The translations under genes and the position numbers were made by a program. A DNA stretch of 64,000 nucleotides, from positions 7,038,389 to 7,102,388 of the forward strand of contig CM121343.1 in assembly GCA_051530055.1 (NCBI GenBank), given 5' to 3'. Source of the stretch: Neoechinorhynchus agilis (taxonomy: Eukaryota; Animalia; Acanthocephala). The notes under the pieces were generated by a model. It saw only the letters and a program-made list of their open reading frames with translations, did no database searches and was not told the DNA's origin. Shown here in pieces: positions 1 through 64,000 of this stretch (positions are counted from its first letter, which is position 1; each line of letters begins with the position of its first letter).

Positions 1-1138
1 ATCTTTCAATGCCACATCAAAGTCTCTCGTCCCCGAAGAACCATCTTCTGTACGTTAAAGCCTCCCATCTTAGAAATACCTTTAGTTTCCGGAAATCTCA
101 TAGTGATCGCGCAAAAAAACCCACGATTTATAATCCTACAACCACACAGTCTCTGGTCCCCGAAGAACGACCTTCTGTACGTTAAACAGTCTCAAATCTT
201 AGAAATATCTTTAGTTTCCGGAAATAATCTCATAGTGATCCGCAAAAAACCCACGATTTATAATCCTACTTTTAAATGCCACATCAAAGTCTCTGGTCCC
301 CGAAGAACGATCTTCTGTACGTTAAACAGTCTCAAATCTTAGAAATATCTTTAGTTTCAGGAAATAATCTCATATTGATCGCGCAAAAAAACCCACGATT
401 TATAATCCTACTTTTAAGTCCCACATCAAAGTCTCTGGTCCCTTACCCATAACCCAACAACGATCTTCTGTACGTTAAATTGCCTCAAATCTTAGAAATA
501 CTCTTTAAAGTATCCGGAAATAATCTCATATTGATCGCGCAAAAAAACCCACGATTTATAATCCTATCTTTCAATGCCACATCAAAGTCTCTGGTCCCTT
601 ACCCGTCCCCAAAGAACGACCTTCTGTACGTTAAACAGCCTCAAATCTTAGAAATATCTTTAGTTTCCGGAAATAATCTCATATTGATCGCGCAAAAAAA
701 CCCACGATTTATAATCCTATCTTTCAATGCCACATCAAAGTCTCTGGTCCCCGAAGAACGACCTTCTGTACGTTAAACAGTCTCAAATCTTAGAAATATC
801 TTTAGTTTCCGGAAATAATCTCATAGTGATCCCGCAAAAAACCCACGATTTATAATCCTACTTTTAAATGCCACATCAAAGTCTGGTCCCCGAAGAACGA
901 TCTTCTATACGTTAAATAGTCTCAAATCTTAGAAATATATTTTCTTTAAAGTTTCCAAGAATAATCTCATATTGATCGCTAAAAAACCCACTATTTAAAA
1001 TCCTACTTTTAAATGCCACATCAAAGTCTGTGGTCCCGTTACCCGTCGCCGAAGAACGATCTTCTGTATGTTAAACAGTCTCAAATCTTAGAAATCTACT
1101 TTCTTTAAAGTATGAGAAAATAATTTCATATTGATCGC
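1..1138. repeat. Satellite A, about 135-156 bp monomer, about 8 diverged copies (runs off the window start)
   Basis: (G)CCACATCAAAGTC anchor recurs at about 11, 278, 420, 576, 729, 870 and 1015, with a diverged copy near 142. Confidence 0.95.
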
Positions 1139-3112
1139 AAAGTCCCTCCCGTAGCGGTCGCCGATGAACACGTTTCTGTACGTAAAATATTCTCGGATCC
1201 GGGCATTCTATTTTTTTGAAAAGTATCCGTAAATAGTCTCGGTCTCAAATCGAGGATATAAAAATTGTTTGATTATAAATCCTACCTTTAAAAAGTCCCT
1301 CCCGTAGCGGTCGCCGATGAACACGTTTCTGTACGTAAAATATTCTCGGATCCGGGCATTCAATTTTTTTTGAAAAGTATCCGTAAATAGTCTCGGTCTC
1401 AAATCGAGGATATAAAAATTGTTTGATTATAAATCCTACCTTTAAAAAGTCCCTCCCGTAGCGGTCGCCGATGAACACGTTTCTGTACGTAAAATATTCT
1501 CGGATCCGGGCATTCTATTTTTTTGAAAAGTATCCGTAAATAGTCTCGGTCTCAAATTGAGGATATAAAAATTGTTTGATTATAAATCCTACCTTTAAAA
1601 AGTCCCTCCCGTAGCGGTCGCCGATGAACACGTTTCTGTACGTAAAATATTCTCGGATCCGGGCATTCAATTTTTTTTGAAAAGTATCCGTAAATAGTCT
1701 CGGTCTCAAATCGAGGATATAAAAATTGTTTGATTATAAATCCTACCTTTAAGAAGTCCCTCGGGTACCGGTCGCCGATGAACACGTTTCTGTACGTAAA
1801 ATATTCTCGGATCCGGGCATTCAATTTTTTTTGAAAAGTATCCGTAAATAGTCTCGGTCTCAAATCGAGGATATAAAAATTGTTTGATTATAAATCCTAC
1901 CTTTAAAAGTCCCTCGGGTACCGGTCGCCGATGAACACGTTTCTGTACGTAAAATATTCTCGGATCCGGGCATTCAATTTTTTTTGAAAAGTATCCGTAA
2001 ATAGTCTCGGTCTCAAATTGAGGATATAAAATTTGTTTGATTATAAATCCTACCTTTAAGAAGTCCCTCCCGTAGCGGTCGCCGATGAACACGTTTCTGT
2101 ACGTAAAATATTCTCGGATCCGGGCATTCTATTTTTTTTGAAAAGTATCCGTAAATAGTCTCGGTCTCAAATCGAGGATATAAAAATTGTTTGATTATAA
2201 ATCCTACCTTTAAGAAGTCCCTCGGGTACCGGTCGCCGATGAACACATTTCTGTACGTAAAATATTCTCGGATCCGGGCATTCTATTTTTTTTGAAAAGT
2301 ATCCGTAAATAGTCTCGGTCTCAAATTGAGGATATAAAATTTGTTTGATTATAAATCCTACCTTTAAGAAGTCCCTCCCGTACCGGTCGCCGATGAACAC
2401 GTTTCTGTACGTAAAATATTCTCGGATCCGGGCATTCAATTTTTTTTGAAAAGTATCCGTAAATAGTCTCGGTCTCAAATCGAGGATATAAAAATTGTTT
2501 GATTATAAATCCTACCTTTAAGAAGTCCCTCCCGTAGCGGTCGCCGATGAACACGTTTCTGTACGTAAAATATTCTCGGATCCGGGCATTCTATTTTTTT
2601 TTGAAAAGTATCCGTAAATAGTCTCGGTCTCAAATTGAGGATATAAAATTTGTTTGATTATAAATCCTACCTTTAAGAAGTCCCTCGGGTACCGGTCGCC
2701 GATGAACACGTTTCTGTACGTAAAATATTCTCGGATCCGGGCATTCAATTTTTTTTGAAAAGTATCCGTAAATAGTCTCGGTCTCAAATCGAGGATATAA
2801 AAATTGTTTGATTATAAATCCTACCTTTAAGAAGTCCCTCGGGTACCGGTCGCCGATGAACACATTTCTGTACGTAAAATATTCTCGGATCCGGGCATTC
2901 TATTTTTTTTTGAAAAGTATCCGTAAATAGTCTCGGTCTCAAATTGAGGATATAAAATTTGTTTGATTATAAATCCTACCTTTAAGAAGTCCCTCCCGTA
3001 CCGGTCGCACGTAAAATATTCTCGGATCCGGGCATTCAATTTTTTTTGAAAAGTATCCGTAAATAGTCTCGGTCTCAAATTGAGGATATAAAAATTGTTT
3101 GATTGTAAATCG
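1139..3112. repeat. Satellite B, 153-155 bp monomer, about 13 near-identical copies
   Basis: AGTCCCTC...GGTCGCCGATGAACAC...AAATCCTACCTTTAA repeats at 1141, 1294, 1448 onward to about 2990. Confidence 0.97.
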
Positions 3113-3660
3113 TACCTGAGTGATCCGAGTGGTAGAAAATGAATTGTGTTTCAAAGTACAGGAGGAATATTCGAGGATAGCGATGAGGCAGCAGCAACAG
3201 TTACTGCTTTTGGGCAATGTAGGGGCATATACATAGGCTTTTTTGACATTCTCGCCGGTGACCTTACCACTAGTGCGCAAACATACAATATATTTAGGTC
3301 CCATTATTCATCAGAACAGCGGCAGATGTGTTCGCAACGCTGCTCCCTATGCTCATGCGTACTCTACTCCCTTTCATATCGTCCTCTTCATTAAGGTACC
3401 TGCTCACTACGGTCAATTCTTCTTTAAAGACTACTGTCGACTGTGACAGTCTTGGTGCATGAATGAGAGCATAGGAACGAAAACTAAAATCAAGCAGTCT
3501 TTTGAGCCATTTATTTGCTATTCGCTTTAGACGATATTGGTTCTGATCAACAATTGAACCTTAATGCGTAACCTCCTATTCACGATATGGAAGGTTGTTT
3601 TATTCAAAAAAGAAAAATAATGTGCTTAGTTTTTGATTCTTGTTCTTTGATATATATGGA

Positions 3661-4726
3661 AAAGTCAAACTTTCTCGAATGTCAGTGCTTTTTTAAAGAA
3701 ATAAAAGTAATGAGTTTTAAAGACTCAGAATTGACCAGGGAAATTCGTGAGTGAAGTTTTTGGATGTGATAGCTGATCAATTGATGAATCAAAAAAAGTC
3801 AAACTTTCCCGAATGTCAGTGCTTTTTTAAAGAAATAAAAGTAATGAGTTTTAAAGACTCAGAAATGACCAGGGAAATTCGTGAGTGAAGTTTTTGGATG
3901 TGATAGCTGATCAATTGATGAATCAAAAAAGTCAAACTTTCCCGAATGTCAGTGTTTTTTTAAAGAAATAAAAGTAATGAGTTTTAAAGACTCAGAAATG
4001 ACCAGGGAAATTCGTGAGTGAAGTTTTTGGATGTGATAGCTGATCAATTGATGAATCAAAAAAGTCAAACTTTCCCGAATGTCAGTGTTTTTTTAAAGAA
4101 ATAAAAGTAATGAGTTTTAAAGACTCAGAAATGACCAGGGAAATTCGTGAGTGAAGTTTTTGGATGTGATAGCTGATCAATTGATGAATCAAAAAAGTCA
4201 AACTTTCCCGAATGTCAGTGCTTTTTTAAAGAAATAAAAGTAATGAGTTTTAAAGACTCAGAAATGACCAGGGAAATTCGTGAGTGAAGTTTTTGGATGT
4301 GATAGCTGATCAATTGATGAATCAAAAAAAGTCAAACTTTCCCGAATGTCAGTGTTTTTTTAAAGAAATAAAAGTAATGAGTTTTAAAGACTCAGAAATG
4401 ACCAGGGAAATTCGTGAGTGAAGTTTTTGGATGTGATAGCTGATCAATTGATGAATCAAAAAAAGTCAAACTTTCCCGAATGTCAGTGCTTTTTTAAAGA
4501 AATAAAAGTAATGAGTTTTAAAGACTCAGAAATGACCAGGGAAATTCGTGAGTGAAGTTTTTGGATGTGATAGCTGATCAATTGATGAATCAAAAAAAGT
4601 CAAACTTTCCCGAATGTCAGTGCTTTTTTAAAGAAATAAAAGTAATGAGTTTTAAAGACTCAGAATTGACCAGGGAAATTCGTGAGTGAAGTTTTTGGAT
4701 GTGATAGCTGATCAATTGATGAATCA
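3661..4726. repeat. Satellite C, 133-134 bp monomer, 8 copies
   Basis: GTCAAACTTTCCCGAATGTCAGTG anchor at 3664, 3798, 3931, 4064 onward to about 4600; contains the ATCAATTGAT palindrome. Confidence 0.97.
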
Positions 4727-6139
4727 ACGGATAAGACCGGAACTCATCAACATTAGAATATGATTGCGTATCAAGAATAAATTATTTGTCTGAAAAGGTT
4801 AAAGCACATTTGAGACCACAAGTGATTTAATTTTATGTCGGTTCCAACATAGCAAAAGATAATTCGAGAATACACAGCCGGTAGTTTTTCCGTCAAGCAC
4901 ATTCACTCAGTCCGCTTTTTTTGGTGCTCACATTTTGCTGACAGGTAACGCGATTAAGCTGTGGGAATATGTGAGTTTATCGTTTGCGAAAACCTATTAC
5001 ATAATGATGAGAGTGATACAAAGAAGTTTCTTAGATAATTTCACAAACTGCTTTGACGTTCTTTGGATTTTTTGTGAGCTCAGTATTCATTAGACGACCA
5101 GTTCCGTTCGCCCATTGGCCACAAATATCAAAAAAATTAGTTGATTTTCGATTAGGTAGCAGTAAAGGTTCAATAGATTTTCAAAGAATAAGCTAGTAAA
5201 TATCGAAGCCTCCACGTGATAAATGTGAGCATTATCCGTTTACATGCCCTCTCACAAATATGACAGACTCGCGGCGGATTCATCGATATGTCCGGATTGT
5301 AATGTCGTTCTAGAATTATATAAGCTTGCCGAAAAATCATTTTCCGATTTCCCTAATAACTTGCAATTTACTAAAATATGGAAACGTACGACGCAATTTA
5401 TATAAGAATTGAATATGGATCCCCATCATGAATGTGTTGTAAGTTAAATGAAATACTATTAGTTTTTAGAAGATCATACAAATCTTTTCATTGCTCTATT
5501 TCCCTAAGGCATATTATTTTAATAATGAGTGTTGGAATGCCCTAGGTTTTTTTAGTGTGTCGATTTTTAACGAGTTCCACGTTGATGTTAATAATGGCCG
5601 AAAATGATGATGATAGCCACTATCTATTATTACCTAACATTTCATTATTCTTATTTTTTGTTCTCTTAAATATCCTGTCCTAGAAAATGTACATGAACTG
5701 GCTTTTTTTTTCATTACTGATGATAATTGTGTTAATGTTTACTTGTTTGGCGCACTGTGTGTTTTAGTGAGTGGTTGAGGTAGCAAATCTAATCTTTTCC
5801 TTGGAGAATTTCCCTGATGATAGCTATTCGGGGAGCACCGCCAGTAACGGAATGTAGTCGTCGCTGTGATAACGAAAGGATATCATTCAAGGTCATAGAT
5901 AACTGCATTAAAAAGGAAGACCCCTCCGTAAAAAGACAAGTATGTGTCAGATCTTTTTAACATAAGCAACGAGAATCATACTTTTTCGCCGGGTTTGACT
6001 CCCAGTGCGCCCTGCTGGCAGCGACGCTATAAGAAGTCCCGATAGAAATTATCTTTTCACTCTCATAACTTGAATGAAGCGCTTACTGCTCTTATTGATT
6101 TCGATTTCATCGAATCATTCGTCATAGAATTTATCTACA

Positions 6140-7657
6140 ATGGGGAACTGCATGGCAAAATGGTGGCTCAAAAAAGGACTGAAACTTTACCAATCAAATC
6201 GACAGGATGAAGCTACCTATCAATGGAAGCGACATGTTATTAAAATGAGCACCAGCACTTATAAATTCCTCACTTACAATTACCTTGCAATCGTGTCGTT
6301 CAACTGCGGGAATTTTCGAGATTTCCTAAGCTACGCATCTAATCAACAAATGGTTGCAGAAAAACTCAATAATAGTCAACTCATGTGCAAATCATTTATC
6401 CAAATGGCCAAAGCAAATTATAAACTAGGGGAATATTTTAGATGCATGGCTTATTGTCGAGAAGCACTACGATATGAAGGCTTAACCGCGGACCTAGAAG
6501 CTCAAATTTACCTTATGATGGGAGATGTTTACTATCGACTCGGACACCTTGAACGATCCATTATGTGCTGGAACACATCGCTTAGGCTGGCCCAAGAGCA
6601 AGACGACGTTGTGGTCGAATCGGAGATTTTGACGAGTATTGGAAAGTTACACCTTGACTTTGGCGATATCTTAGGCGCCTTAAATATGTTTAAACAAGCT
6701 TATCTTCTCTTGACGAGGAGCGACAAACATAAAGAACATCAATTGATGAAACCAAGTCAGGAGACGACTCTACTGTATGCAGCTATTTTGCAGAGGCTTG
6801 GCTACTCTAATTATTCAATTTTATTGATCGATGTATGATTAGCAAGTTCAAGAGGAATCTTTAAGTGTAATCCTTTCTAGACAGTTGCAAAGGAAGCCAG
6901 CTTAGGTGGAAACCGGTGGCTGGGTGCACTTGCTATGATTCAGAAGGCTGTTGCTCTTAGAGGCAGTGTAAACGACGAGGTGAGCAGGATTTTAAGATTG
7001 AACGACCTTTTGTCACGGCTTCATCCTAAGGATGTCCTCACCGTTTGTAAAATATCACTTGCCATGTTGAAAGAAGCAGGAGATAAATACAATCAGATAA
7101 ATGCAAATTTAATAATATCTCAAATACTCACGGAATTGCCTTCCTTGAGGCATCACAGTTTTGAGGCATGTATACGGAATATTGATGCTAAAATTGAGCT
7201 TGCTTTTTTAGAATCGGCTACGAGATGCCGTCGATATCGCCTGTAACGCCAGTGATAAGGTATATTTGTGGCGATAAATCGAGTATAATCAATCGATTGT
7301 TCCTTTGAAGATTTCACAATTTGTCTGCAGTCACATTTGTGCTGAAGTTTATGAAATGCGAGGGCAATATTCAGAATCCAGTTGGTATTCAAATCAAGCA
7401 GATACAATGGCACGGGAAATCAACATGCTATGCCATGTATGTGGCTGTGTTTTTGGAATAACCTTAGGAGGAATCGAGATTTTGCCTTGTAGTCATATCT
7501 TCCATACAAGGTATCATGACCATCAAAACGAAATTCCTAAAAAATATTTAGGTGTATATTTAACGATCTTGAGAAATCTAAAAAGCAAATGCAGCCTTGT
7601 CGCAAGTGTAATCGGTTATACGCATATAATGAGGGGTTTCTCTCTCTAAAACTGTAA
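6140..7657 (+). CDS. RAPSN: Rapsyn (43 kDa acetylcholine receptor-associated protein; TPR + RING-H2)
   Basis: N-terminus MGNCMAKWWLKKGLKLYQSN matches rapsyn [20 protein letters not shown]; TPR repeats; spliced C-terminus CHVC..LPCSHIFHTRC..PCRKC gives a complete RING-H2. Introns 6833-6880, 6980-7030, 7166-7211 (GC-AG), 7260-7310, 7511-7551. Confidence 0.9.
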
Positions 7658-8140
7658 CAAAATTGACCTCTGTATATAAGAACTCAAGGGCGTACTCTTG
7701 AGAATGACAGCAATAAAAGAATAAACCAAATCATTTAAACATTTGACCGATCAACGAACATCACAACAAACCTTTATAGTGCATTGAAACGTTCAAATAT
7801 TTACTGACAATCATCGACGAGTAAAACATTCCTGCTTAATTAAAAGGCTAATAAAAGACTTTCACATCAATCAAATGTACTTCCAAACTTGTAATATTAG
7901 CACTTCAATTACATTACAAATTAATGCTTTTATTGCCATTCTCCACTTATACATTATTTGAGTTGATTCACTCAATGAACAGAAATCAGTTCTTCATAAT
8001 ATACAAAAATTACGTCTTTTAGACAAATCGGTAATTCTCAAAGTTGATTTATAAAAAAAATGGATTTTTTATATGAAGGCAGAAAAAAGAACTATGATGT
8101 CTTTATGCAGGTTGTTTATCAAATGAGAATAAAAAAAATT

Positions 8141-8590
8141 AAGCTTGTTTTATGGCGCGTAGAAAATTAAAATCATCGATAAAAAATCCTTCGGGTTAGT
8201 CAAAGTATTATTTTGGTGATAATCCCGGTAATAGCACATTTGACTTATTGGAAATATTTCTAACCTCGTCTTATCAGTAGCAATGACTGATGAGGCGAGG
8301 TTACCTCGCGAAATATTTCCAATAAATAAAATGTGCTATTACCGGGATTATCACCAAAATAATAAAAATTAAATTGATGTTTTGGATTTTAAAATCCGAT
8401 TGGTTTCAGATGGGCACAATCTTGTACGCTTTTTGATCAAGCTTCAAAAGTTACAAACAACAACCTTGATCAAAAAGCGTACAAGATTGTGCGCCCCCGA
8501 AACGAATCGGATTTTAAAATCCAAAAAATCGATTTAATTTTTCACCGGCATAAAACCCTAATTAACATGAACAGTTCAATGTTCAACCGA
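8141..8590. mobile_element. Foldback/MITE family E copy with a nested family F element
   Basis: Long inverted arms GGATTTTAAAATCCGATT..CACAATCTTGTACGCTTTTTGATCAAG / CTTGATCAAAAAGCGTACAAGATTGTG..AATCGGATTTTAAAATCC; related copies at 47361-47550 and in each 509-bp unit. Confidence 0.75.
8206..8364. mobile_element. Foldback/MITE family F (near-complete 159-bp hairpin)
   Basis: 55-bp arms 8206-8260 and 8310-8364 are reverse complements with few mismatches, and the interior is also an inverted repeat; relatives at 21788-21988 and 50861-50983. Confidence 0.8.
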
Positions 8591-9036
8591 ACGACCTATT
8601 GTCGAAATATCGGACTAAATTCCTTCAATTTTTGCACGGGGTAAGGGCAAGTATGAAACAAAAGCCGATTAAAAGTTCTTAAGAAGATTTTTCAGCCACG
8701 GCTGTCTCAGGTCCATTCGTTTGTTACATAACACTTACTCCAATTCGAAAAATCGTGCCTCTCCATTTTTGTAGCACGTAACATCTTACCAGACTACACT
8801 GAGTCACTCTCTTTACAATTACCTTTACCACATATTTGAGAAGTATTCAAACGCCCTCTAGCGCTAGACGATTCATCGTAGTGTTAAGAAAACGTGTAGA
8901 ATCTTCTCGACCCCAAAAAACTATATACAAAGGCTCCTAAGTAATGAACGCAGACAAGAGAATCAACTGTCATGACAGCAGCAATGAGATTGAAAATGAT
9001 GTTATGTACATTAGGATTCCAGGTAGAAACTTAAAG

Positions 9037-12000
9037 ATGTCAGTGTTGAACTTGCTAAGATATGGAGAGAACGGGGTTGATGAAAATGGTAAATTCGCTT
9101 GGACGATGGATTCACCGCCTTCGTCTAACTATGGAGGACAGAACAAATTCGTTTGGATTGCCCATAATAGTGAAGGATTCGTAAAAGCCTTATTGCTCGA
9201 AGAAAACGACGAGTTATTAACCGTGGAGGTTTGTGGTTCAAACGAAAAAATTAAAATATCTCGAGATGAATGCCAAAAAGCAAATCCAGCTAAATTCTCA
9301 AAGGTTGAAGATATGGCTGAACTTACCTGCTTGAATGAAGCATCAGTCCTACACAATCTAAAGGAACGATACTTCAGTGGCCTTTTTTACACTTATTCTG
9401 GATTATTCTGCGTCGTTGTGAATCCTTACAAGAAAACGCACATTTACTCGGATATCATTATGAAGTTTTACAAAGGAAAGCGATTAACGGATGCTCCACC
9501 TCATATATTTGCAGTAACCGATGCAGCTTACAGGTCAATGCTTCAGGGTAAGTACGATTTTTCCATCACAAATAAAAATTAAATTAATAATAAAAATCGA
9601 TTTTAGATAGGGAGGATCAATCCATTCTATGCACGTAAGGTTGCCTTTTTTTATACCTGTCCTATTAAAATAAATGTGATTTAGTGGCGAGTCAGGAGCA
9701 GGAAAAACCGAAAATACAAAAAAGATTATCCAATATCTTGCCTATGTTGCTGCAGCTCCTAAAAAAGTCGCATCTAATCGTCTCGGTGCATCTGTAATAC
9801 AAAAGTATTTTCTCACGTAAACCTATTAAATTATTTAGGCTGTACAACTCACAAGAACTCTAAATGGCCGAATCGATACTGTGAGCATTTTAAAATTGCA
9901 AAAACAATATTCAAATGGGAATTTTAGGCCGAACTTGAGCTACAATTACTTCAAGCTAACCCAATACTTGAATCATTTGGGAACGCAAAAACCGTCAAAA
10001 ATGATAATTCATCAAGATTTGTACTATTTATTAATCTAATAACGTCGTTCGCATCTTAATTATAGGGTAAATTTATTAGAATTAATTTCGATCACGTTGG
10101 ATACATATCGGGAGCTTCTATTGAAACCTGTTTGTATGGCGAAAAATCTATTATTGACTAAAAGGATTTTAGACTTGTTGGAAAAGTCAAGAACTGTAAG
10201 GCAAGCAAAAGACGAAAGGAGTTTCCACATATTTTATCAACTTTTAAACGGATGTGACGATAAACTGTCAAGTATTTCTCTCTATGTGTTTTTCCTTAGA
10301 AAATACCTTTTTAAAATAGCCGAACTTCTATTGAAAGACGTAGATTCGTATACTTGTTTGTCAAATGGTTACATAGACTTGACTGACACCAATGATTCCG
10401 AAGAGTTTAAGCAAACCTTAGAAGCCATGCGGATTATGAACATGGGCGAAGAGCTCAATTGTAAGTACTGAACGAACTTCCGTTTCTTCTCACGGATTTA
10501 AAACAACAGCAATTTTAAAGACATTGTCAGCTATTTTATTGATGGGTAATATGACATTCATGCAAGATCGCAGTTCGGAACAGGCTACACTGCCCGATGA
10601 TACCAGTATGGCCGTTTAAATAATTTTCGAATTCGTGAATTGAGATTTTTAGTTGCACAGAAATTATCACATTTGCTCGGGCTAAACGTGACCGATTTAA
10701 CAAGAGCGTTTCTACGACCCAAATTAAAAGTCGGGCGGGACTACGTCCATAGAGCTCAAAATATTAACCAGGTAAATGAAATTGAATGGACGAAAGCGTC
10801 AAACATTTATAAACATTAAATAGGCTCAATTTGCAGTTGAAGCCATATCAAAGGCTATATATCAGCGCCTTTTCCGATGGATTGTCAACAAGATAAATAA
10901 ATCCTTGGATAGATCAACAGAGTCCGTCTCAACTTTTATCGGTATTCTCGACATGGCTGGTTTTGAGATATTTCAAGTGAGTAATGCGTTCCAGATTTGC
11001 TCATCCTGACAAATGAATGTTCAGATAAATTCCTTTGAGCAATTATGCATAAATTACACGAATGAAAAATTACAGCAGCTATTCAATCACACAATGTTCA
11101 TTCTTGAACAAGAAGAGTATGCAAGAGAAAAGATAGATTGGCGCTTCGTTGATTTCGGATTAGACCTACAACCCACAATCGATCTAATAGAAAAGGTGGG
11201 TGCGTTCTAAACACCATATAATAAAAACGGTTTAACGCAGCAAATGGGAGTAATGTCATTGCTCGATGAAGAATGCTGGTTTCCACGAGCAACCGATAAA
11301 ACTTATGTCGATAAGCTGATCTCAGCTCATGGCACCCATCCCAAATTTCTTAAACCCACGGTTAAAACAAGTCATGACTTTTCAATCGTTCATTATGCAG
11401 GAAGGGTAAGTATTAACGTTCACCTAGAATTCAATTTACCATTCTCACTTTTCTTAATTATTAAATAGGTAAATTATTGTGCAGATCAGTGGTTGTTGAA
11501 GAATAAAGATCCTTTAAATGACAACGTTGTAGCGCTTCTACAATCATCTAATGAACCTTTTGTTAGAGAAATTTGGAAAGACGGTATTATATGTGGAATA
11601 TTTCGGGCAATGACTAATATGCCATATAGCTGAGATAGTTAGCTTATCTACGGTAGATGATCTCGGGGAAGGAAATCTATCAGGTGTTTTTCATATACTC
11701 TAGACATAATCTCATACTTCAAAAATAGTATCAAGTTTAAGTTTAAAAGCAAATATCAAGAAAGGAATGTTCAGAACTGTTGGACAAACATATAAGGAAC
11801 AACTTTCGCAACTCATGAACACGCTCCAAACTACAAGTCCCAATTTTGTAAGATGCATAATCCCAAACCAAACAAAACAAGTAACTTATATTTCTTTTTT
11901 TAAGTAACCTGTAACTAACCAAGCATGTTCTAGCCAGGAAAAATAAACTCTATTCTAGTATTAGAACAATTAAGATGCAATGGGGTTCTTGAAGGAATTA

Positions 12001-15000
12001 GAATTTGCCGACATGGATTCCCGAATCGAATAAGATTTCAGGAATTTAGACAAAGGTAGTAAGGGAATAATTGTTTAAATTTCGACAACTTTATCAAGTA
12101 CGTTAGATACGAGATATTATGTTCTAGTGTTATCCCAAAAGGATTTACGGACGGTAAAATGGCTTGCAAGCGAATGGTGTGTACTCGTAAGGAAACGATA
12201 AATAATTTTATCCTTTCAATTTTAGTTAGAAGAGCTAGATCTAGATGACAACCTATTCAGAATTGGCATGAGCAAGATATTTTTCCGAGCCGGCGTTCTG
12301 GCACACTTGGAAGAAGAGCGTGACAGAAAAATTAGCGAAATCATAATCCAATTGCAAACATTAGCCAGAGGCGCTTTATCCCGGAGGAGATATATGAAGA
12401 GGCTGCAGCAAGTTACTGCAATTCATGTCATACAAAGAAACGGGAGAGTCCTTCTAAAAATTCGTAACTGGCAGTGGTGGCGACTTCTATCGAAAGTTAA
12501 ACCAATTTTACCTGTAACGAGAATCGATGATGAAATAAGAGAAAAGGAGAAAGAGCTGTCTTGTGCGACGCAAGCACTTGAACAGTTTCAGCATCAGCTC
12601 GCTGATGCGGAAACTAGACTAGATGATTTAATTGCTGAAAAAAGCAATTTAGTTGAGCAGCTAAACCAGGAACGAGAACTAAATAACGATCTTGAGGAGA
12701 GTAGAAACAGACTGCAACAGCGAAAAATGGAATTAGAAAACCTAATTGAGGATTTGGAAGTAAGGGTAGAGGAAGAGAGTAACAAGGCTCAAGGATGGGT
12801 TGATGAGAAAGTTGGGTTTGAAAAGAATTTAAGGGAACTGACAAATTCACTTGGAGTCGAAGAAAAGCGAAGGCAGAAGCTTGAACTTGAATTAATTTCT
12901 AAAAACGATCAAATTCAAACAGATTTGCAAAAGTTTCAAGAACAAGAGGAAAAAATGATAAAATTATCTAGGGACAAGGACGCAATTGCAAGAAATTTAA
13001 AAGAGTTAGAAGCAGATTATAAAAACGAGAAGAACCGTTGTAAGGATATGGAAAAGAACCGATTAAATGCCGAAGATATGAATAACGAATTAACTGCTAA
13101 ACTGAATGGATTGGTTCAAGCAAAGAATGCTACCGAGAAGACATTACACGGTCTAGAATCCCGGAAAGATGAACTCGAGCACGAAATCAAGGAGAGAAAC
13201 AACGAGATTTTAAGCTTAAAAGATCAGCTTAGCAGCAAGTCTCTTGACCTCAAAGCCGTCTATGCTAAGCTTGAGAATGAAAGCGACGAAAAGAGCAATG
13301 CTGTAAGGGAGTTAAGAGAAGCGCGCATGCAATTGTCAGATTTAAAAGACGAAATTTCTGCTGGAAAAGATTTTCAGCGTAAGATTGAGCATCAAATGAA
13401 GGATTTGGCAGAAGAGAATGAGGCACTGCGGAACGAAATCGCCAATCACTCTGATGTGAATGCTTTGATGCAGGAGCAGAATAGGAAGAGAGATAAGGAA
13501 TTATCTGATTTAAAACAGAGACTGTTTTCGGAGCAAAATGATCACCAGAAAACTATTCAAGAATTGAAAATCAAGCACGCCAATGAATCTAAGGCACTTA
13601 ATGACCACCTTGATAACTATAAAAAAGAATGCCAAGCTATTGGAAGAGATAAAGCATCAATGGAGGTGGAAGTGAGACAAATAAATGATCAACTAAGAGA
13701 CGCTAAACGTCTACGAAGTGAACTCGAAACCAAGCTAAAGCAGTCAGAGAATCGAGTTTCGGACCAGATGGATCAGTTGAATAAGCTACAGGACGAAAAA
13801 TTTGTGATGTCTAATTTGTTAAAACAGGCATCTCAGGGGTCAGAATCGCAAAAGTCACAAATCGCACAGTTGGAAGCAAGAATTGCGGAGCTGGAAGCTG
13901 CGCTGAAACTCGCCCGGCTTGATGTTCTTGACCTACAGCAAAACTTGGAGCACGAGAGGAAGGATAAATGCATTCTGCAAGTAAAATTGAAACAGTACGA
14001 GAATGAGGTAGCTAGTTTGATGGATCAATTGGACGAAAAAAATGACGAGCTGACCGATGCGGAATCAAGAATTAATTCAATTATTTCTAGTGTATGTATT
14101 ATATGCACAGCGAAAATTTTAAATTGAATTTTAGTTCAACGAAGAGAAGGAGCAAATGAAAATAAACCATGAGAACGAACTCGACGAGCTCAAGAGGATT
14201 TTCAACCGGGAAAAGGACTCGCTCCTTGCAGATTTAGATCAAGTCAAAACAGCTTTGGCTAAATTGAGTGAAAGCAAAAAGAAGCTTAGAAATGAGGCAG
14301 GCTAAAACGCAGTTCTCCAATTTTTTTTATTGCGTCCAATTTACTTTAGTTCGGTGATGTATGTGTTGAACGTGATCGATACAAGAATACATTGGCTGGA
14401 TTAGAGAAAGCCCAACGAAATATCGATCGTAAATTGAACGAAGAAAAAGCCCTTCAAGAAAAGCTGCATGAAGAATTGGAAGCCAGTGAAAGCAATAACC
14501 GGGATAAAGAAACAAAGCTCATAAATGCTCAATACGAGCTGGCAAACAAGGACGATATGCTGAAAGATGCAAACAATCGATTGAAAGAACTTAAATCAGA
14601 GTTAGATGTCGCATTGCATGGAAAGGACGATGTTGGTCGCAATGCGTGCGAGCTTGAACGGGCAAATCGTATGCTCGAGCATGCTTTGGACGATCAAAAG
14701 AAGCGAGTGATTGAGCTTGAAGATGAGTTGTCATTGTCTGATACAGCGAGATTGCGGTGTGAGGTGAATATGAACGCATTGAAGCAAAGCATGGAGAAAC
14801 AAATACAGGAATGTATTAATGCAGGCGATGAGAAAAATAGAGCACTATCTAAGCAGCTTCGCGATGTTGAAACGGAATTGGACGAAGAAAAGAAGGCTCG
14901 AGGGACGTTAGTGGGTACAAATAAGAAGTTGAGAGACGAGATTCGAGATGCAAATGCCAGGATTGATGACTACAATCGCCAGAGAAACGATGACCAACGT

Positions 15001-16128
15001 CAGATAAGGAAGCTAACGGTCACAATTAAAGAGATAACGAAACAGTTTGAAGAAGCCAAATTAAATCAAGATCAGGCGTATACGGCAGGTAAGGATCTTG
15101 AACGAAGAATTTTAGGGTTGGAACAAATATTACACGAGACGCAAGTCGCTAAGGAAGATGTTGAAAAGCAATTTAGATTGTGTATGGCAGATTTGGCTGA
15201 AGTGCGGCAAGAGTTGGAAGACGCAAAAGACGGGTTTGACCGGAAATCATCTCTTAACGAAATAATGAAGTTAAAAGCACAGATCATGGAACTGGAAGAT
15301 GATCTGGCCGATGAGACAGCTGATCGAGATTTACTTACAGATCAAGTCAAAAAGCTTTCGACTAACTTGGAGCAACTTAACAGTGAACTAACAGACGAAC
15401 GAAACGCTCTATCAAAAGCTGAGAGCGCCCGGGCTACGCTCGAGAGGCAGAATAATGATCTTTATCAGCGATACTCTGAACTGGAACAGCAAGTTAAAAT
15501 TAAAGGAAAAGGAGCAGTAACAATGTTGGAATCTCGGATTACGGTCCTCGAGGAGCAACTGGATAACGAACAAAAGTAAGAACAGTTTCCCATAATCGTT
15601 TTGATGAGTTTCAATTGCAGGGAGAAACAAAAAGGTGCGAGACTTATCAGGTCATTAGAGAAAAAGCTTCGTGAATCCAATGTGCTAAACGATGAGAACA
15701 AAAAGGCCGTCAGCGAGTTTAAAGAGCAGATTGAAAAGACCAACGCAAAAATCAGGCATCTGAAGCGTCAAAGTGATGAACGTGACGAAGAGATATCAAA
15801 ACTGAGTAACCGATTGAGAAAGGCTCAACGAGAAAAAGAAGAAGCTAACGAGATGATAGCACTTCGTGATCAACGAATCGGTCACTTAGAATCGAGGTAA
15901 GCCAAGTCAATTTCTGATTTCCGGCTTTACTAACAATTGATGTTTTTTTTCAAAAATAGGGCTTACGTGCCGGTAATGAGGACTTTTAAACGGATTATCA
16001 GGACTTCTAATGATGCGGCATCCTATATTGAGGATGACATTGATGAGGACTTAAGTGAGGATGATCGCACACAAGCGACGAGTATTAGCAGTGCTGCAAC
16101 AACTGATCGAGCAAAAAGCAAATCATAA
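9037..16128 (+). CDS. MYH9: Non-muscle (smooth-type) myosin II heavy chain, multi-exon
   Basis: SH3-like N-domain, [19 protein letters not shown]-loop [40 protein letters not shown] region WQWWRL and a long coiled-coil tail. Many short introns; start codon uncertain (8944 or 9037). Co-orthologous to MYH9/10/11. Confidence 0.96.
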
Positions 16129-16289
16129 AAAATAAAATTTAGTACTATGTTTTAATACTCTTGAGGCACAGAAAATCGAGCGATTCTTTAACACATATCG
16201 TCGACATACAGTGCATAATTTTCAGAAAACTACCTTTAAACTGATTCACAATAAAGAAATTCTTTGAAGAGCATATGAATGCATGTTAT

Positions 16290-18800
16290 GGCGCTTATAA
16301 TTTAATTTCGATTTTATCGTAGACCGATAGGAGACAGTTAAAAAAATATAATCGGAGTAGAGACATAGACGGACGTTTGAGATTCAACTTTATTCTCAAT
16401 GGGGAATTGTTACACACTCGAGCTTTATTATTGAACTGTCCATTGCGAATTTTCAAGGTCTCCTTCTCAAGCATCTAAAAACGGTTGGTAGCCTTGACTC
16501 GGGTGCGCGGGAAATTCGCCATTAAGAATACACATCCACTCGAAGGAACAAATAAATAGAATTCAGCTTTATGTTTAACTCAAACTACTAGATGGCTTAA
16601 AAGACGCACCAAAAGATTCAAGGGTAAATGGACGCTCGTAGCTTGAGATTCAACTTTGAGCTTGGCTTAAAACAATCGGATAAGGCTAAAAAGAAGCAAC
16701 AAAAGATTTGCGCTTTTAAAACACCATTAACTCACTGAAATTCTATGCTTAATAAATAAAAACAAGTAGTAGTTTGCAAATAAACATGCGCTTTGTTTCC
16801 GCTTGCAAGATATAACGATTGAACGCTCTTTATTCTGAATGGTAGAATAAGAAAGCTGAGTGAACAAACCTGGATTTGAACTTCGATAATGTTAATTGTA
16901 GAAAGGTCATTATTTTGGTTAATCAGGAGAAGTGATTTTTTTGAAGAGAGACCAATTATAGAGATTCTATCAATAGGACGATCTACGGGAAAATTCACAA
17001 TTTTTTTTCGTTTCTATAAGCCTTGACAAATCCAAGATGCTATTTCAACCGAGTTTAACAATCCGAAGTGCCAATGTTTCATTAAATCACGTTTTACTCA
17101 ATTCTGAGATTTAGAATGGGAAAAGCAGCGTGAATCACTGCTCAACTCTTCAGGCGCATGTCTCAATTTTAGATAATTTAATTTGACAAATACGACCTGG
17201 AGTTTATTTGCCTTCTAGCTTTCGCCGATTTACGGCTTCAACTAGGCAATTGTTAAAGTGTTTTATTCGCATGGGAAAGAGTTTAAAAAATGAACCAAGA
17301 ATCTTTTCGGCTCAAACGTACTTTTCCGAGCTATTTTTCGACATAAAAGCAATTTTAAGCACGAATGGAATTCAATGGAAAATAAAGTTTTAAGAAGTTC
17401 GTCTTCTCTCGTTGGAATAATTCTCTTTATTGTTTGAGGTCAACACTAAGCTCCGTTTAACATCGTACGTCTTAAAGAAAAACTATTCTAGGGAAATTTA
17501 CATCAATTGTGAAACTGGAAACGTTTGAATATATTTGAACATATTATATTAGATCGAAATATTTCGAAAGGAAGTCTCATCAGTCATCTGAAAAGATTTT
17601 TCCTTTCTTTTGGTAGTTTTGTCTCCGACATTTTCTCAAGGGAATCATCCGGCGTGAAATATCGGGGAAATAAATGTGTTAATATAAATCCGGAGCTGCA
17701 AAACTACTAAAAGAAAGTCTCTTTCCCCCCGATCATGATAAAAAGATTTGTTTTCTATCAATTTTTTTGTTTTCGAAAATGGACAATTGGAAAGGTTGTT
17801 GTAATGACCAAAAAGAGAATCTTAATGATTACACCGTCCTCTTCCAAGTGTCCATTTTCGATAACAAGACTTGATTCTAAATCACGCGGATGGGAAACCA
17901 AGTAATTTTTTATAAGAGCAGTTGGTATTGGTAATCAATATCCAATTAATAGATAAATCTCCCAAAATTCCGAACTTGACGATTGGTAATCTTCAAATTT
18001 GTTACACTTTGAAAAAAATCAAAACGATTTAGCACTTCACATTCCTTGCCGCACTGAACTTTAAAGATCGATTTCCATTTAGACGATTGATATCATCCAG
18101 CTTATTGATACTTTTTTATTATTAGTTGTATTGAAGTAAAATAATTTCTACCCTTTTTTGGAGATAAAATTTGCAAAAATCATTATAATTTCATCGTTCG
18201 CGATGTAATTTTAAATTAATAATTTAAGCAAAAACATAATAAACCAACATTTAAAGCATTTTATTTCATGTAACATTGAAAAAACGTTTTAATCACTCCT
18301 GAAAAAGCTGTAAGACGGCGAAAGCTCGAAAATAAAGATTTAATCATTTGAAAATCAGTTAGTATTCCACAAGGTTGTTTTGGAATGTATTTTGATCGGG
18401 TACATGAAATCGCCATTCCCAAGGTCGAGAGGACCCAAGCCATTCAAAAGAACTTTTCAGATTTCAAATGTTTTATCCATTGACCACACCAAATCCCAAT
18501 TTTATCACCGGAAGGATTTTCTGTCTGTGATACAAGAAACAGCCAGAATTCCGATTAAAACCATAAGCAGGATTAAACTTCTACCTCTGGAAGAAAACAC
18601 GATTTTCCAGGTCGGATTCAATGGTAATCCGTTGTTCAAATGCTTTTAAAAGATATTTTCTATAAGATTGGATCATCGCTCGAAATTTCGGTGTATTTGT
18701 AAATCTCAGTGTTCAATTTAGCGTTTTTATTTTTCGATACTTTATAGTGTTCGTAATATGAACTAATTTGTGCCATTATCGTGGTTTGCCGAAACATCGG
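16290..18800 (-). CDS. Possible unidentified spliced gene or pseudogene
   Basis: Exon-like open stretches bounded by GT..AG segments of local intron size (e.g. TIKRIIPTREDELLKTLFSIEF, NSPLRIKLNLKRPSMSLLRLYFFNC); no consistent gene model or family recognised. Confidence 0.3.
17603..17717. mobile_element. MITE family J copy
   Basis: 19-bp TIR CTTTCTTTTGGTAGTTTTG / CAAAACTACTAAAAGAAAG; interior similar to 48164-48801. Confidence 0.65.
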
Positions 18801-18829
18801 ATTCAACAAAAATTAGTATATAAAAACCT

Positions 18830-20420
18830 GAACAATTCAATTTTCAAACGTATTTCGGGAGACTTTTTTTATTGCGAATTATAATAATTTATTTGATAAT
18901 TTTCGGCCTTCTTGCTCTAATTTTTTTTCGAAAACAATGGACTGAAGAAGGCCTTCTTCAAATAAAAATAAATCAATTATTTGATAATTCCCTATAAAAA
19001 AAGTTAAAATGGTGAACATCCTTACAATATTTCAGGAGACTTTTTATAGCGAATTATAATAATTTATTTGATAAATTTCTGCCTTCTTGCTCTAATTTTT
19101 CTTCGAAAACAATGGACTGAAGAAGGCCTTCTTCAAATAAAAATAAATCAATTATTTGATAATTCCCTATAAAAAAAGTTAAAATGGTGAGCATCTTTAC
19201 AATATTTCAGGAGACTTTTTATAGCGAATTATAATAATTTATTTGATAATTTTCGGCCTTCTTGCTCTAATTTTTCTTCGAAAACAATGGACTGAAGAAG
19301 GCCTTCTTCAAATAAAAATAAATCAATTATTTGATAATTCCCTATAAAAAAAGTTAAAATGGTGAGCATCTTTACAATATTTCAGGAGACTTTTTATAGC
19401 GAATTATAATAATTTATTTGATAATTTTCGGCCTTCTTGCTCTAATTTTTCTTCGAAAACAATGGACTGAAGAAGGCCTTCTTCAAATAAAAATAAATCA
19501 ATTATTTGATAATTCCCTATAAAAAAAGTTAAAATGGTGAGCATCTTTACAATATTTCAGGAGACTTTTTATAGCGAATTATAATAATTTATTTGATAAT
19601 TTTCGGCCTTCTTGCTCTAATTTTTCTTCGAAAACAATGGACTGAAGAAGGCCTTCTTCAAATAAAAATAAATCAATTATTTGATAATTCCCTATAAAAA
19701 AAGTTAAAATGGTGAGCATCTTTACAATATTTCAGGAGACTTTTTATAGCGAATTATAATAATTTATTTGATAATTTTCGGCCTTCTTGCTCTAATTTTT
19801 CTTCGAAAACAATGGACTGAAGAAGGCCTTCTTCAAATAAAAATAAATCAATTATTTGATAATTCCCTATAAAAAAAGTTAAAATGGTGAACGTCTTTAC
19901 AATTTTTCAGGAGACTTTTTTATAGCGAATTATAATAATTTATTTGATAATTTTCGGCCTTCTTGCTCGAATTTTTCTTCGAAAACAATGGACTGAAGAA
20001 GGCCTACCACAACCACGAAGGCCTTCTTCAAATAAAAATAAATCAATTATTTGATAATTCCCTATAAAAAAAGTTAAAATGATGAACATCTTTACAATAT
20101 TTCGGGAGACTTTTTTATAGCGAATTATAATAATTTATTTGATAATTTTCGGCCTTCTTGCTCGAATTTTTCTTCGAAAACAATGGACTGAAGAAGGCCT
20201 ACGCGAAGGCCTTCTTCAAATAAAAATAAATCAATTATTTGATAATTCCCTATAAAAATAGTTTAGAATGATGAGCATCTTTATGAGAAATCATTACATT
20301 TACTTCTTTTTTTATAGCGAATTATCAAATAATTGATTTATTTGAAGAAGGCCTACGCGAAGGCCTTCTTCAAATAAAAATAAACCCAATTATTTGATAA
20401 TTCGCCATAAAAAAGTTAAT
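18830..20420. repeat. Satellite D, 175 bp monomer, about 9 copies, each with an 18-bp perfect palindrome
   Basis: GGAGACTTTT anchor at 19035, 19210, 19385, 19560, 19735 and 19910 (175-bp period); TGAAGAAGGCCTTCTTCA palindrome in each unit. Confidence 0.96.
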
Positions 20421-20541
20421 GATGAGTGGCTTTACAATATTTTTGGGAGTGTTAATCAAAACGCAAAGATTGGGGAATTCTGTCTGGAAATCGGGAAGAT
20501 TGAAATCTTCTATTTTAGACATATCACTATATTAATTCAAA

Positions 20542-23500
20542 ATGCCAATCAATCGTAGTGGTTTGATCGATGTCGAATGTGAAGTAACTTATCTCAATTG
20601 CTTCATTCGTCGCTTGAATTTCGAATAGACCAGGACAATGTGTTCACAATTTCCGAGTTCCGATAATGTCTTGAGTTTCTTCGTTGGAACACACTCAGTC
20701 AGTCTACCGAATCAAGTCAGTTTCATTTGAATTGAAAACGGCCAGCCACGCACAAAAACCGCTTAGGTTATGTTGATTGTGTTCAAAAAAGATACCGGAT
20801 CGGTCTCTATTATTCGCTATCCACATGAAGGCGAAATTAAACACATCACTGCTCATCCAACTGATTCTTACTTGATTTCAACTGTTTCTTCGCTCATAAG
20901 TAGGCTAAAATTCATCTTACTAAATTATCATTTCAATTTTCGATTTTTAGCCAATGGAACCCAGTCGCGTCCGTGCCGTATTTGGAGAACAAACGACTCA
21001 AAATCATTGCAAATTCAATCTACTTTTCCACATCAGAATTGCTTAAGGTACTATTTTTAATTGATAAATATGCGACCGAAACTTTGTCAGGATTCTTATA
21101 ATCGCATATTTCGATTTTAAACCACTAGTTAAAATTTTATTCTTTTTTAAACCTTCAAGTAGCCGTTCCACTTAGCTAAACGCTCCGTTCAACATCTCGT
21201 GGTGCCAAAATCTTACAAACAATCAAAACGTCCATCTACCCTATTACCACAAGTTTATCACCAATTCATTTCACTGCCCAATCCTTTCGGATATCATGAT
21301 CCGAATTGTACCAACCCAATCTCGCGTAATCCCAATGACTCGTAATCTCAATCTCTCGTAATCAAAATTCATTTCATCCTTCCCAAAACTTCGCACCTCC
21401 CTCCAATCCTTTTTCCATACTGGCCAACCTTCTCGGATATCATAGCCCGAAATGAACCGGAGGAAAGACCGAAGCTCTCCTGCGCACAATAACCGCAAAT
21501 CCCGAACAAACCTTTTAAACCGACCGAACCATAATCTACACCAAAATCAACAACCGCATTCATTGAACATATTTGAACCCGAGTTTTTATGAGCACCCAA
21601 AGAAACATTGGTCCTTTTCTTTGTTAACTAACAAATAAACGTGTTATTATTATAAAAATTTCTTAACATTTGTTTTTGTTTGCTCAAAATGATAATTATT
21701 TTATTCCTTCGAATTCCACGATAAGACACTTAAATGTAGAATGTTAGATTTAATGCTATTGAGAGAAAATCCATCGGGATGGAAACTTTTTGACTTATGG
21801 TGAAGATAATTACGGTTGAAGGGTTTACGAGCGGGCTCAGGGTCCCAGGACCTTGTTGGAAGTAGCTAATTAGACAAGACACTGAAAACAACCATAACCA
21901 AAACCTTAAGCGAGGTTTAGTCTTTCGAAATATTTCCTAATAATAAAATGATTTTTATCCGGGTGATTATCTTCACCACAAGTCAAAATGTTAGATTTAT
22001 ATCATCGCACCTCCTTCTAACAATGGTAAATAAAATAGACATAACAAAAAATTCAATTTTTTTATCATAGTAGACCTGATAATATTTTTTTGGACAATTC
22101 TACATCCCAAAAGTGGACAAACGACTTTGGGTTTCTTTGAAAAGATCAACAATCCCTCAAATGCTATTTATTTGTTTGTAGCGCTAACGGCTGACTATGT
22201 CAATAATGGACATTGCAAGTCCTTAGAATGATTTCCTACCTTGCAAAGTTTTCTCTTAGGTCAAGAAATAATCAAATTGGGCGGGACATCACAAACCTCC
22301 TTTCGATTAAATTTTGGTGGCAAGTTAACGTTTTGCGCGCAAGACCGTTGGGTTTTTAATGAAAACCATTTCGAATATTTAATGGCGAAACTAATTTTTG
22401 ATAGGTTGGATTATCGCGTGATTGCAAAAGAACGTACTTTTATAATTTTTACAAATCTGAAAAAATGAACTATGTTCGCTTTGAATCATTTGCACGGGAG
22501 TAAAATTCAGCAAGATTATTTGGTGATTTTTAAATGGTTTTGACACTGCTTCATAGATGTAAACGCAAGCCTCGTTCTAGCTGCAATTTTGAATTTAATA
22601 ATCTTGCCGACTAATTTAAAAAAATTATGATTCATTTTATGAGAAATCGTTTCTTACACTTATTCGCCGGGCTCGCGTTATAAAAGTTCCGATGGGGACC
22701 GAGGAACATCTTTACCTTCCATTGCATCGAGGATGCATCCAGCATTCCCTTTCTGATTCTCGGATAAAAATAGTTGGTTGTCCTAAGGTCCTTTGTTGTT
22801 GTTGTTGTTGTTGTTGCGAATAACCATTTTTAGAAACATTGGTTAAAAATTCTGTAGTGCTTGGTCCGACGGCATCAATTGCAGCAATGGTGAGAGGTTT
22901 TTAAAATATAGGGCGACGGATCGATACATTCGTATATTATTATATTTCAATACCAGCGATTAAATAATAGTTTACACTGATTAAAAATTTCCTATAGAAG
23001 AGTTGTATGAGCTAGAAGCAATGAACCCGGCATGCCTTAGCTTCGATCAAAATTGTTGATATTTTATAAAGGTAGCATTAAATTCTTATTTTTGCTCCAT
23101 AATCGACCTCCCCACATTGGTCTAAATCACCTATTGCTCAAATTAAAATACTTGAGAAATAAACACGTGATTAAAGTGTGAAGATTTACAACTTATTTTG
23201 ATTTTACGTTCATTTAGAAGTTCGAATTTGAATTGATAGAGTGCTCAGAATACTTTAACATCAGATGTTCATATTTTTTTATAGTTTTCGTCTATTTAAG
23301 GTAACACCGAATTGTGGAGTTTGTGATTATTTGAAAGAAAGGAAGTCGTTGAAGGGGACTTCGGAATTATCCAGAATTGTAGGTGTCGATGTACTATATA
23401 TCTTGAATTCACATTTGAATGGAATTTAATTTCAAACTCTTAACATTAGCCTCTGCTGTAAATTTTAGTCTTGAATTCGACTCCAGCGGGCGATCGAATG

Positions 23501-24211
23501 CTTTTGTAACGTGCTCTAACGGCGCTTACTTGTGGGATATTGACAATGAAGATGTTAAAATGCAAATCACATGCGAAGGAATCTTATGTGGTCAATGGAC
23601 TGCTTCTGGAAATATCGTTGCTTTAAATCAACGTGGGTTGATGAGAATATTTGATTCTCGAATAGGATCTGAAATGCACTGTATAAAGTTAGAAAACAAT
23701 TCAGAGATTAGATGTATGGATTTTAGTAACGTGAATGATTATAAAATGCTTAGTTGTGGCGATGACTGTACGTTTTGGAGCTTGTTGATTTCCTGAAGAC
23801 GTTAAGAATCGACATTCTCTGAAGTAAGGAGCGGTTATGGGATTTAAGGATGTTCAAGTGTTTAAAAACGTATTGTGCTCATAGTCACTGGTAAGGCACT
23901 ACTTTGCGTAGAATGAAACGATTTCATATCATAAAAGGGTTTTTTGTGCCAAATTTAATCATAATTATGACCGATATTTTATTAGTGGAAGTAGCGATTC
24001 CACTGTTGTTTTGTATGATACTCATTCACATGATCTGTCTGCCGATAATGTTGTGAAGATCTATGATGACCACGAAGAGAGTGTATACGGCGTGGATTGG
24101 TCGAAAAACGATTCATGGAACTTTGCCTCATTGAGTTATGACGGGAAAGTGAGCATAAACACAATGCCGAATAAGGAGAGACACGATACGTTGTTAGCAG
24201 ACTACGAGTGA
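20542..24211 (+). CDS. EIPR1: EARP/GARP complex-interacting WD40 protein (TSSC1)
   Basis: FFVGTHSV..NQV, HEGEIKHI, SCGDDC..RLWDLR..HSHWVFCAKFNHNYD, DHEESVYGVDWS..WNFASLSYDGKV match TSSC1/EIPR1; one 2.4-kb intron at about 21048-23468. Confidence 0.9.
21200..21645 (+). mobile_element. Degenerate 3' end of the APE-type LINE family (intronic)
   Basis: TTCTCGGATATCAT 3'UTR motif and terminal ATGAGCACCCAAAG..TGGTCCTTTTCTTTG resemble the ends at 42595 and 54310. Confidence 0.5.
21788..21988. mobile_element. MITE family F copy
   Basis: 23-bp TIR TTTTGACTTATGGTGAAGATAAT / ATTATCTTCACCACAAGTCAAAA (1 mismatch); subterminal sequence shared with 8206-8364. Confidence 0.75.
22695..22885 (+). repeat. Dispersed repeat H (second copy 40380-40540), with a (GTT)7 tract
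   Basis: GAGGAACATCTTTA..TGCATCGAGGATGCATCCAGCATTCCCTTTCTGATTCTCGGATAAAAATAGTTGG nearly identical in both copies. Confidence 0.85.
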
Positions 24212-24224
24212 AATATTAAATTCT

Positions 24225-25404
24225 TTACTCGTATTGATATAAGACGTCTAGGTCGGAAATAACTGCGGAAAAATAGGATGTTCCAGATTCGTTCGATAAT
24301 ACCCATGTCGAGTCGTATATTGTATCATTTGAGCGAACAGAAATAATGTCCAAGATCTTAAAGAGGTTTTCCGGAGATAGTAGAAGACGATCGGCTAGCA
24401 TTAAGGCATTTTCAATTGTCGTCCTTCGTGAATCATCTCAGACGTGGATTCGCAATAGTCATAGAGCGTAACTTCTGCGAATTCACGGCCTAATGGATCA
24501 TTAATACTCCTGTCGTAATTCGTCTGAACTAAAAACCAGTCTTTTTCCCGAGGGTAAAGGAACTCCAATGTATTATTGTTTTGAAGTTTTGTAATGATTA
24601 AACCACACTCGGGTGACATAAAACTGAAATATGATATGACTCCAGTTTTAGCTTTGTTTAAATAAACGATCAAATCACCGCTGACTGCTCCGTAGTCAAG
24701 AGCAGCGGTTCGCATCGTTGTTGACAGTGATTGCACATGACCGCTCACTATGTCCCGAGCTACATCCGCAAGGGATATTGGGTTTCTATCAGTTGATACA
24801 TACAAGCTAAATTTGTTGGAACCAAAAGTATAGAAGCCAATGATGGGCATAATCATAATGGCCGTTCCTGCGGGTTTTCCATTGCGTACCAGATTCGCAA
24901 TGAAAGTACATTTTCGTAAGCGATAAGCCACGGGTTTGTGTGCGAAATCGAAATTGCGGGCCGAAAATGAATTTTCTTTATATCCGTACAGCATTAAGAC
25001 TGAATCTCGAACATTTGAAAGTTCCACCAGGAATTGAAGTGCAACTATCTTGTGCAAATCGACATTGGTGAGTCTAGATAAAGAACGCATTTCTTCAATA
25101 TACCGTTTATTGCTTAGATTCTAAATGCGACAAACTCCTTATATAGAACCAATGTATTCTGAAAAATCAGTTCCAGCAGTTTGTTAGACTCACAAATTAG
25201 TTCAAAAAGCTTCCTAACAACCAGCGGAACTTCATTATAGAAGGATTCAGCAAAGTCCTGAATATAGTCGATCAATTCGATTGCTGGTTCAGCAAATACG
25301 TCATCGGGTTTTGCATCCAGATCGATTACAAATGTGAGTGGTTCATAGACATTATTAGTCAATGTGAGCCGAACCAAGAATGCGAAAGTTGCAATTAGGT
25401 GCAT
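24225..25404 (-). CDS. Acid ceramidase/NAAA-like Ntn-hydrolase, catalytic Cys absent
   Basis: Signal peptide, VIDLD, YIEEMR, ARNFDF, ECGLIITK and WFLVQTNYD follow ASAH1/NAAA. Probable short introns near 25120-25150 and about 24393-24441; last exon ends YQYE*. Confidence 0.82.
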
Positions 25405-26109
25405 TAAGGTAGACGAAATTGAGGGAGAGATCGTGTATTTATCCTCACACTGAAGAGGATGCTAGGCTTAAGACATTTTTGATCGAACATATCTACCCTC
25501 CTCACCAACCATATCGTATCTGACTGCATTCCTAGTCTTTGCATGAGAAAGCGCAGATAGCACTATCATAGGAAAAATCGAGAGCACAGAAGGATAATTA
25601 TTCACTGAGTAGTTATCTGAACGCACCACCATTAACCTATTCATACACACAAAGCTCAGAATTTGATATAATCCTCGCTTTTTTTGTCTATGCACCCAAT
25701 TGGACAATGAATTATTTTATAGAACAGCGAACTACTCGTTAATTCAAGTCGTAAAAATCCCCTTGAAAATACATTGCATAATGTATGAACCACATTCGTT
25801 TTGCCTGAAAACGATGTGAGTAGTCCCACGATTACTGTGTTGTCTTACCCATCTTTCCCAAGAGGCACAAAGATAACTTTACCCGCATTCTATCCCATCG
25901 ATTTTAGCGGTCTAAGATCGCGAGTCGAAAAGTTCCTTTGAGACGCAATGAGCCGATAACAATCTCTGAAATAAACTACTAAACTGTTTGGCTTAAAACA
26001 GTACAATGTTCACTTTCAGACGATCAACCAAACGATGGCGATTAATTTTACTTATTTTATATAAAATTACAGAGGGCAGCAATAGTTTACGGTTAGAGCG
26101 AATCTACCC

Positions 26110-26890
26110 ACATAATATCGAGGCTTCGGACTTCGTCCCTCATTTCACTTTGCGAAAGTCGTGAGAGCATTTGTGAAAAAGACAACGAAAGCGACACGCA
26201 CTCGCCTTTTGGTCGGCTAAAACCGAACTGCCCGAAGCACCAGAAATGAACAGCAAACAGCCACCTTGAGATTTTCCAATCGTTCAAATGTTGCACAAAT
26301 TGCTACAAGACCAAATTTACGAGACGCCCCCTGATCGCATGCTCAACCAGGGATACCGGCGTGCTGCTTGAAGCAATTCCATCAGCGTAATCGGGAACTC
26401 TGCTGGACGAATAAACTCTTTGAATCGCCCTGTGCCTGAAATTTGTCCGTAATATTTGCGTCCCTCACAAATGCCGATGTGGATCACTGATGGACGCAAA
26501 GGTCATACAGGGGTTATCGTGTAGCCGGTCGCCAGGAAGATTCTCGAGACAATCCGGAATCAAAATGATCATCAGTAAGGCACTGACTTCGATCCACATT
26601 CCCATAATCTTTTTGAACTACTAATCTTTGCAGATCTGACGGCAAGCGTCCGTCAGGATCAGTGGCCACAGAAGCAGAGCAAAAGAAATTTCTAAATCAA
26701 CTTTGTCTCCTTTGGAGCGGAGATTTGTGAGCCATAGGATAGTCGGCGCAGAACCTGATGGGTGATATTTGAAGACGTATGAGGATTACCACGAAGGATT
26801 ATCGCGTGGCAGCATCCTTCCGCCAGAATATTGCAACCCGGCGAGCTAATACCGCCAGCGTAAGGATGACTGCGGCGCTGGATTAACTCC
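26110..26890 (+). mobile_element. Degenerate CRE-clade non-LTR retrotransposon, 3' part (REL endonuclease)
   Basis: Frameshifted GTLLDE..IALCL..HKCRCG, ALTSIHIP, LCRSDGKRP and RRANTASV align to the copy at 57039-57755. Confidence 0.75.
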
Positions 26891-27201
26891 TTTACCTGAA
26901 AAAAATGAAGAAGTTAATATTTTTATATAGATGTTCTATCACACATTTCACTCGCCAATGCGGAATTGCATTCATTTAGGTAGACTTCATAGAAGTACAC
27001 AAGTTTGAAAACTTAAAACAATTTAGATCTCGTTTTCATTGATGTTTATGCTTGCTAAATAGCTGGATACATTCGCCGAAGGTTCACGTTTTCTGCTCGA
27101 TACCTATTTTCTCAACTTACTGGGTTAAAAAAATTTAGAAATCCATATTTTTCCTTACAAGAAACTCTCAATTTAACCTGCCAACTAAAAGAAACAATAT
27201 T

Positions 27202-28778
27202 TTATTTAACGATTCCACAAAATATAGCGATTAAAAATACAAGATAGAAAAGCGAACTTTTATGTTGCCAAGAATGTCTTGTATTCGACGCTAGAATTTT
27301 ATGCGGGTAAAATATTCTATTCTCAGTCGATTGCTTCCATACATGCAATTTGCTATCGATAAACTCGTCAAGCTGGGTTTTCGCGGAATATTGGAATAAT
27401 GGACATGACTCATTTGCCTTGCTTTTCCGACGGACGGATTCACATTTGCATGGTATTGTTTGTTGTTGATCATTCGGAGGGCACATAGTTGGATCAACTA
27501 GCGAAATGCTGGTTACAGTAGATCGATTTCTTCTCAAATCGTCTGAAAGTTGTTGATGAACAATGCATCTCGTCGCATTTTGACTCCGGGAGATCAGTAA
27601 ATGAATATAGTTAAGAATGGAGCACGAACATGATTGTGGGACATTTCGGGAAATATCTAATTTGATTCTATCACCCAATTTTTCGATTCGGGATAAAGCT
27701 TCAACTGCTTGTACTCCAGCGTCCTTACTTCCGGTCAGAGATTGGAGCGAAACAATAGTCGTGGTGCAATATATACGAGGGACTTGCTTCTTTATAAAGC
27801 AAAAGAAAGTGCAATCGATTTCATTGATTGGATTTCCATCTAACTGAAGATTACAACAAATTCTCTCAACGTTTAAAGTTTTACGATTGAGAGCGTTCAT
27901 TTACAAAGTGACGGCATTTTCGAGATCACAGGAACCACCAATTGTTCAATCATATTAAAATGAATAAGAAGTGTTTTAAGCGACGTTGAAGCGAATGCCG
28001 GTATGTACTTAAGTTTATTGTGGCTTAAATCGACGTGTTTTAATCGTGCCAGGTTAGTAAAAATAGTGGGTTTAATGGCTTCAATTTGGCATGAGCTGAG
28101 ATTAAGAACGACGAGTCGGTGTAAATAGTCGAAGCAGTTATTGCAAAGAAGCGAAAACCTATTTCCAGATAAATCAAAATAGGCCAGCCTTGTATAGAAG
28201 ACGCGATGGGTTGCTTCTAAAGTTCGTTCATCTGCTTTGATGGAGTGTATTCTTAATTTCAAGACATTTTGGGGAAGATGAAGATAAATATAGAAGATTT
28301 TAAAGGGGTTTTCACTGAGATCCAACTCGCGAAGGTTAGTGATATTATCAAAAGTGCCGTCATGGATGTGGCTAAGTTTGTTTCTTGACAGGTCTAGTCG
28401 GCTCAGTCGACGAATTCGTTCGAAGCCTCCAGGTAATATTTCCATAATTTGATTTCCATGAAGGATAAGAGTTTCAATTTGCAACGAAGCGAATTGATAT
28501 TTTATAATTTTCGTGATGCGATTGTTCGAATAATCGATTATATCCCAAATATGGTCGTGTGGCAGGAATAATGCTCGTGTTAGTGGTGATGATAAGCCGT
28601 CCTTGGGATCAAGACGACAAGTCAGGTTTCGGCTGTATAAACTTTGATTTGAGCGGCGATGATGATGATGAACACTTGTATAGCATGTACATATATCAGG
28701 AATCACTAGATCTTCGCATTTATCTCTTACGTACGACAACGTGATTGACGAGAATGTGAGTAGCATGAGTGGAAGCAT
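27202..28778 (-). CDS. Leucine-rich repeat surface protein (signal peptide, LRRNT, LRRs, LRRCT, C-terminal hydrophobic anchor)
   Basis: MLPLMLLTFSS signal; CTC cap; repeated LxxLxLxxNxL; CSC cap; ends LFYLVFLIAIFCGIVK*. The two ORFs are probably joined by a short intron near 27860-27910. Confidence 0.85.
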
Positions 28779-29672
28779 TTTTGACAGCAGTGCATTCAAT
28801 TCGTTGTCTTAACGTTCGGTCATGGAACCTGACGTGAGGCAGAATGGGGGGGGCAGATTATCGTTTGAGATAAATGTCATTCGATAGTATCGGAGGAGAA
28901 AGAGCTGTATTCGGTTAGTGACGGTGGAGTAAGCGTTTTTGGCTATGAAAAAGGAACATCACAATGTGGATATACGGTGCTTTTACACGCGAGATATCAA
29001 CGGAAACGATTTAGCAGCCGACTAGTCACAACCGATCAGCCTCTAAGCTTTATCCACGTTGCTGCTGTTGAAGAATAGAAACAAGAGTCTGTGCATATAC
29101 AAAGCCCACCTCGCTGGTCAGTGGAAGGAGCAAAGCACATTAAAAGAACTGTCAAAACTAAAAGCTTACCAGACAAAAGCTTTACACTGATTGAGTATAA
29201 ATGGATGAGTTAGATCGATTTGACAGTTAGGGAAGTGCTGTAAAAGTACGCATAGGATGGATACATACAATGCTAAATGTCTTGGGGAGTAATAAATGCC
29301 AAGAAGCCCAAAGCATTTCAGCACATTTATAGGCGAAATTGTTCGTTTGGAAAAAAAAGAGAAATGCCTAATGCGCAATAAAAAATGAACATTGCATTTA
29401 ATCTCGAGCCAAAATGTAATATTTTAGACGTTTTCCCAGAGCAGATAGAGGTATCAGTTCTATTATTTTCGCACACTCTCGCACGGGGTACAATCGACAA
29501 GTGTCACTGCAGTACTGAATGGTTTTATCGGAGGATAGTTGGAAAGGAGACCTCTAGAGCAGTAGTATCTGCACTCATTGTGGCGTATTTCGTTGGCAAA
29601 TGTTAATCGGTTGTCTCCTCCGAGCCTCTTCGACGACAACTACCATGTTTTTGTTTCCATCATGACTGCAGA

Positions 29673-31685
29673 CTAATCCTCCAAACTGGAATCGAGTGTG
29701 CGTAGTATACGAGATCTCGAAAACGTGGTAAGTAAACGAAATATGATCGGAGCCGGCACCGTTACGGTATTCTGTGCTTCATCCGTCATTACGCGATTAA
29801 TATTTACAATTCGGGATATCTTCGACGGATCCTGACTGGATTTTCCATCGACGTACCAAACCTTCACATCATGACTGATTCCGCTGGAGGCAAACATAAA
29901 TCTGTCCTGTTCAGGGTGAGGCTGAATGCAATTGACCACACGAGAATCTCCCTCGTATATTGCTACTATTTTCCCGTTGTTTTTATTCCAGACAAATATA
30001 TGTCCACAATCAGATCCGGACATTACGTGATTATCTCCCCAAAATGCACATTCTTTAATCACAGTTCTCACGTTACGGTGACCTGAAAACCTTCTCACAT
30101 CTACAATTTCCGCGACATGTCGTTTTGAAATTGGATCGGAAAAACCAAGTGAACCGGTGCCTGCGAAGGAACTAAGACCGCAAGTCTGATCGGAACGATA
30201 TCCACGACGAACAAACTGCCGTTCGCGTCTTTGTCTTCGATTTGTGATACCTCGTAGTAAAATATCTGTAGGCGATGGCTGAACGGATGACGAGGGATTA
30301 TCACTTGAATCCAAATCTTCATCCGGTGTAGTATTTTCCACTGCAAAAGTGCTTGCTAGTATACGGAACATCCACTAAGCAAGTACCAATGCTCGTACGC
30401 TATCTCCTTCCGATGAGGAGTCAGATGATTCAAAGTTGTCATTTTGATTTGATATCCGTGTTGTAATATCATCCACAAGTCGCCTTACAACCCGATCGTC
30501 TCTATTATGCAACACTTGTTCAGAGATGGAAGGATCAAACCTTTCCGACGATCTTCTTTGAGGTTCTTCATCCGGAAGCAACAATTGATACATAACATTT
30601 GCAAGCCGATCTACCGCATCCCCTCCTGATGTTTCCCGAATGGGTCTTGAATCGGGACCCGTGTCAGACCAATCACCTCGTATTCTGAGTCTCTTTGGAA
30701 ATCTAGCTGGAGGTCCGTTGGCACCCGAGCCTGCCGCTTCATCCGATTCTGTAGTACTAGTAGCACTGTGCAAGCAATACCGGTTTGATTGTTGCATGTA
30801 CCGAGGTAAGTAAAGGCAAATGTCCCCAGCCGAAAAACTAACCAATAATTCATCTCCACGTTCATGATACTTAGTACACGTGACCCTAAAGAAAGAAGTT
30901 CTTTAAGGGTCATTCAAGAACTTCCTTGGCATACATTTTGTGATTCTGCGTGAGTTTGAAACGGGTAAAGAAGGTCGGCTGGTGGCAAACGGTCTTTTTG
31001 TTTTTCTCATATCATAAAGTCTCACGACTCCATCAGAGCAACCCACGGCTAATTCATGATGTCGAGTAGGGCAGATATCCATCGAATTTACACTGATTTG
31101 GCAGTCTATAAAAACGTGTTTAGGGCAGTGGCTCGATCGAAGCGGTCGGTTCCTTATACCACTGTTTGGTGTTGCGCAACTTGTGGCCATCCTTAAGTCA
31201 TACAACCGTACAGTTCCATCCTCTGAACAAGCCAGAAACACGTTCGGACAATTGGGAAATGGCCGTAATTCATAGACCGGTCCTCGTCCAACGCAACAGT
31301 TGAAAACATTGGTCTCTTGGGGTCTGTTCAGATCTGTCAATATCACCATGCCATCACTGGAGCATGAAACTACCCTGCAATCCGATGATTTATATAGAAA
31401 CCGCACGCAAAATATATTGTCCGCATGGCTTGTTTCGACTCTTGTTAGCTGCTCGCCTGTTTCAACATCATTCAAAATAAGACATCGATCATCTCCTGCG
31501 GATAATAAATGCGTCCACGGGCTTTGCTCCGCCCAGCAAACGGTATTGACGCAGCCTTGATGATGTTGGAGCCGCTTATCGATTTTAAACCGACGGACGA
31601 GCCATTCGGAACATCGAAGCTGGTGTATGCTTTGTTCAGGGTTTGAAGCGTAACGAAGGCAATTTAGGTACTGAAACGTATCCAT
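29673..31685 (-). CDS. DCAF6: DDB1- and CUL4-associated WD40 factor 6
   Basis: HQGCVNTVCW, LLSAGDD, HADNIF, SEDGTVRLYDLR and FSGHRNVRTVIKECAFWGDNHVMSGSDCGHIFVW..VVNCIQPHP match DCAF6; short introns join the ORFs. Confidence 0.88.
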
Positions 31686-32439
31686 TTATTGCGATGACTA
31701 AATCCGTCCGTCAATCGTATAGATCTCCGTCTACTAACTATGAATAAGGAAGTGATAGTGCGTCCGCGTTGCACTAAGCTCATAGAAAAATCTGTGGGAA
31801 GGAAGCTAACAGGGAAATGAAAAAGCTGACGTTGTACGGACTTATAAGTAGTAATGAGGAAGTGGTAGTGTGTTGGGTGGGATATGGGGGAGGGGGTTCT
31901 GTTTGCCACCGTAGCAAACGCGGAGATGTCATTTTGCAGCGATGACACTGGGAGCAGCTTTCTAGCCCAAACGTTATTGCGATCCGGGAAAAAGACGGTG
32001 AATCATTACTAGTAAGTACGTGAACGTCGACTAAAACAAAGGTAAAACAAAAATAAACGGAAACCGAGCCTAACCAATACGTTAATCGTCAAAATATTAG
32101 CTTTTACCTATAGAGCGTATCGTGTTAGGTTGAAGCTAAGCTAGTGAAACCGTGAAAGACCCATTTGAATTTGTTAAACCGCTTTTAAGTGTGATTATAG
32201 CCATCGAAAACAACAACAACAACAACAATTTAAAATAAACAAAATACGCGGTCCAGCGAAGGGCTATCGTGTTTTAGAATTTTAATTGAAATTCTATTTT
32301 AGGCAAAAGAACACTCAAATGCGGAGTAGACCGAGATCACAATAAACATTTAGGAAAAAAAGAAATACATGCGGTTGGGAAATATCAGCCGACAATGAAA
32401 CAAATGATAAAAAAACATGCGGTTGAACAAACCGATTTC

Positions 32440-32630
32440 GTAGTTGTGTAGAAGTGGTCTAATAGACTTGAACCCCGAATCCCTGTTTTAGGGTCAAAGG
32501 GTTTGAATCCACGATCGCCAATGACTCACAACCAAAGGGGACGAAATACCTCGATGAAAAGAGGAAACTCACTGATGAGCCCCGCCAGGATCCAGAGAGA
32601 TGTACGAACTCTTAACGTTTCATCAGAGTT
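32440..32630 (+). mobile_element. tRNA(Ser-like)-derived SINE, family G
   Basis: Head GTAGTTGTGTAGAAGTGGTCTAATAGACTTGAA..GGTTTGAATCC resembles a serine tRNA with A/B boxes; body shared with 49817-50038 and 50181-50412. Confidence 0.6.
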
Positions 32631-33418
32631 TAAATGGGTATATCATTTCTCTGATGTGAAACATTAAATTTCTCCGACCGCCGAAAGTTCTAATTTACAT
32701 CAATAGAAAAGAAATATAGCAAATGAAAGAGTTTAACAGAGGGCCTTTAATTGTTTGAAGAATATCCAACCATAAAAAGGATGAAAAGAAGAAATCCACA
32801 CAGTCAGAAGACCGTTTGTTGCGTGGTGCGTTTCAAATTTGACTCCAGTTCTAAGGTTGAACGGTGTGTTGTTACATAAATATTGATTTTTGACTAAGAA
32901 TGGAAATAATACGAATGCTTTTAAACAACGGTCCATGTAATTTAGTTAAAGCTCCTTTAGATTTCAAAAAATTTCGTTTGAGATAGTCGTAGTTCTAACT
33001 GAGAAAAATACTTCTTTATGTTCTGAAAAAAGACGTTGAAGAGAAATGCCTTGTGTAGGAGGGAACGTTTTCTAAGTGTGGGTTCTTTTCCCAAGAGAGT
33101 AGCACCATGGGTACACAACGATTAATGATAAAAAAAACAATTGATTGTACTCGTATTTTGCTCTATGAAGTGAAACTACTAAGGCGAATTGCTTCTAATA
33201 TTGAGTATTGTGCAATCTCAAGGCATCTCAGAATGTCGTTGCGTACTTTTAAAGTTCCTCCAGTCTCTTGTGAATGGTAGAAAGTGTCACGACAAAGACA
33301 GATCTAAGCATGTTGACGCTCCCGTCTAAGCCAAAGTCACAGTAGAGTACTGAAATCTATATTGCCGGACCCAAAAACTTGGAGCTTTGAAAGTTCTTAC
33401 CTTAAATTCATTGGCAAA

Positions 33419-35908
33419 TCAAAGTATTTCTACCACACTAAAAACCAATTGTTGACAAAGATTGGAAGAATAGCGACCGCCTTTATAATGTGCACTTGCT
33501 GTTGTTGATGAATGTGACCTGTGGTCAGTTGCAGGCCCGGTAAATGGTTTTTTTATTAAAGACGTTGATGATGAATCCGACGAGATTTGCCGGGTACCCA
33601 TCGGGTATCGTTTTGTGGGATATTCACTCCAGTAGAGTATAATGTTTATTAAAGCAAAGGTAAACATAGAAACCGTTATTTGATGATATTATGACTTCCA
33701 TAGAACTGTACAAGAAAGTTGAAGACACTCAACTCGTTCCAATCGGATCCTTCTGGTGAAAGACGGTCGAAGCAACCGACGCAATCGTGTTCATCTGGAA
33801 ATTGTTTTTTTGGCCAGCATGGATCCTCGGTTATATCGCCCGCTATGTGCTGATTAACGTGATTATGAACTGAATATATGGAGATTATGAACCTAAGACG
33901 TTCTATGAGTTGGCTTACTTTTCCATAAGTACATAATGGCATGATCACTTTCGTTAGGCAGTTTTGATCTGGCATCGGCAGTGCTCAGTTTAAAATGGTC
34001 GGCACATTGACTGCAGGAAAAGAACGATGTTATGTACACAGTGAACAGCTCGATGACATCTGAACCGGAATAGTGCCATCCAAGTGAGTCTTAAATAATA
34101 AATTCACAAATCTGAGATATAGTGACTGAAATACGGCATATATAAAATTTGTTTGGTCATATAGAGCTTCTTTTTTAATAGTTCTTGAGAAAAAAAACTT
34201 ATAAACAACCTGAAGATGTCCAACGAGACGGACGAAATATTGTGTGAAAAAGGGAATTATTAATCTCTATATCACACCAAACAAAATATATCCATGAACA
34301 ATTTCTTTATAAATACCGGCTTCATGAGCATGATGATAGTGTGATACGGTAAGTACATGAAAAAGCATCCACACCGAACAAGGATATCCGCGAAAATGCG
34401 GCTCCGATCCTGTACAATGACGCCATAATATCCTATCCGGCAAATAGGCGTCCATCTATTATTGAAGAAAGTATTTTTTATCGGACTTCTAACCAAATAC
34501 CAACCTGTCCAGTTCTTGCAATCATTCCAAACTCATGACCCAGCAATGGTGAAGCAACTTTGCTCAATTGTTGATCTAGTAGGAACAAATATCTTCGGAC
34601 GTGTCGCCGCCCAGGAAAAAACTACAATTGTAAGTTAAAAATGAAAAACTTTTATATACTTACCAAACATAAGAATTTCACCCATCTTTTAATAAACCCG
34701 AGTTTATCCGCATCAATAAAATTCCTTCCTGGAATCTCAATCCGAAACATGTAATGGAGACATGACTCTAAATCATCCATGTAAAGATGCCGACGGTAGC
34801 TAAGTTAACTGTTCGTTATTAACGTACAATGGAGCGGTTGAGTACCTTTCGGGTATCGATCGAAGGCAAGTCTTTGAAATCGTATGTTCATCCATTTCCA
34901 ACTCGTCGTTGAAAAAGAAATCCAAATTGATTTGAAATTTCTTCAATAAATCGACTAAAATACTTCTGAAGTAACGTCTCACAACGGCCCTTATATTGAA
35001 CTAATATTATTCTAAATTAAGGAAAAATTGATTGGAACCTATTTTCTTCAATATTTGCCATCGAATAGTTTATCAGGCTTTGGTTATCGATTCGAGTTAC
35101 TGTTTTATCAACGTTATTAAATAATATCATGGCCGGCGGAACTGTGTTGATATTGAAGAAGTTAGCTTGATCGTAGCTGGTACGATATATTGGCAAAATG
35201 GAGTCATATTGAGCGAAATCGAACATTATCTTCAAAAAGCGAAATCAAACTTTCTGAGCAGCGTTAATTGACAACTTACTGCTCTACTGACAGGATCGGA
35301 GATGTCTGGATCAACAAGGACAATAAATCTGAAGTTATACCGTGAGCCCAGTTGTTGAATATCGAAATAACTAGATTGTTAATGTTGTGTGAATAATGAA
35401 GATTCAATCGCTTACCTTATTTGGGTTAGATGTGGCCAATTGGGACCGTGATCAATGACCGAACTTAGGCAATCAATCACGATTTGTAATAATGGAACGG
35501 TAAAAAGTTCTTTAGCAGTAATCATCTTGGGCATCACCATTGGATGCGCATGTCTTGGAATAAACTATGAAGTGCTCGGCGATATTGTTGAAAAAATAAC
35601 ATTCTTCAAGTCTCACAAGTAAAGCGGGGTACCGCTCCAATCCGAACGTAGCACAGAACTGTCCATCTTGACAGTCGAGAGAAGCGAATTTAACCAAATT
35701 ATTCCATGCTATGAGCAAAAATGTGATTTGTGTTCACTATGAACAAAACCTCACCGCCGTTCTCTTTAACAAATCTGCTGAATTTATCTCGAAATCTGAT
35801 ACAGTATCCACACCATGGAACATGTAAAACGACGAACCATGAAGTAGCCGAATTGTATACGGTCGAGTTAAAGGTGAATTTGTTTAGCGTTTCGATTAGT
35901 TCATTCAT
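33419..35908 (-). CDS. QSOX1: Quiescin sulfhydryl oxidase (Trx + Erv/ALR domains)
   Basis: PWCGYC thioredoxin motif, LDCQ..FC..YPAL, CTGSEPHFRGYPCSVWMLFHVLTV and WPKKQFP..DCVGC. The ends are uncertain; the first exon may lie near 36345-36400. Confidence 0.88.
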
Positions 35909-35959
35909 TGTTCTTCTAAAAGCATATTGACTGAGTGGAGGGACGGAGTTCTATAAGCA

Positions 35960-36360
35960 GCATTTTTTTAATACGGTGCAGAGTGTTGGCCGATAATAAC
36001 GAAGCATACTGAATGCCGACTAGCCGTCATGGACGAAGATGGATCAGTGGTTTCACCTTCAAAGATCACGTCCAAAATGAAGACATTCGGAATCGATATG
36101 GAGTGGCACCTATCACCATTAAAAGGCATCAAGCACGCCTACGATGGTCATGTAATGAAAGCGAACCCAATCGCCAAAACTGGTCTAGAACTCACAGTCG
36201 AAGGAATGAGATCGTCAAGACGCCCGAAGCAGCGATTGCTCGACATACTCAATGCTCAAGTTTGAATTAAAGAGGCCTCCGATCGGATATAAAGTGGCGA
36301 GTATGCGTGAATTGTGCCGCCCCTGCCATAGTGCCGGAAAAGGCCTAAGAACAACAACAA
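35960..36360 (+). mobile_element. RTE-clade retrotransposon 3' remnant
   Basis: GAECWP, WISG.T.KDHVQNEDIR..YGVAPI..ARLRW..HVM, VEG.RS.RRPK.R.LD; CAACAACAA tail. Confidence 0.8.
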
Positions 36361-36889
36361 AAACTACTTCAAACGCAAAGAAACATAATTTTCTAAACAT
36401 AGAGGAAAGCGGTTGGAGAGGTAGGAGTTGCGATGATATCATCATTTCAACATGAACGATAGATTCAACCCTTTACACGCACGAACACGCAGTACCACCG
36501 ACTTTTCGATATGAAGGCACGAAACACTCGTAGAGAACTAGAATGACACTTGAACGCAAGGTTGCTTGCCGGAGTAAGCGAAGTAGGACTTTGAAAAGAC
36601 TTCACTAATAACGTTCTTAAACTCACTTCAAAAACACCACCAAGAAAAACAAGTACGAGTTTTAACGAGGGGTTATGTTACGCTATTTATCCTCATCCAT
36701 ATTGACCTTGCTATGATTCCCATGCCACGTAGAGTTCTTATTACGTCATTGTTTTCAAGTGGGTTGACTCACTTAAATTTAATCGAGAACGAGGTCTGAG
36801 TGCATTGATGAGTCCGGTCATTAATCTAAAACGAGTCCAGGATTTAAATTCATAGATTTATTAGGCGAATAAGAAAACAACACGTTTTA

Positions 36890-36935
36890 TTTTGTTTAAG
36901 AAGAGGACCCATGTACCTCTGGGTCCTCGTGATCA
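36890..36935 (-). mobile_element. 3' terminal stem-loop of the APE-type LINE family
   Basis: GAGGACCCA-TGTACCTC-TGGGTCCTC (9-bp stem); homologous ends at about 54310, 62315 and 63985. Confidence 0.65.
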
Positions 36936-36944
36936 CTTTAGAGT

Positions 36945-37938
36945 TGATGACGGATCCGGAGTGGATGGCGGATCCGGTGTGGATGGGCGGATCCGGTGTG
37001 GATGAAGGATCCGAAGTGGATGATGGATCCGGAGTGGATCGACGGATCCGGAGTGGATGATGGATCCGAAGTGGATGATGGATCCGGAGTGGATGATGGA
37101 TCCGGTGTGGATGATGGATCCGGTGTGGATGATGGATCCGGAGTGGATGACGGATCCAGTGAGGATGACGGATCCGGTGTGGATGACGGATCCGGTGTGG
37201 ATGACGGATCCGGAGTGGATGATGGATCCGGAGTGGATGATGGATCCGGAGTGGATGATGGATCCGGTGTGGATGATGGATCCGGAGTGGATCACGGATC
37301 CAGTGAGGATGACGGATCCGGAGTGGATGATGGATCCAATGTGGATGACGGATCCGGTGTGGATGGACGGATCCGGAGTGGATGATGGATCCGGAGTGGA
37401 TGACGGATCCAGTGAGGATGATGGATCCGGAGTGGATGATGGATCCGGTGTGGATGGACGGATCCGGCGTGGATGACGGATCCGGTGAGGATCGACGTAT
37501 CCGGAGTGGATGGCGGATCCGGAGTGGATGACGGATCCGGCGTGGATGACGGATCCGGTGAGGATCGACGGATCCGGAGTGGATGACGGATCCGGCGTGG
37601 ATGACGGATCCGGTGAGGATCGACGGATCCGGAGTGGATGGCGGATCCGGAGTGGATGAAGGATCGTGTGTGGATGAAGGATCCGAAGTGGATGATGGAT
37701 CCGGAGTGGATGATGGATCCGGAGTGGATGATGGATCCGGAGTGGATGACGGATCAAATGAGGATGACGGATCCTTAGTGGATGATGGATCCAGTGAGGA
37801 TGACGGATCCGGAGTGGATGATGGATCCGGTGTGGATGAAAGATCCGGTGAGGATGACGGATCCTTAGTGGATGATGGATCCAGTGAGGATGACGGATCC
37901 GGAGTGGATGATGGATCCGGTGTGGATGGATGGATCCG
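36945..37938. repeat. 18-bp minisatellite (GGATCCGGAGTGGATGAT), about 55 copies
   Basis: Direct tandem repetition with GGT/GGA/AGT and GAT/GAC variants. Confidence 0.97.
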
Positions 37939-39354
37939 TCGTCGGCTGCACTCTTCGGAGACTTGCAGCTAAAATAATATGTAAGAGAGTTTCGCCGAAA
38001 TTGGATGGGGTGTTGAGGCCATTCCAGCTAGGATGTTGCACACCTTGTGGTGCCGAAGCCATTACTCACGCACTCCGCGACCATCTTGAAGTAGCAAAGG
38101 CTCCTTTGGTCGTCTTAAAGTTAGATTTTAAAACCGCCTTCAACTCCTTCCGCAGAGAGAAAATGTTAGATGCCATCAAAGATTTTATCCCTGAAAGCTA
38201 CCCCTGCTTTTTATCAGCCTACTCCAATAAAACCCCTCTCCTATACAACAATCAGATTATTTGGTCCCAATGTGGTGTCCAGCAGGGTGACCCCCTTGGT
38301 CCCATTGGATTCGCGTGTGCAATCAATGAATTGGCACAATCACCAATTTCTCCTTTCAACGGCTGGTACCTGGATGACGCCACACTCAGCGGTGATCCCC
38401 AGGTTGTTTTAGGGGACTTACAAGCTATTATAAGCGAAGCAGAAAACTTGGGCCTCGAACTGAATTTCGAAAAATGCGAAATCCTTTTTCAGGGATTCGA
38501 TGACAGTTCACGTTCGACGATCATCGCAGTTTTTCGGCAAGTTGCTCCCGGAGTGCGCGAGGTTACAAAATGCGAATTTAATCTCCTCGGAAGCCCCATT
38601 TTCGCCGACATGTGAGCTGTCGGCGCACGAAGCCTTCTTCCTTTTAAAGAATTGCCTATACATCCCCAAATTGATGTATAAGCTGAGAGCTGCTCCGTGT
38701 TTCGAGGAGAAAAGAGTTTTATCGGATCTCGACGGGGCTTTACGCTCTTTTTTAAAGACAATTTTAAATGTAAACATTACGGATACGGGCTGACGGCAGG
38801 CTACGTTCCCAACCTCTTTTAGCGGCCTCGGCATCCGCGCAGTGTCGGATTTAGCCCTTCCAGCGTTCCTCGCCCCTTACCGAGCCAGCAAAACGTACGC
38901 GGACTTTCCAACATGAGACAAAACTCCCAACATTATTTGGACGGTTTGTCGATCTGGCAATCCCAAACAGAGATCCCGCACCTTCCGGAAAATGACCACA
39001 AGCAGTCGGCCTGGGACCTTCCCCTCATAAAGAAGATTCACAAATCCTTTAACGATCTTCTCGACGAGGTTCCCCAAGTTCGTCTTGCGGCGTACTCTAC
39101 AAAGGAATCGGGAGCCTGGCTAAATGCTCTCCCCGCCCCGACAATCGGAACTCTTCTAGAGGATTCCACGTTAAGGGTCGTAGTTTCTTTAAGATTGGCC
39201 AGGATATTTGTATCTCGCATCGCTGTCGCTGCGGCTCTATAGTTGAAGCCAATGGCAGACACGGCATCCGTTGTAAAATGTCCAGAGGGAGGTTTCCAAA
39301 ACACTCAGAATTGAACTCAATTTTGAGTAGAGCCCTAGATTCCGTCCACGAGCC
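37939..39354 (+). mobile_element. 5'- and 3'-truncated CRE-clade retrotransposon (RT + start of REL domain), pseudogenised
   Basis: VGCTLRRLAAK, QLGC..GAEA, LDFKTAFNS, GVQQGDPLGP, WYLDD, ESGAWLNALP; internal stops and frameshifts. Confidence 0.9.
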
Positions 39355-39640
39355 CCTTCTTCAGTCCATTGTTTTTGAAGAAAAATTAGAGCAAGAAGGC
39401 GGAAAATTATCAAATAAATTATTATAATTCGCTATAAAAAAGTCTCCTGAAATATTGTAAAGACGTTCATCATTTTAACATTTTAAAGTGAATTATCAAA
39501 TAATTGATTTATTTTTATTTGAAGAAGGCCTTCTTCAGTCCATTGTTTTTGAAGAAAAATTAGAGCAAGAAGGCGGAAAATTATCAAATAAATTATTGTA
39601 ATTCGCGATAAACAAGTGAAAATGATGAACATCTTTACAG
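39355..39640 (-). repeat. Dispersed inverted copy of satellite D (about 1.5 monomers)
   Basis: Reverse complement of the 175-bp monomer; intact palindrome at 39520-39537. Confidence 0.92.
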
Positions 39641-40379
39641 CGATTGTAAGAGAGCTACAATACTATATTGGCTCAAGGCACGTTTGATGAAATCATCAAT
39701 GCAAAACGGTGGTAGAGATACATGCCCTTAAATCTGCCAATATCTTCATCGTTAGTGGATTCTGCATGCTTCACTTGTGACCGGTACAAGTCGTAACCTT
39801 ATGAACATCATCGAGGATGTAATCTTCATACTCTTTATTTATACTTAAGCTAATGAATTTTGGCATTTAAAATCATTGGTTTAAATTATTAAATTGCCCT
39901 GAATACATCTAAACCGTTTTCTCTTATAATAAATTTCTAATTGTTAAGTTGCTCCCAGTAAATTCGCATCATTTTCTCTTTTAATACAATTCTCATTATT
40001 AAATTGCCCTCAGTAAATTTGAACCATTTTCTCATTTAATAAAGTTCTCAATTTGAGAATTAAAATCTCATTAAAACATTCGAAGACTGGGAGTTGTGGT
40101 GATTATATACCTGAATAAAGGACTCACCATAACTCCAACTCAATCATCCCGAAGGATTTTCTGTTTCGACTTGCCGTGGAGAACTGGACGTTTTCAAGGA
40201 GAGGTTACCGAATGTGATTCGATTTGATGTGCCACATCCTTGTTCTTCTTTATTGGAATAAATGACACACTGTCATCCGTGGATAATGAAACGACTTTAG
40301 ATAAATACATTTCCGGACACTTTATCAAGGCGTTCCCCGTGACAATTTATTTGAAGGTAAATTCGTGAACGATTTAGAA

Positions 40380-40540
40380 ACGGAGGAACATCTTTATCTT
40401 CCGTTGCATCGAGGATGCATCCAGCATTCCCTTTCTGATTCTCGGATAAAAATAGTTGGCTGCCAGTGGCGACCAAACATTTTCAAAAACATTGGTTAAA
40501 AGTCGTGTGGTGCTTGATCCGAAGGCATCGATTGTCTATC
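40380..40540 (+). repeat. Dispersed repeat H, second copy
   Basis: Matches 22695-22885 but lacks the GTT tract. Confidence 0.85.
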
Positions 40541-40559
40541 GGGGACCCAAAGATACGAA

Positions 40560-42640
40560 GATCCAAGGGTATGCCAGGGCCCAGAGGTACCGAGAACCCA
40601 AGGGTAATTCTGGGTCTCCAAATTCAATTCCCCCAAGCGCAATACCATTAAAATTTATCTCCTCAAACGCCTCCGACATTTAGGAATCCCTTCACCCGAT
40701 CTCTCCAAATTTTACTTCAGCTTTATGTTACCCGTCCTCACCTACGGTTACCCCGTCTTTTGCAACTCACCCAAATCACAAATCCATCGCCTCTACAGCT
40801 GACTTTCCTTCTCTCGCCGAATACTTTTATAAAATTTTCATAAAACAATCCAAACGCCTCTAAACGCTACGACCACAATTTTTACAACATTTTATTCCCA
40901 TTTTCACACGAGCACAACACTCGTAATCCTAATTCCTTTCATCCTCCTCTACCTCCGCTCCTTTTTCCACGCTGCCCAATATTCTCGGATATCATTACCT
41001 CAAATGAATCTGAGGAAATACCCAACCTCATAAATTCTCCTGCAAACAATATCCGTCAATCTACACCCGAACGGACATCCTCCGACCGGACAATTCCACC
41101 CGAAAGGACATCCGCCGACCAGACAATTCCACCCGAAAGGACAATTCCACCCGAACGGACATCCTCCGACCGGACAATTCCACCCGAACGGACATCCTCC
41201 GACCGGACAATTCCACCCGAAAGGACATCCGCCGACCGGATATTTTCACCCGAACGGACAATTCCACCCGAAAGGACAATTCCACCCGAACGGACATCCT
41301 CCGACCGGACAATTCCACCAGAACGGACATCCTCCGACCGGACAATTCCACCCGAAAGGACATCCGCCGACCGGATATTTTCACCCGAAAAACAATTCCA
41401 CCCGAAAGGACAATTCCACCCGAACGGACATCCTCCGACCGGACAATTCCACCCGAACGGACATCCTCCGACCGGATTCACCCGAAAAACAATTCCACCC
41501 GAAAGGACAATTCCACCCGAACGGACATCCTCCGACCGGACAATTCCACCCGAAGGACATCCCGACCGGACAATTCCACCCGAAAGGAAAGGACATCCGC
41601 CGACCGAACAATTCCACCGGAACGGACAATTCCACCCGAACGGACATCCTCCGACCGGACAATTCCACCCGAACGGGCATCCTCCGACCGGACAATTCCA
41701 CCCGAAAGGACATCCGCCGACCGGGTATTTTCACCCGAAAAAACAATTCCACCCGAAAGGACAATTCCACCCGAACGGACATCCTCCGACCGGACAATTC
41801 CACCCGAACGGGCATCCTCCGACCGGACAATTCCACCCGAAAGGACATCCGCCGACCGGGTATTTTCACCCGAAAAAACAATTCCACCCGAAAGGACAAT
41901 TCCACCCGAACGGACATCCTCCGACCGGGTATTTTCCGAAAAAACAATTCCACCCGAAAGGACAATTCCACCCGAACGGACATCCTCCGACCGGACAATT
42001 CCACCCGAAAGGACATCCGCCGACCGGACAATTCCACCCGAGAAAGGACATCCGCCGACCGAACAATTCCACCGGAACGGACAATTCCACCCGAACGGAC
42101 ATCCTCCGACCGGACAATTCCACCCGAACGGGCATCCTCCGACCGGACAATTCCACCCGAAAGGACATCCGCCGACCGGGTATTTTCACCCGAAAAAACA
42201 ATTCCACCCGAAAGGACAATTCCACCCGAACGGACATCCTCCGACCGGACAATTCCACCCGAACGGGCATCCTCCGACCGGACAATTCCACCCGAAAGGA
42301 CATCCGCCGACCGGGTATTTTCACCCGAAAAAACAATTCCACCCGAAAGGACAATTCCACCCGAACGGACATCCTCCGACCGGACAATTCCACCCGAACG
42401 GACATCCTCCGACCGGACAATTCCACCCGAAAGGACATCCTCCGACCGGACAATTCCACCCGAAAGGAAAGGACATCCGCCGACCGAACAATTCCACCGG
42501 AACGGACAATTCCGCCCGAATGGAGAATCCCCCGACCGGGCAATTCCACCGGAACGGATCCGAATTTTTTGAGCAAATCTTAACTCGGTTGTTCATGAGT
42601 ACCCAAATGAACATGGATCTGATTTCTTAAACACAAAAAC
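40560..42640 (+). mobile_element. APE-type (CR1/L2/Jockey-like) LINE 3' fragment carrying an expanded minisatellite in its 3'UTR
   Basis: About 40640-41075 is nearly identical to the reverse complement of about 54410-54855 (RT C-terminus LPVLTYGYPVF plus 3'UTR). Confidence 0.85.
41063..42560. repeat. 33-bp minisatellite CACCCGAACGGACATCCTCCGACCGGACAATTC with higher-order structure
   Basis: Tandem 16-17 bp subunits forming 33-bp units and 135-bp blocks (41721/41856, 42176/42311). Confidence 0.97.
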
Positions 42641-42953
42641 GTCGAAAAGTAGATCGACGGTTTTCCTCCTTCTTTTTCGGTCTCGGTTATTGGGTGAATG
42701 AGAATAAATTTGTCTTCATCAAAGAGCTACAAAGATTTTGACGACGACGACGGCGATAATGGCACAACGCCGGCGCGATGATTGTCTCGGTCTGAAAAGG
42801 TGATTCGATCCGTCAAGGCGATTACTTCTTCCTGCGAAACATCGCGTCAAAGGACACGCAGCCTCCTCTCTCGCTCGCCATTTATAATTCACAACGCAAC
42901 GCGCGCGCGTGTGTGAGTATTCGTCTTCTTTCACGAACTCGTGATTTCAAGAT

Positions 42954-43358
42954 ATGCTGAGTGCTATTTTCTGTAGACTCGTTTACATCGGTTTTGGCAT
43001 TCTGATTCCTTCGTTCACCACTCTTCGGTTCATCGAAAAGAACCGGCTTTCTTCGAAGGGATCCGCAATCACTGCTGATGACCGGGTGAAGATTGAAGAT
43101 CTTTTATCGTATTGGACACTGTTCGGTGTGTTCAGTATGGCCCAGCTTATTGGAGACATGCTTATTTGGTGGATTCCATTCTATAACCAAATAAAACTAT
43201 TGGCAACTTGCGTATTGGCTACTTGCGGAACTCAACTCCATTTTTCAGTTCATTTAATTTGCTCGGTCGTATCGCCTATCCTCCATTACTCGGAACCAGT
43301 TGCTCGAAGGTTGGAAGATATGGTTGGAATCAATGGACTGATCGCTATCGACCAATAA
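42954..43358 (+). CDS. REEP: Receptor expression-enhancing protein (TB2/DP1/HVA22 family, REEP1-4-like)
   Basis: MLSAIFCRLV..FGILIP, YWTLFGVF and WIPFYNQIKL match the REEP1-4 N-terminal domain. Confidence 0.8.
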   Translation: MLSAIFCRLVYIGFGILIPSFTTLRFIEKNRLSSKGSAITADDRVKIEDLLSYWTLFGVFSMAQLIGDMLIWWIPFYNQIKLLATCVLATCGTQLHFSVHLICSVVSPILHYSEPVARRLEDMVGINGLIAIDQ

Positions 43359-43747
43359 TGATATCGGGAATTTGACCTTTTCTATTGTGCTCTTGTTTTA
43401 ATGTAGAATTATTTCTTATCATCTGCAAATAAATTTTTATTGAATGCTTTGAAAGAAGCGAATAATCAATCGCTCAATGTGGACATGAAAAACAAACATG
43501 AAGTATCGATAAAAACCCAATTTGAAATTCAAGATTCAGGCGCTCCCACATCGTATAGAACAATCTCAATTAAACGATTTTTAACGAAATGATCTACGCT
43601 ACCGAAATTCGTATATACGAAACGGGGTCCGATTTCATCACGAATATTCTCCGCGGTTCCCTCAAGCACGAAAAAGATTCTTAAACAACCTGAAGAAGTC
43701 CTACGAATCAGTCTCCTTTTTTTATAATCGAACAATTTCTTTACGAT

Positions 43748-45783
43748 ATAAATTTCTCAGTTTGAAGATTGAACAAAATTCATGCTTGTTTATATGCCAG
43801 TGAAAAATTAAAAGAATTTATTGAGTCCAATTGTTTTCGGACGCACAATCTTGTTCGCTTTTTGATCAAGGTTGCTAAAATACATAAATTTCTCAATTGA
43901 ACTTACGGGCGTGAATGGTCGATATTTCTATATTCTCTAAGGCCCTGTCTTTTATTCGAAAGGACGTCCCCTTGAGCAAAGATCCAAATTCGTTAGCACC
44001 TTTCTAGAGACTTTGAGCAAGGCCCCTTTCGATTGGAAACACTCAACGCATTGTGTTGACAATACACTCAATTGGACGAACCTGAACAAATAGAATAAAG
44101 AACCTCCATTGATAGTACCTTTGCATATTCTGTACTCAAAGGTTCTCTTTGCGATGAAATCATTCGCCAAATTCTCATCGTTCAGTATATAAAAAGAGCA
44201 TTGAAAACTTTTATATTTTTTTTATTATGCCATCGAATAGCGTTATAGAAACCGTCATAAATTTCTCAGTTTGAAGATTGAACAAAATTCATGCTTGTTT
44301 ATATGCCAGTGAAAAATTAAAAGAATTTATTGAGTCCAATTGTTTTCGGACGCACAATCTTGTTCGCTTTTTGATCAAGGTTGCTAAAATACATAAATTT
44401 CTCAATTGAACTTACGGGCGTGAATGGTCGATATTTCTATATTCTCTAAGGCCCTGTCTTTTATTCGAAAGGACGTCCCCTTGAGCAAAGATCCAAATTC
44501 GTTAGCACCTTTCTAGAGACTTTGAGCAAGGCCCCTTTCGATTGGAAACACTCAACGCATTGTGTTGACAATACACTCAATTGGACGAACCTGAACAAAT
44601 AGAATAAAGAACCTCCATTGATAGTACCTTTGCATATTCTGTACTCAAAGGTTCTCTTTGCGATGAAATCATTCGCCAAATTCTCATCGTTCAGTATATA
44701 AAAAGAGCATTGAAAACTTTTATATTTTTTTTATTATGCCATCGAATAGCGTTATAGAAACCGTCATAAATTTCTCAGTTTGAAGATTGAACAAAATTCA
44801 TGCTTGTTTATATGCCAGTGAAAAATTAAAAGAATTTATTGAGTCCAATTGTTTTCGGACGCACAATCTTGTTCGCTTTTTGATCAAGGTTGCTAAAATA
44901 CATAAATTTCTCAATTGAACTTACGGGCGTGAATGGTCGATATTTCTATATTCTCTAAGGCCCTGTCTTTTATTCGAAAGGACGTCCCCTTGAGCAAAGA
45001 TCCAAATTCGTTAGCACCTTTCTAGAGACTTTGAGCAAGGCCCCTTTCGATTGGAAACACTCAACGCATTGTGTTGACAATACACTCAATTGGACGAACC
45101 TGAACAAATAGAATAAAGAACCTCCATTGATTGTACCTTTGCATATTCTGTACTCAAAGGTTCTCTTTGCGATGAAATCATTCGCCAAATTCTCATCGTT
45201 CAGTATATAAAAAGAGCATTGAAAACTTTTATATTTTTTTTATTATGCCATCGAATAGCGTTATAGAAACCGTCATAAATTTCTCAGTTTGAAGATTGAA
45301 CAAAATTCATGCTTGTTTATATGCCAGTGAAAAATTAAAAGAATTTATTGAGTCCAATTGTTTTCGGACGCACAATCTTGTTCGCTTTTTGATCAAGGTT
45401 GCTAAAATACATAAATTTCTCAATTGAACTTACGGGCGTGAATGGTCGATATTTCTATATTCTCTAAGGCCCTGTCTTTTATTCGAAAGGACGTCCCCTT
45501 GAGCAAAGATCCAAATTCGTTAGCACCTTTCTAGAGACTTTGAGCAAGGCCCCTTTCGATTGGAAACACTCAACGCATTGTGTTGACAATACACTCAATT
45601 GGACGAACCTGAACAAATAGAATAAAGAACCTCCATTGATAGTACCTTTGCATATTCTGTACTCAAAGGTTCTCTTTGCGATGAAATCATTCGCCAAATT
45701 CTCATCGTTCAGTATATAAAAAGAGCATTGAAAACTTTTATATTTTTTCATTATGCCATCGAATAGTGTTATAGAAACCGTCG
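43748..45783. repeat. Four near-identical 509-bp tandem duplicates
   Basis: Identical ORFs recur at 43952, 44461, 44970 and 45479; differences are limited to homopolymer length and a few substitutions. Confidence 0.97.
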
Positions 45784-45874
45784 TATCCAAGAGACTTGTT
45801 GTGCAAGTGCCATTATGCACACAAAAAAACCGCCCGGTGTTCGAAATATGGATTTTAAAACGAGGAAATAATCA

Positions 45875-48800
45875 ATGACCTTGTTTTTGCTTGTTTTAAA
45901 CATCGTAAACGATATAAACGGCGATGTCGCATGCAAAAGGCTATCTCATAATCTCTTTGCCGGTTACTATTCTCAAACAGCCGACGGACTTGAAACTTAT
46001 ATTAAACTCAGTGAGGATTGCACGTATTCAGTTTCAAAGTTCAGACGTGAATCCGGATATGGCACGGCAGTGAAACTTAGCCAACATCAAGTATCCATGT
46101 ACTCAAGCAAGGTGACAAGGATTGATTTCAAAGATAAGTTTGAGGTTCTATATTTCGCAGCAGAAAACAGGTACGCATTTGAATCTTTATACAAATCGAA
46201 GCCCTATTGTGATTTAGATGTCAATTTTGTTTTGCCGTTCTTATACGTTCGGAAAACGTATTGGAATATTTTGAAGGTTTAAGCGTCTAAAAACGACCAG
46301 GCTACCAGCTTACTTCTTAGGAGCGTGTAGTAGCAATAATATGTTTATTAATCAATCGTATTGCATTGTAGACGCTACTCAGAATTCCGAAATATTCTTT
46401 AGTACGGTTCTACTTTTTTATGTGGTGTATTTATTTAAAAAGAAATCAATTATGAGCCTCAACGATGCAATCAAAACCATCTTTATCGAGGATATTTTAA
46501 ACTGGCTTATAGTCTGATCGACTTTGGAGGAAATACTGCCATTTGCAGAACCGCAGGTTCTCGATTGAGCATTTGCCCGCAGATTGGATCAATGTTTTCT
46601 TCAATTGATGAACGATTATTCGTAGAATTAAAAAAATGTGACAATTTTGTTCATTCACAAACAATAAGTATGAACTTATTTAACCTTCGGATAACTACAA
46701 CCTAAGAATAGCTAACCAATTCGTCTGTCTTGGATCATGGCTCACTCTGGATGGACATAGCACCCTTACGGCTTTGGCAGATGCAAATGTCGGTCCGGAT
46801 GAACATTTTAGAAAGTTTAGATGCATGGTTAAAGAAGATGCTATAATTAAAGCATTCTCTAATCGATTTTAAGTAGCTAACTGCCATTAACGAACCTGGA
46901 ATTGTATCAATAAGTTCTCGCGCAACATGCAACGAACTGCTATCAACATCCAACGGACCCATTAAGCTGTATCTCCAAAAAGGTAATAACAATTTGTGTC
47001 TTTTTCTTTCTAAAATCCACTTCCGAACCACGCAATTATGGCAAATTAAAATATCATGTAATTTGCTGTGCCGGGGTGGGATCAATTTTTGATTTCTTTA
47101 ACAAAAGTAAAAATTTTCTATCTCTTTGTCTTAAATTTGACTTCCAAACCGCGATTTTTTGTGAATCTAGGGATCAAATGTATATCACCCTTAAATTTGG
47201 AATTATTGTTGTCTTAATTCTTGTCATTATAATCGGAAACCAAAATGTGAAGCGATTTACTCCAAATGCCGCGATACTCCAAATGCGAGATAAAGGAATA
47301 AAACATTAGATTCATTGCAGTTGTTTTGTTTAAATAATAAGTTCAAAATTAGATACTGGTTGTTTTCTGGCGTAGAAATTAAATTGATTTTATTTTAGAA
47401 TCCGATATTTTGGCACAATCTTGTACGCATTTATCAAGGATAGTGTACTTTCCTCAGAAAACAACCTTAATCAAAAGACGTACAACATTGTGCCTCCGAA
47501 ACCAATCGGATTTTAAAATAAAGTCATTTTAATTTCTACGCCAGAAAACAGCCAATATGAACAATTCAATCTTCAAACAAAATTAGATACGCTGAATGAG
47601 TTTATTTTTCGTTATAAAGTAAATGTTTTCCAAACCAAAATTATCAAGCAGATATTTTGGAGATTATCAAAAGGAATCATGCCTCAAATTTTTAAGCAAT
47701 TCGCCTCGAAATCCACTAATTCTATTACCACATACAAAAAAAAGAATATTTTTGCCGAGACTAATTTCCCAACAGAATATCCGATTGTATTGCAACCAAG
47801 TTGCTTGTTTCCCATTTTCATGCATGGAACGTGGACCAGTCTTCAAAACAATAATCATCGATTTATTATCAATAAAACCCATATAATGGAGGATATAACA
47901 GTCACTTCCGGTGGTGGATGGGCACTTGAGATTGCACATGTCTGCGCGGCTTCTTATTCAGGAAAATATTTGGTTCATACAGCCACAAGAGGACGTTGGT
48001 AAGTCACTTAGAATATTATCCAGCTATGAACTGTTAAGTGGTAGCCAAACCCACTACGGATGCTTTGAGTTCGAAGAATCACTAAGTGGAAATGGTGCTT
48101 TGCTTTACCGCAAAGTAAAACCTTCCATGGTATCCAGGAGTATGTGAAAAGCTTTCAAATTTTCTTTCTTTTGGTAGTTATCCCCACCCGGATTCCAAAA
48201 TTCACTGATGATTTATTTCCCCCATATTTCACCTCTCGGATAATTCTGACATTTTCCCAAGGTTTAACATCTAAAATATGTAAATTCTTTGGATCAGGAA
48301 AATCCTCTCGCGTCGCTCCCCTGTTTGTGCTGCAAGTCGTCGTCCGAGTTCGGCACAAAAGCTTCGTACCGAAGATCCCAGCGCCCCTTGTGTTTCCACG
48401 CCGAAAGGAAGGAAAATGTAATTTTGTTTGAGCTCATTGTATTTCTCCGCTTTCCTCCTTTCGGCGGCACTCGCTGCTCCTCCCGTCTCCGCTAAAGCAT
48501 CTTGCCGGTTGGACAGGGCGAGTGAGTCCACGCATGTTGCGTCCCAAATTAGACTCTTCCCTTCACGAAGCTTTTGTGCCGAACTCGGACGACGACTTGC
48601 AGCACAAACAGGGGAGCGACGCGAGAAGATTTTCCTGATCCAAAGAATAAGCCTCGCAATCCAACGAGGAAATGCGGTCAGCGTCCGGGGGACGATTTAA
48701 TTAAACTTTAGCGCAAAAATGAATAAGAAATCGTACTTTGGAAATATGTAAATTAATCTAATCGATTTGATCTCCGGGTGGGGATAACTACCAAAAGAAA

Positions 48801-49753
48801 GTATCTTTTCCCCCGAAGATAATAATGCAAGACTTCCAAATTTTGTTTTGCTTTTAAATAAGTAGAATCTGCTATGCACGGCAGGAATCCGATGATAGAA
48901 GGATGTTCATGGGCGGAGTTTGGATACAATAATGGGTTGGACACAGACGAATGGTCCTATGAAGTTTTATCCTGTAAGTAAATTTCAGACAACTACTTCT
49001 CACATAACTTTAGCTGAACCTTCAAGTGGATCTTTTTGTCCATTTTCCGGTCGATTTGTGATGACGCAGATATTTCCTCGAATGGCAAAATTAAAGCCAC
49101 GTATACGATCGGCGCATATCGAAGAGCTATTCAGCATTGGGTGGCCGCATGAGTGTCCCGAATACGGCAAACGTGATTTGTTAACATCATGCGACACTAT
49201 AAATAACAAAGCATTACTGATCAACATTGATTACTGTGATGAATTAGACACCCATGGTTCAAATTTGAATCTCCATGGTTAGCTAAATATGATAATCCAA
49301 TCAGACTGAAATATTGATTTCTCCACGTAGAACTAGTTGATTATTCATGGGAATGCGTAAGTTATTGGAGAGAAAATTCTAGATCCTTCTTGATTACACA
49401 TGATCGATATGAAGCTGAAAGTTTAAGGTTACGATGTTGGGTAATCACAAATCTTATGTATTATTATGTCTAAAGTATTCTTTATAAAGGAATATACACG
49501 TACCAACATTAATACTTTAATCATAAAGAGGTGTATCCGAGGATGCTGCAATCGACCTGATGAAAATAATGCATCGAATTTTGATCTAATATTTCAATTG
49601 GTACACAAGGAACGAATCGGTGAGCTTTTTCCATCAAATCATTTCGTAAATCCCAAATCAGATGACAATTGCCCAATTTCCTTTGATGACGGATATCGTG
49701 GTACCGTCAGACGACCTTCAATTCAAGGTATTAACTTAGGAGTTTTGAAATAA
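45875..49753 (+). CDS. Uncharacterised multi-exon Cys-rich secreted/membrane protein (CxFPxxxxGxW / CPFxGxF modules)
   Basis: Hydrophobic N-terminus; SCLFPIFMHGTW, FCPFSGRF and DYSWECVSYWRENSRSFLITHD..LRCW resemble conserved uncharacterised invertebrate proteins (recalled as DUF7042/7043/7044-type, unverified). Joining the exons into one gene is inferred. Confidence 0.55.
47361..47550. mobile_element. Foldback/MITE family E copy
   Basis: TGTTTTCTGGCGTAGAAATTAAA / TTTAATTTCTACGCCAGAAAACA arms continuing inward as an imperfect hairpin. Confidence 0.78.
48164..48801. mobile_element. MITE family J interrupted by a CRE insertion
   Basis: 29-bp perfect TIR at 48164-48192 and 48773-48801. Confidence 0.78.
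48287..48741 (+). mobile_element. Short 5'-inverted CRE retrotransposon insertion with a 13-bp TSD
   Basis: REL-domain peptide on both strands (FLPFGVETQGALG on -, LAIQRGNAVSV on +); AAATATGTAAATT at 48274-48286 and 48742-48754. Confidence 0.82.
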
Positions 49754-49816
49754 AGCATTAATTAGTTTTATCTTATGTCTTACTTGCCATTATTACATTG
49801 TTGATTATTTTCATTC

Positions 49817-50038
49817 GGCACACAAACCTACCGATCTGGGTAAGGGAAGTGATTGAATCACTTAAACCCTTAACCGCACGGTTATGAGTTTTTTAAATCT
49901 TTCCGAATCCTCAGATACCTCCCGAGGAGGCGGGACTCATCTGTGAGTTTCCTCCCGACGCTTATGGACTTTGAACTGTTTTGACCCTAAAACGGGGATT
50001 CGGGACCCATGTCCTTTAGCCCACCTCGACACTACTAC
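49817..50038 (-). mobile_element. SINE family G copy (inverted, with tRNA-like head)
   Basis: Reverse complement matches the 32440 head and the 50181-50412 body. Confidence 0.65.
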
Positions 50039-50180
50039 GGAATGTACAAACTCTGCCAGTTTCTAATTTTGGGCCAATTACTAAATTATTTTATCTGTTG
50101 AAGTATGGCTAGCCGGCTACATTTATTTTTCTATGTGTTGAAGTGAGCATCGTTACTCAGTTTATTTTCCTTTGGCATAC

Positions 50181-50412
50181 GAATCCCTGTTTTAGGGTCA
50201 AAGGGTTCAAAATCCATTATCGCCCATGAAGCACAGCCAAATGGAACAATATACTGCTAAGTGGGGGAAACTCACTGATGAGTCCCTCCTCCTCGGGAGG
50301 CATCTGAGAATCCGGAGAGATTCGTAAAAACTTATAACCGCATGGTTCAGCAGGGTATTAAGCGTGATTTTATGTGCTTCCCTTCTCCAAAGTATCGGTT
50401 GGCTTTGTGCCC
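50181..50412 (+). mobile_element. SINE family G copy (5'-truncated)
   Basis: GAATCCCTGTTTTAGGGTCAAAGGGTT..GGAAACTCACTGATGAG shared with the other copies. Confidence 0.65.
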
Positions 50413-50860
50413 AATGAACAAAATCAGCCGTGTAATGATGGCCACTTCAACATTTAATGAATCATTAATGTTCAAATAGAACACGGATCGGCATGGAAGC
50501 ACAAATACTGCTAGAAAGACTTTTCTGCTAAAGTTGGTTGTTTAACTTTGACCTTTCACCATGAGACATAAATGAATATAAGTTGAAATTGGATATGCCG
50601 TTGAAATTTGGGTGGATAGTATGATTGTTTTTGTGACGTTTCTCACCCAGACATTTATTTGATCGAATTTTCGAGACTCGCTGGTCTCCTCTTCAGGTGT
50701 TGCCAACATCTAAAACACAAACAAGCGTTCGCTCAACATCAATTTACGTTTTGATCAGTTTCTTTGGAAATGCAGTTTGTCTTCGAATATTTCAATAACT
50801 TCAAACCGACTACGTTTACAGCGAAAAATTCATTCCGTAGAGCTACTAAATATACAGTCC

Positions 50861-50983
50861 AATTACACTTTCGGTGAGAACAAACTTGCGAAACAACGGC
50901 TGAAGAGGCGAGGATACCTCGTGAAATATTTCGAATAAATAAAATATGTAATGACCGGGACTATTCTCACCGAAAGTGTAATT
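50861..50983. mobile_element. MITE family F copy
   Basis: 20-bp perfect TIR AATTACACTTTCGGTGAGAA / TTCTCACCGAAAGTGTAATT; interior GAGGCGAGG.TACCTCG.GAAATATTTC shared with 8206-8364. Confidence 0.75.
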
Positions 50984-51220
50984 TTATTATCCCGAAGGAC
51001 TTTCTATCGATGATACAGTCAAATTGTTCTCCTATTCGTGAAATATAGCTTAATTTGTGAAATGATCTTGTTAAGAAGGACCGATATTAAGATCAGCTGT
51101 TTGTAATTTTGTAAACATTTAATGATTTCAGCCCTCTCATCATAATGATTTTACCAATTAACTCATTTAAAAATTTCTTATATTTACCTTTACACTAAGA
51201 ATGTACAAACGCTAAGTGTT

Positions 51221-52252
51221 TCACACTGCATCCATGCAGTCACTGATGGAAGCTTCATGAACGGGAAAGTACAACCTATCTATGAGCTCATTAAGTTGTT
51301 CATTCACCCCTATATCTTCGATGATGAATTTGATTTCATCACGAGTTGCTTCACATTCATTCTTGGTATATTCCAAGGAATGAAAATCTTCCATTAGTTG
51401 AACACAATAGCTTTTAAGTTCAACATCATTCGTGTGCTGTTTGAGTATATTAACTATCCTTGTATCCCTTTCTTTGGTATTGATAGCATGGATAACAGGA
51501 AGAGTAAATTTTCCTTCAGTTATACTCTCAGCGAAATCTTTACCGGATTCATGAAACCCACAACTTAAATTTAGATAATCCGCTCTGTATTGTAGGAATA
51601 TCGCGAGTTCCCGAATAAGTTGGTCTAAGCTTTCAACAATATGTCGGCTAAAGTATTTCATAAGTTCTATTGGAATTGTTAACAGCGATCCGATTTTATT
51701 GCAAATCATAATTCGGTATTCATCTTCCGTTGGGCAAACGCAGGACTCTCTCCACCATATTTCGATGCCTTGCCCTTGATAATGCTTCAACATTTGTTCT
51801 AAATAAGGAAATTTAACGCACACAAATTGGAAGCTGACTTAAACACCGTACCTGTGAACATTTCCGTCGACCCTGGGCATTTCAATTCATTTATGATGGC
51901 AAGGGCCTTAAATAAGGCGACGTTACTTGCATTTATGGTCAAAGGGGAACTATAGATTTTATTGGCCACAGGAAATCCGCACCTAAGAGTAGACGAATCC
52001 TGAATATCATCAATTAGCATTACTGAGCAGCAAATTAGATCAAATGCTTTTGCTATCGATTCGATTATCACATCGGGAACTTCGAACCAGCTATTAAAGG
52101 CATCAATATATTTACGTCTATTCTCAGTTCCGGGTAATGTTAGTGCATAATCGATGGGTTCGTGAAGAAACTGTTGCTAATAACATTTAATTTAAAGTTC
52201 ATTCGAATGCCCTTACCGAATATTCTTCAGACGGCTCGTCTCTGTCTGACAT
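51221..52252 (-). CDS. GGPS1: Geranylgeranyl diphosphate synthase-like protein (divergent motifs)
   Basis: Three exons: LHEP..LPG, AFNSW..VP, LIDDIQDSS.LRCG.P, QGQGIEIWWR..CPTEDEY, TEGKFTLPVIHAI; colinear with animal GGPS1. Confidence 0.9.
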
Positions 52253-52572
52253 ACCAATTCCGACTAGAAACAATCTAATGAAAAGCAGAAACTATGATCG
52301 CATTTGGTCATTAAATAATAAAACCGTTATCCACGGCATAATTCCCAAATGCATACTGCATCACAGGATCTTTCGGAAGATGCAGAATGTGTTTCTGACT
52401 CCGCTTGGGGTTATACGAGCGACTGTCATCCGGGAATTATACGGAGACGAAAAGTGTGCCTTCTCGTCGTAACTCGAGCGACACTTGGTATTGACAACGA
52501 GGTTTAGAATAAGTCTTGGACCTATGAAGACTGAAGATGGTCATGTAATTTCCAAAACGAATCAGTTTTATT

Positions 52573-53362
52573 TCAGTCCATGTTAATCTGTATATCCTTT
52601 TCAACTTGTACGATATGAGAAATCTGCTGATTATCAATACATGCTTTGACAAACTCTTCTTCGCTGATTGAGTTATTACCATCTGCATCCATCACCTTCA
52701 GTAGCTCCTGCGAAATTTCCCTAGCATCATCGTCCGGTAAATGTTCAAAGAAGAAGGACTTTACAATGTTAAAAAGCTCTTCCCCATCAATATCACCATT
52801 TCCGTCAAGATCAGCGGTATTAAATAAAAGCTTTAATGGCGGTACTCCTAATTACTTCTGGTAACTGGAAATACTGCCATTAAGAGTACCGTTTTAGTCT
52901 GTCCTCAGGAGTTCCTTTCAAGGCAATATCCATCTCAGAAATGAACGTATTTATGTCCACTAGGCGTTTTTCGTTGCTTTTATACGAATTGAGCAATAGG
53001 TGAATGAAGTGACGTTCACCGCTGCTATTCGCAACCAGTTTATTTAGTCTTGTAAGTCCTCCTTTTTTAAGGCGATGATCTTGGAAACAATTAGAATAGG
53101 CAGCGATAAGCTGCATCAATTCTTTAATATCGAATCTGTGTTGAACCTTTACCTCACTGAGCGGAATAATTTTTGCTGGCTTTGATTCATATTCCTCTGT
53201 TGGCCGGTCAGCGAAGCTCTTGAACTTGAAAGTGCGATTACCCATTGTTAGAAAAACGTGAGTGTTTGTGTTGGCTTTAACGTTAGTTGAAACCGTACCG
53301 ATATATGTAGCTAGTGTTTTCGAGCTCCGAGCTTGCCGTAAATTTACATTGGAGAAAAACAA
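52573..53362 (-). CDS. EF-hand calcium sensor (calcineurin B/calaxin/NCS-like)
   Basis: KGTPEDRLK, then canonical loops DLDGNGDIDGEE and DADGNNSISEEE in a second exon; 5' end uncertain. Confidence 0.72.
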
Positions 53363-54284
53363 CTGCGGTGAATCGTGGAAAGTAACATTGTTCCATTAAT
53401 TTCGAATTTCTGTATTTGCTCCAATAAGAAGATCCAATTCAACATAAAGCGCTCCTTTCCAACAAGTTCTACATAAAGTTTTTACGGAATCTATAGTCAA
53501 GAAACGTTCCATGGAAATCTAAGAGATTTTGATATTCTCAAAGAGTCACGTTCCTGATGTTGAACTCCCCAAGAGGATCTAGTAACGTTGTTGAACCTTG
53601 GAAGTGGTGAAATCGATTTGTGGAAACAATAGGGGTTATTCTCCCATTTCCCCAATTCAATCCACGACTGCAATTTAACATTGTGTCAACACTGTGCCCG
53701 GTGGATAAAATGTCTTGGTGTCTATTATGCGCTGTAGATCATCCAAAATCTAATTGTTAAGGTCCGGACAATGCAAAATGTAATCAAAACCATAGTGATT
53801 ATACCCGAAATTGCATTGAAAGTTAGACGGATTTTGCGAAAAATGGACAAGGAACCACGCAAATAGCAGTGAGTTTATTTTGTGTGCCTATAAGGAAGCG
53901 CTACATCTCCAACAACTCAGGAAAGAAAATCTATTGTTGCCAAATGAAATAAACAAACTTAATTCGATTATAGTAAACCTCTTAAAGGTATCAAAAAATG
54001 AGAAAGTGATAATGAAGATTTTCGATATGCCGCACTAGTCCGCTACAGATAAACAACTATTCTCAGTAACAATCCAACCACCTCCTTAAATAGTGGTCAA
54101 GAGGACTACAATGTTCTATAACAAAAAATTAAACCCGGAACTTCTTTTTCAATAAGAAGTAGAGATATACGCAATGCAACATTTTTAAAACAATAATTGT
54201 TTATGGCACCCATTCCTCTTTCATATTATACTCTTGAAAAAAAGCGATCTTACAAAGCCGAACAATCCCTGGATTATAATAACA

Positions 54285-56470
54285 CGATTATTGTTTAACA
54301 AATACAAAGAATAGGACCCACGTACCTTTAGGTCATCATAAGCACTCGAGTTAAGATTTGTTAAAAAATAATAAATTCGGATCCGTTCGGGTGGAATTGT
54401 CCGGTCGGAGGATGTCCGTTCGGGTGTAGATTGACGGATATTGTTTGCAGGAGAATTTATGAGGTTGGGTATTTCCTCAGATTCATTTGAGGTAATGATA
54501 TCCGAGAAGATTGGGCAGCGTGGAAAAAGGAGCGGAGGTAGAGTAGGATGAAAGGAATTAGGATTACGAGTGTTGTGCTCGTGTGAAAATGGGAATAAAA
54601 TGTTGTAAAAATTGTGGTCGTAGCGTTTAGAGGCGTTTGGATTTTTTTATGAAAATTTTATAAAAGTATTCGGTGAGAGAAGGAAAGTCAGCTGTATAGG
54701 CGATGGATTTGTGATTTGGGTGAGTTGCAAAAGACGGGGTAACCGTAGGTGAGGACGGGTAACATAAAGCTGAAGTAAAATTTGGAGAGATCGGGTGAAG
54801 GGATTCCTAAATGTCGGAGGCGTTTGAGGAGATAAATTTTAATGGTATTGCGCTTGAGAAAAAGTGCAATGTGCGAGTTCCGTTTCAGAACTGATTGACA
54901 TTGGAGACCCAGAATTCTGAGCGAGGTCAATCGTCAAATACCATTTGGAAGCTCGAAGTAGGATGCGGGGTTGCAGGAGAATGAAGGGATAATTTCGAAG
55001 CATTCAGGGTAGATCAGGTAGAGTTTGTGATTGTTGGAGAAATCTTTTATGTGTGTGATTTCGTTAGATGGTAAGGAGGAAGTGTAAGTTGTGGGAGTGA
55101 TAGTTTGTGTAGTCTGAAGTGGGGTGTGGTTGCAATTTGAATCAAGGCAAAAGTTCTAATTTGTTGAGTTTAGGACATGTTTCAGTTCAGAATGGGACAA
55201 ATTAGGGAAGGGATCAGGGTTGCATAGACCAAGAGGGTCCTTAGCGGCTCATCACCACGTTAGATTGCAGCCTAAGCGAATTTCGGAGAAAGGTAAGTTT
55301 TTGCAAGCATCGAGTATTTTGTTAGTTAGTGCTGTTTGTAGACGGGGAAAGTCTAGGCGGTTATTGCGGTGTACCTCAGAAGTTTGGTTTTTAAGGAGTT
55401 TCAAGGTGGGTCGCGGTTGGAGATTCTAATGAAATTCTTGGGAATTGTCGAAGTTAGGGATTTTTTATGATTGAAGCAAGGGAGGACATGATCAAGGAAG
55501 GGTCATTAGTGTTGCCAGAGTGGAATGTGCGGATATTAGAGTTGAACAATTTTATAAAATTGTAGATGTAGTGATTACGTTTATCCCAGACGGATAAACG
55601 GGGAGATTTTATACGCTGAGATTGGTGGAGGGAGTGATAAGGGCAGAAGAGTGGTCAGAGTTCGCGGAGGGATTTTAGAGTCGGATGCGTAGGTGTCGAT
55701 ATTTGTGAAGAGTAATCCTCTGTAATTAAGAAATGATATGAATTTATGGAGTTTATGAGCTCCATCATGAAATCAAGTTGGTTCAAAGAGCACTCAGTTA
55801 CGCCAGCAATTATGAATTTTCTAAGACCATTTCATAGAGGAGCTGGGAAATGGATGACGATGAATTCTAGATCGGAGTTTTGTAGAGAGCCGGTGAGAGA
55901 TAAATCGTATGGTAGCGATTGTCGTACGTAAATTGAGATCCCCCTCCTGGGCGGTCATCGCGCGGAAGAGTGTCCGGGAAAGATTGCTGAATTATTGTTG
56001 AAGGGGGTAAGCCACGTGTCTACCTGTGAGGAAGATGAAATGAGTGAAATTTCATCCAGTTTAGGAAGGAAGCTACGAGTATTGGAGTAGAAAACGGTAA
56101 GGAAGGGAATTTTGGATTTCGGAAAATCGGGGGCGGATGTGAGGGACATTGGGGTTGCGTTGTTCGTTGCGGGTGGTGGACTAAGGGGGAATCATTGCAT
56201 GTGATTGGTAATGATAGATGCGAGTTTTGAATTGAGAATTAATGTAGATCAGCTAGAATTGGAGGGGTTGATTTATAGTATCTTTGAGTAGAGGTTGAGT
56301 GATAATTATTTACTTGTTTTGAGATAAAGAGAGTGCTTAATGTGGAACAGCTGGGAGATTGACCTTTGTGGCTATTCGGGCGCCGGTGGAGTTGCACGTA
56401 GTTAAAGAAGTTGAAGAGTCGCTTACTCTTTGAGTTTTTGGGATGTGGAGCATGTTCGAGGGTGCTAACT
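54285..56470 (-). mobile_element. Internally deleted APE-type LINE (endonuclease remnant, RT C-terminus, 3'UTR)
   Basis: FYSNTRSFLPKLDEI (APE start), YLLKRLR..LPVLTYGYPVF, terminal stem-loop. Confidence 0.82.
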
Positions 56471-57031
56471 AAAAGTGAATGATTATATTGGTAAGATGAT
56501 TTGCTTTTTTCCATTCGTTCAGATGTTTTTCGTCGACCTTTTGTTCGACCGTAGCTTTCTTAGTAGTTACTTCAGCTGGATCGCCTTTTATCCCAGTCAA
56601 AATATCAGACTCCTCCACAGTAATATTGGAATCATAAAGCACTACAGGCTGAATATCCTCTAAGGGTGGTACCAAGTCCCTAGTAAAAGTCAAAATATTC
56701 GCATTCTTTAGAACACCATTCATTTCCAGCAAATCGTCGTTTGAGTTTGCCATATTGATGGCATCTACCAAAACCTTATTCTCCTTTGTGGTAGTTTCAC
56801 TATCCGATTTCAGTAAACCTTTAGCCTGTTTCTTAGAATTCACCTTTGAAACCTTTGTCTGCCTCTTTGAGCATTTAGTTTTTCCCTTTGTGCTTTTTGA
56901 TTTCGATCAACTGTTCATTTTAAATAGCTTCCACTTCGCACTAAATATCCTCCGATTATATATCTTTAACTGTGTTCATTGTTTCGTAAATTTTATTACA
57001 CTTTTTGTTGCACACACAACAACAAAACGTT

Positions 57032-60000
57032 TAAACAATCACCACCGACCGCGAAGAAGAGGCATCGCTCTCCCCGCAGTGGTCACGACCACACTCGCTA
57101 CGTTTCCTCTTTGGATCGCGAGACCAATGTTTTGGCGTAGGAAGGCACCGGCTCTTGTGTTTCCAGTCTTGGCTTGGCGTCCACTTGATAACTCGTTCGT
57201 AAATCCAAGTGCCGAGCTATCGAGCGCACCAAGAGTCTCCACTCCAAAGGGTACAAAAACGTGAGACCTACATAATTCTCTATATCTCGCCACCTTTCGG
57301 TCCTCCGCGGCAGTAGCCGCTTCCCCTGGGGACTGCTCCACAAACCTCCTGTTACTTGCCGCGAACGTGTCCACACACGTGGCGTCCCAGAGAAGACATT
57401 TGCCTTCTCGCCATGAGAATACGGTGAGACCATCCGGACAACGACCATCTAGCCTGCACAGGTTGCTTGGCTCTAAAATGTTTGGGATGTTCACCGTATT
57501 TAGGGCACGCGAAATTACATCGTTCAATTCAGCATGCCGTGAGAAACAACCCCCTGATTTGTTGCAAACAAGACCGTGTCTACCCAGTGGATCCACGATC
57601 ATTCCACACTTGCGACAATGTTCGACACAAATCGGTAGACATAATCTGAGGGACACTCCGATCCGAACTGCTTCATCTACGAGGAGTGTTCCCACGGATG
57701 CAATGGGTAGGGCCTCTAACCATGCTCCCGATTCTCTTGTAGAGACTGCCAGCAATCTAGCCGGTCGACCTCGTCGCGAGAGCTTGAAATTAGAGAACTA
57801 TGAGCTCGAGCGACTAAAGATTTATCCCAGATGGGCTGCTTTAGGCCCTTCTCCGACCATTCCTGGACTGCTACTGGTCCCAATATACGTTTTACCAGAT
57901 CCTGACTCCCTTCGAATGATCCTAAAAACGCGGGCAACGACACGTCTACTGTTTTTCGATTACCCAAGGCACCGGACGATACAGGCAATAAAGCTTGTCG
58001 TCAGGCCTCGTTTGATAGCTGGATATTTAAATGTGCCCGAGACACGCATTCACAATGTCATCGAGCTTCTTTAACTTATCGACGTGCTTGAAGAACGAAG
58101 CCGTACGGAGTTTACAAGGGAGTTTCGGGATGAAGAGGGTATTCTTGATCAGGAATAGATCCTCGTGTGACGAAAGTTCCTGGACTCTATCGCACAGCAT
58201 CGTGATGTTCGGGAGTAGATGGTCGATTTCATTTTCCACGTTGGAATTAAAAACGCAGCTCCCTAGAAGACTCAGCCGGTCTAGAGTGATCAATTCTAAA
58301 CCGCGTGCCAGATTTCTAAAACCTTTGACGATTTCGCTCTGCGCTGACTCTTCTTCGATGTTCATTACCAACAGTTCGCATTTCCCTGCATTAAGCTCAA
58401 AGCCCAATCTCGCAGTCTCCCTTACGAGTGTCTCCAGATCGCGCAGTACTACGGAGGGATCACCTCCGGGCGTGGCGTCATCCAGGTACCAAGCGTTAAA
58501 GCTGGACTGGAGAGAGTGCGCTATTGAATTCACTGCAAGGGAGAAAGCGATTGAACCGAGAGGGTCTCCCTGCTGTACTCCTATTTCAGACCAAATTAGG
58601 TGGTCATTGAAGAGCAAATGAGTCTGGATCCCGTATGCGTTGCGAAAATAAGGAAAAGCTTCTGATGTGTGACTTTTGAGTGCCTCAAACAGAGCGGTAC
58701 GGTGAGTGGAATTGAAGGCATTTGTAAAGTCGCACTTCAAAATCACACACGGCGTTGAACTATTTGTGATGAACTGGCGGAGTGCGTGGATAATGGCCTC
58801 GTACCCGTATGGTGTGCAGCATCCCAGTTGGACTGGGCGAAGTTGCTGCCCAATCCCTTCTGCAATACGCTTGCAAAGGATTTTACCTGCGAGCCGACGT
58901 AGAGCAGAGCCAACGGCGATAAAACGAATCCCACCAGTCTTTTTGTTCAAAGCGCACAAAGATGCGCCAAAAAATAACTCAATTGCCCGCGGGTGTAAAT
59001 TTTCCTCGATGAAAAGGTCGACTAGTCGACAAAGATGGGTAGCAAGGGAGTTGCCTGCATCTCCAACTGAGAACGACATCATATCCTTTAGGTGCTGAGG
59101 ACGAAGCCCATCGAGGCCATGGCCAGACCCATTCGCGAAGGAGGATATACCCATTCTCAGTTCAACTGTCAAAGTGGAGTGTCTTTGAGGGACGGAACAT
59201 GTTGAAATTTCTGTTTGGGTTGAACTTTGCGGATGCTTCAACTTGAAACTCTGAAGTGTGGAGGGCGAATCACTTGCAAATGTATCAGAGAATGACAAAA
59301 TACGGACTGCTCCCAGAACATCTCCATCAGCGAGTTTTGAAGATACACGCTCAGCAAGCGGTCTCTTAGATGTTCGATGGCAGTTAGTTTCATTCGCACG
59401 TTGTTTGGGATCTTCCTTTGCTAAACGACGAATGCTCAAGAAACTTTCCTCGAAGGATACAAACTCCTCCGAACTGTCGTCAGCAGAATGTACTACTCTG
59501 GGGAAAGCAAAGAGCCGTGTCCAAGAGGACTGAATTTTGCTCGAGGCAGTCCAGCAGAAGTCTGGTGAATTCTTTAGCTACTAGATGTCGTGCGTCCTTT
59601 GGGATCCGTTTCAGAATGTTCCTATGAAGAACACGCTCGAGATCAGCAGCGGAAGGAAGACTGCCGGCGTCATCGGGAAGCGTCGACGGATTTTCTGGTG
59701 TTGCCGGTTGAAGCGGTAGCGGGATTTGACCAGATCCCCCACAACGTGATTTGACGAGCCCATAAATGCGGAAAACCCCTAATTTCGTGATTGAAAAAGA
59801 GTCTAAACAAACGGGGCATATACCTATGGAGAGGCCTGGTGTCCCGGTAGCGTTGGGCGTTTTCTTAGTCTTTTCACTTGGCTCGTTTTGTGCGGGCAAG
59901 TTTCCGTCTTCATATTGTGGTCTAGCATCCAGGTTCCGAACGAAGCGAGGGGACGGCATCGGTGTAGTCGGTGAGTTTCAGTAACTCGTTCAAAGCACTT

Positions 60001-60099
60001 CTTTAGTGCAACATCGATAAGATTGGAATACTTGGCAAAATTCCGTTTATTGTTCATCAATTTGAGCAGAGAGAGTTGACGAGAGGGGGAAACGTGAGT
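57032..60099 (-). mobile_element. Near full-length CRE-clade non-LTR retrotransposon (Zn finger, RT, REL endonuclease), frameshifted
   Basis: CPVC..RCGGSG, GPDG-like GLDGLRP, DFTNAFNS, GVQQGDPLGS, YLDD, RH..LND, PDG, WDATCVDT, PFGVETLG, IQRGN; candidate 8-bp TSD AAAACGTT at 57024 and 60100. Confidence 0.92.
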
Positions 60100-61197
60100 A
60101 AAACGTTAGCTTCCAATTATCGAGTGGATTAACACGAAGTTCGATTATCTATGTGACTTTTTAGCAAGTCCTAAGCACGCACCTGCACTAATTTTTGGAC
60201 TAATTATCTGGCGGTCATGTCACCATTCGGAAGCATTAATAACTCGTAAGGTGGATTTGTGGCACCAGGGGAGAATAGGACGTGTCGTTATCCGATCTAT
60301 AAATAGCAGTGAGCCCTCAATAAACTCCGTTTTAGACATGTCGATCCGCAGTTCAGAACCGCGAAAAGAGCACAGTAGCAAAGCTCCAATGAAACGATTG
60401 TATTGTCATTGCCAAAGAATCGAACCCATGCAATGCCCTTCTCAGGACCTAAAAAATCGCAATTTCAGTTAAAAAAATGTTAAATGCCCGATTTCAAAGG
60501 AAACGTTATCGCCGTCGACAATGCATTCTTCGGCGAAGCCACTAAAAAATCAGAAGCACTACCGGAAAAGATACGCCCGAGATTATCAGTAGAAGCATTA
60601 TCAAAGGACTAACCCATGAGCAGTTGAATTCAGCAAAAATGAAAAAGGATCTGTCGTTATTTCAAAAGAGCCAGAAACCTTCCGGCAGCCAAATGCTTCG
60701 CTGCGGTAACCACGGTGCCCAGCCGAGAATGCAGTCCGGTGGTACGCTAATCATGAAATTCTCCTTAGACGAAATGTCTGACCGTTAAAAAATAAAATAT
60801 TTTATTCAGGTAGTACGGTCAGTAGATTTAGTTAGGATCAACGATGAATGAACTCGCTACAGAATCCGACTACAATTCTTTAACTGTTCCGGAAGCCAAC
60901 ATTTACATTCTACATGATTTATCCACGTTGTATGGATGAGATTTGAAGGCAAATATTGTTTTAGAGCTTAAAATTAATATTATCATTATTAAAACTCACG
61001 CCTCATACAAAAAAATTAATAAGTAAACCATAGCGTTGTTGTGCTGCTGAACAGCGCGAGTACGTTTAAAATGGTGAACATTGCATACGTCACATTTTTA
61101 AATTCTTCCGTGTCTTACATACATTTCACCTTTCGCTTCTCCATGCGCAAATTTCTTTCTAGCAAACAATCGCAAATCGCCGTATTTTCCGATTCAA

Positions 61198-61578
61198 ATG
61201 GCTAACGGTGATTTGTCTCATGACGAAATGGCTTGTATGTGCGCTTGTCTAATTCTGGTTGATGAAGATTCAAAGATCACGGCTGGTCGTATTTCTTCGG
61301 TCTTAAAGAGTGCAAATGTGAATGTTGAGCCGTTTTGGCCTAATTTGTTCGCTCGAGCGTTGGGTACCATGGAACCGGACCAACTCAAAAGATCAATAAT
61401 TTCTTCTCTAGTTTCAAGCGGAACGTCAGCTCAGTCGCTTTCGAAAACGGCCCACGGCCATCCGAATACGAGTGCTGGTGTGGTTGAACAAACTGCAGCA
61501 CCGGTTGCAGTCGATGTTGAACCTGATTCCGATTCTAGTGATGCAGATTTGGACATGGGTTTCTCTATATTTGATTAA
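61198..61578 (+). CDS. RPLP1: 60S acidic ribosomal protein P1
   Basis: EMACM.ACLIL.DE, ANVNVEPFWPNLFARAL, acidic tail ending DMGFSIFD. Confidence 0.92.
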   Translation: MANGDLSHDEMACMCACLILVDEDSKITAGRISSVLKSANVNVEPFWPNLFARALGTMEPDQLKRSIISSLVSSGTSAQSLSKTAHGHPNTSAGVVEQTAAPVAVDVEPDSDSSDADLDMGFSIFD

Positions 61579-61645
61579 AAATGTTTTTTTCATTCTACTG
61601 AAATGTTTTTGCACTCTATTTGGCTAAAAAAGTATAATTTTTTAG

Positions 61646-61990
61646 ATGACTGAAGTAATTGAGACCGAGATCCGGACTTATATGAATGCTCTCTTTGTTA
61701 TTCATGCTGCTCACAAAGAAATCAATCCACAAAACCTTGCTAAAGTTTTGACTGCGGCGGGAGTAGCGACCAATGTGGCTCTAGTGGAAGCCTACGCTCG
61801 TGCATTCAATTCGGCGGATATTGAAGCGATGACTGTGCATACTCCACAACAAACCTCCCAGGCTCCAGTTTTTACTGGTGCCGATGTGAAACAAGTTGAT
61901 GTTCCTCAAGAAGCTCCTAAAGAAGCGGAAACTAAAAATGATTCTGATGATGACGACGATGATATTGGATTCGGATTGTTCGATGATTAA
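61646..61990 (+). CDS. Divergent acidic ribosomal stalk P protein (P1/P2 family)
   Basis: YMNALFVIH..KEINPQNL.KVL.AAGV N-domain, Ala/Pro/Gln linker, DDDDIGFGLFDD tail. Confidence 0.85.
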   Translation: MTEVIETEIRTYMNALFVIHAAHKEINPQNLAKVLTAAGVATNVALVEAYARAFNSADIEAMTVHTPQQTSQAPVFTGADVKQVDVPQEAPKEAETKNDSDDDDDDIGFGLFDD

Positions 61991-62289
61991 ACAAACGGTA
62001 TTTTGCCACAATCACATAAGATCGAGTGTCAATATTTTTTTACGAACTCCAATGCCTAAAATCCAACGAATTTTTCATGATCTATTATTGGAAGCACATT
62101 AATCGTGGGTTTGAAAATAATCCATGAATCTTCTTTACGGCGCGAAAAATATCCTTTTTTGATACGTACACCATATACGATTGGGATTTTACGGATAATC
62201 TTTTCAAATAGACATAGAACACTGGATGATTTCATCTTCGTGTAGAGAGATAAGGAAACTTTCCGCTAAACTCAAACGAATATAATAAT

Positions 62290-63700
62290 ACGTTTATTGT
62301 TAAAAAATACAAAGAATAGGAGCACCCATGTACCTTTGGATCCTCATAAGCATGCTCCAAGTCGGGGATGTCCGTTCGTGTGGTTATATTTGGTCGGGGC
62401 AAAACAAAGCTGAAGTAAAATTTGTAGAGATCGGGTGAAGAGATTCCTAAATGTCAGAGACGTTTGAGGAGATAAGTTTTAAAGGTGTTGTGCTTGAGGG
62501 GAAAGGGTGATGTGCGAGTCCCATTTCAAGTTTGATTGAAATTGGATACCCAGAATCCTTAGGGAAGTTATTCGTAGGATGTCATTTAGAAGCTCAGGGA
62601 ATGATGTGCGGTTCCAGGAGAGAGGGGATCATTTCGAAGCATTTAGAGAAATTCAGGTGGAGTTTGTGATTGGTGCCGAAATCTTTTGTGTGATTTCGTT
62701 AGAGGTTAGGGCGAGGTGGTGAATGGGTGATGAGGGTGATATCGTCGGCGTACGGGAGGAATTTAGAGTGAGAGGAGAGAGGTTTAAAGTCGTTTAGCAA
62801 AATATTAAAGAAAAGTGGTGACAGCACAGCACCTTGAGGTACGCCTTTGGTGCGGGATAGACAGATTGAGGAGGTAGAAGAGCAGTGAATGTATTGTTTG
62901 CGATTGTGAAGATAAAATTCGAGCCCGCGGATCTCCCACAAGTTGAGACCAAAATCGGAGCAGGAATGAATGGTCCACTGAGTCGAAATCTTTAGATAAA
63001 TCACGTTGAATGAGACGGGTGACGTAGGAGAGATTATGGTCGAGGTTGCGTAGGAGCGTGTCATAAATGCAAAGTAGGACATCGGCTGCAGAAAATTTGG
63101 GCCGGAAGCCAAATTGTAGGGGCGATAACGTTTCGTGGAGAAGTGAAAGAAGGCGAGATTTAAAACATTTTTCGATGATTTTTGAAAGACCGGGTGGAAT
63201 GGAAATTGGACGGAATGATTCAGCCGAAACGGGATGCCCTTTTTTTGGAACGAGTAAAACTTTGGCAGTTTTGAGGCATGAGGGGTTGATGCCATATAAA
63301 AAGCTGCTATTTATAATGAGGGTGAGAGGGTCGATAAGTTCGGAGATGTTGTAGCCAAGAGCATAGTTTGGAATTTCGGATTGAGAGGACGAAATTCGAG
63401 ATGCCCGAACGAATTTTAGAGGAAAAGAAGTTTTTTCGGCCAACAAGCATTTTGTTAGATAGTACGGGGATAGTCAGGGGATTGATTGAGAAAGGCAGTA
63501 GATTATTAATTTTGAAGGCGTTTAAAGATGGGGGTTATCCATGGAGGGTCGCCCTTGGAGATCCTAATGAATTTCTTGAGAATTGCCGAAGTTAGGGATT
63601 TTTTTATGATTGAGGTTAGGGACGACATTGCCAAGGAAGGGTCATTTGTGTTGTCAGAGTAGAATGTGCGAATATTAGAGTTGAACAATTTTAGAAAATG
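62290..63700 (-). mobile_element. APE-type LINE remnant with RT core
   Basis: KTAKVLLVPKK, FRPISI..LSKIIE, QFGFR, DLSKDFDSVDH, GVPQGAVLSP..FNI, YADD; frameshifted; 3' stem-loop at about 62315. Confidence 0.9.
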
Positions 63701-63719
63701 TTAAGCCTGCAAAAAATAA

Positions 63720-64000
63720 CCACTAATTCCCACCGGAACGCAACCCAACCGGATATTCTCAAACGAACGGACACTTTTCTCGGCCGAAAGAGCCTCGGTC
63801 ATGTTTTATTGCCACACGTTGTGGGCGTGTGGCAATAAAACATGACAACCTTCCCCGGCTATATAGTCCCACCCTAATAGACATCCCTTCGACCAGATAT
63901 TACCACCTGAATGGACATCCCTCATACCAGATATTCCCATCTTAACGGATGCGCTTTTTTTAACAATTGTGAACTCGAATGCATATAAGGACCCAAAGGT
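63720..64000 (+). mobile_element. 3' end of another LINE copy with degenerate minisatellite monomers
   Basis: GAACGGACA/GGACATCC/ACCAGATATT motifs, then AACTCGAATGC..AAGGACCCAAAGGT terminus. Confidence 0.6.

Follow-up and report, generated by a model that had tools for sequence, protein, structure and literature searches.

GGPP serves as the lipid donor when Rab proteins are prenylated and is regarded as indispensable to eukaryotes. Some proteins with the IDS fold are non-condensing: plant GPPS small subunits (SSUs), animal PDSS2, and fission-yeast DLP1 act via a catalytic partner. These non-catalytic trans-IDS subunits have lost both Asp-rich motifs, and the plant SSUs carry CxxxC. The animal terpene synthase (TPS) literature that we found concerned arthropods and sponges. 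The loss of the IPP-binding motifs (IBMs) together with an intact first Asp-rich motif is the published predictor of insect IDS-type TPSs, and the characterised insect TPSs keep approximately 10% of the IPP-contact residues, compared to 98% in IDSs (PMC10108439). Phyllotreta striolata IDS2 carries changes in IBM-2 and IBM-3, and the recombinant protein exhibited neither IDS nor TPS activity (PMC10108439). In the crystal structure of human GGPPS with IPP (9CSL), the IPP diphosphate is bound through salt bridges with K25, R28, and R74 and through a hydrogen bond with H57; R73 reaches it through water, and T152 and Q185 contact the isoprenyl tail (PMC11734896). D188 of human GGPPS coordinates the third Mg (PMC10762340), and the human D188Y protein has approximately 1/4 of the wild-type activity, a reduction of about 4-fold (PMC8016774). 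For the isoprenoid enzymes of acanthocephalans, our literature search found nothing.

Structure, descent, and copy number of the gene

Neoechinorhynchus agilis, a thorny-headed worm (Acanthocephala), parasitises the gut of mullets. In the window, i.e., the whole 64-kb stretch of N. agilis DNA that was analysed, a GGPPS-like gene of three exons was found on the minus strand (52252-51221); its strand had been left unstated in the sequence-only reading made earlier. The gene is locus ACOME3_010184 on the 7.8-Mb scaffold CM121343.1 of assembly GCA_051530055.1, and its product (KAL7669532.1) is annotated as "hypothetical protein". An insect source for the gene, in line with the insect examples of the sequence-only reading, was rejected on the basis of this annotation. 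As shown in Table 1, both introns are GT..AG, and the spliced frame is open over 312 aa, in agreement with the intact three-exon frame that had been described. The annotated NCBI model (P0001) is two residues shorter (310 aa) and shows no other difference. The sole difference between the 312-aa translation and KAL7669532.1 is QQ at the alternative acceptor of intron 1, which is of the NAGNAG type: use of the AG 6 nt upstream gives an intron of 40 nt and adds Gln-Gln. The annotation of the genome was made by BRAKER guided by RNA-seq; approximately 45% of the metazoan BUSCOs are missing from this genome, and 1.8% are duplicated (PMC12690905). Expression of the gene is only implied by the RNA-seq-guided model, and an exact-sequence look-up found no independent transcript or genomic contigs carrying the sequence.

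Table 1. Features of the GGPPS-like gene of N. agilis (window positions; equivalent residues are given in human GGPS1 numbering)
Feature	Position	Strand	Description
Exon 1	52217..52252	-	ATG at 52252, MSDRDEPSEEYS; GT donor at 52216; N-terminus identical to P0001
Intron 1	52171..52216	-	46 nt in NCBI model; GTAAGG...TTATTAG/CAACAG (/, splice site)
Exon 2	51852..52170 (NCBI) or 51852..52176	-	Degenerate IPP-binding region and intact first Asp-rich motif
Exon 2, T (human K25)	52128-52126	-	Alignment equivalence
Exon 2, R (human R28)	52119-52117	-	Alignment equivalence
Exon 2, CC (human H57, N58)	52032-52027	-	Alignment equivalence
Exon 2, DDIQD (first Asp-rich motif)	52011-51997	-	Alignment equivalence
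Exon 2, RC (human R73, R74)	51984-51979	-	Alignment equivalence
Intron 2	51799..51851	-	53 nt, GT..AG, phase 1 in the Glu codon before QMLKHY
Exon 3	51221..51798	-	Stop codon included
Exon 3, KI (human K151, T152)	51697-51692	-	Alignment equivalence
Exon 3, ADYLN (second Asp-rich motif, D188 to A)	51583-51569	-	Alignment equivalence
Exon 3, K (human K202)	51541-51539	-	Alignment equivalence
Exon 3, S (human D207)	51526-51524	-	Alignment equivalence
Exon 3, K (human K212)	51511-51509	-	Alignment equivalence
Exon 3, YC (human Y246-C247)	51409-51404	-	Alignment equivalence

The homology of the protein to GGPPS exceeds by far what chance would give. BLASTP aligned 291 residues with human GGPS1 at 40% identity and with a single gap (E = 1e-79), human GGPPS (2Q80) ranked first in a phmmer search against the PDB (E = 1.6e-68), and the PF00348 polyprenyl-synthase domain was matched. 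The predicted structure was confident (AF2; pLDDT 90.8, pTM 0.89), and the top Foldseek matches of this model were human GGPPS (TM 0.88-0.96, rmsd approximately 1.5 Å), so that the model agrees with the GGPPS fold. In a word-based protein search, the best full-length matches were the GGPPSs of bdelloid rotifers, with 43-46% identity. Acanthocephalans are placed within Syndermata, and rotifer GGPPSs as the best matches fit this placement. Insect, echinoderm, and other animal GGPPSs share 55-60% identity with the same rotifer enzymes, compared to the 43-46% of the N. agilis protein.

The position and phase of intron 2 are common to a rotifer-like GGPPS gene (L002). Furthermore, a bdelloid-type GGPPS model (P0017) has an in-frame insertion of 18 residues at the site of intron 2, which looks, from its sequence, like a read-through intron. 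A retrocopy or a horizontal transfer was rejected, because the gene has two introns and because intron 2 agrees with L002 in position and phase. In the NJ tree, the terminal branch of N. agilis was 0.71 substitutions/site, compared to 0.06-0.22 in canonical animal GGPPSs (3- to 10-fold longer). The protein joined other long branches, namely the beetle TPS-like proteins, with 45% bootstrap; this grouping is probably long-branch attraction, and the NJ tree fails to place the protein. A rotifer-like fragment (P0101, KLGSLF) was considered as an old divergent paralogue lineage and was rejected, since it groups with rotifers and not with N. agilis. The N. agilis gene is probably a vertically inherited GGPS1-type gene on a very long branch.

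The sequence-only reading had called the gene a GGPPS paralogue. No second GGPPS-like sequence was found in the 64-kb window by tblastn. There was no other acanthocephalan sequence among the 43 matches of the word-based search with the N. agilis protein, a search that reaches only sequences with shared short words and that missed human GGPS1. An exhaustive HMMER search of 1.84 billion representatives returned nothing above 46% identity to the N. agilis protein, and no N. agilis sequence was present among the best 120 of 4378 matches when a canonical rotifer GGPPS was the query. Likewise, no catalytic partner subunit of N. agilis was seen among the protein-search matches (for the rotifer query, the best 120 of 4378). 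The homology part of the earlier claim stood, and no canonical second copy that would make the gene a paralogue was seen in these searches. Since the intron position and phase are common to rotifer GGPPS genes and rotifers give the best full-length matches, the gene may instead be the orthologue of GGPPS. A recent paralogue among the annotated N. agilis proteins is unlikely, and an old canonical GGPPS copy elsewhere in N. agilis is possible.

Residue changes at the IPP site and their rarity in the family

Residue equivalences were taken from two successive alignments, a first one of 30 family members and a larger one of 302, and human GGPS1 numbering is used throughout. The changes were K25T, Q26 to Glu, E54D, H57C, N58C, A59 to Ser, S60V, L61M, R74C, H80N, G84S, Y94V, Y96L, H123Y, T152I, G154S, F156L, F184L, D188A, and D207S. 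The residues R28, D64/D65/D68 (DDIQD), R73, K151, Q185, D189, N192, K202, E210, K212, and Y246-C247 were kept. Rotifer GGPPSs were canonical at all these positions except for T152C. The GQG motif was also kept in the N. agilis protein. The replacements of PGKQVR by PGTENR, LRRG by LRCG, KTG by KIG, DDYAN by ADYLN, and EDL by ESI, which the sequence-only reading had listed along with an intact first DDxxD motif (DDIQD), were all present in the alignment, and the first motif was indeed intact. Its further replacement of LHNAS by LICCS pointed to a stretch that is changed, but the register was one residue out: MLHNASLL pairs without gaps with LICCSVML, which gives H57C, N58C, A59S, and S60V.

The IPP-diphosphate ligands K25, R28, H57, and R74 read T, R, C, and C, respectively, so that one of the four is kept. 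One of the two tail contacts (T152I) and the third-Mg ligand (D188A) are lost as well. The earlier statement that IPP-binding residues are changed therefore holds for K25, H57, R74, and T152, all of which bind IPP in 9CSL; D188 is the third-Mg ligand. In terms of the published motifs, the changes fall in IBM-1 (K25T), IBM-2 (E54D, H57C, and L61M), IBM-3 (R74C), IBM-4 (T152I and F156L), and the tail contacts of the SARM (F184L). Positive charge is lost around the IPP site at K25, H57, K71, R74, and H80, and position 29, a helical turn away from the lost K25, has become Arg. The residues that clamp the allylic diphosphate (R73, K151, K202, and K212) are all kept. The pocket has lost the aromatic residues Y94, Y96, F156, and F184 and has gained a single one (H123Y). 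The second Asp-rich motif, ADYLN, does not conform to DDxxN/D, as its first Asp is lost; this position is occupied by Asp in 290 of the 300 sequences compared, and Ala was found in N. agilis alone among the 300. Since human D188Y keeps approximately 1/4 of the activity, D188A alone should not be lethal to catalysis. D207 aligns with D261 of FPPS in the IBM-5 motif and is presumably, from FPPS structures, a second-shell residue of the third-Mg site. When the changes were counted by ligand class, 4 of 6 IPP ligands and 1 of 9 allylic/Mg ligands were changed (Fisher one-sided P = 0.047); with D207 counted on the allylic/Mg side, the P value was 0.09, and the asymmetry between the IPP and allylic sites is thus marginal.

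The literal IBM regular expressions (PMC10108439) also fail on the canonical GGPPSs of rotifers, echinoderms, and yeast; because these expressions were too strict, the IPP-contact residues were scored instead. The N. agilis protein keeps 35% of the 17 IPP-contact equivalents, compared to a family median of 88%, which is the sixth lowest score of 261. The other low scorers that were recovered by name were GGPPS paralogues labelled "terpene synthase-like" from Tenebrio and Zophobas, along with a GGPPS-like protein from the butterfly Aricia. Among 265 full-length members, the other sequences with this loss pattern all belonged to one distinct class, to which the "terpene synthase-like" GGPPS paralogues of beetles and Lepidoptera also belong. 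Moreover, the members of this set that were inspected and had lost at least three direct IPP-diphosphate ligands were non-canonical at other ligand sites too. For a comparison at like divergence, 57 family members with at most 50% identity to the consensus were scored at 16 ligand residues. In 41 of these 57 equally diverged members, 0-1 residues were changed, whereas 6 were changed in N. agilis; the 41 include fungal GGPPSs and other highly diverged representatives of the family. GGPPSs from fungi and protists at this level of divergence retain the residues in question. Acanthocephalans are represented in this sampling by a single sequence, that of N. agilis. Judged by the 57-member comparison, the IPP-contact score, and the identity of the other low scorers, the loss pattern of N. 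agilis is more than that of a fast-evolving protein.

Among the columns conserved at 80% or more, 67 of 96 (approximately 70%) are kept in N. agilis, compared to an overall identity of 42%. Neutral decay, which the sequence-only reading had itself set against its proposal, was tested by simulated neutral substitution on the CDS. Runs in which six or more of the 16 key residues changed and the frame stayed free of stops made up at most 0.35% at any divergence, in a simulation that ignored indels. Whole-gene neutral decay is therefore unlikely as the source of the changes (P of approximately 0.004 or less).

Readings of the present function

We infer that the N. agilis protein is a selected descendant of GGPS1 that no longer elongates with IPP and that still binds Mg and an allylic prenyl diphosphate, and we give this reading a probability of approximately 0.5. 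The homoallylic (IPP) site would have been dismantled via K25T, H57C, R74C, and T152I. The third-Mg site would have been weakened, as D188A takes away the ligand and D207S the presumed second-shell residue. Binding of Mg and of a prenyl diphosphate (FPP, GGPP) would be retained, and the condensation with IPP would no longer proceed at a useful rate, so that the protein would not be an ordinary GGPP synthase. Selection would have kept the frame, the isoprenoid-synthase fold, the first Asp-rich motif, and the allylic clamps R73, K151, K202, and K212.

Within this reading, the protein could be a non-elongating binder or a regulatory subunit, a tentative assignment which we slightly prefer, or else an IPP-independent catalyst such as a TPS, which is possible but less likely on the residues observed. 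We lean to the former because the third-Mg site is damaged, which would hamper ionisation, because the residues gained are Thr, Cys, and Ile, and because aromatic residues are lost from the pocket. The sequence-only reading had proposed an IDS-derived TPS or a non-catalytic subunit. The loss of the IPP site on which it was built is present; the TPS function is disfavoured by D188A, D207S, and the lack of new aromatic residues beyond H123Y, and its second option, the non-catalytic subunit, is at least as likely as the TPS.

The supply and use of GGPP in N. agilis were considered as well. Phosphomevalonate kinase (PMVK), diphosphomevalonate decarboxylase (MVD), the beta subunit of Rab geranylgeranyltransferase (RabGGTase), and the shared FTase/GGTase-I alpha subunit are complete in the BUSCO data of N. 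agilis, and neither GGTase-I beta nor UBIAD1 is found in any of the three Pararotatoria, i.e., Seison, N. agilis, and P. laevis (PMC12256650). Since the mevalonate enzymes and RabGGTase beta are kept, N. agilis should make IPP and still need GGPP for its Rab proteins. The two other consumers were undetected, which suggests that GGPP consumers are fewer in N. agilis. The metabolic context is thus two-sided: it favours continued making of GGPP, and it also fits a lowered demand with relaxed selection on the enzyme.

This context bears on a possible alternative that we do not favour, and that the sequence-only reading had named just as a refuting outcome. Here, the protein would be the sole, still-working GGPPS of N. 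agilis, its IPP site would be rebuilt from R28, the newly gained R29, R73, and K202, and a low flux would be tolerable as the demand for GGPP has shrunk. The retained R28 and the new R29 near the lost K25 speak against lost elongation, as the IPP site may have been remodelled around them; so does the need for GGPP that goes with RabGGTase beta, PMVK, and MVD, together with the failure of the searches made to find any other GGPPS. A sole working enzyme would explain why no second GGPPS was seen in the window, in the word-based search, in the exhaustive HMMER search, or among the best 120 of 4378 rotifer-query matches, and duplicates are rare in this genome (1.8% of BUSCOs). Nevertheless, this absence is weak evidence, given a word-based search and a rotifer query read to the best 120 of 4378 matches. 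The first Asp-rich motif, the allylic clamps, the fold, and the open frame are as expected for a working synthase, and the loss of activity in human D188Y is just about 4-fold. However, the protein lacks, in combination, three of the four residues that bind the IPP diphosphate directly, and the inspected members with at least three such losses are non-canonical at other ligand sites too. Even conservative changes of the Arg-Arg pair in rat and yeast FPPS reportedly cost approximately 1000-fold in rate. Furthermore, the loss of positive charge at K25, H57, K71, R74, and H80 is accompanied by the replacement of Q26 by Glu, which argues against a site that still takes up IPP.

An IDS-derived TPS, or another IPP-independent enzyme that ionises GPP, FPP, or GGPP and that arose independently of those of insects, is a doubtful candidate. 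The loss of the IBMs with an intact first Asp-rich motif agrees with the published predictor for insect IDS-type TPSs (PMC10108439), and with 35% of the IPP-contact residues kept, the N. agilis protein falls in the same class as the beetle and lepidopteran "TPS-like" GGPPS paralogues. The lining of the pocket is also remodelled (S60V, Y94V, Y96L, H123Y, T152I, F156L, and F184L). Nevertheless, that rule cannot tell TPSs from dead proteins, as the case of P. striolata IDS2 shows, and D188A and D207S hit the third-Mg site (for D207, by its presumed role), which is needed for class I ionisation; Ala at D188 occurs in N. agilis alone among the family members compared. Moreover, the replacements in N. 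agilis are Thr, Cys, and Ile, whereas the TPSs characterised from beetles and bugs have gained aromatic or acidic ones, and the pocket has on balance lost aromatics. A canonical partner copy, next to which such an enzyme could have arisen, was not seen in the searches made. We know of no terpene product from acanthocephalans.

Rather improbable in our view is a combined scenario in which the sole GGPS1-type gene stopped elongating and became an IPP-independent enzyme, with the GGPP still needed for Rab proteins then being supplied by the host or by a promiscuous FPPS. A functionless gene in relaxed or neutral decay in a shrinking parasite genome is very unlikely: the very long terminal branch (0.71 versus 0.06-0.22), the missing BUSCOs (approximately 45%), and the lost catalytic residues would fit it, but the frame runs open through 310 codons and has two canonical introns, the first Asp-rich motif, the allylic clamps, GQG, E210, K212, and Y246-C247 are kept, the structure model is confident, and the joint probability in the neutral simulation, indels being ignored, is at most 0.35%.

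Comparison with known systems

Compared with the type III GGPPSs (human GGPS1, 2Q80 and 9CSL; bdelloid GGPPSs, P0002-P0009), the N. agilis protein has the same PF00348 domain, the same fold, and approximately the same length; there is one indel relative to human GGPS1, and DDIQD is identical to that of rotifer GGPPS. It differs from these enzymes in the second Asp-rich motif and the IPP ligands, and also in H80N, G84S, and the changes of the pocket. The N. agilis protein does not fit the known non-catalytic IDS subunits, since those lose both Asp-rich motifs, whereas in N. agilis DDIQD is intact and the second motif loses its first Asp only. By eye, the N. agilis protein has no CxxxC, as no two Cys are four positions apart. 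P. striolata IDS2 resembles the N. agilis protein in that the residues corresponding to H57 and R74 are changed and in a function that is unpredictable from sequence. Unlike the N. agilis protein, it is derived from FPPS and comes from a beetle.

If the sole GGPPS-type gene of N. agilis cannot bind IPP, either GGPP would be obtained by salvage or from an FPPS with longer products, or the textbook IPP site would be less essential than thought. A GGPP salvage or FPPS route, if true, would reveal something on which this fish-farm pest depends.

The insect IDS-derived TPSs and "TPS-like" GGPPS paralogues (the Heliconius ocimene synthase; the predicted proteins of Tenebrio, Zophobas, Aricia, and Bicyclus) are, like the N. 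agilis protein, derived from a trans-IDS. They share with it the loss of the basic residues of IBM-1, -2, and -3, a changed IBM-4, and long branches, and their first Asp-rich motif is usually kept, as it is in N. agilis. Two characterised lepidopteran TPSs of the GGPPS type keep K25 and R28 and have insertions in IBM-5, whereas the N. agilis protein has no insertion. Furthermore, both metal-binding Asp-rich motifs are expected to be kept for ionisation in an insect-type TPS, whereas in N. agilis the first is intact, the second is without its first Asp, and D207 is Ser; the second motif begins with Ala in none of the insect proteins. The insect proteins coexist with a canonical copy, whereas none was seen for N. 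agilis in the searches made, and N. agilis is a non-arthropod endoparasite, unlike the hosts of the insect TPSs. To our knowledge, there is no earlier case in a non-arthropod animal of an IDS duplicate losing its IPP site, nor, should the protein be an IPP-independent enzyme, of an IDS-derived TPS. If a canonical copy exists in N. agilis, the gene would be such a duplicate outside the arthropods, and the insect model for the origin of new isoprenoid functions would be extended to it.

Surroundings of the GGPPS-like gene in the window

The gene upstream of the GGPPS-like gene lies on the same strand, and only about 320 bp separate its end from the GGPPS-like ATG. An AATAAA was present downstream of its stop codon, and a search of the PDB with its first large exon yielded no match. 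When the last ORF of this neighbour was inspected by eye, an EF-hand-like loop, DADGNNSISEEEF, was seen.

The features of the window and of one contig with a rotifer-like GGPPS exon are listed in the table. The series of large ORFs on the forward strand, judged by eye, probably encodes a myosin heavy chain. Among the satellite-like arrays, some repeat at 134-156 nt, in up to 13 copies, and some at 175 nt; a further array consists of 55 copies of an 18-nt unit, and another is nested, with units of 18/33/135 nt. The 18-nt and nested arrays gave rise to long spurious ORFs on both strands. The largest of the reverse-transcriptase-like ORFs weakly matched R2-type non-LTR retrotransposon proteins (E = 0.002), and these ORFs are probably decayed retrotransposon copies.

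Features of the window and of contig L004
Feature	Location	Strand	Basis or note
Large-ORF series, myosin-motor-like start, then long coiled-coil tail	window 8944-15579	(+)	by eye only
Satellite-like tandem arrays	window 160-4727, 18851-20283, 36941-37938, 41064-42558
Reverse-transcriptase-like ORFs	window 57039-59959, 37872-38615, 62699-63446	(-), (+), (-)
TB2_DP1_HVA22 (Pfam; REEP-like)	window 42954-43358	(+)	gene call in public contig
NAGNAG acceptor, intron 1 of the GGPPS-like gene (ttattAG|CAACAG)	window 52171-52176	(-)
Upstream neighbour of the GGPPS-like gene	window 52573-53362	(-)	same strand as GGPPS-like gene
Ribosomal_60s (Pfam; acidic P-stalk protein), two exons	window about 61198-61990	(+)	gene call in public contig
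ORF with Pfam Terpene_syn_C_2 match	L004 3052-5636		ENA ERZ26165376 contig

Intron 1 acceptor and GGPP use

Depending on the choice made at the NAGNAG acceptor, the GGPPS-like product has 312 aa, with Gln-Gln, or 310 aa, without it.

In the BUSCO_Syndermatan table (PMC12256650, Supplementary File 1), GGTase-I beta and UBIAD1 were missing from Seison, N. agilis and P. laevis. The RabGGTase beta subunit, the FTase/GGTase-I alpha subunit, phosphomevalonate kinase and diphosphomevalonate decarboxylase were Complete or Duplicated in all of them. The table suggests a lowered consumption of GGPP in these parasites.

Rotifer-like GGPPS sequences

On contig L004, the Terpene_syn_C_2 ORF is followed, approximately 1 kb downstream, by the C-terminal exon of a rotifer-like GGPPS (P0043). 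Both probably belong to a single GGPPS gene whose exons were called apart. The intron of the rotifer-like gene contig L002 (about 33-94, phase 1) shares its position and phase with intron 2 of the N. agilis gene. In the rotifer-like fragment P0101 (L002 1-705 plus L003; Logan SRR27500695 and SRR27500694), RDDYCN and EDLTEGK were retained, and KLGSLF, WWRE and LMRLF paralleled KIGSLL, WWRE and LMKYF of N. agilis.
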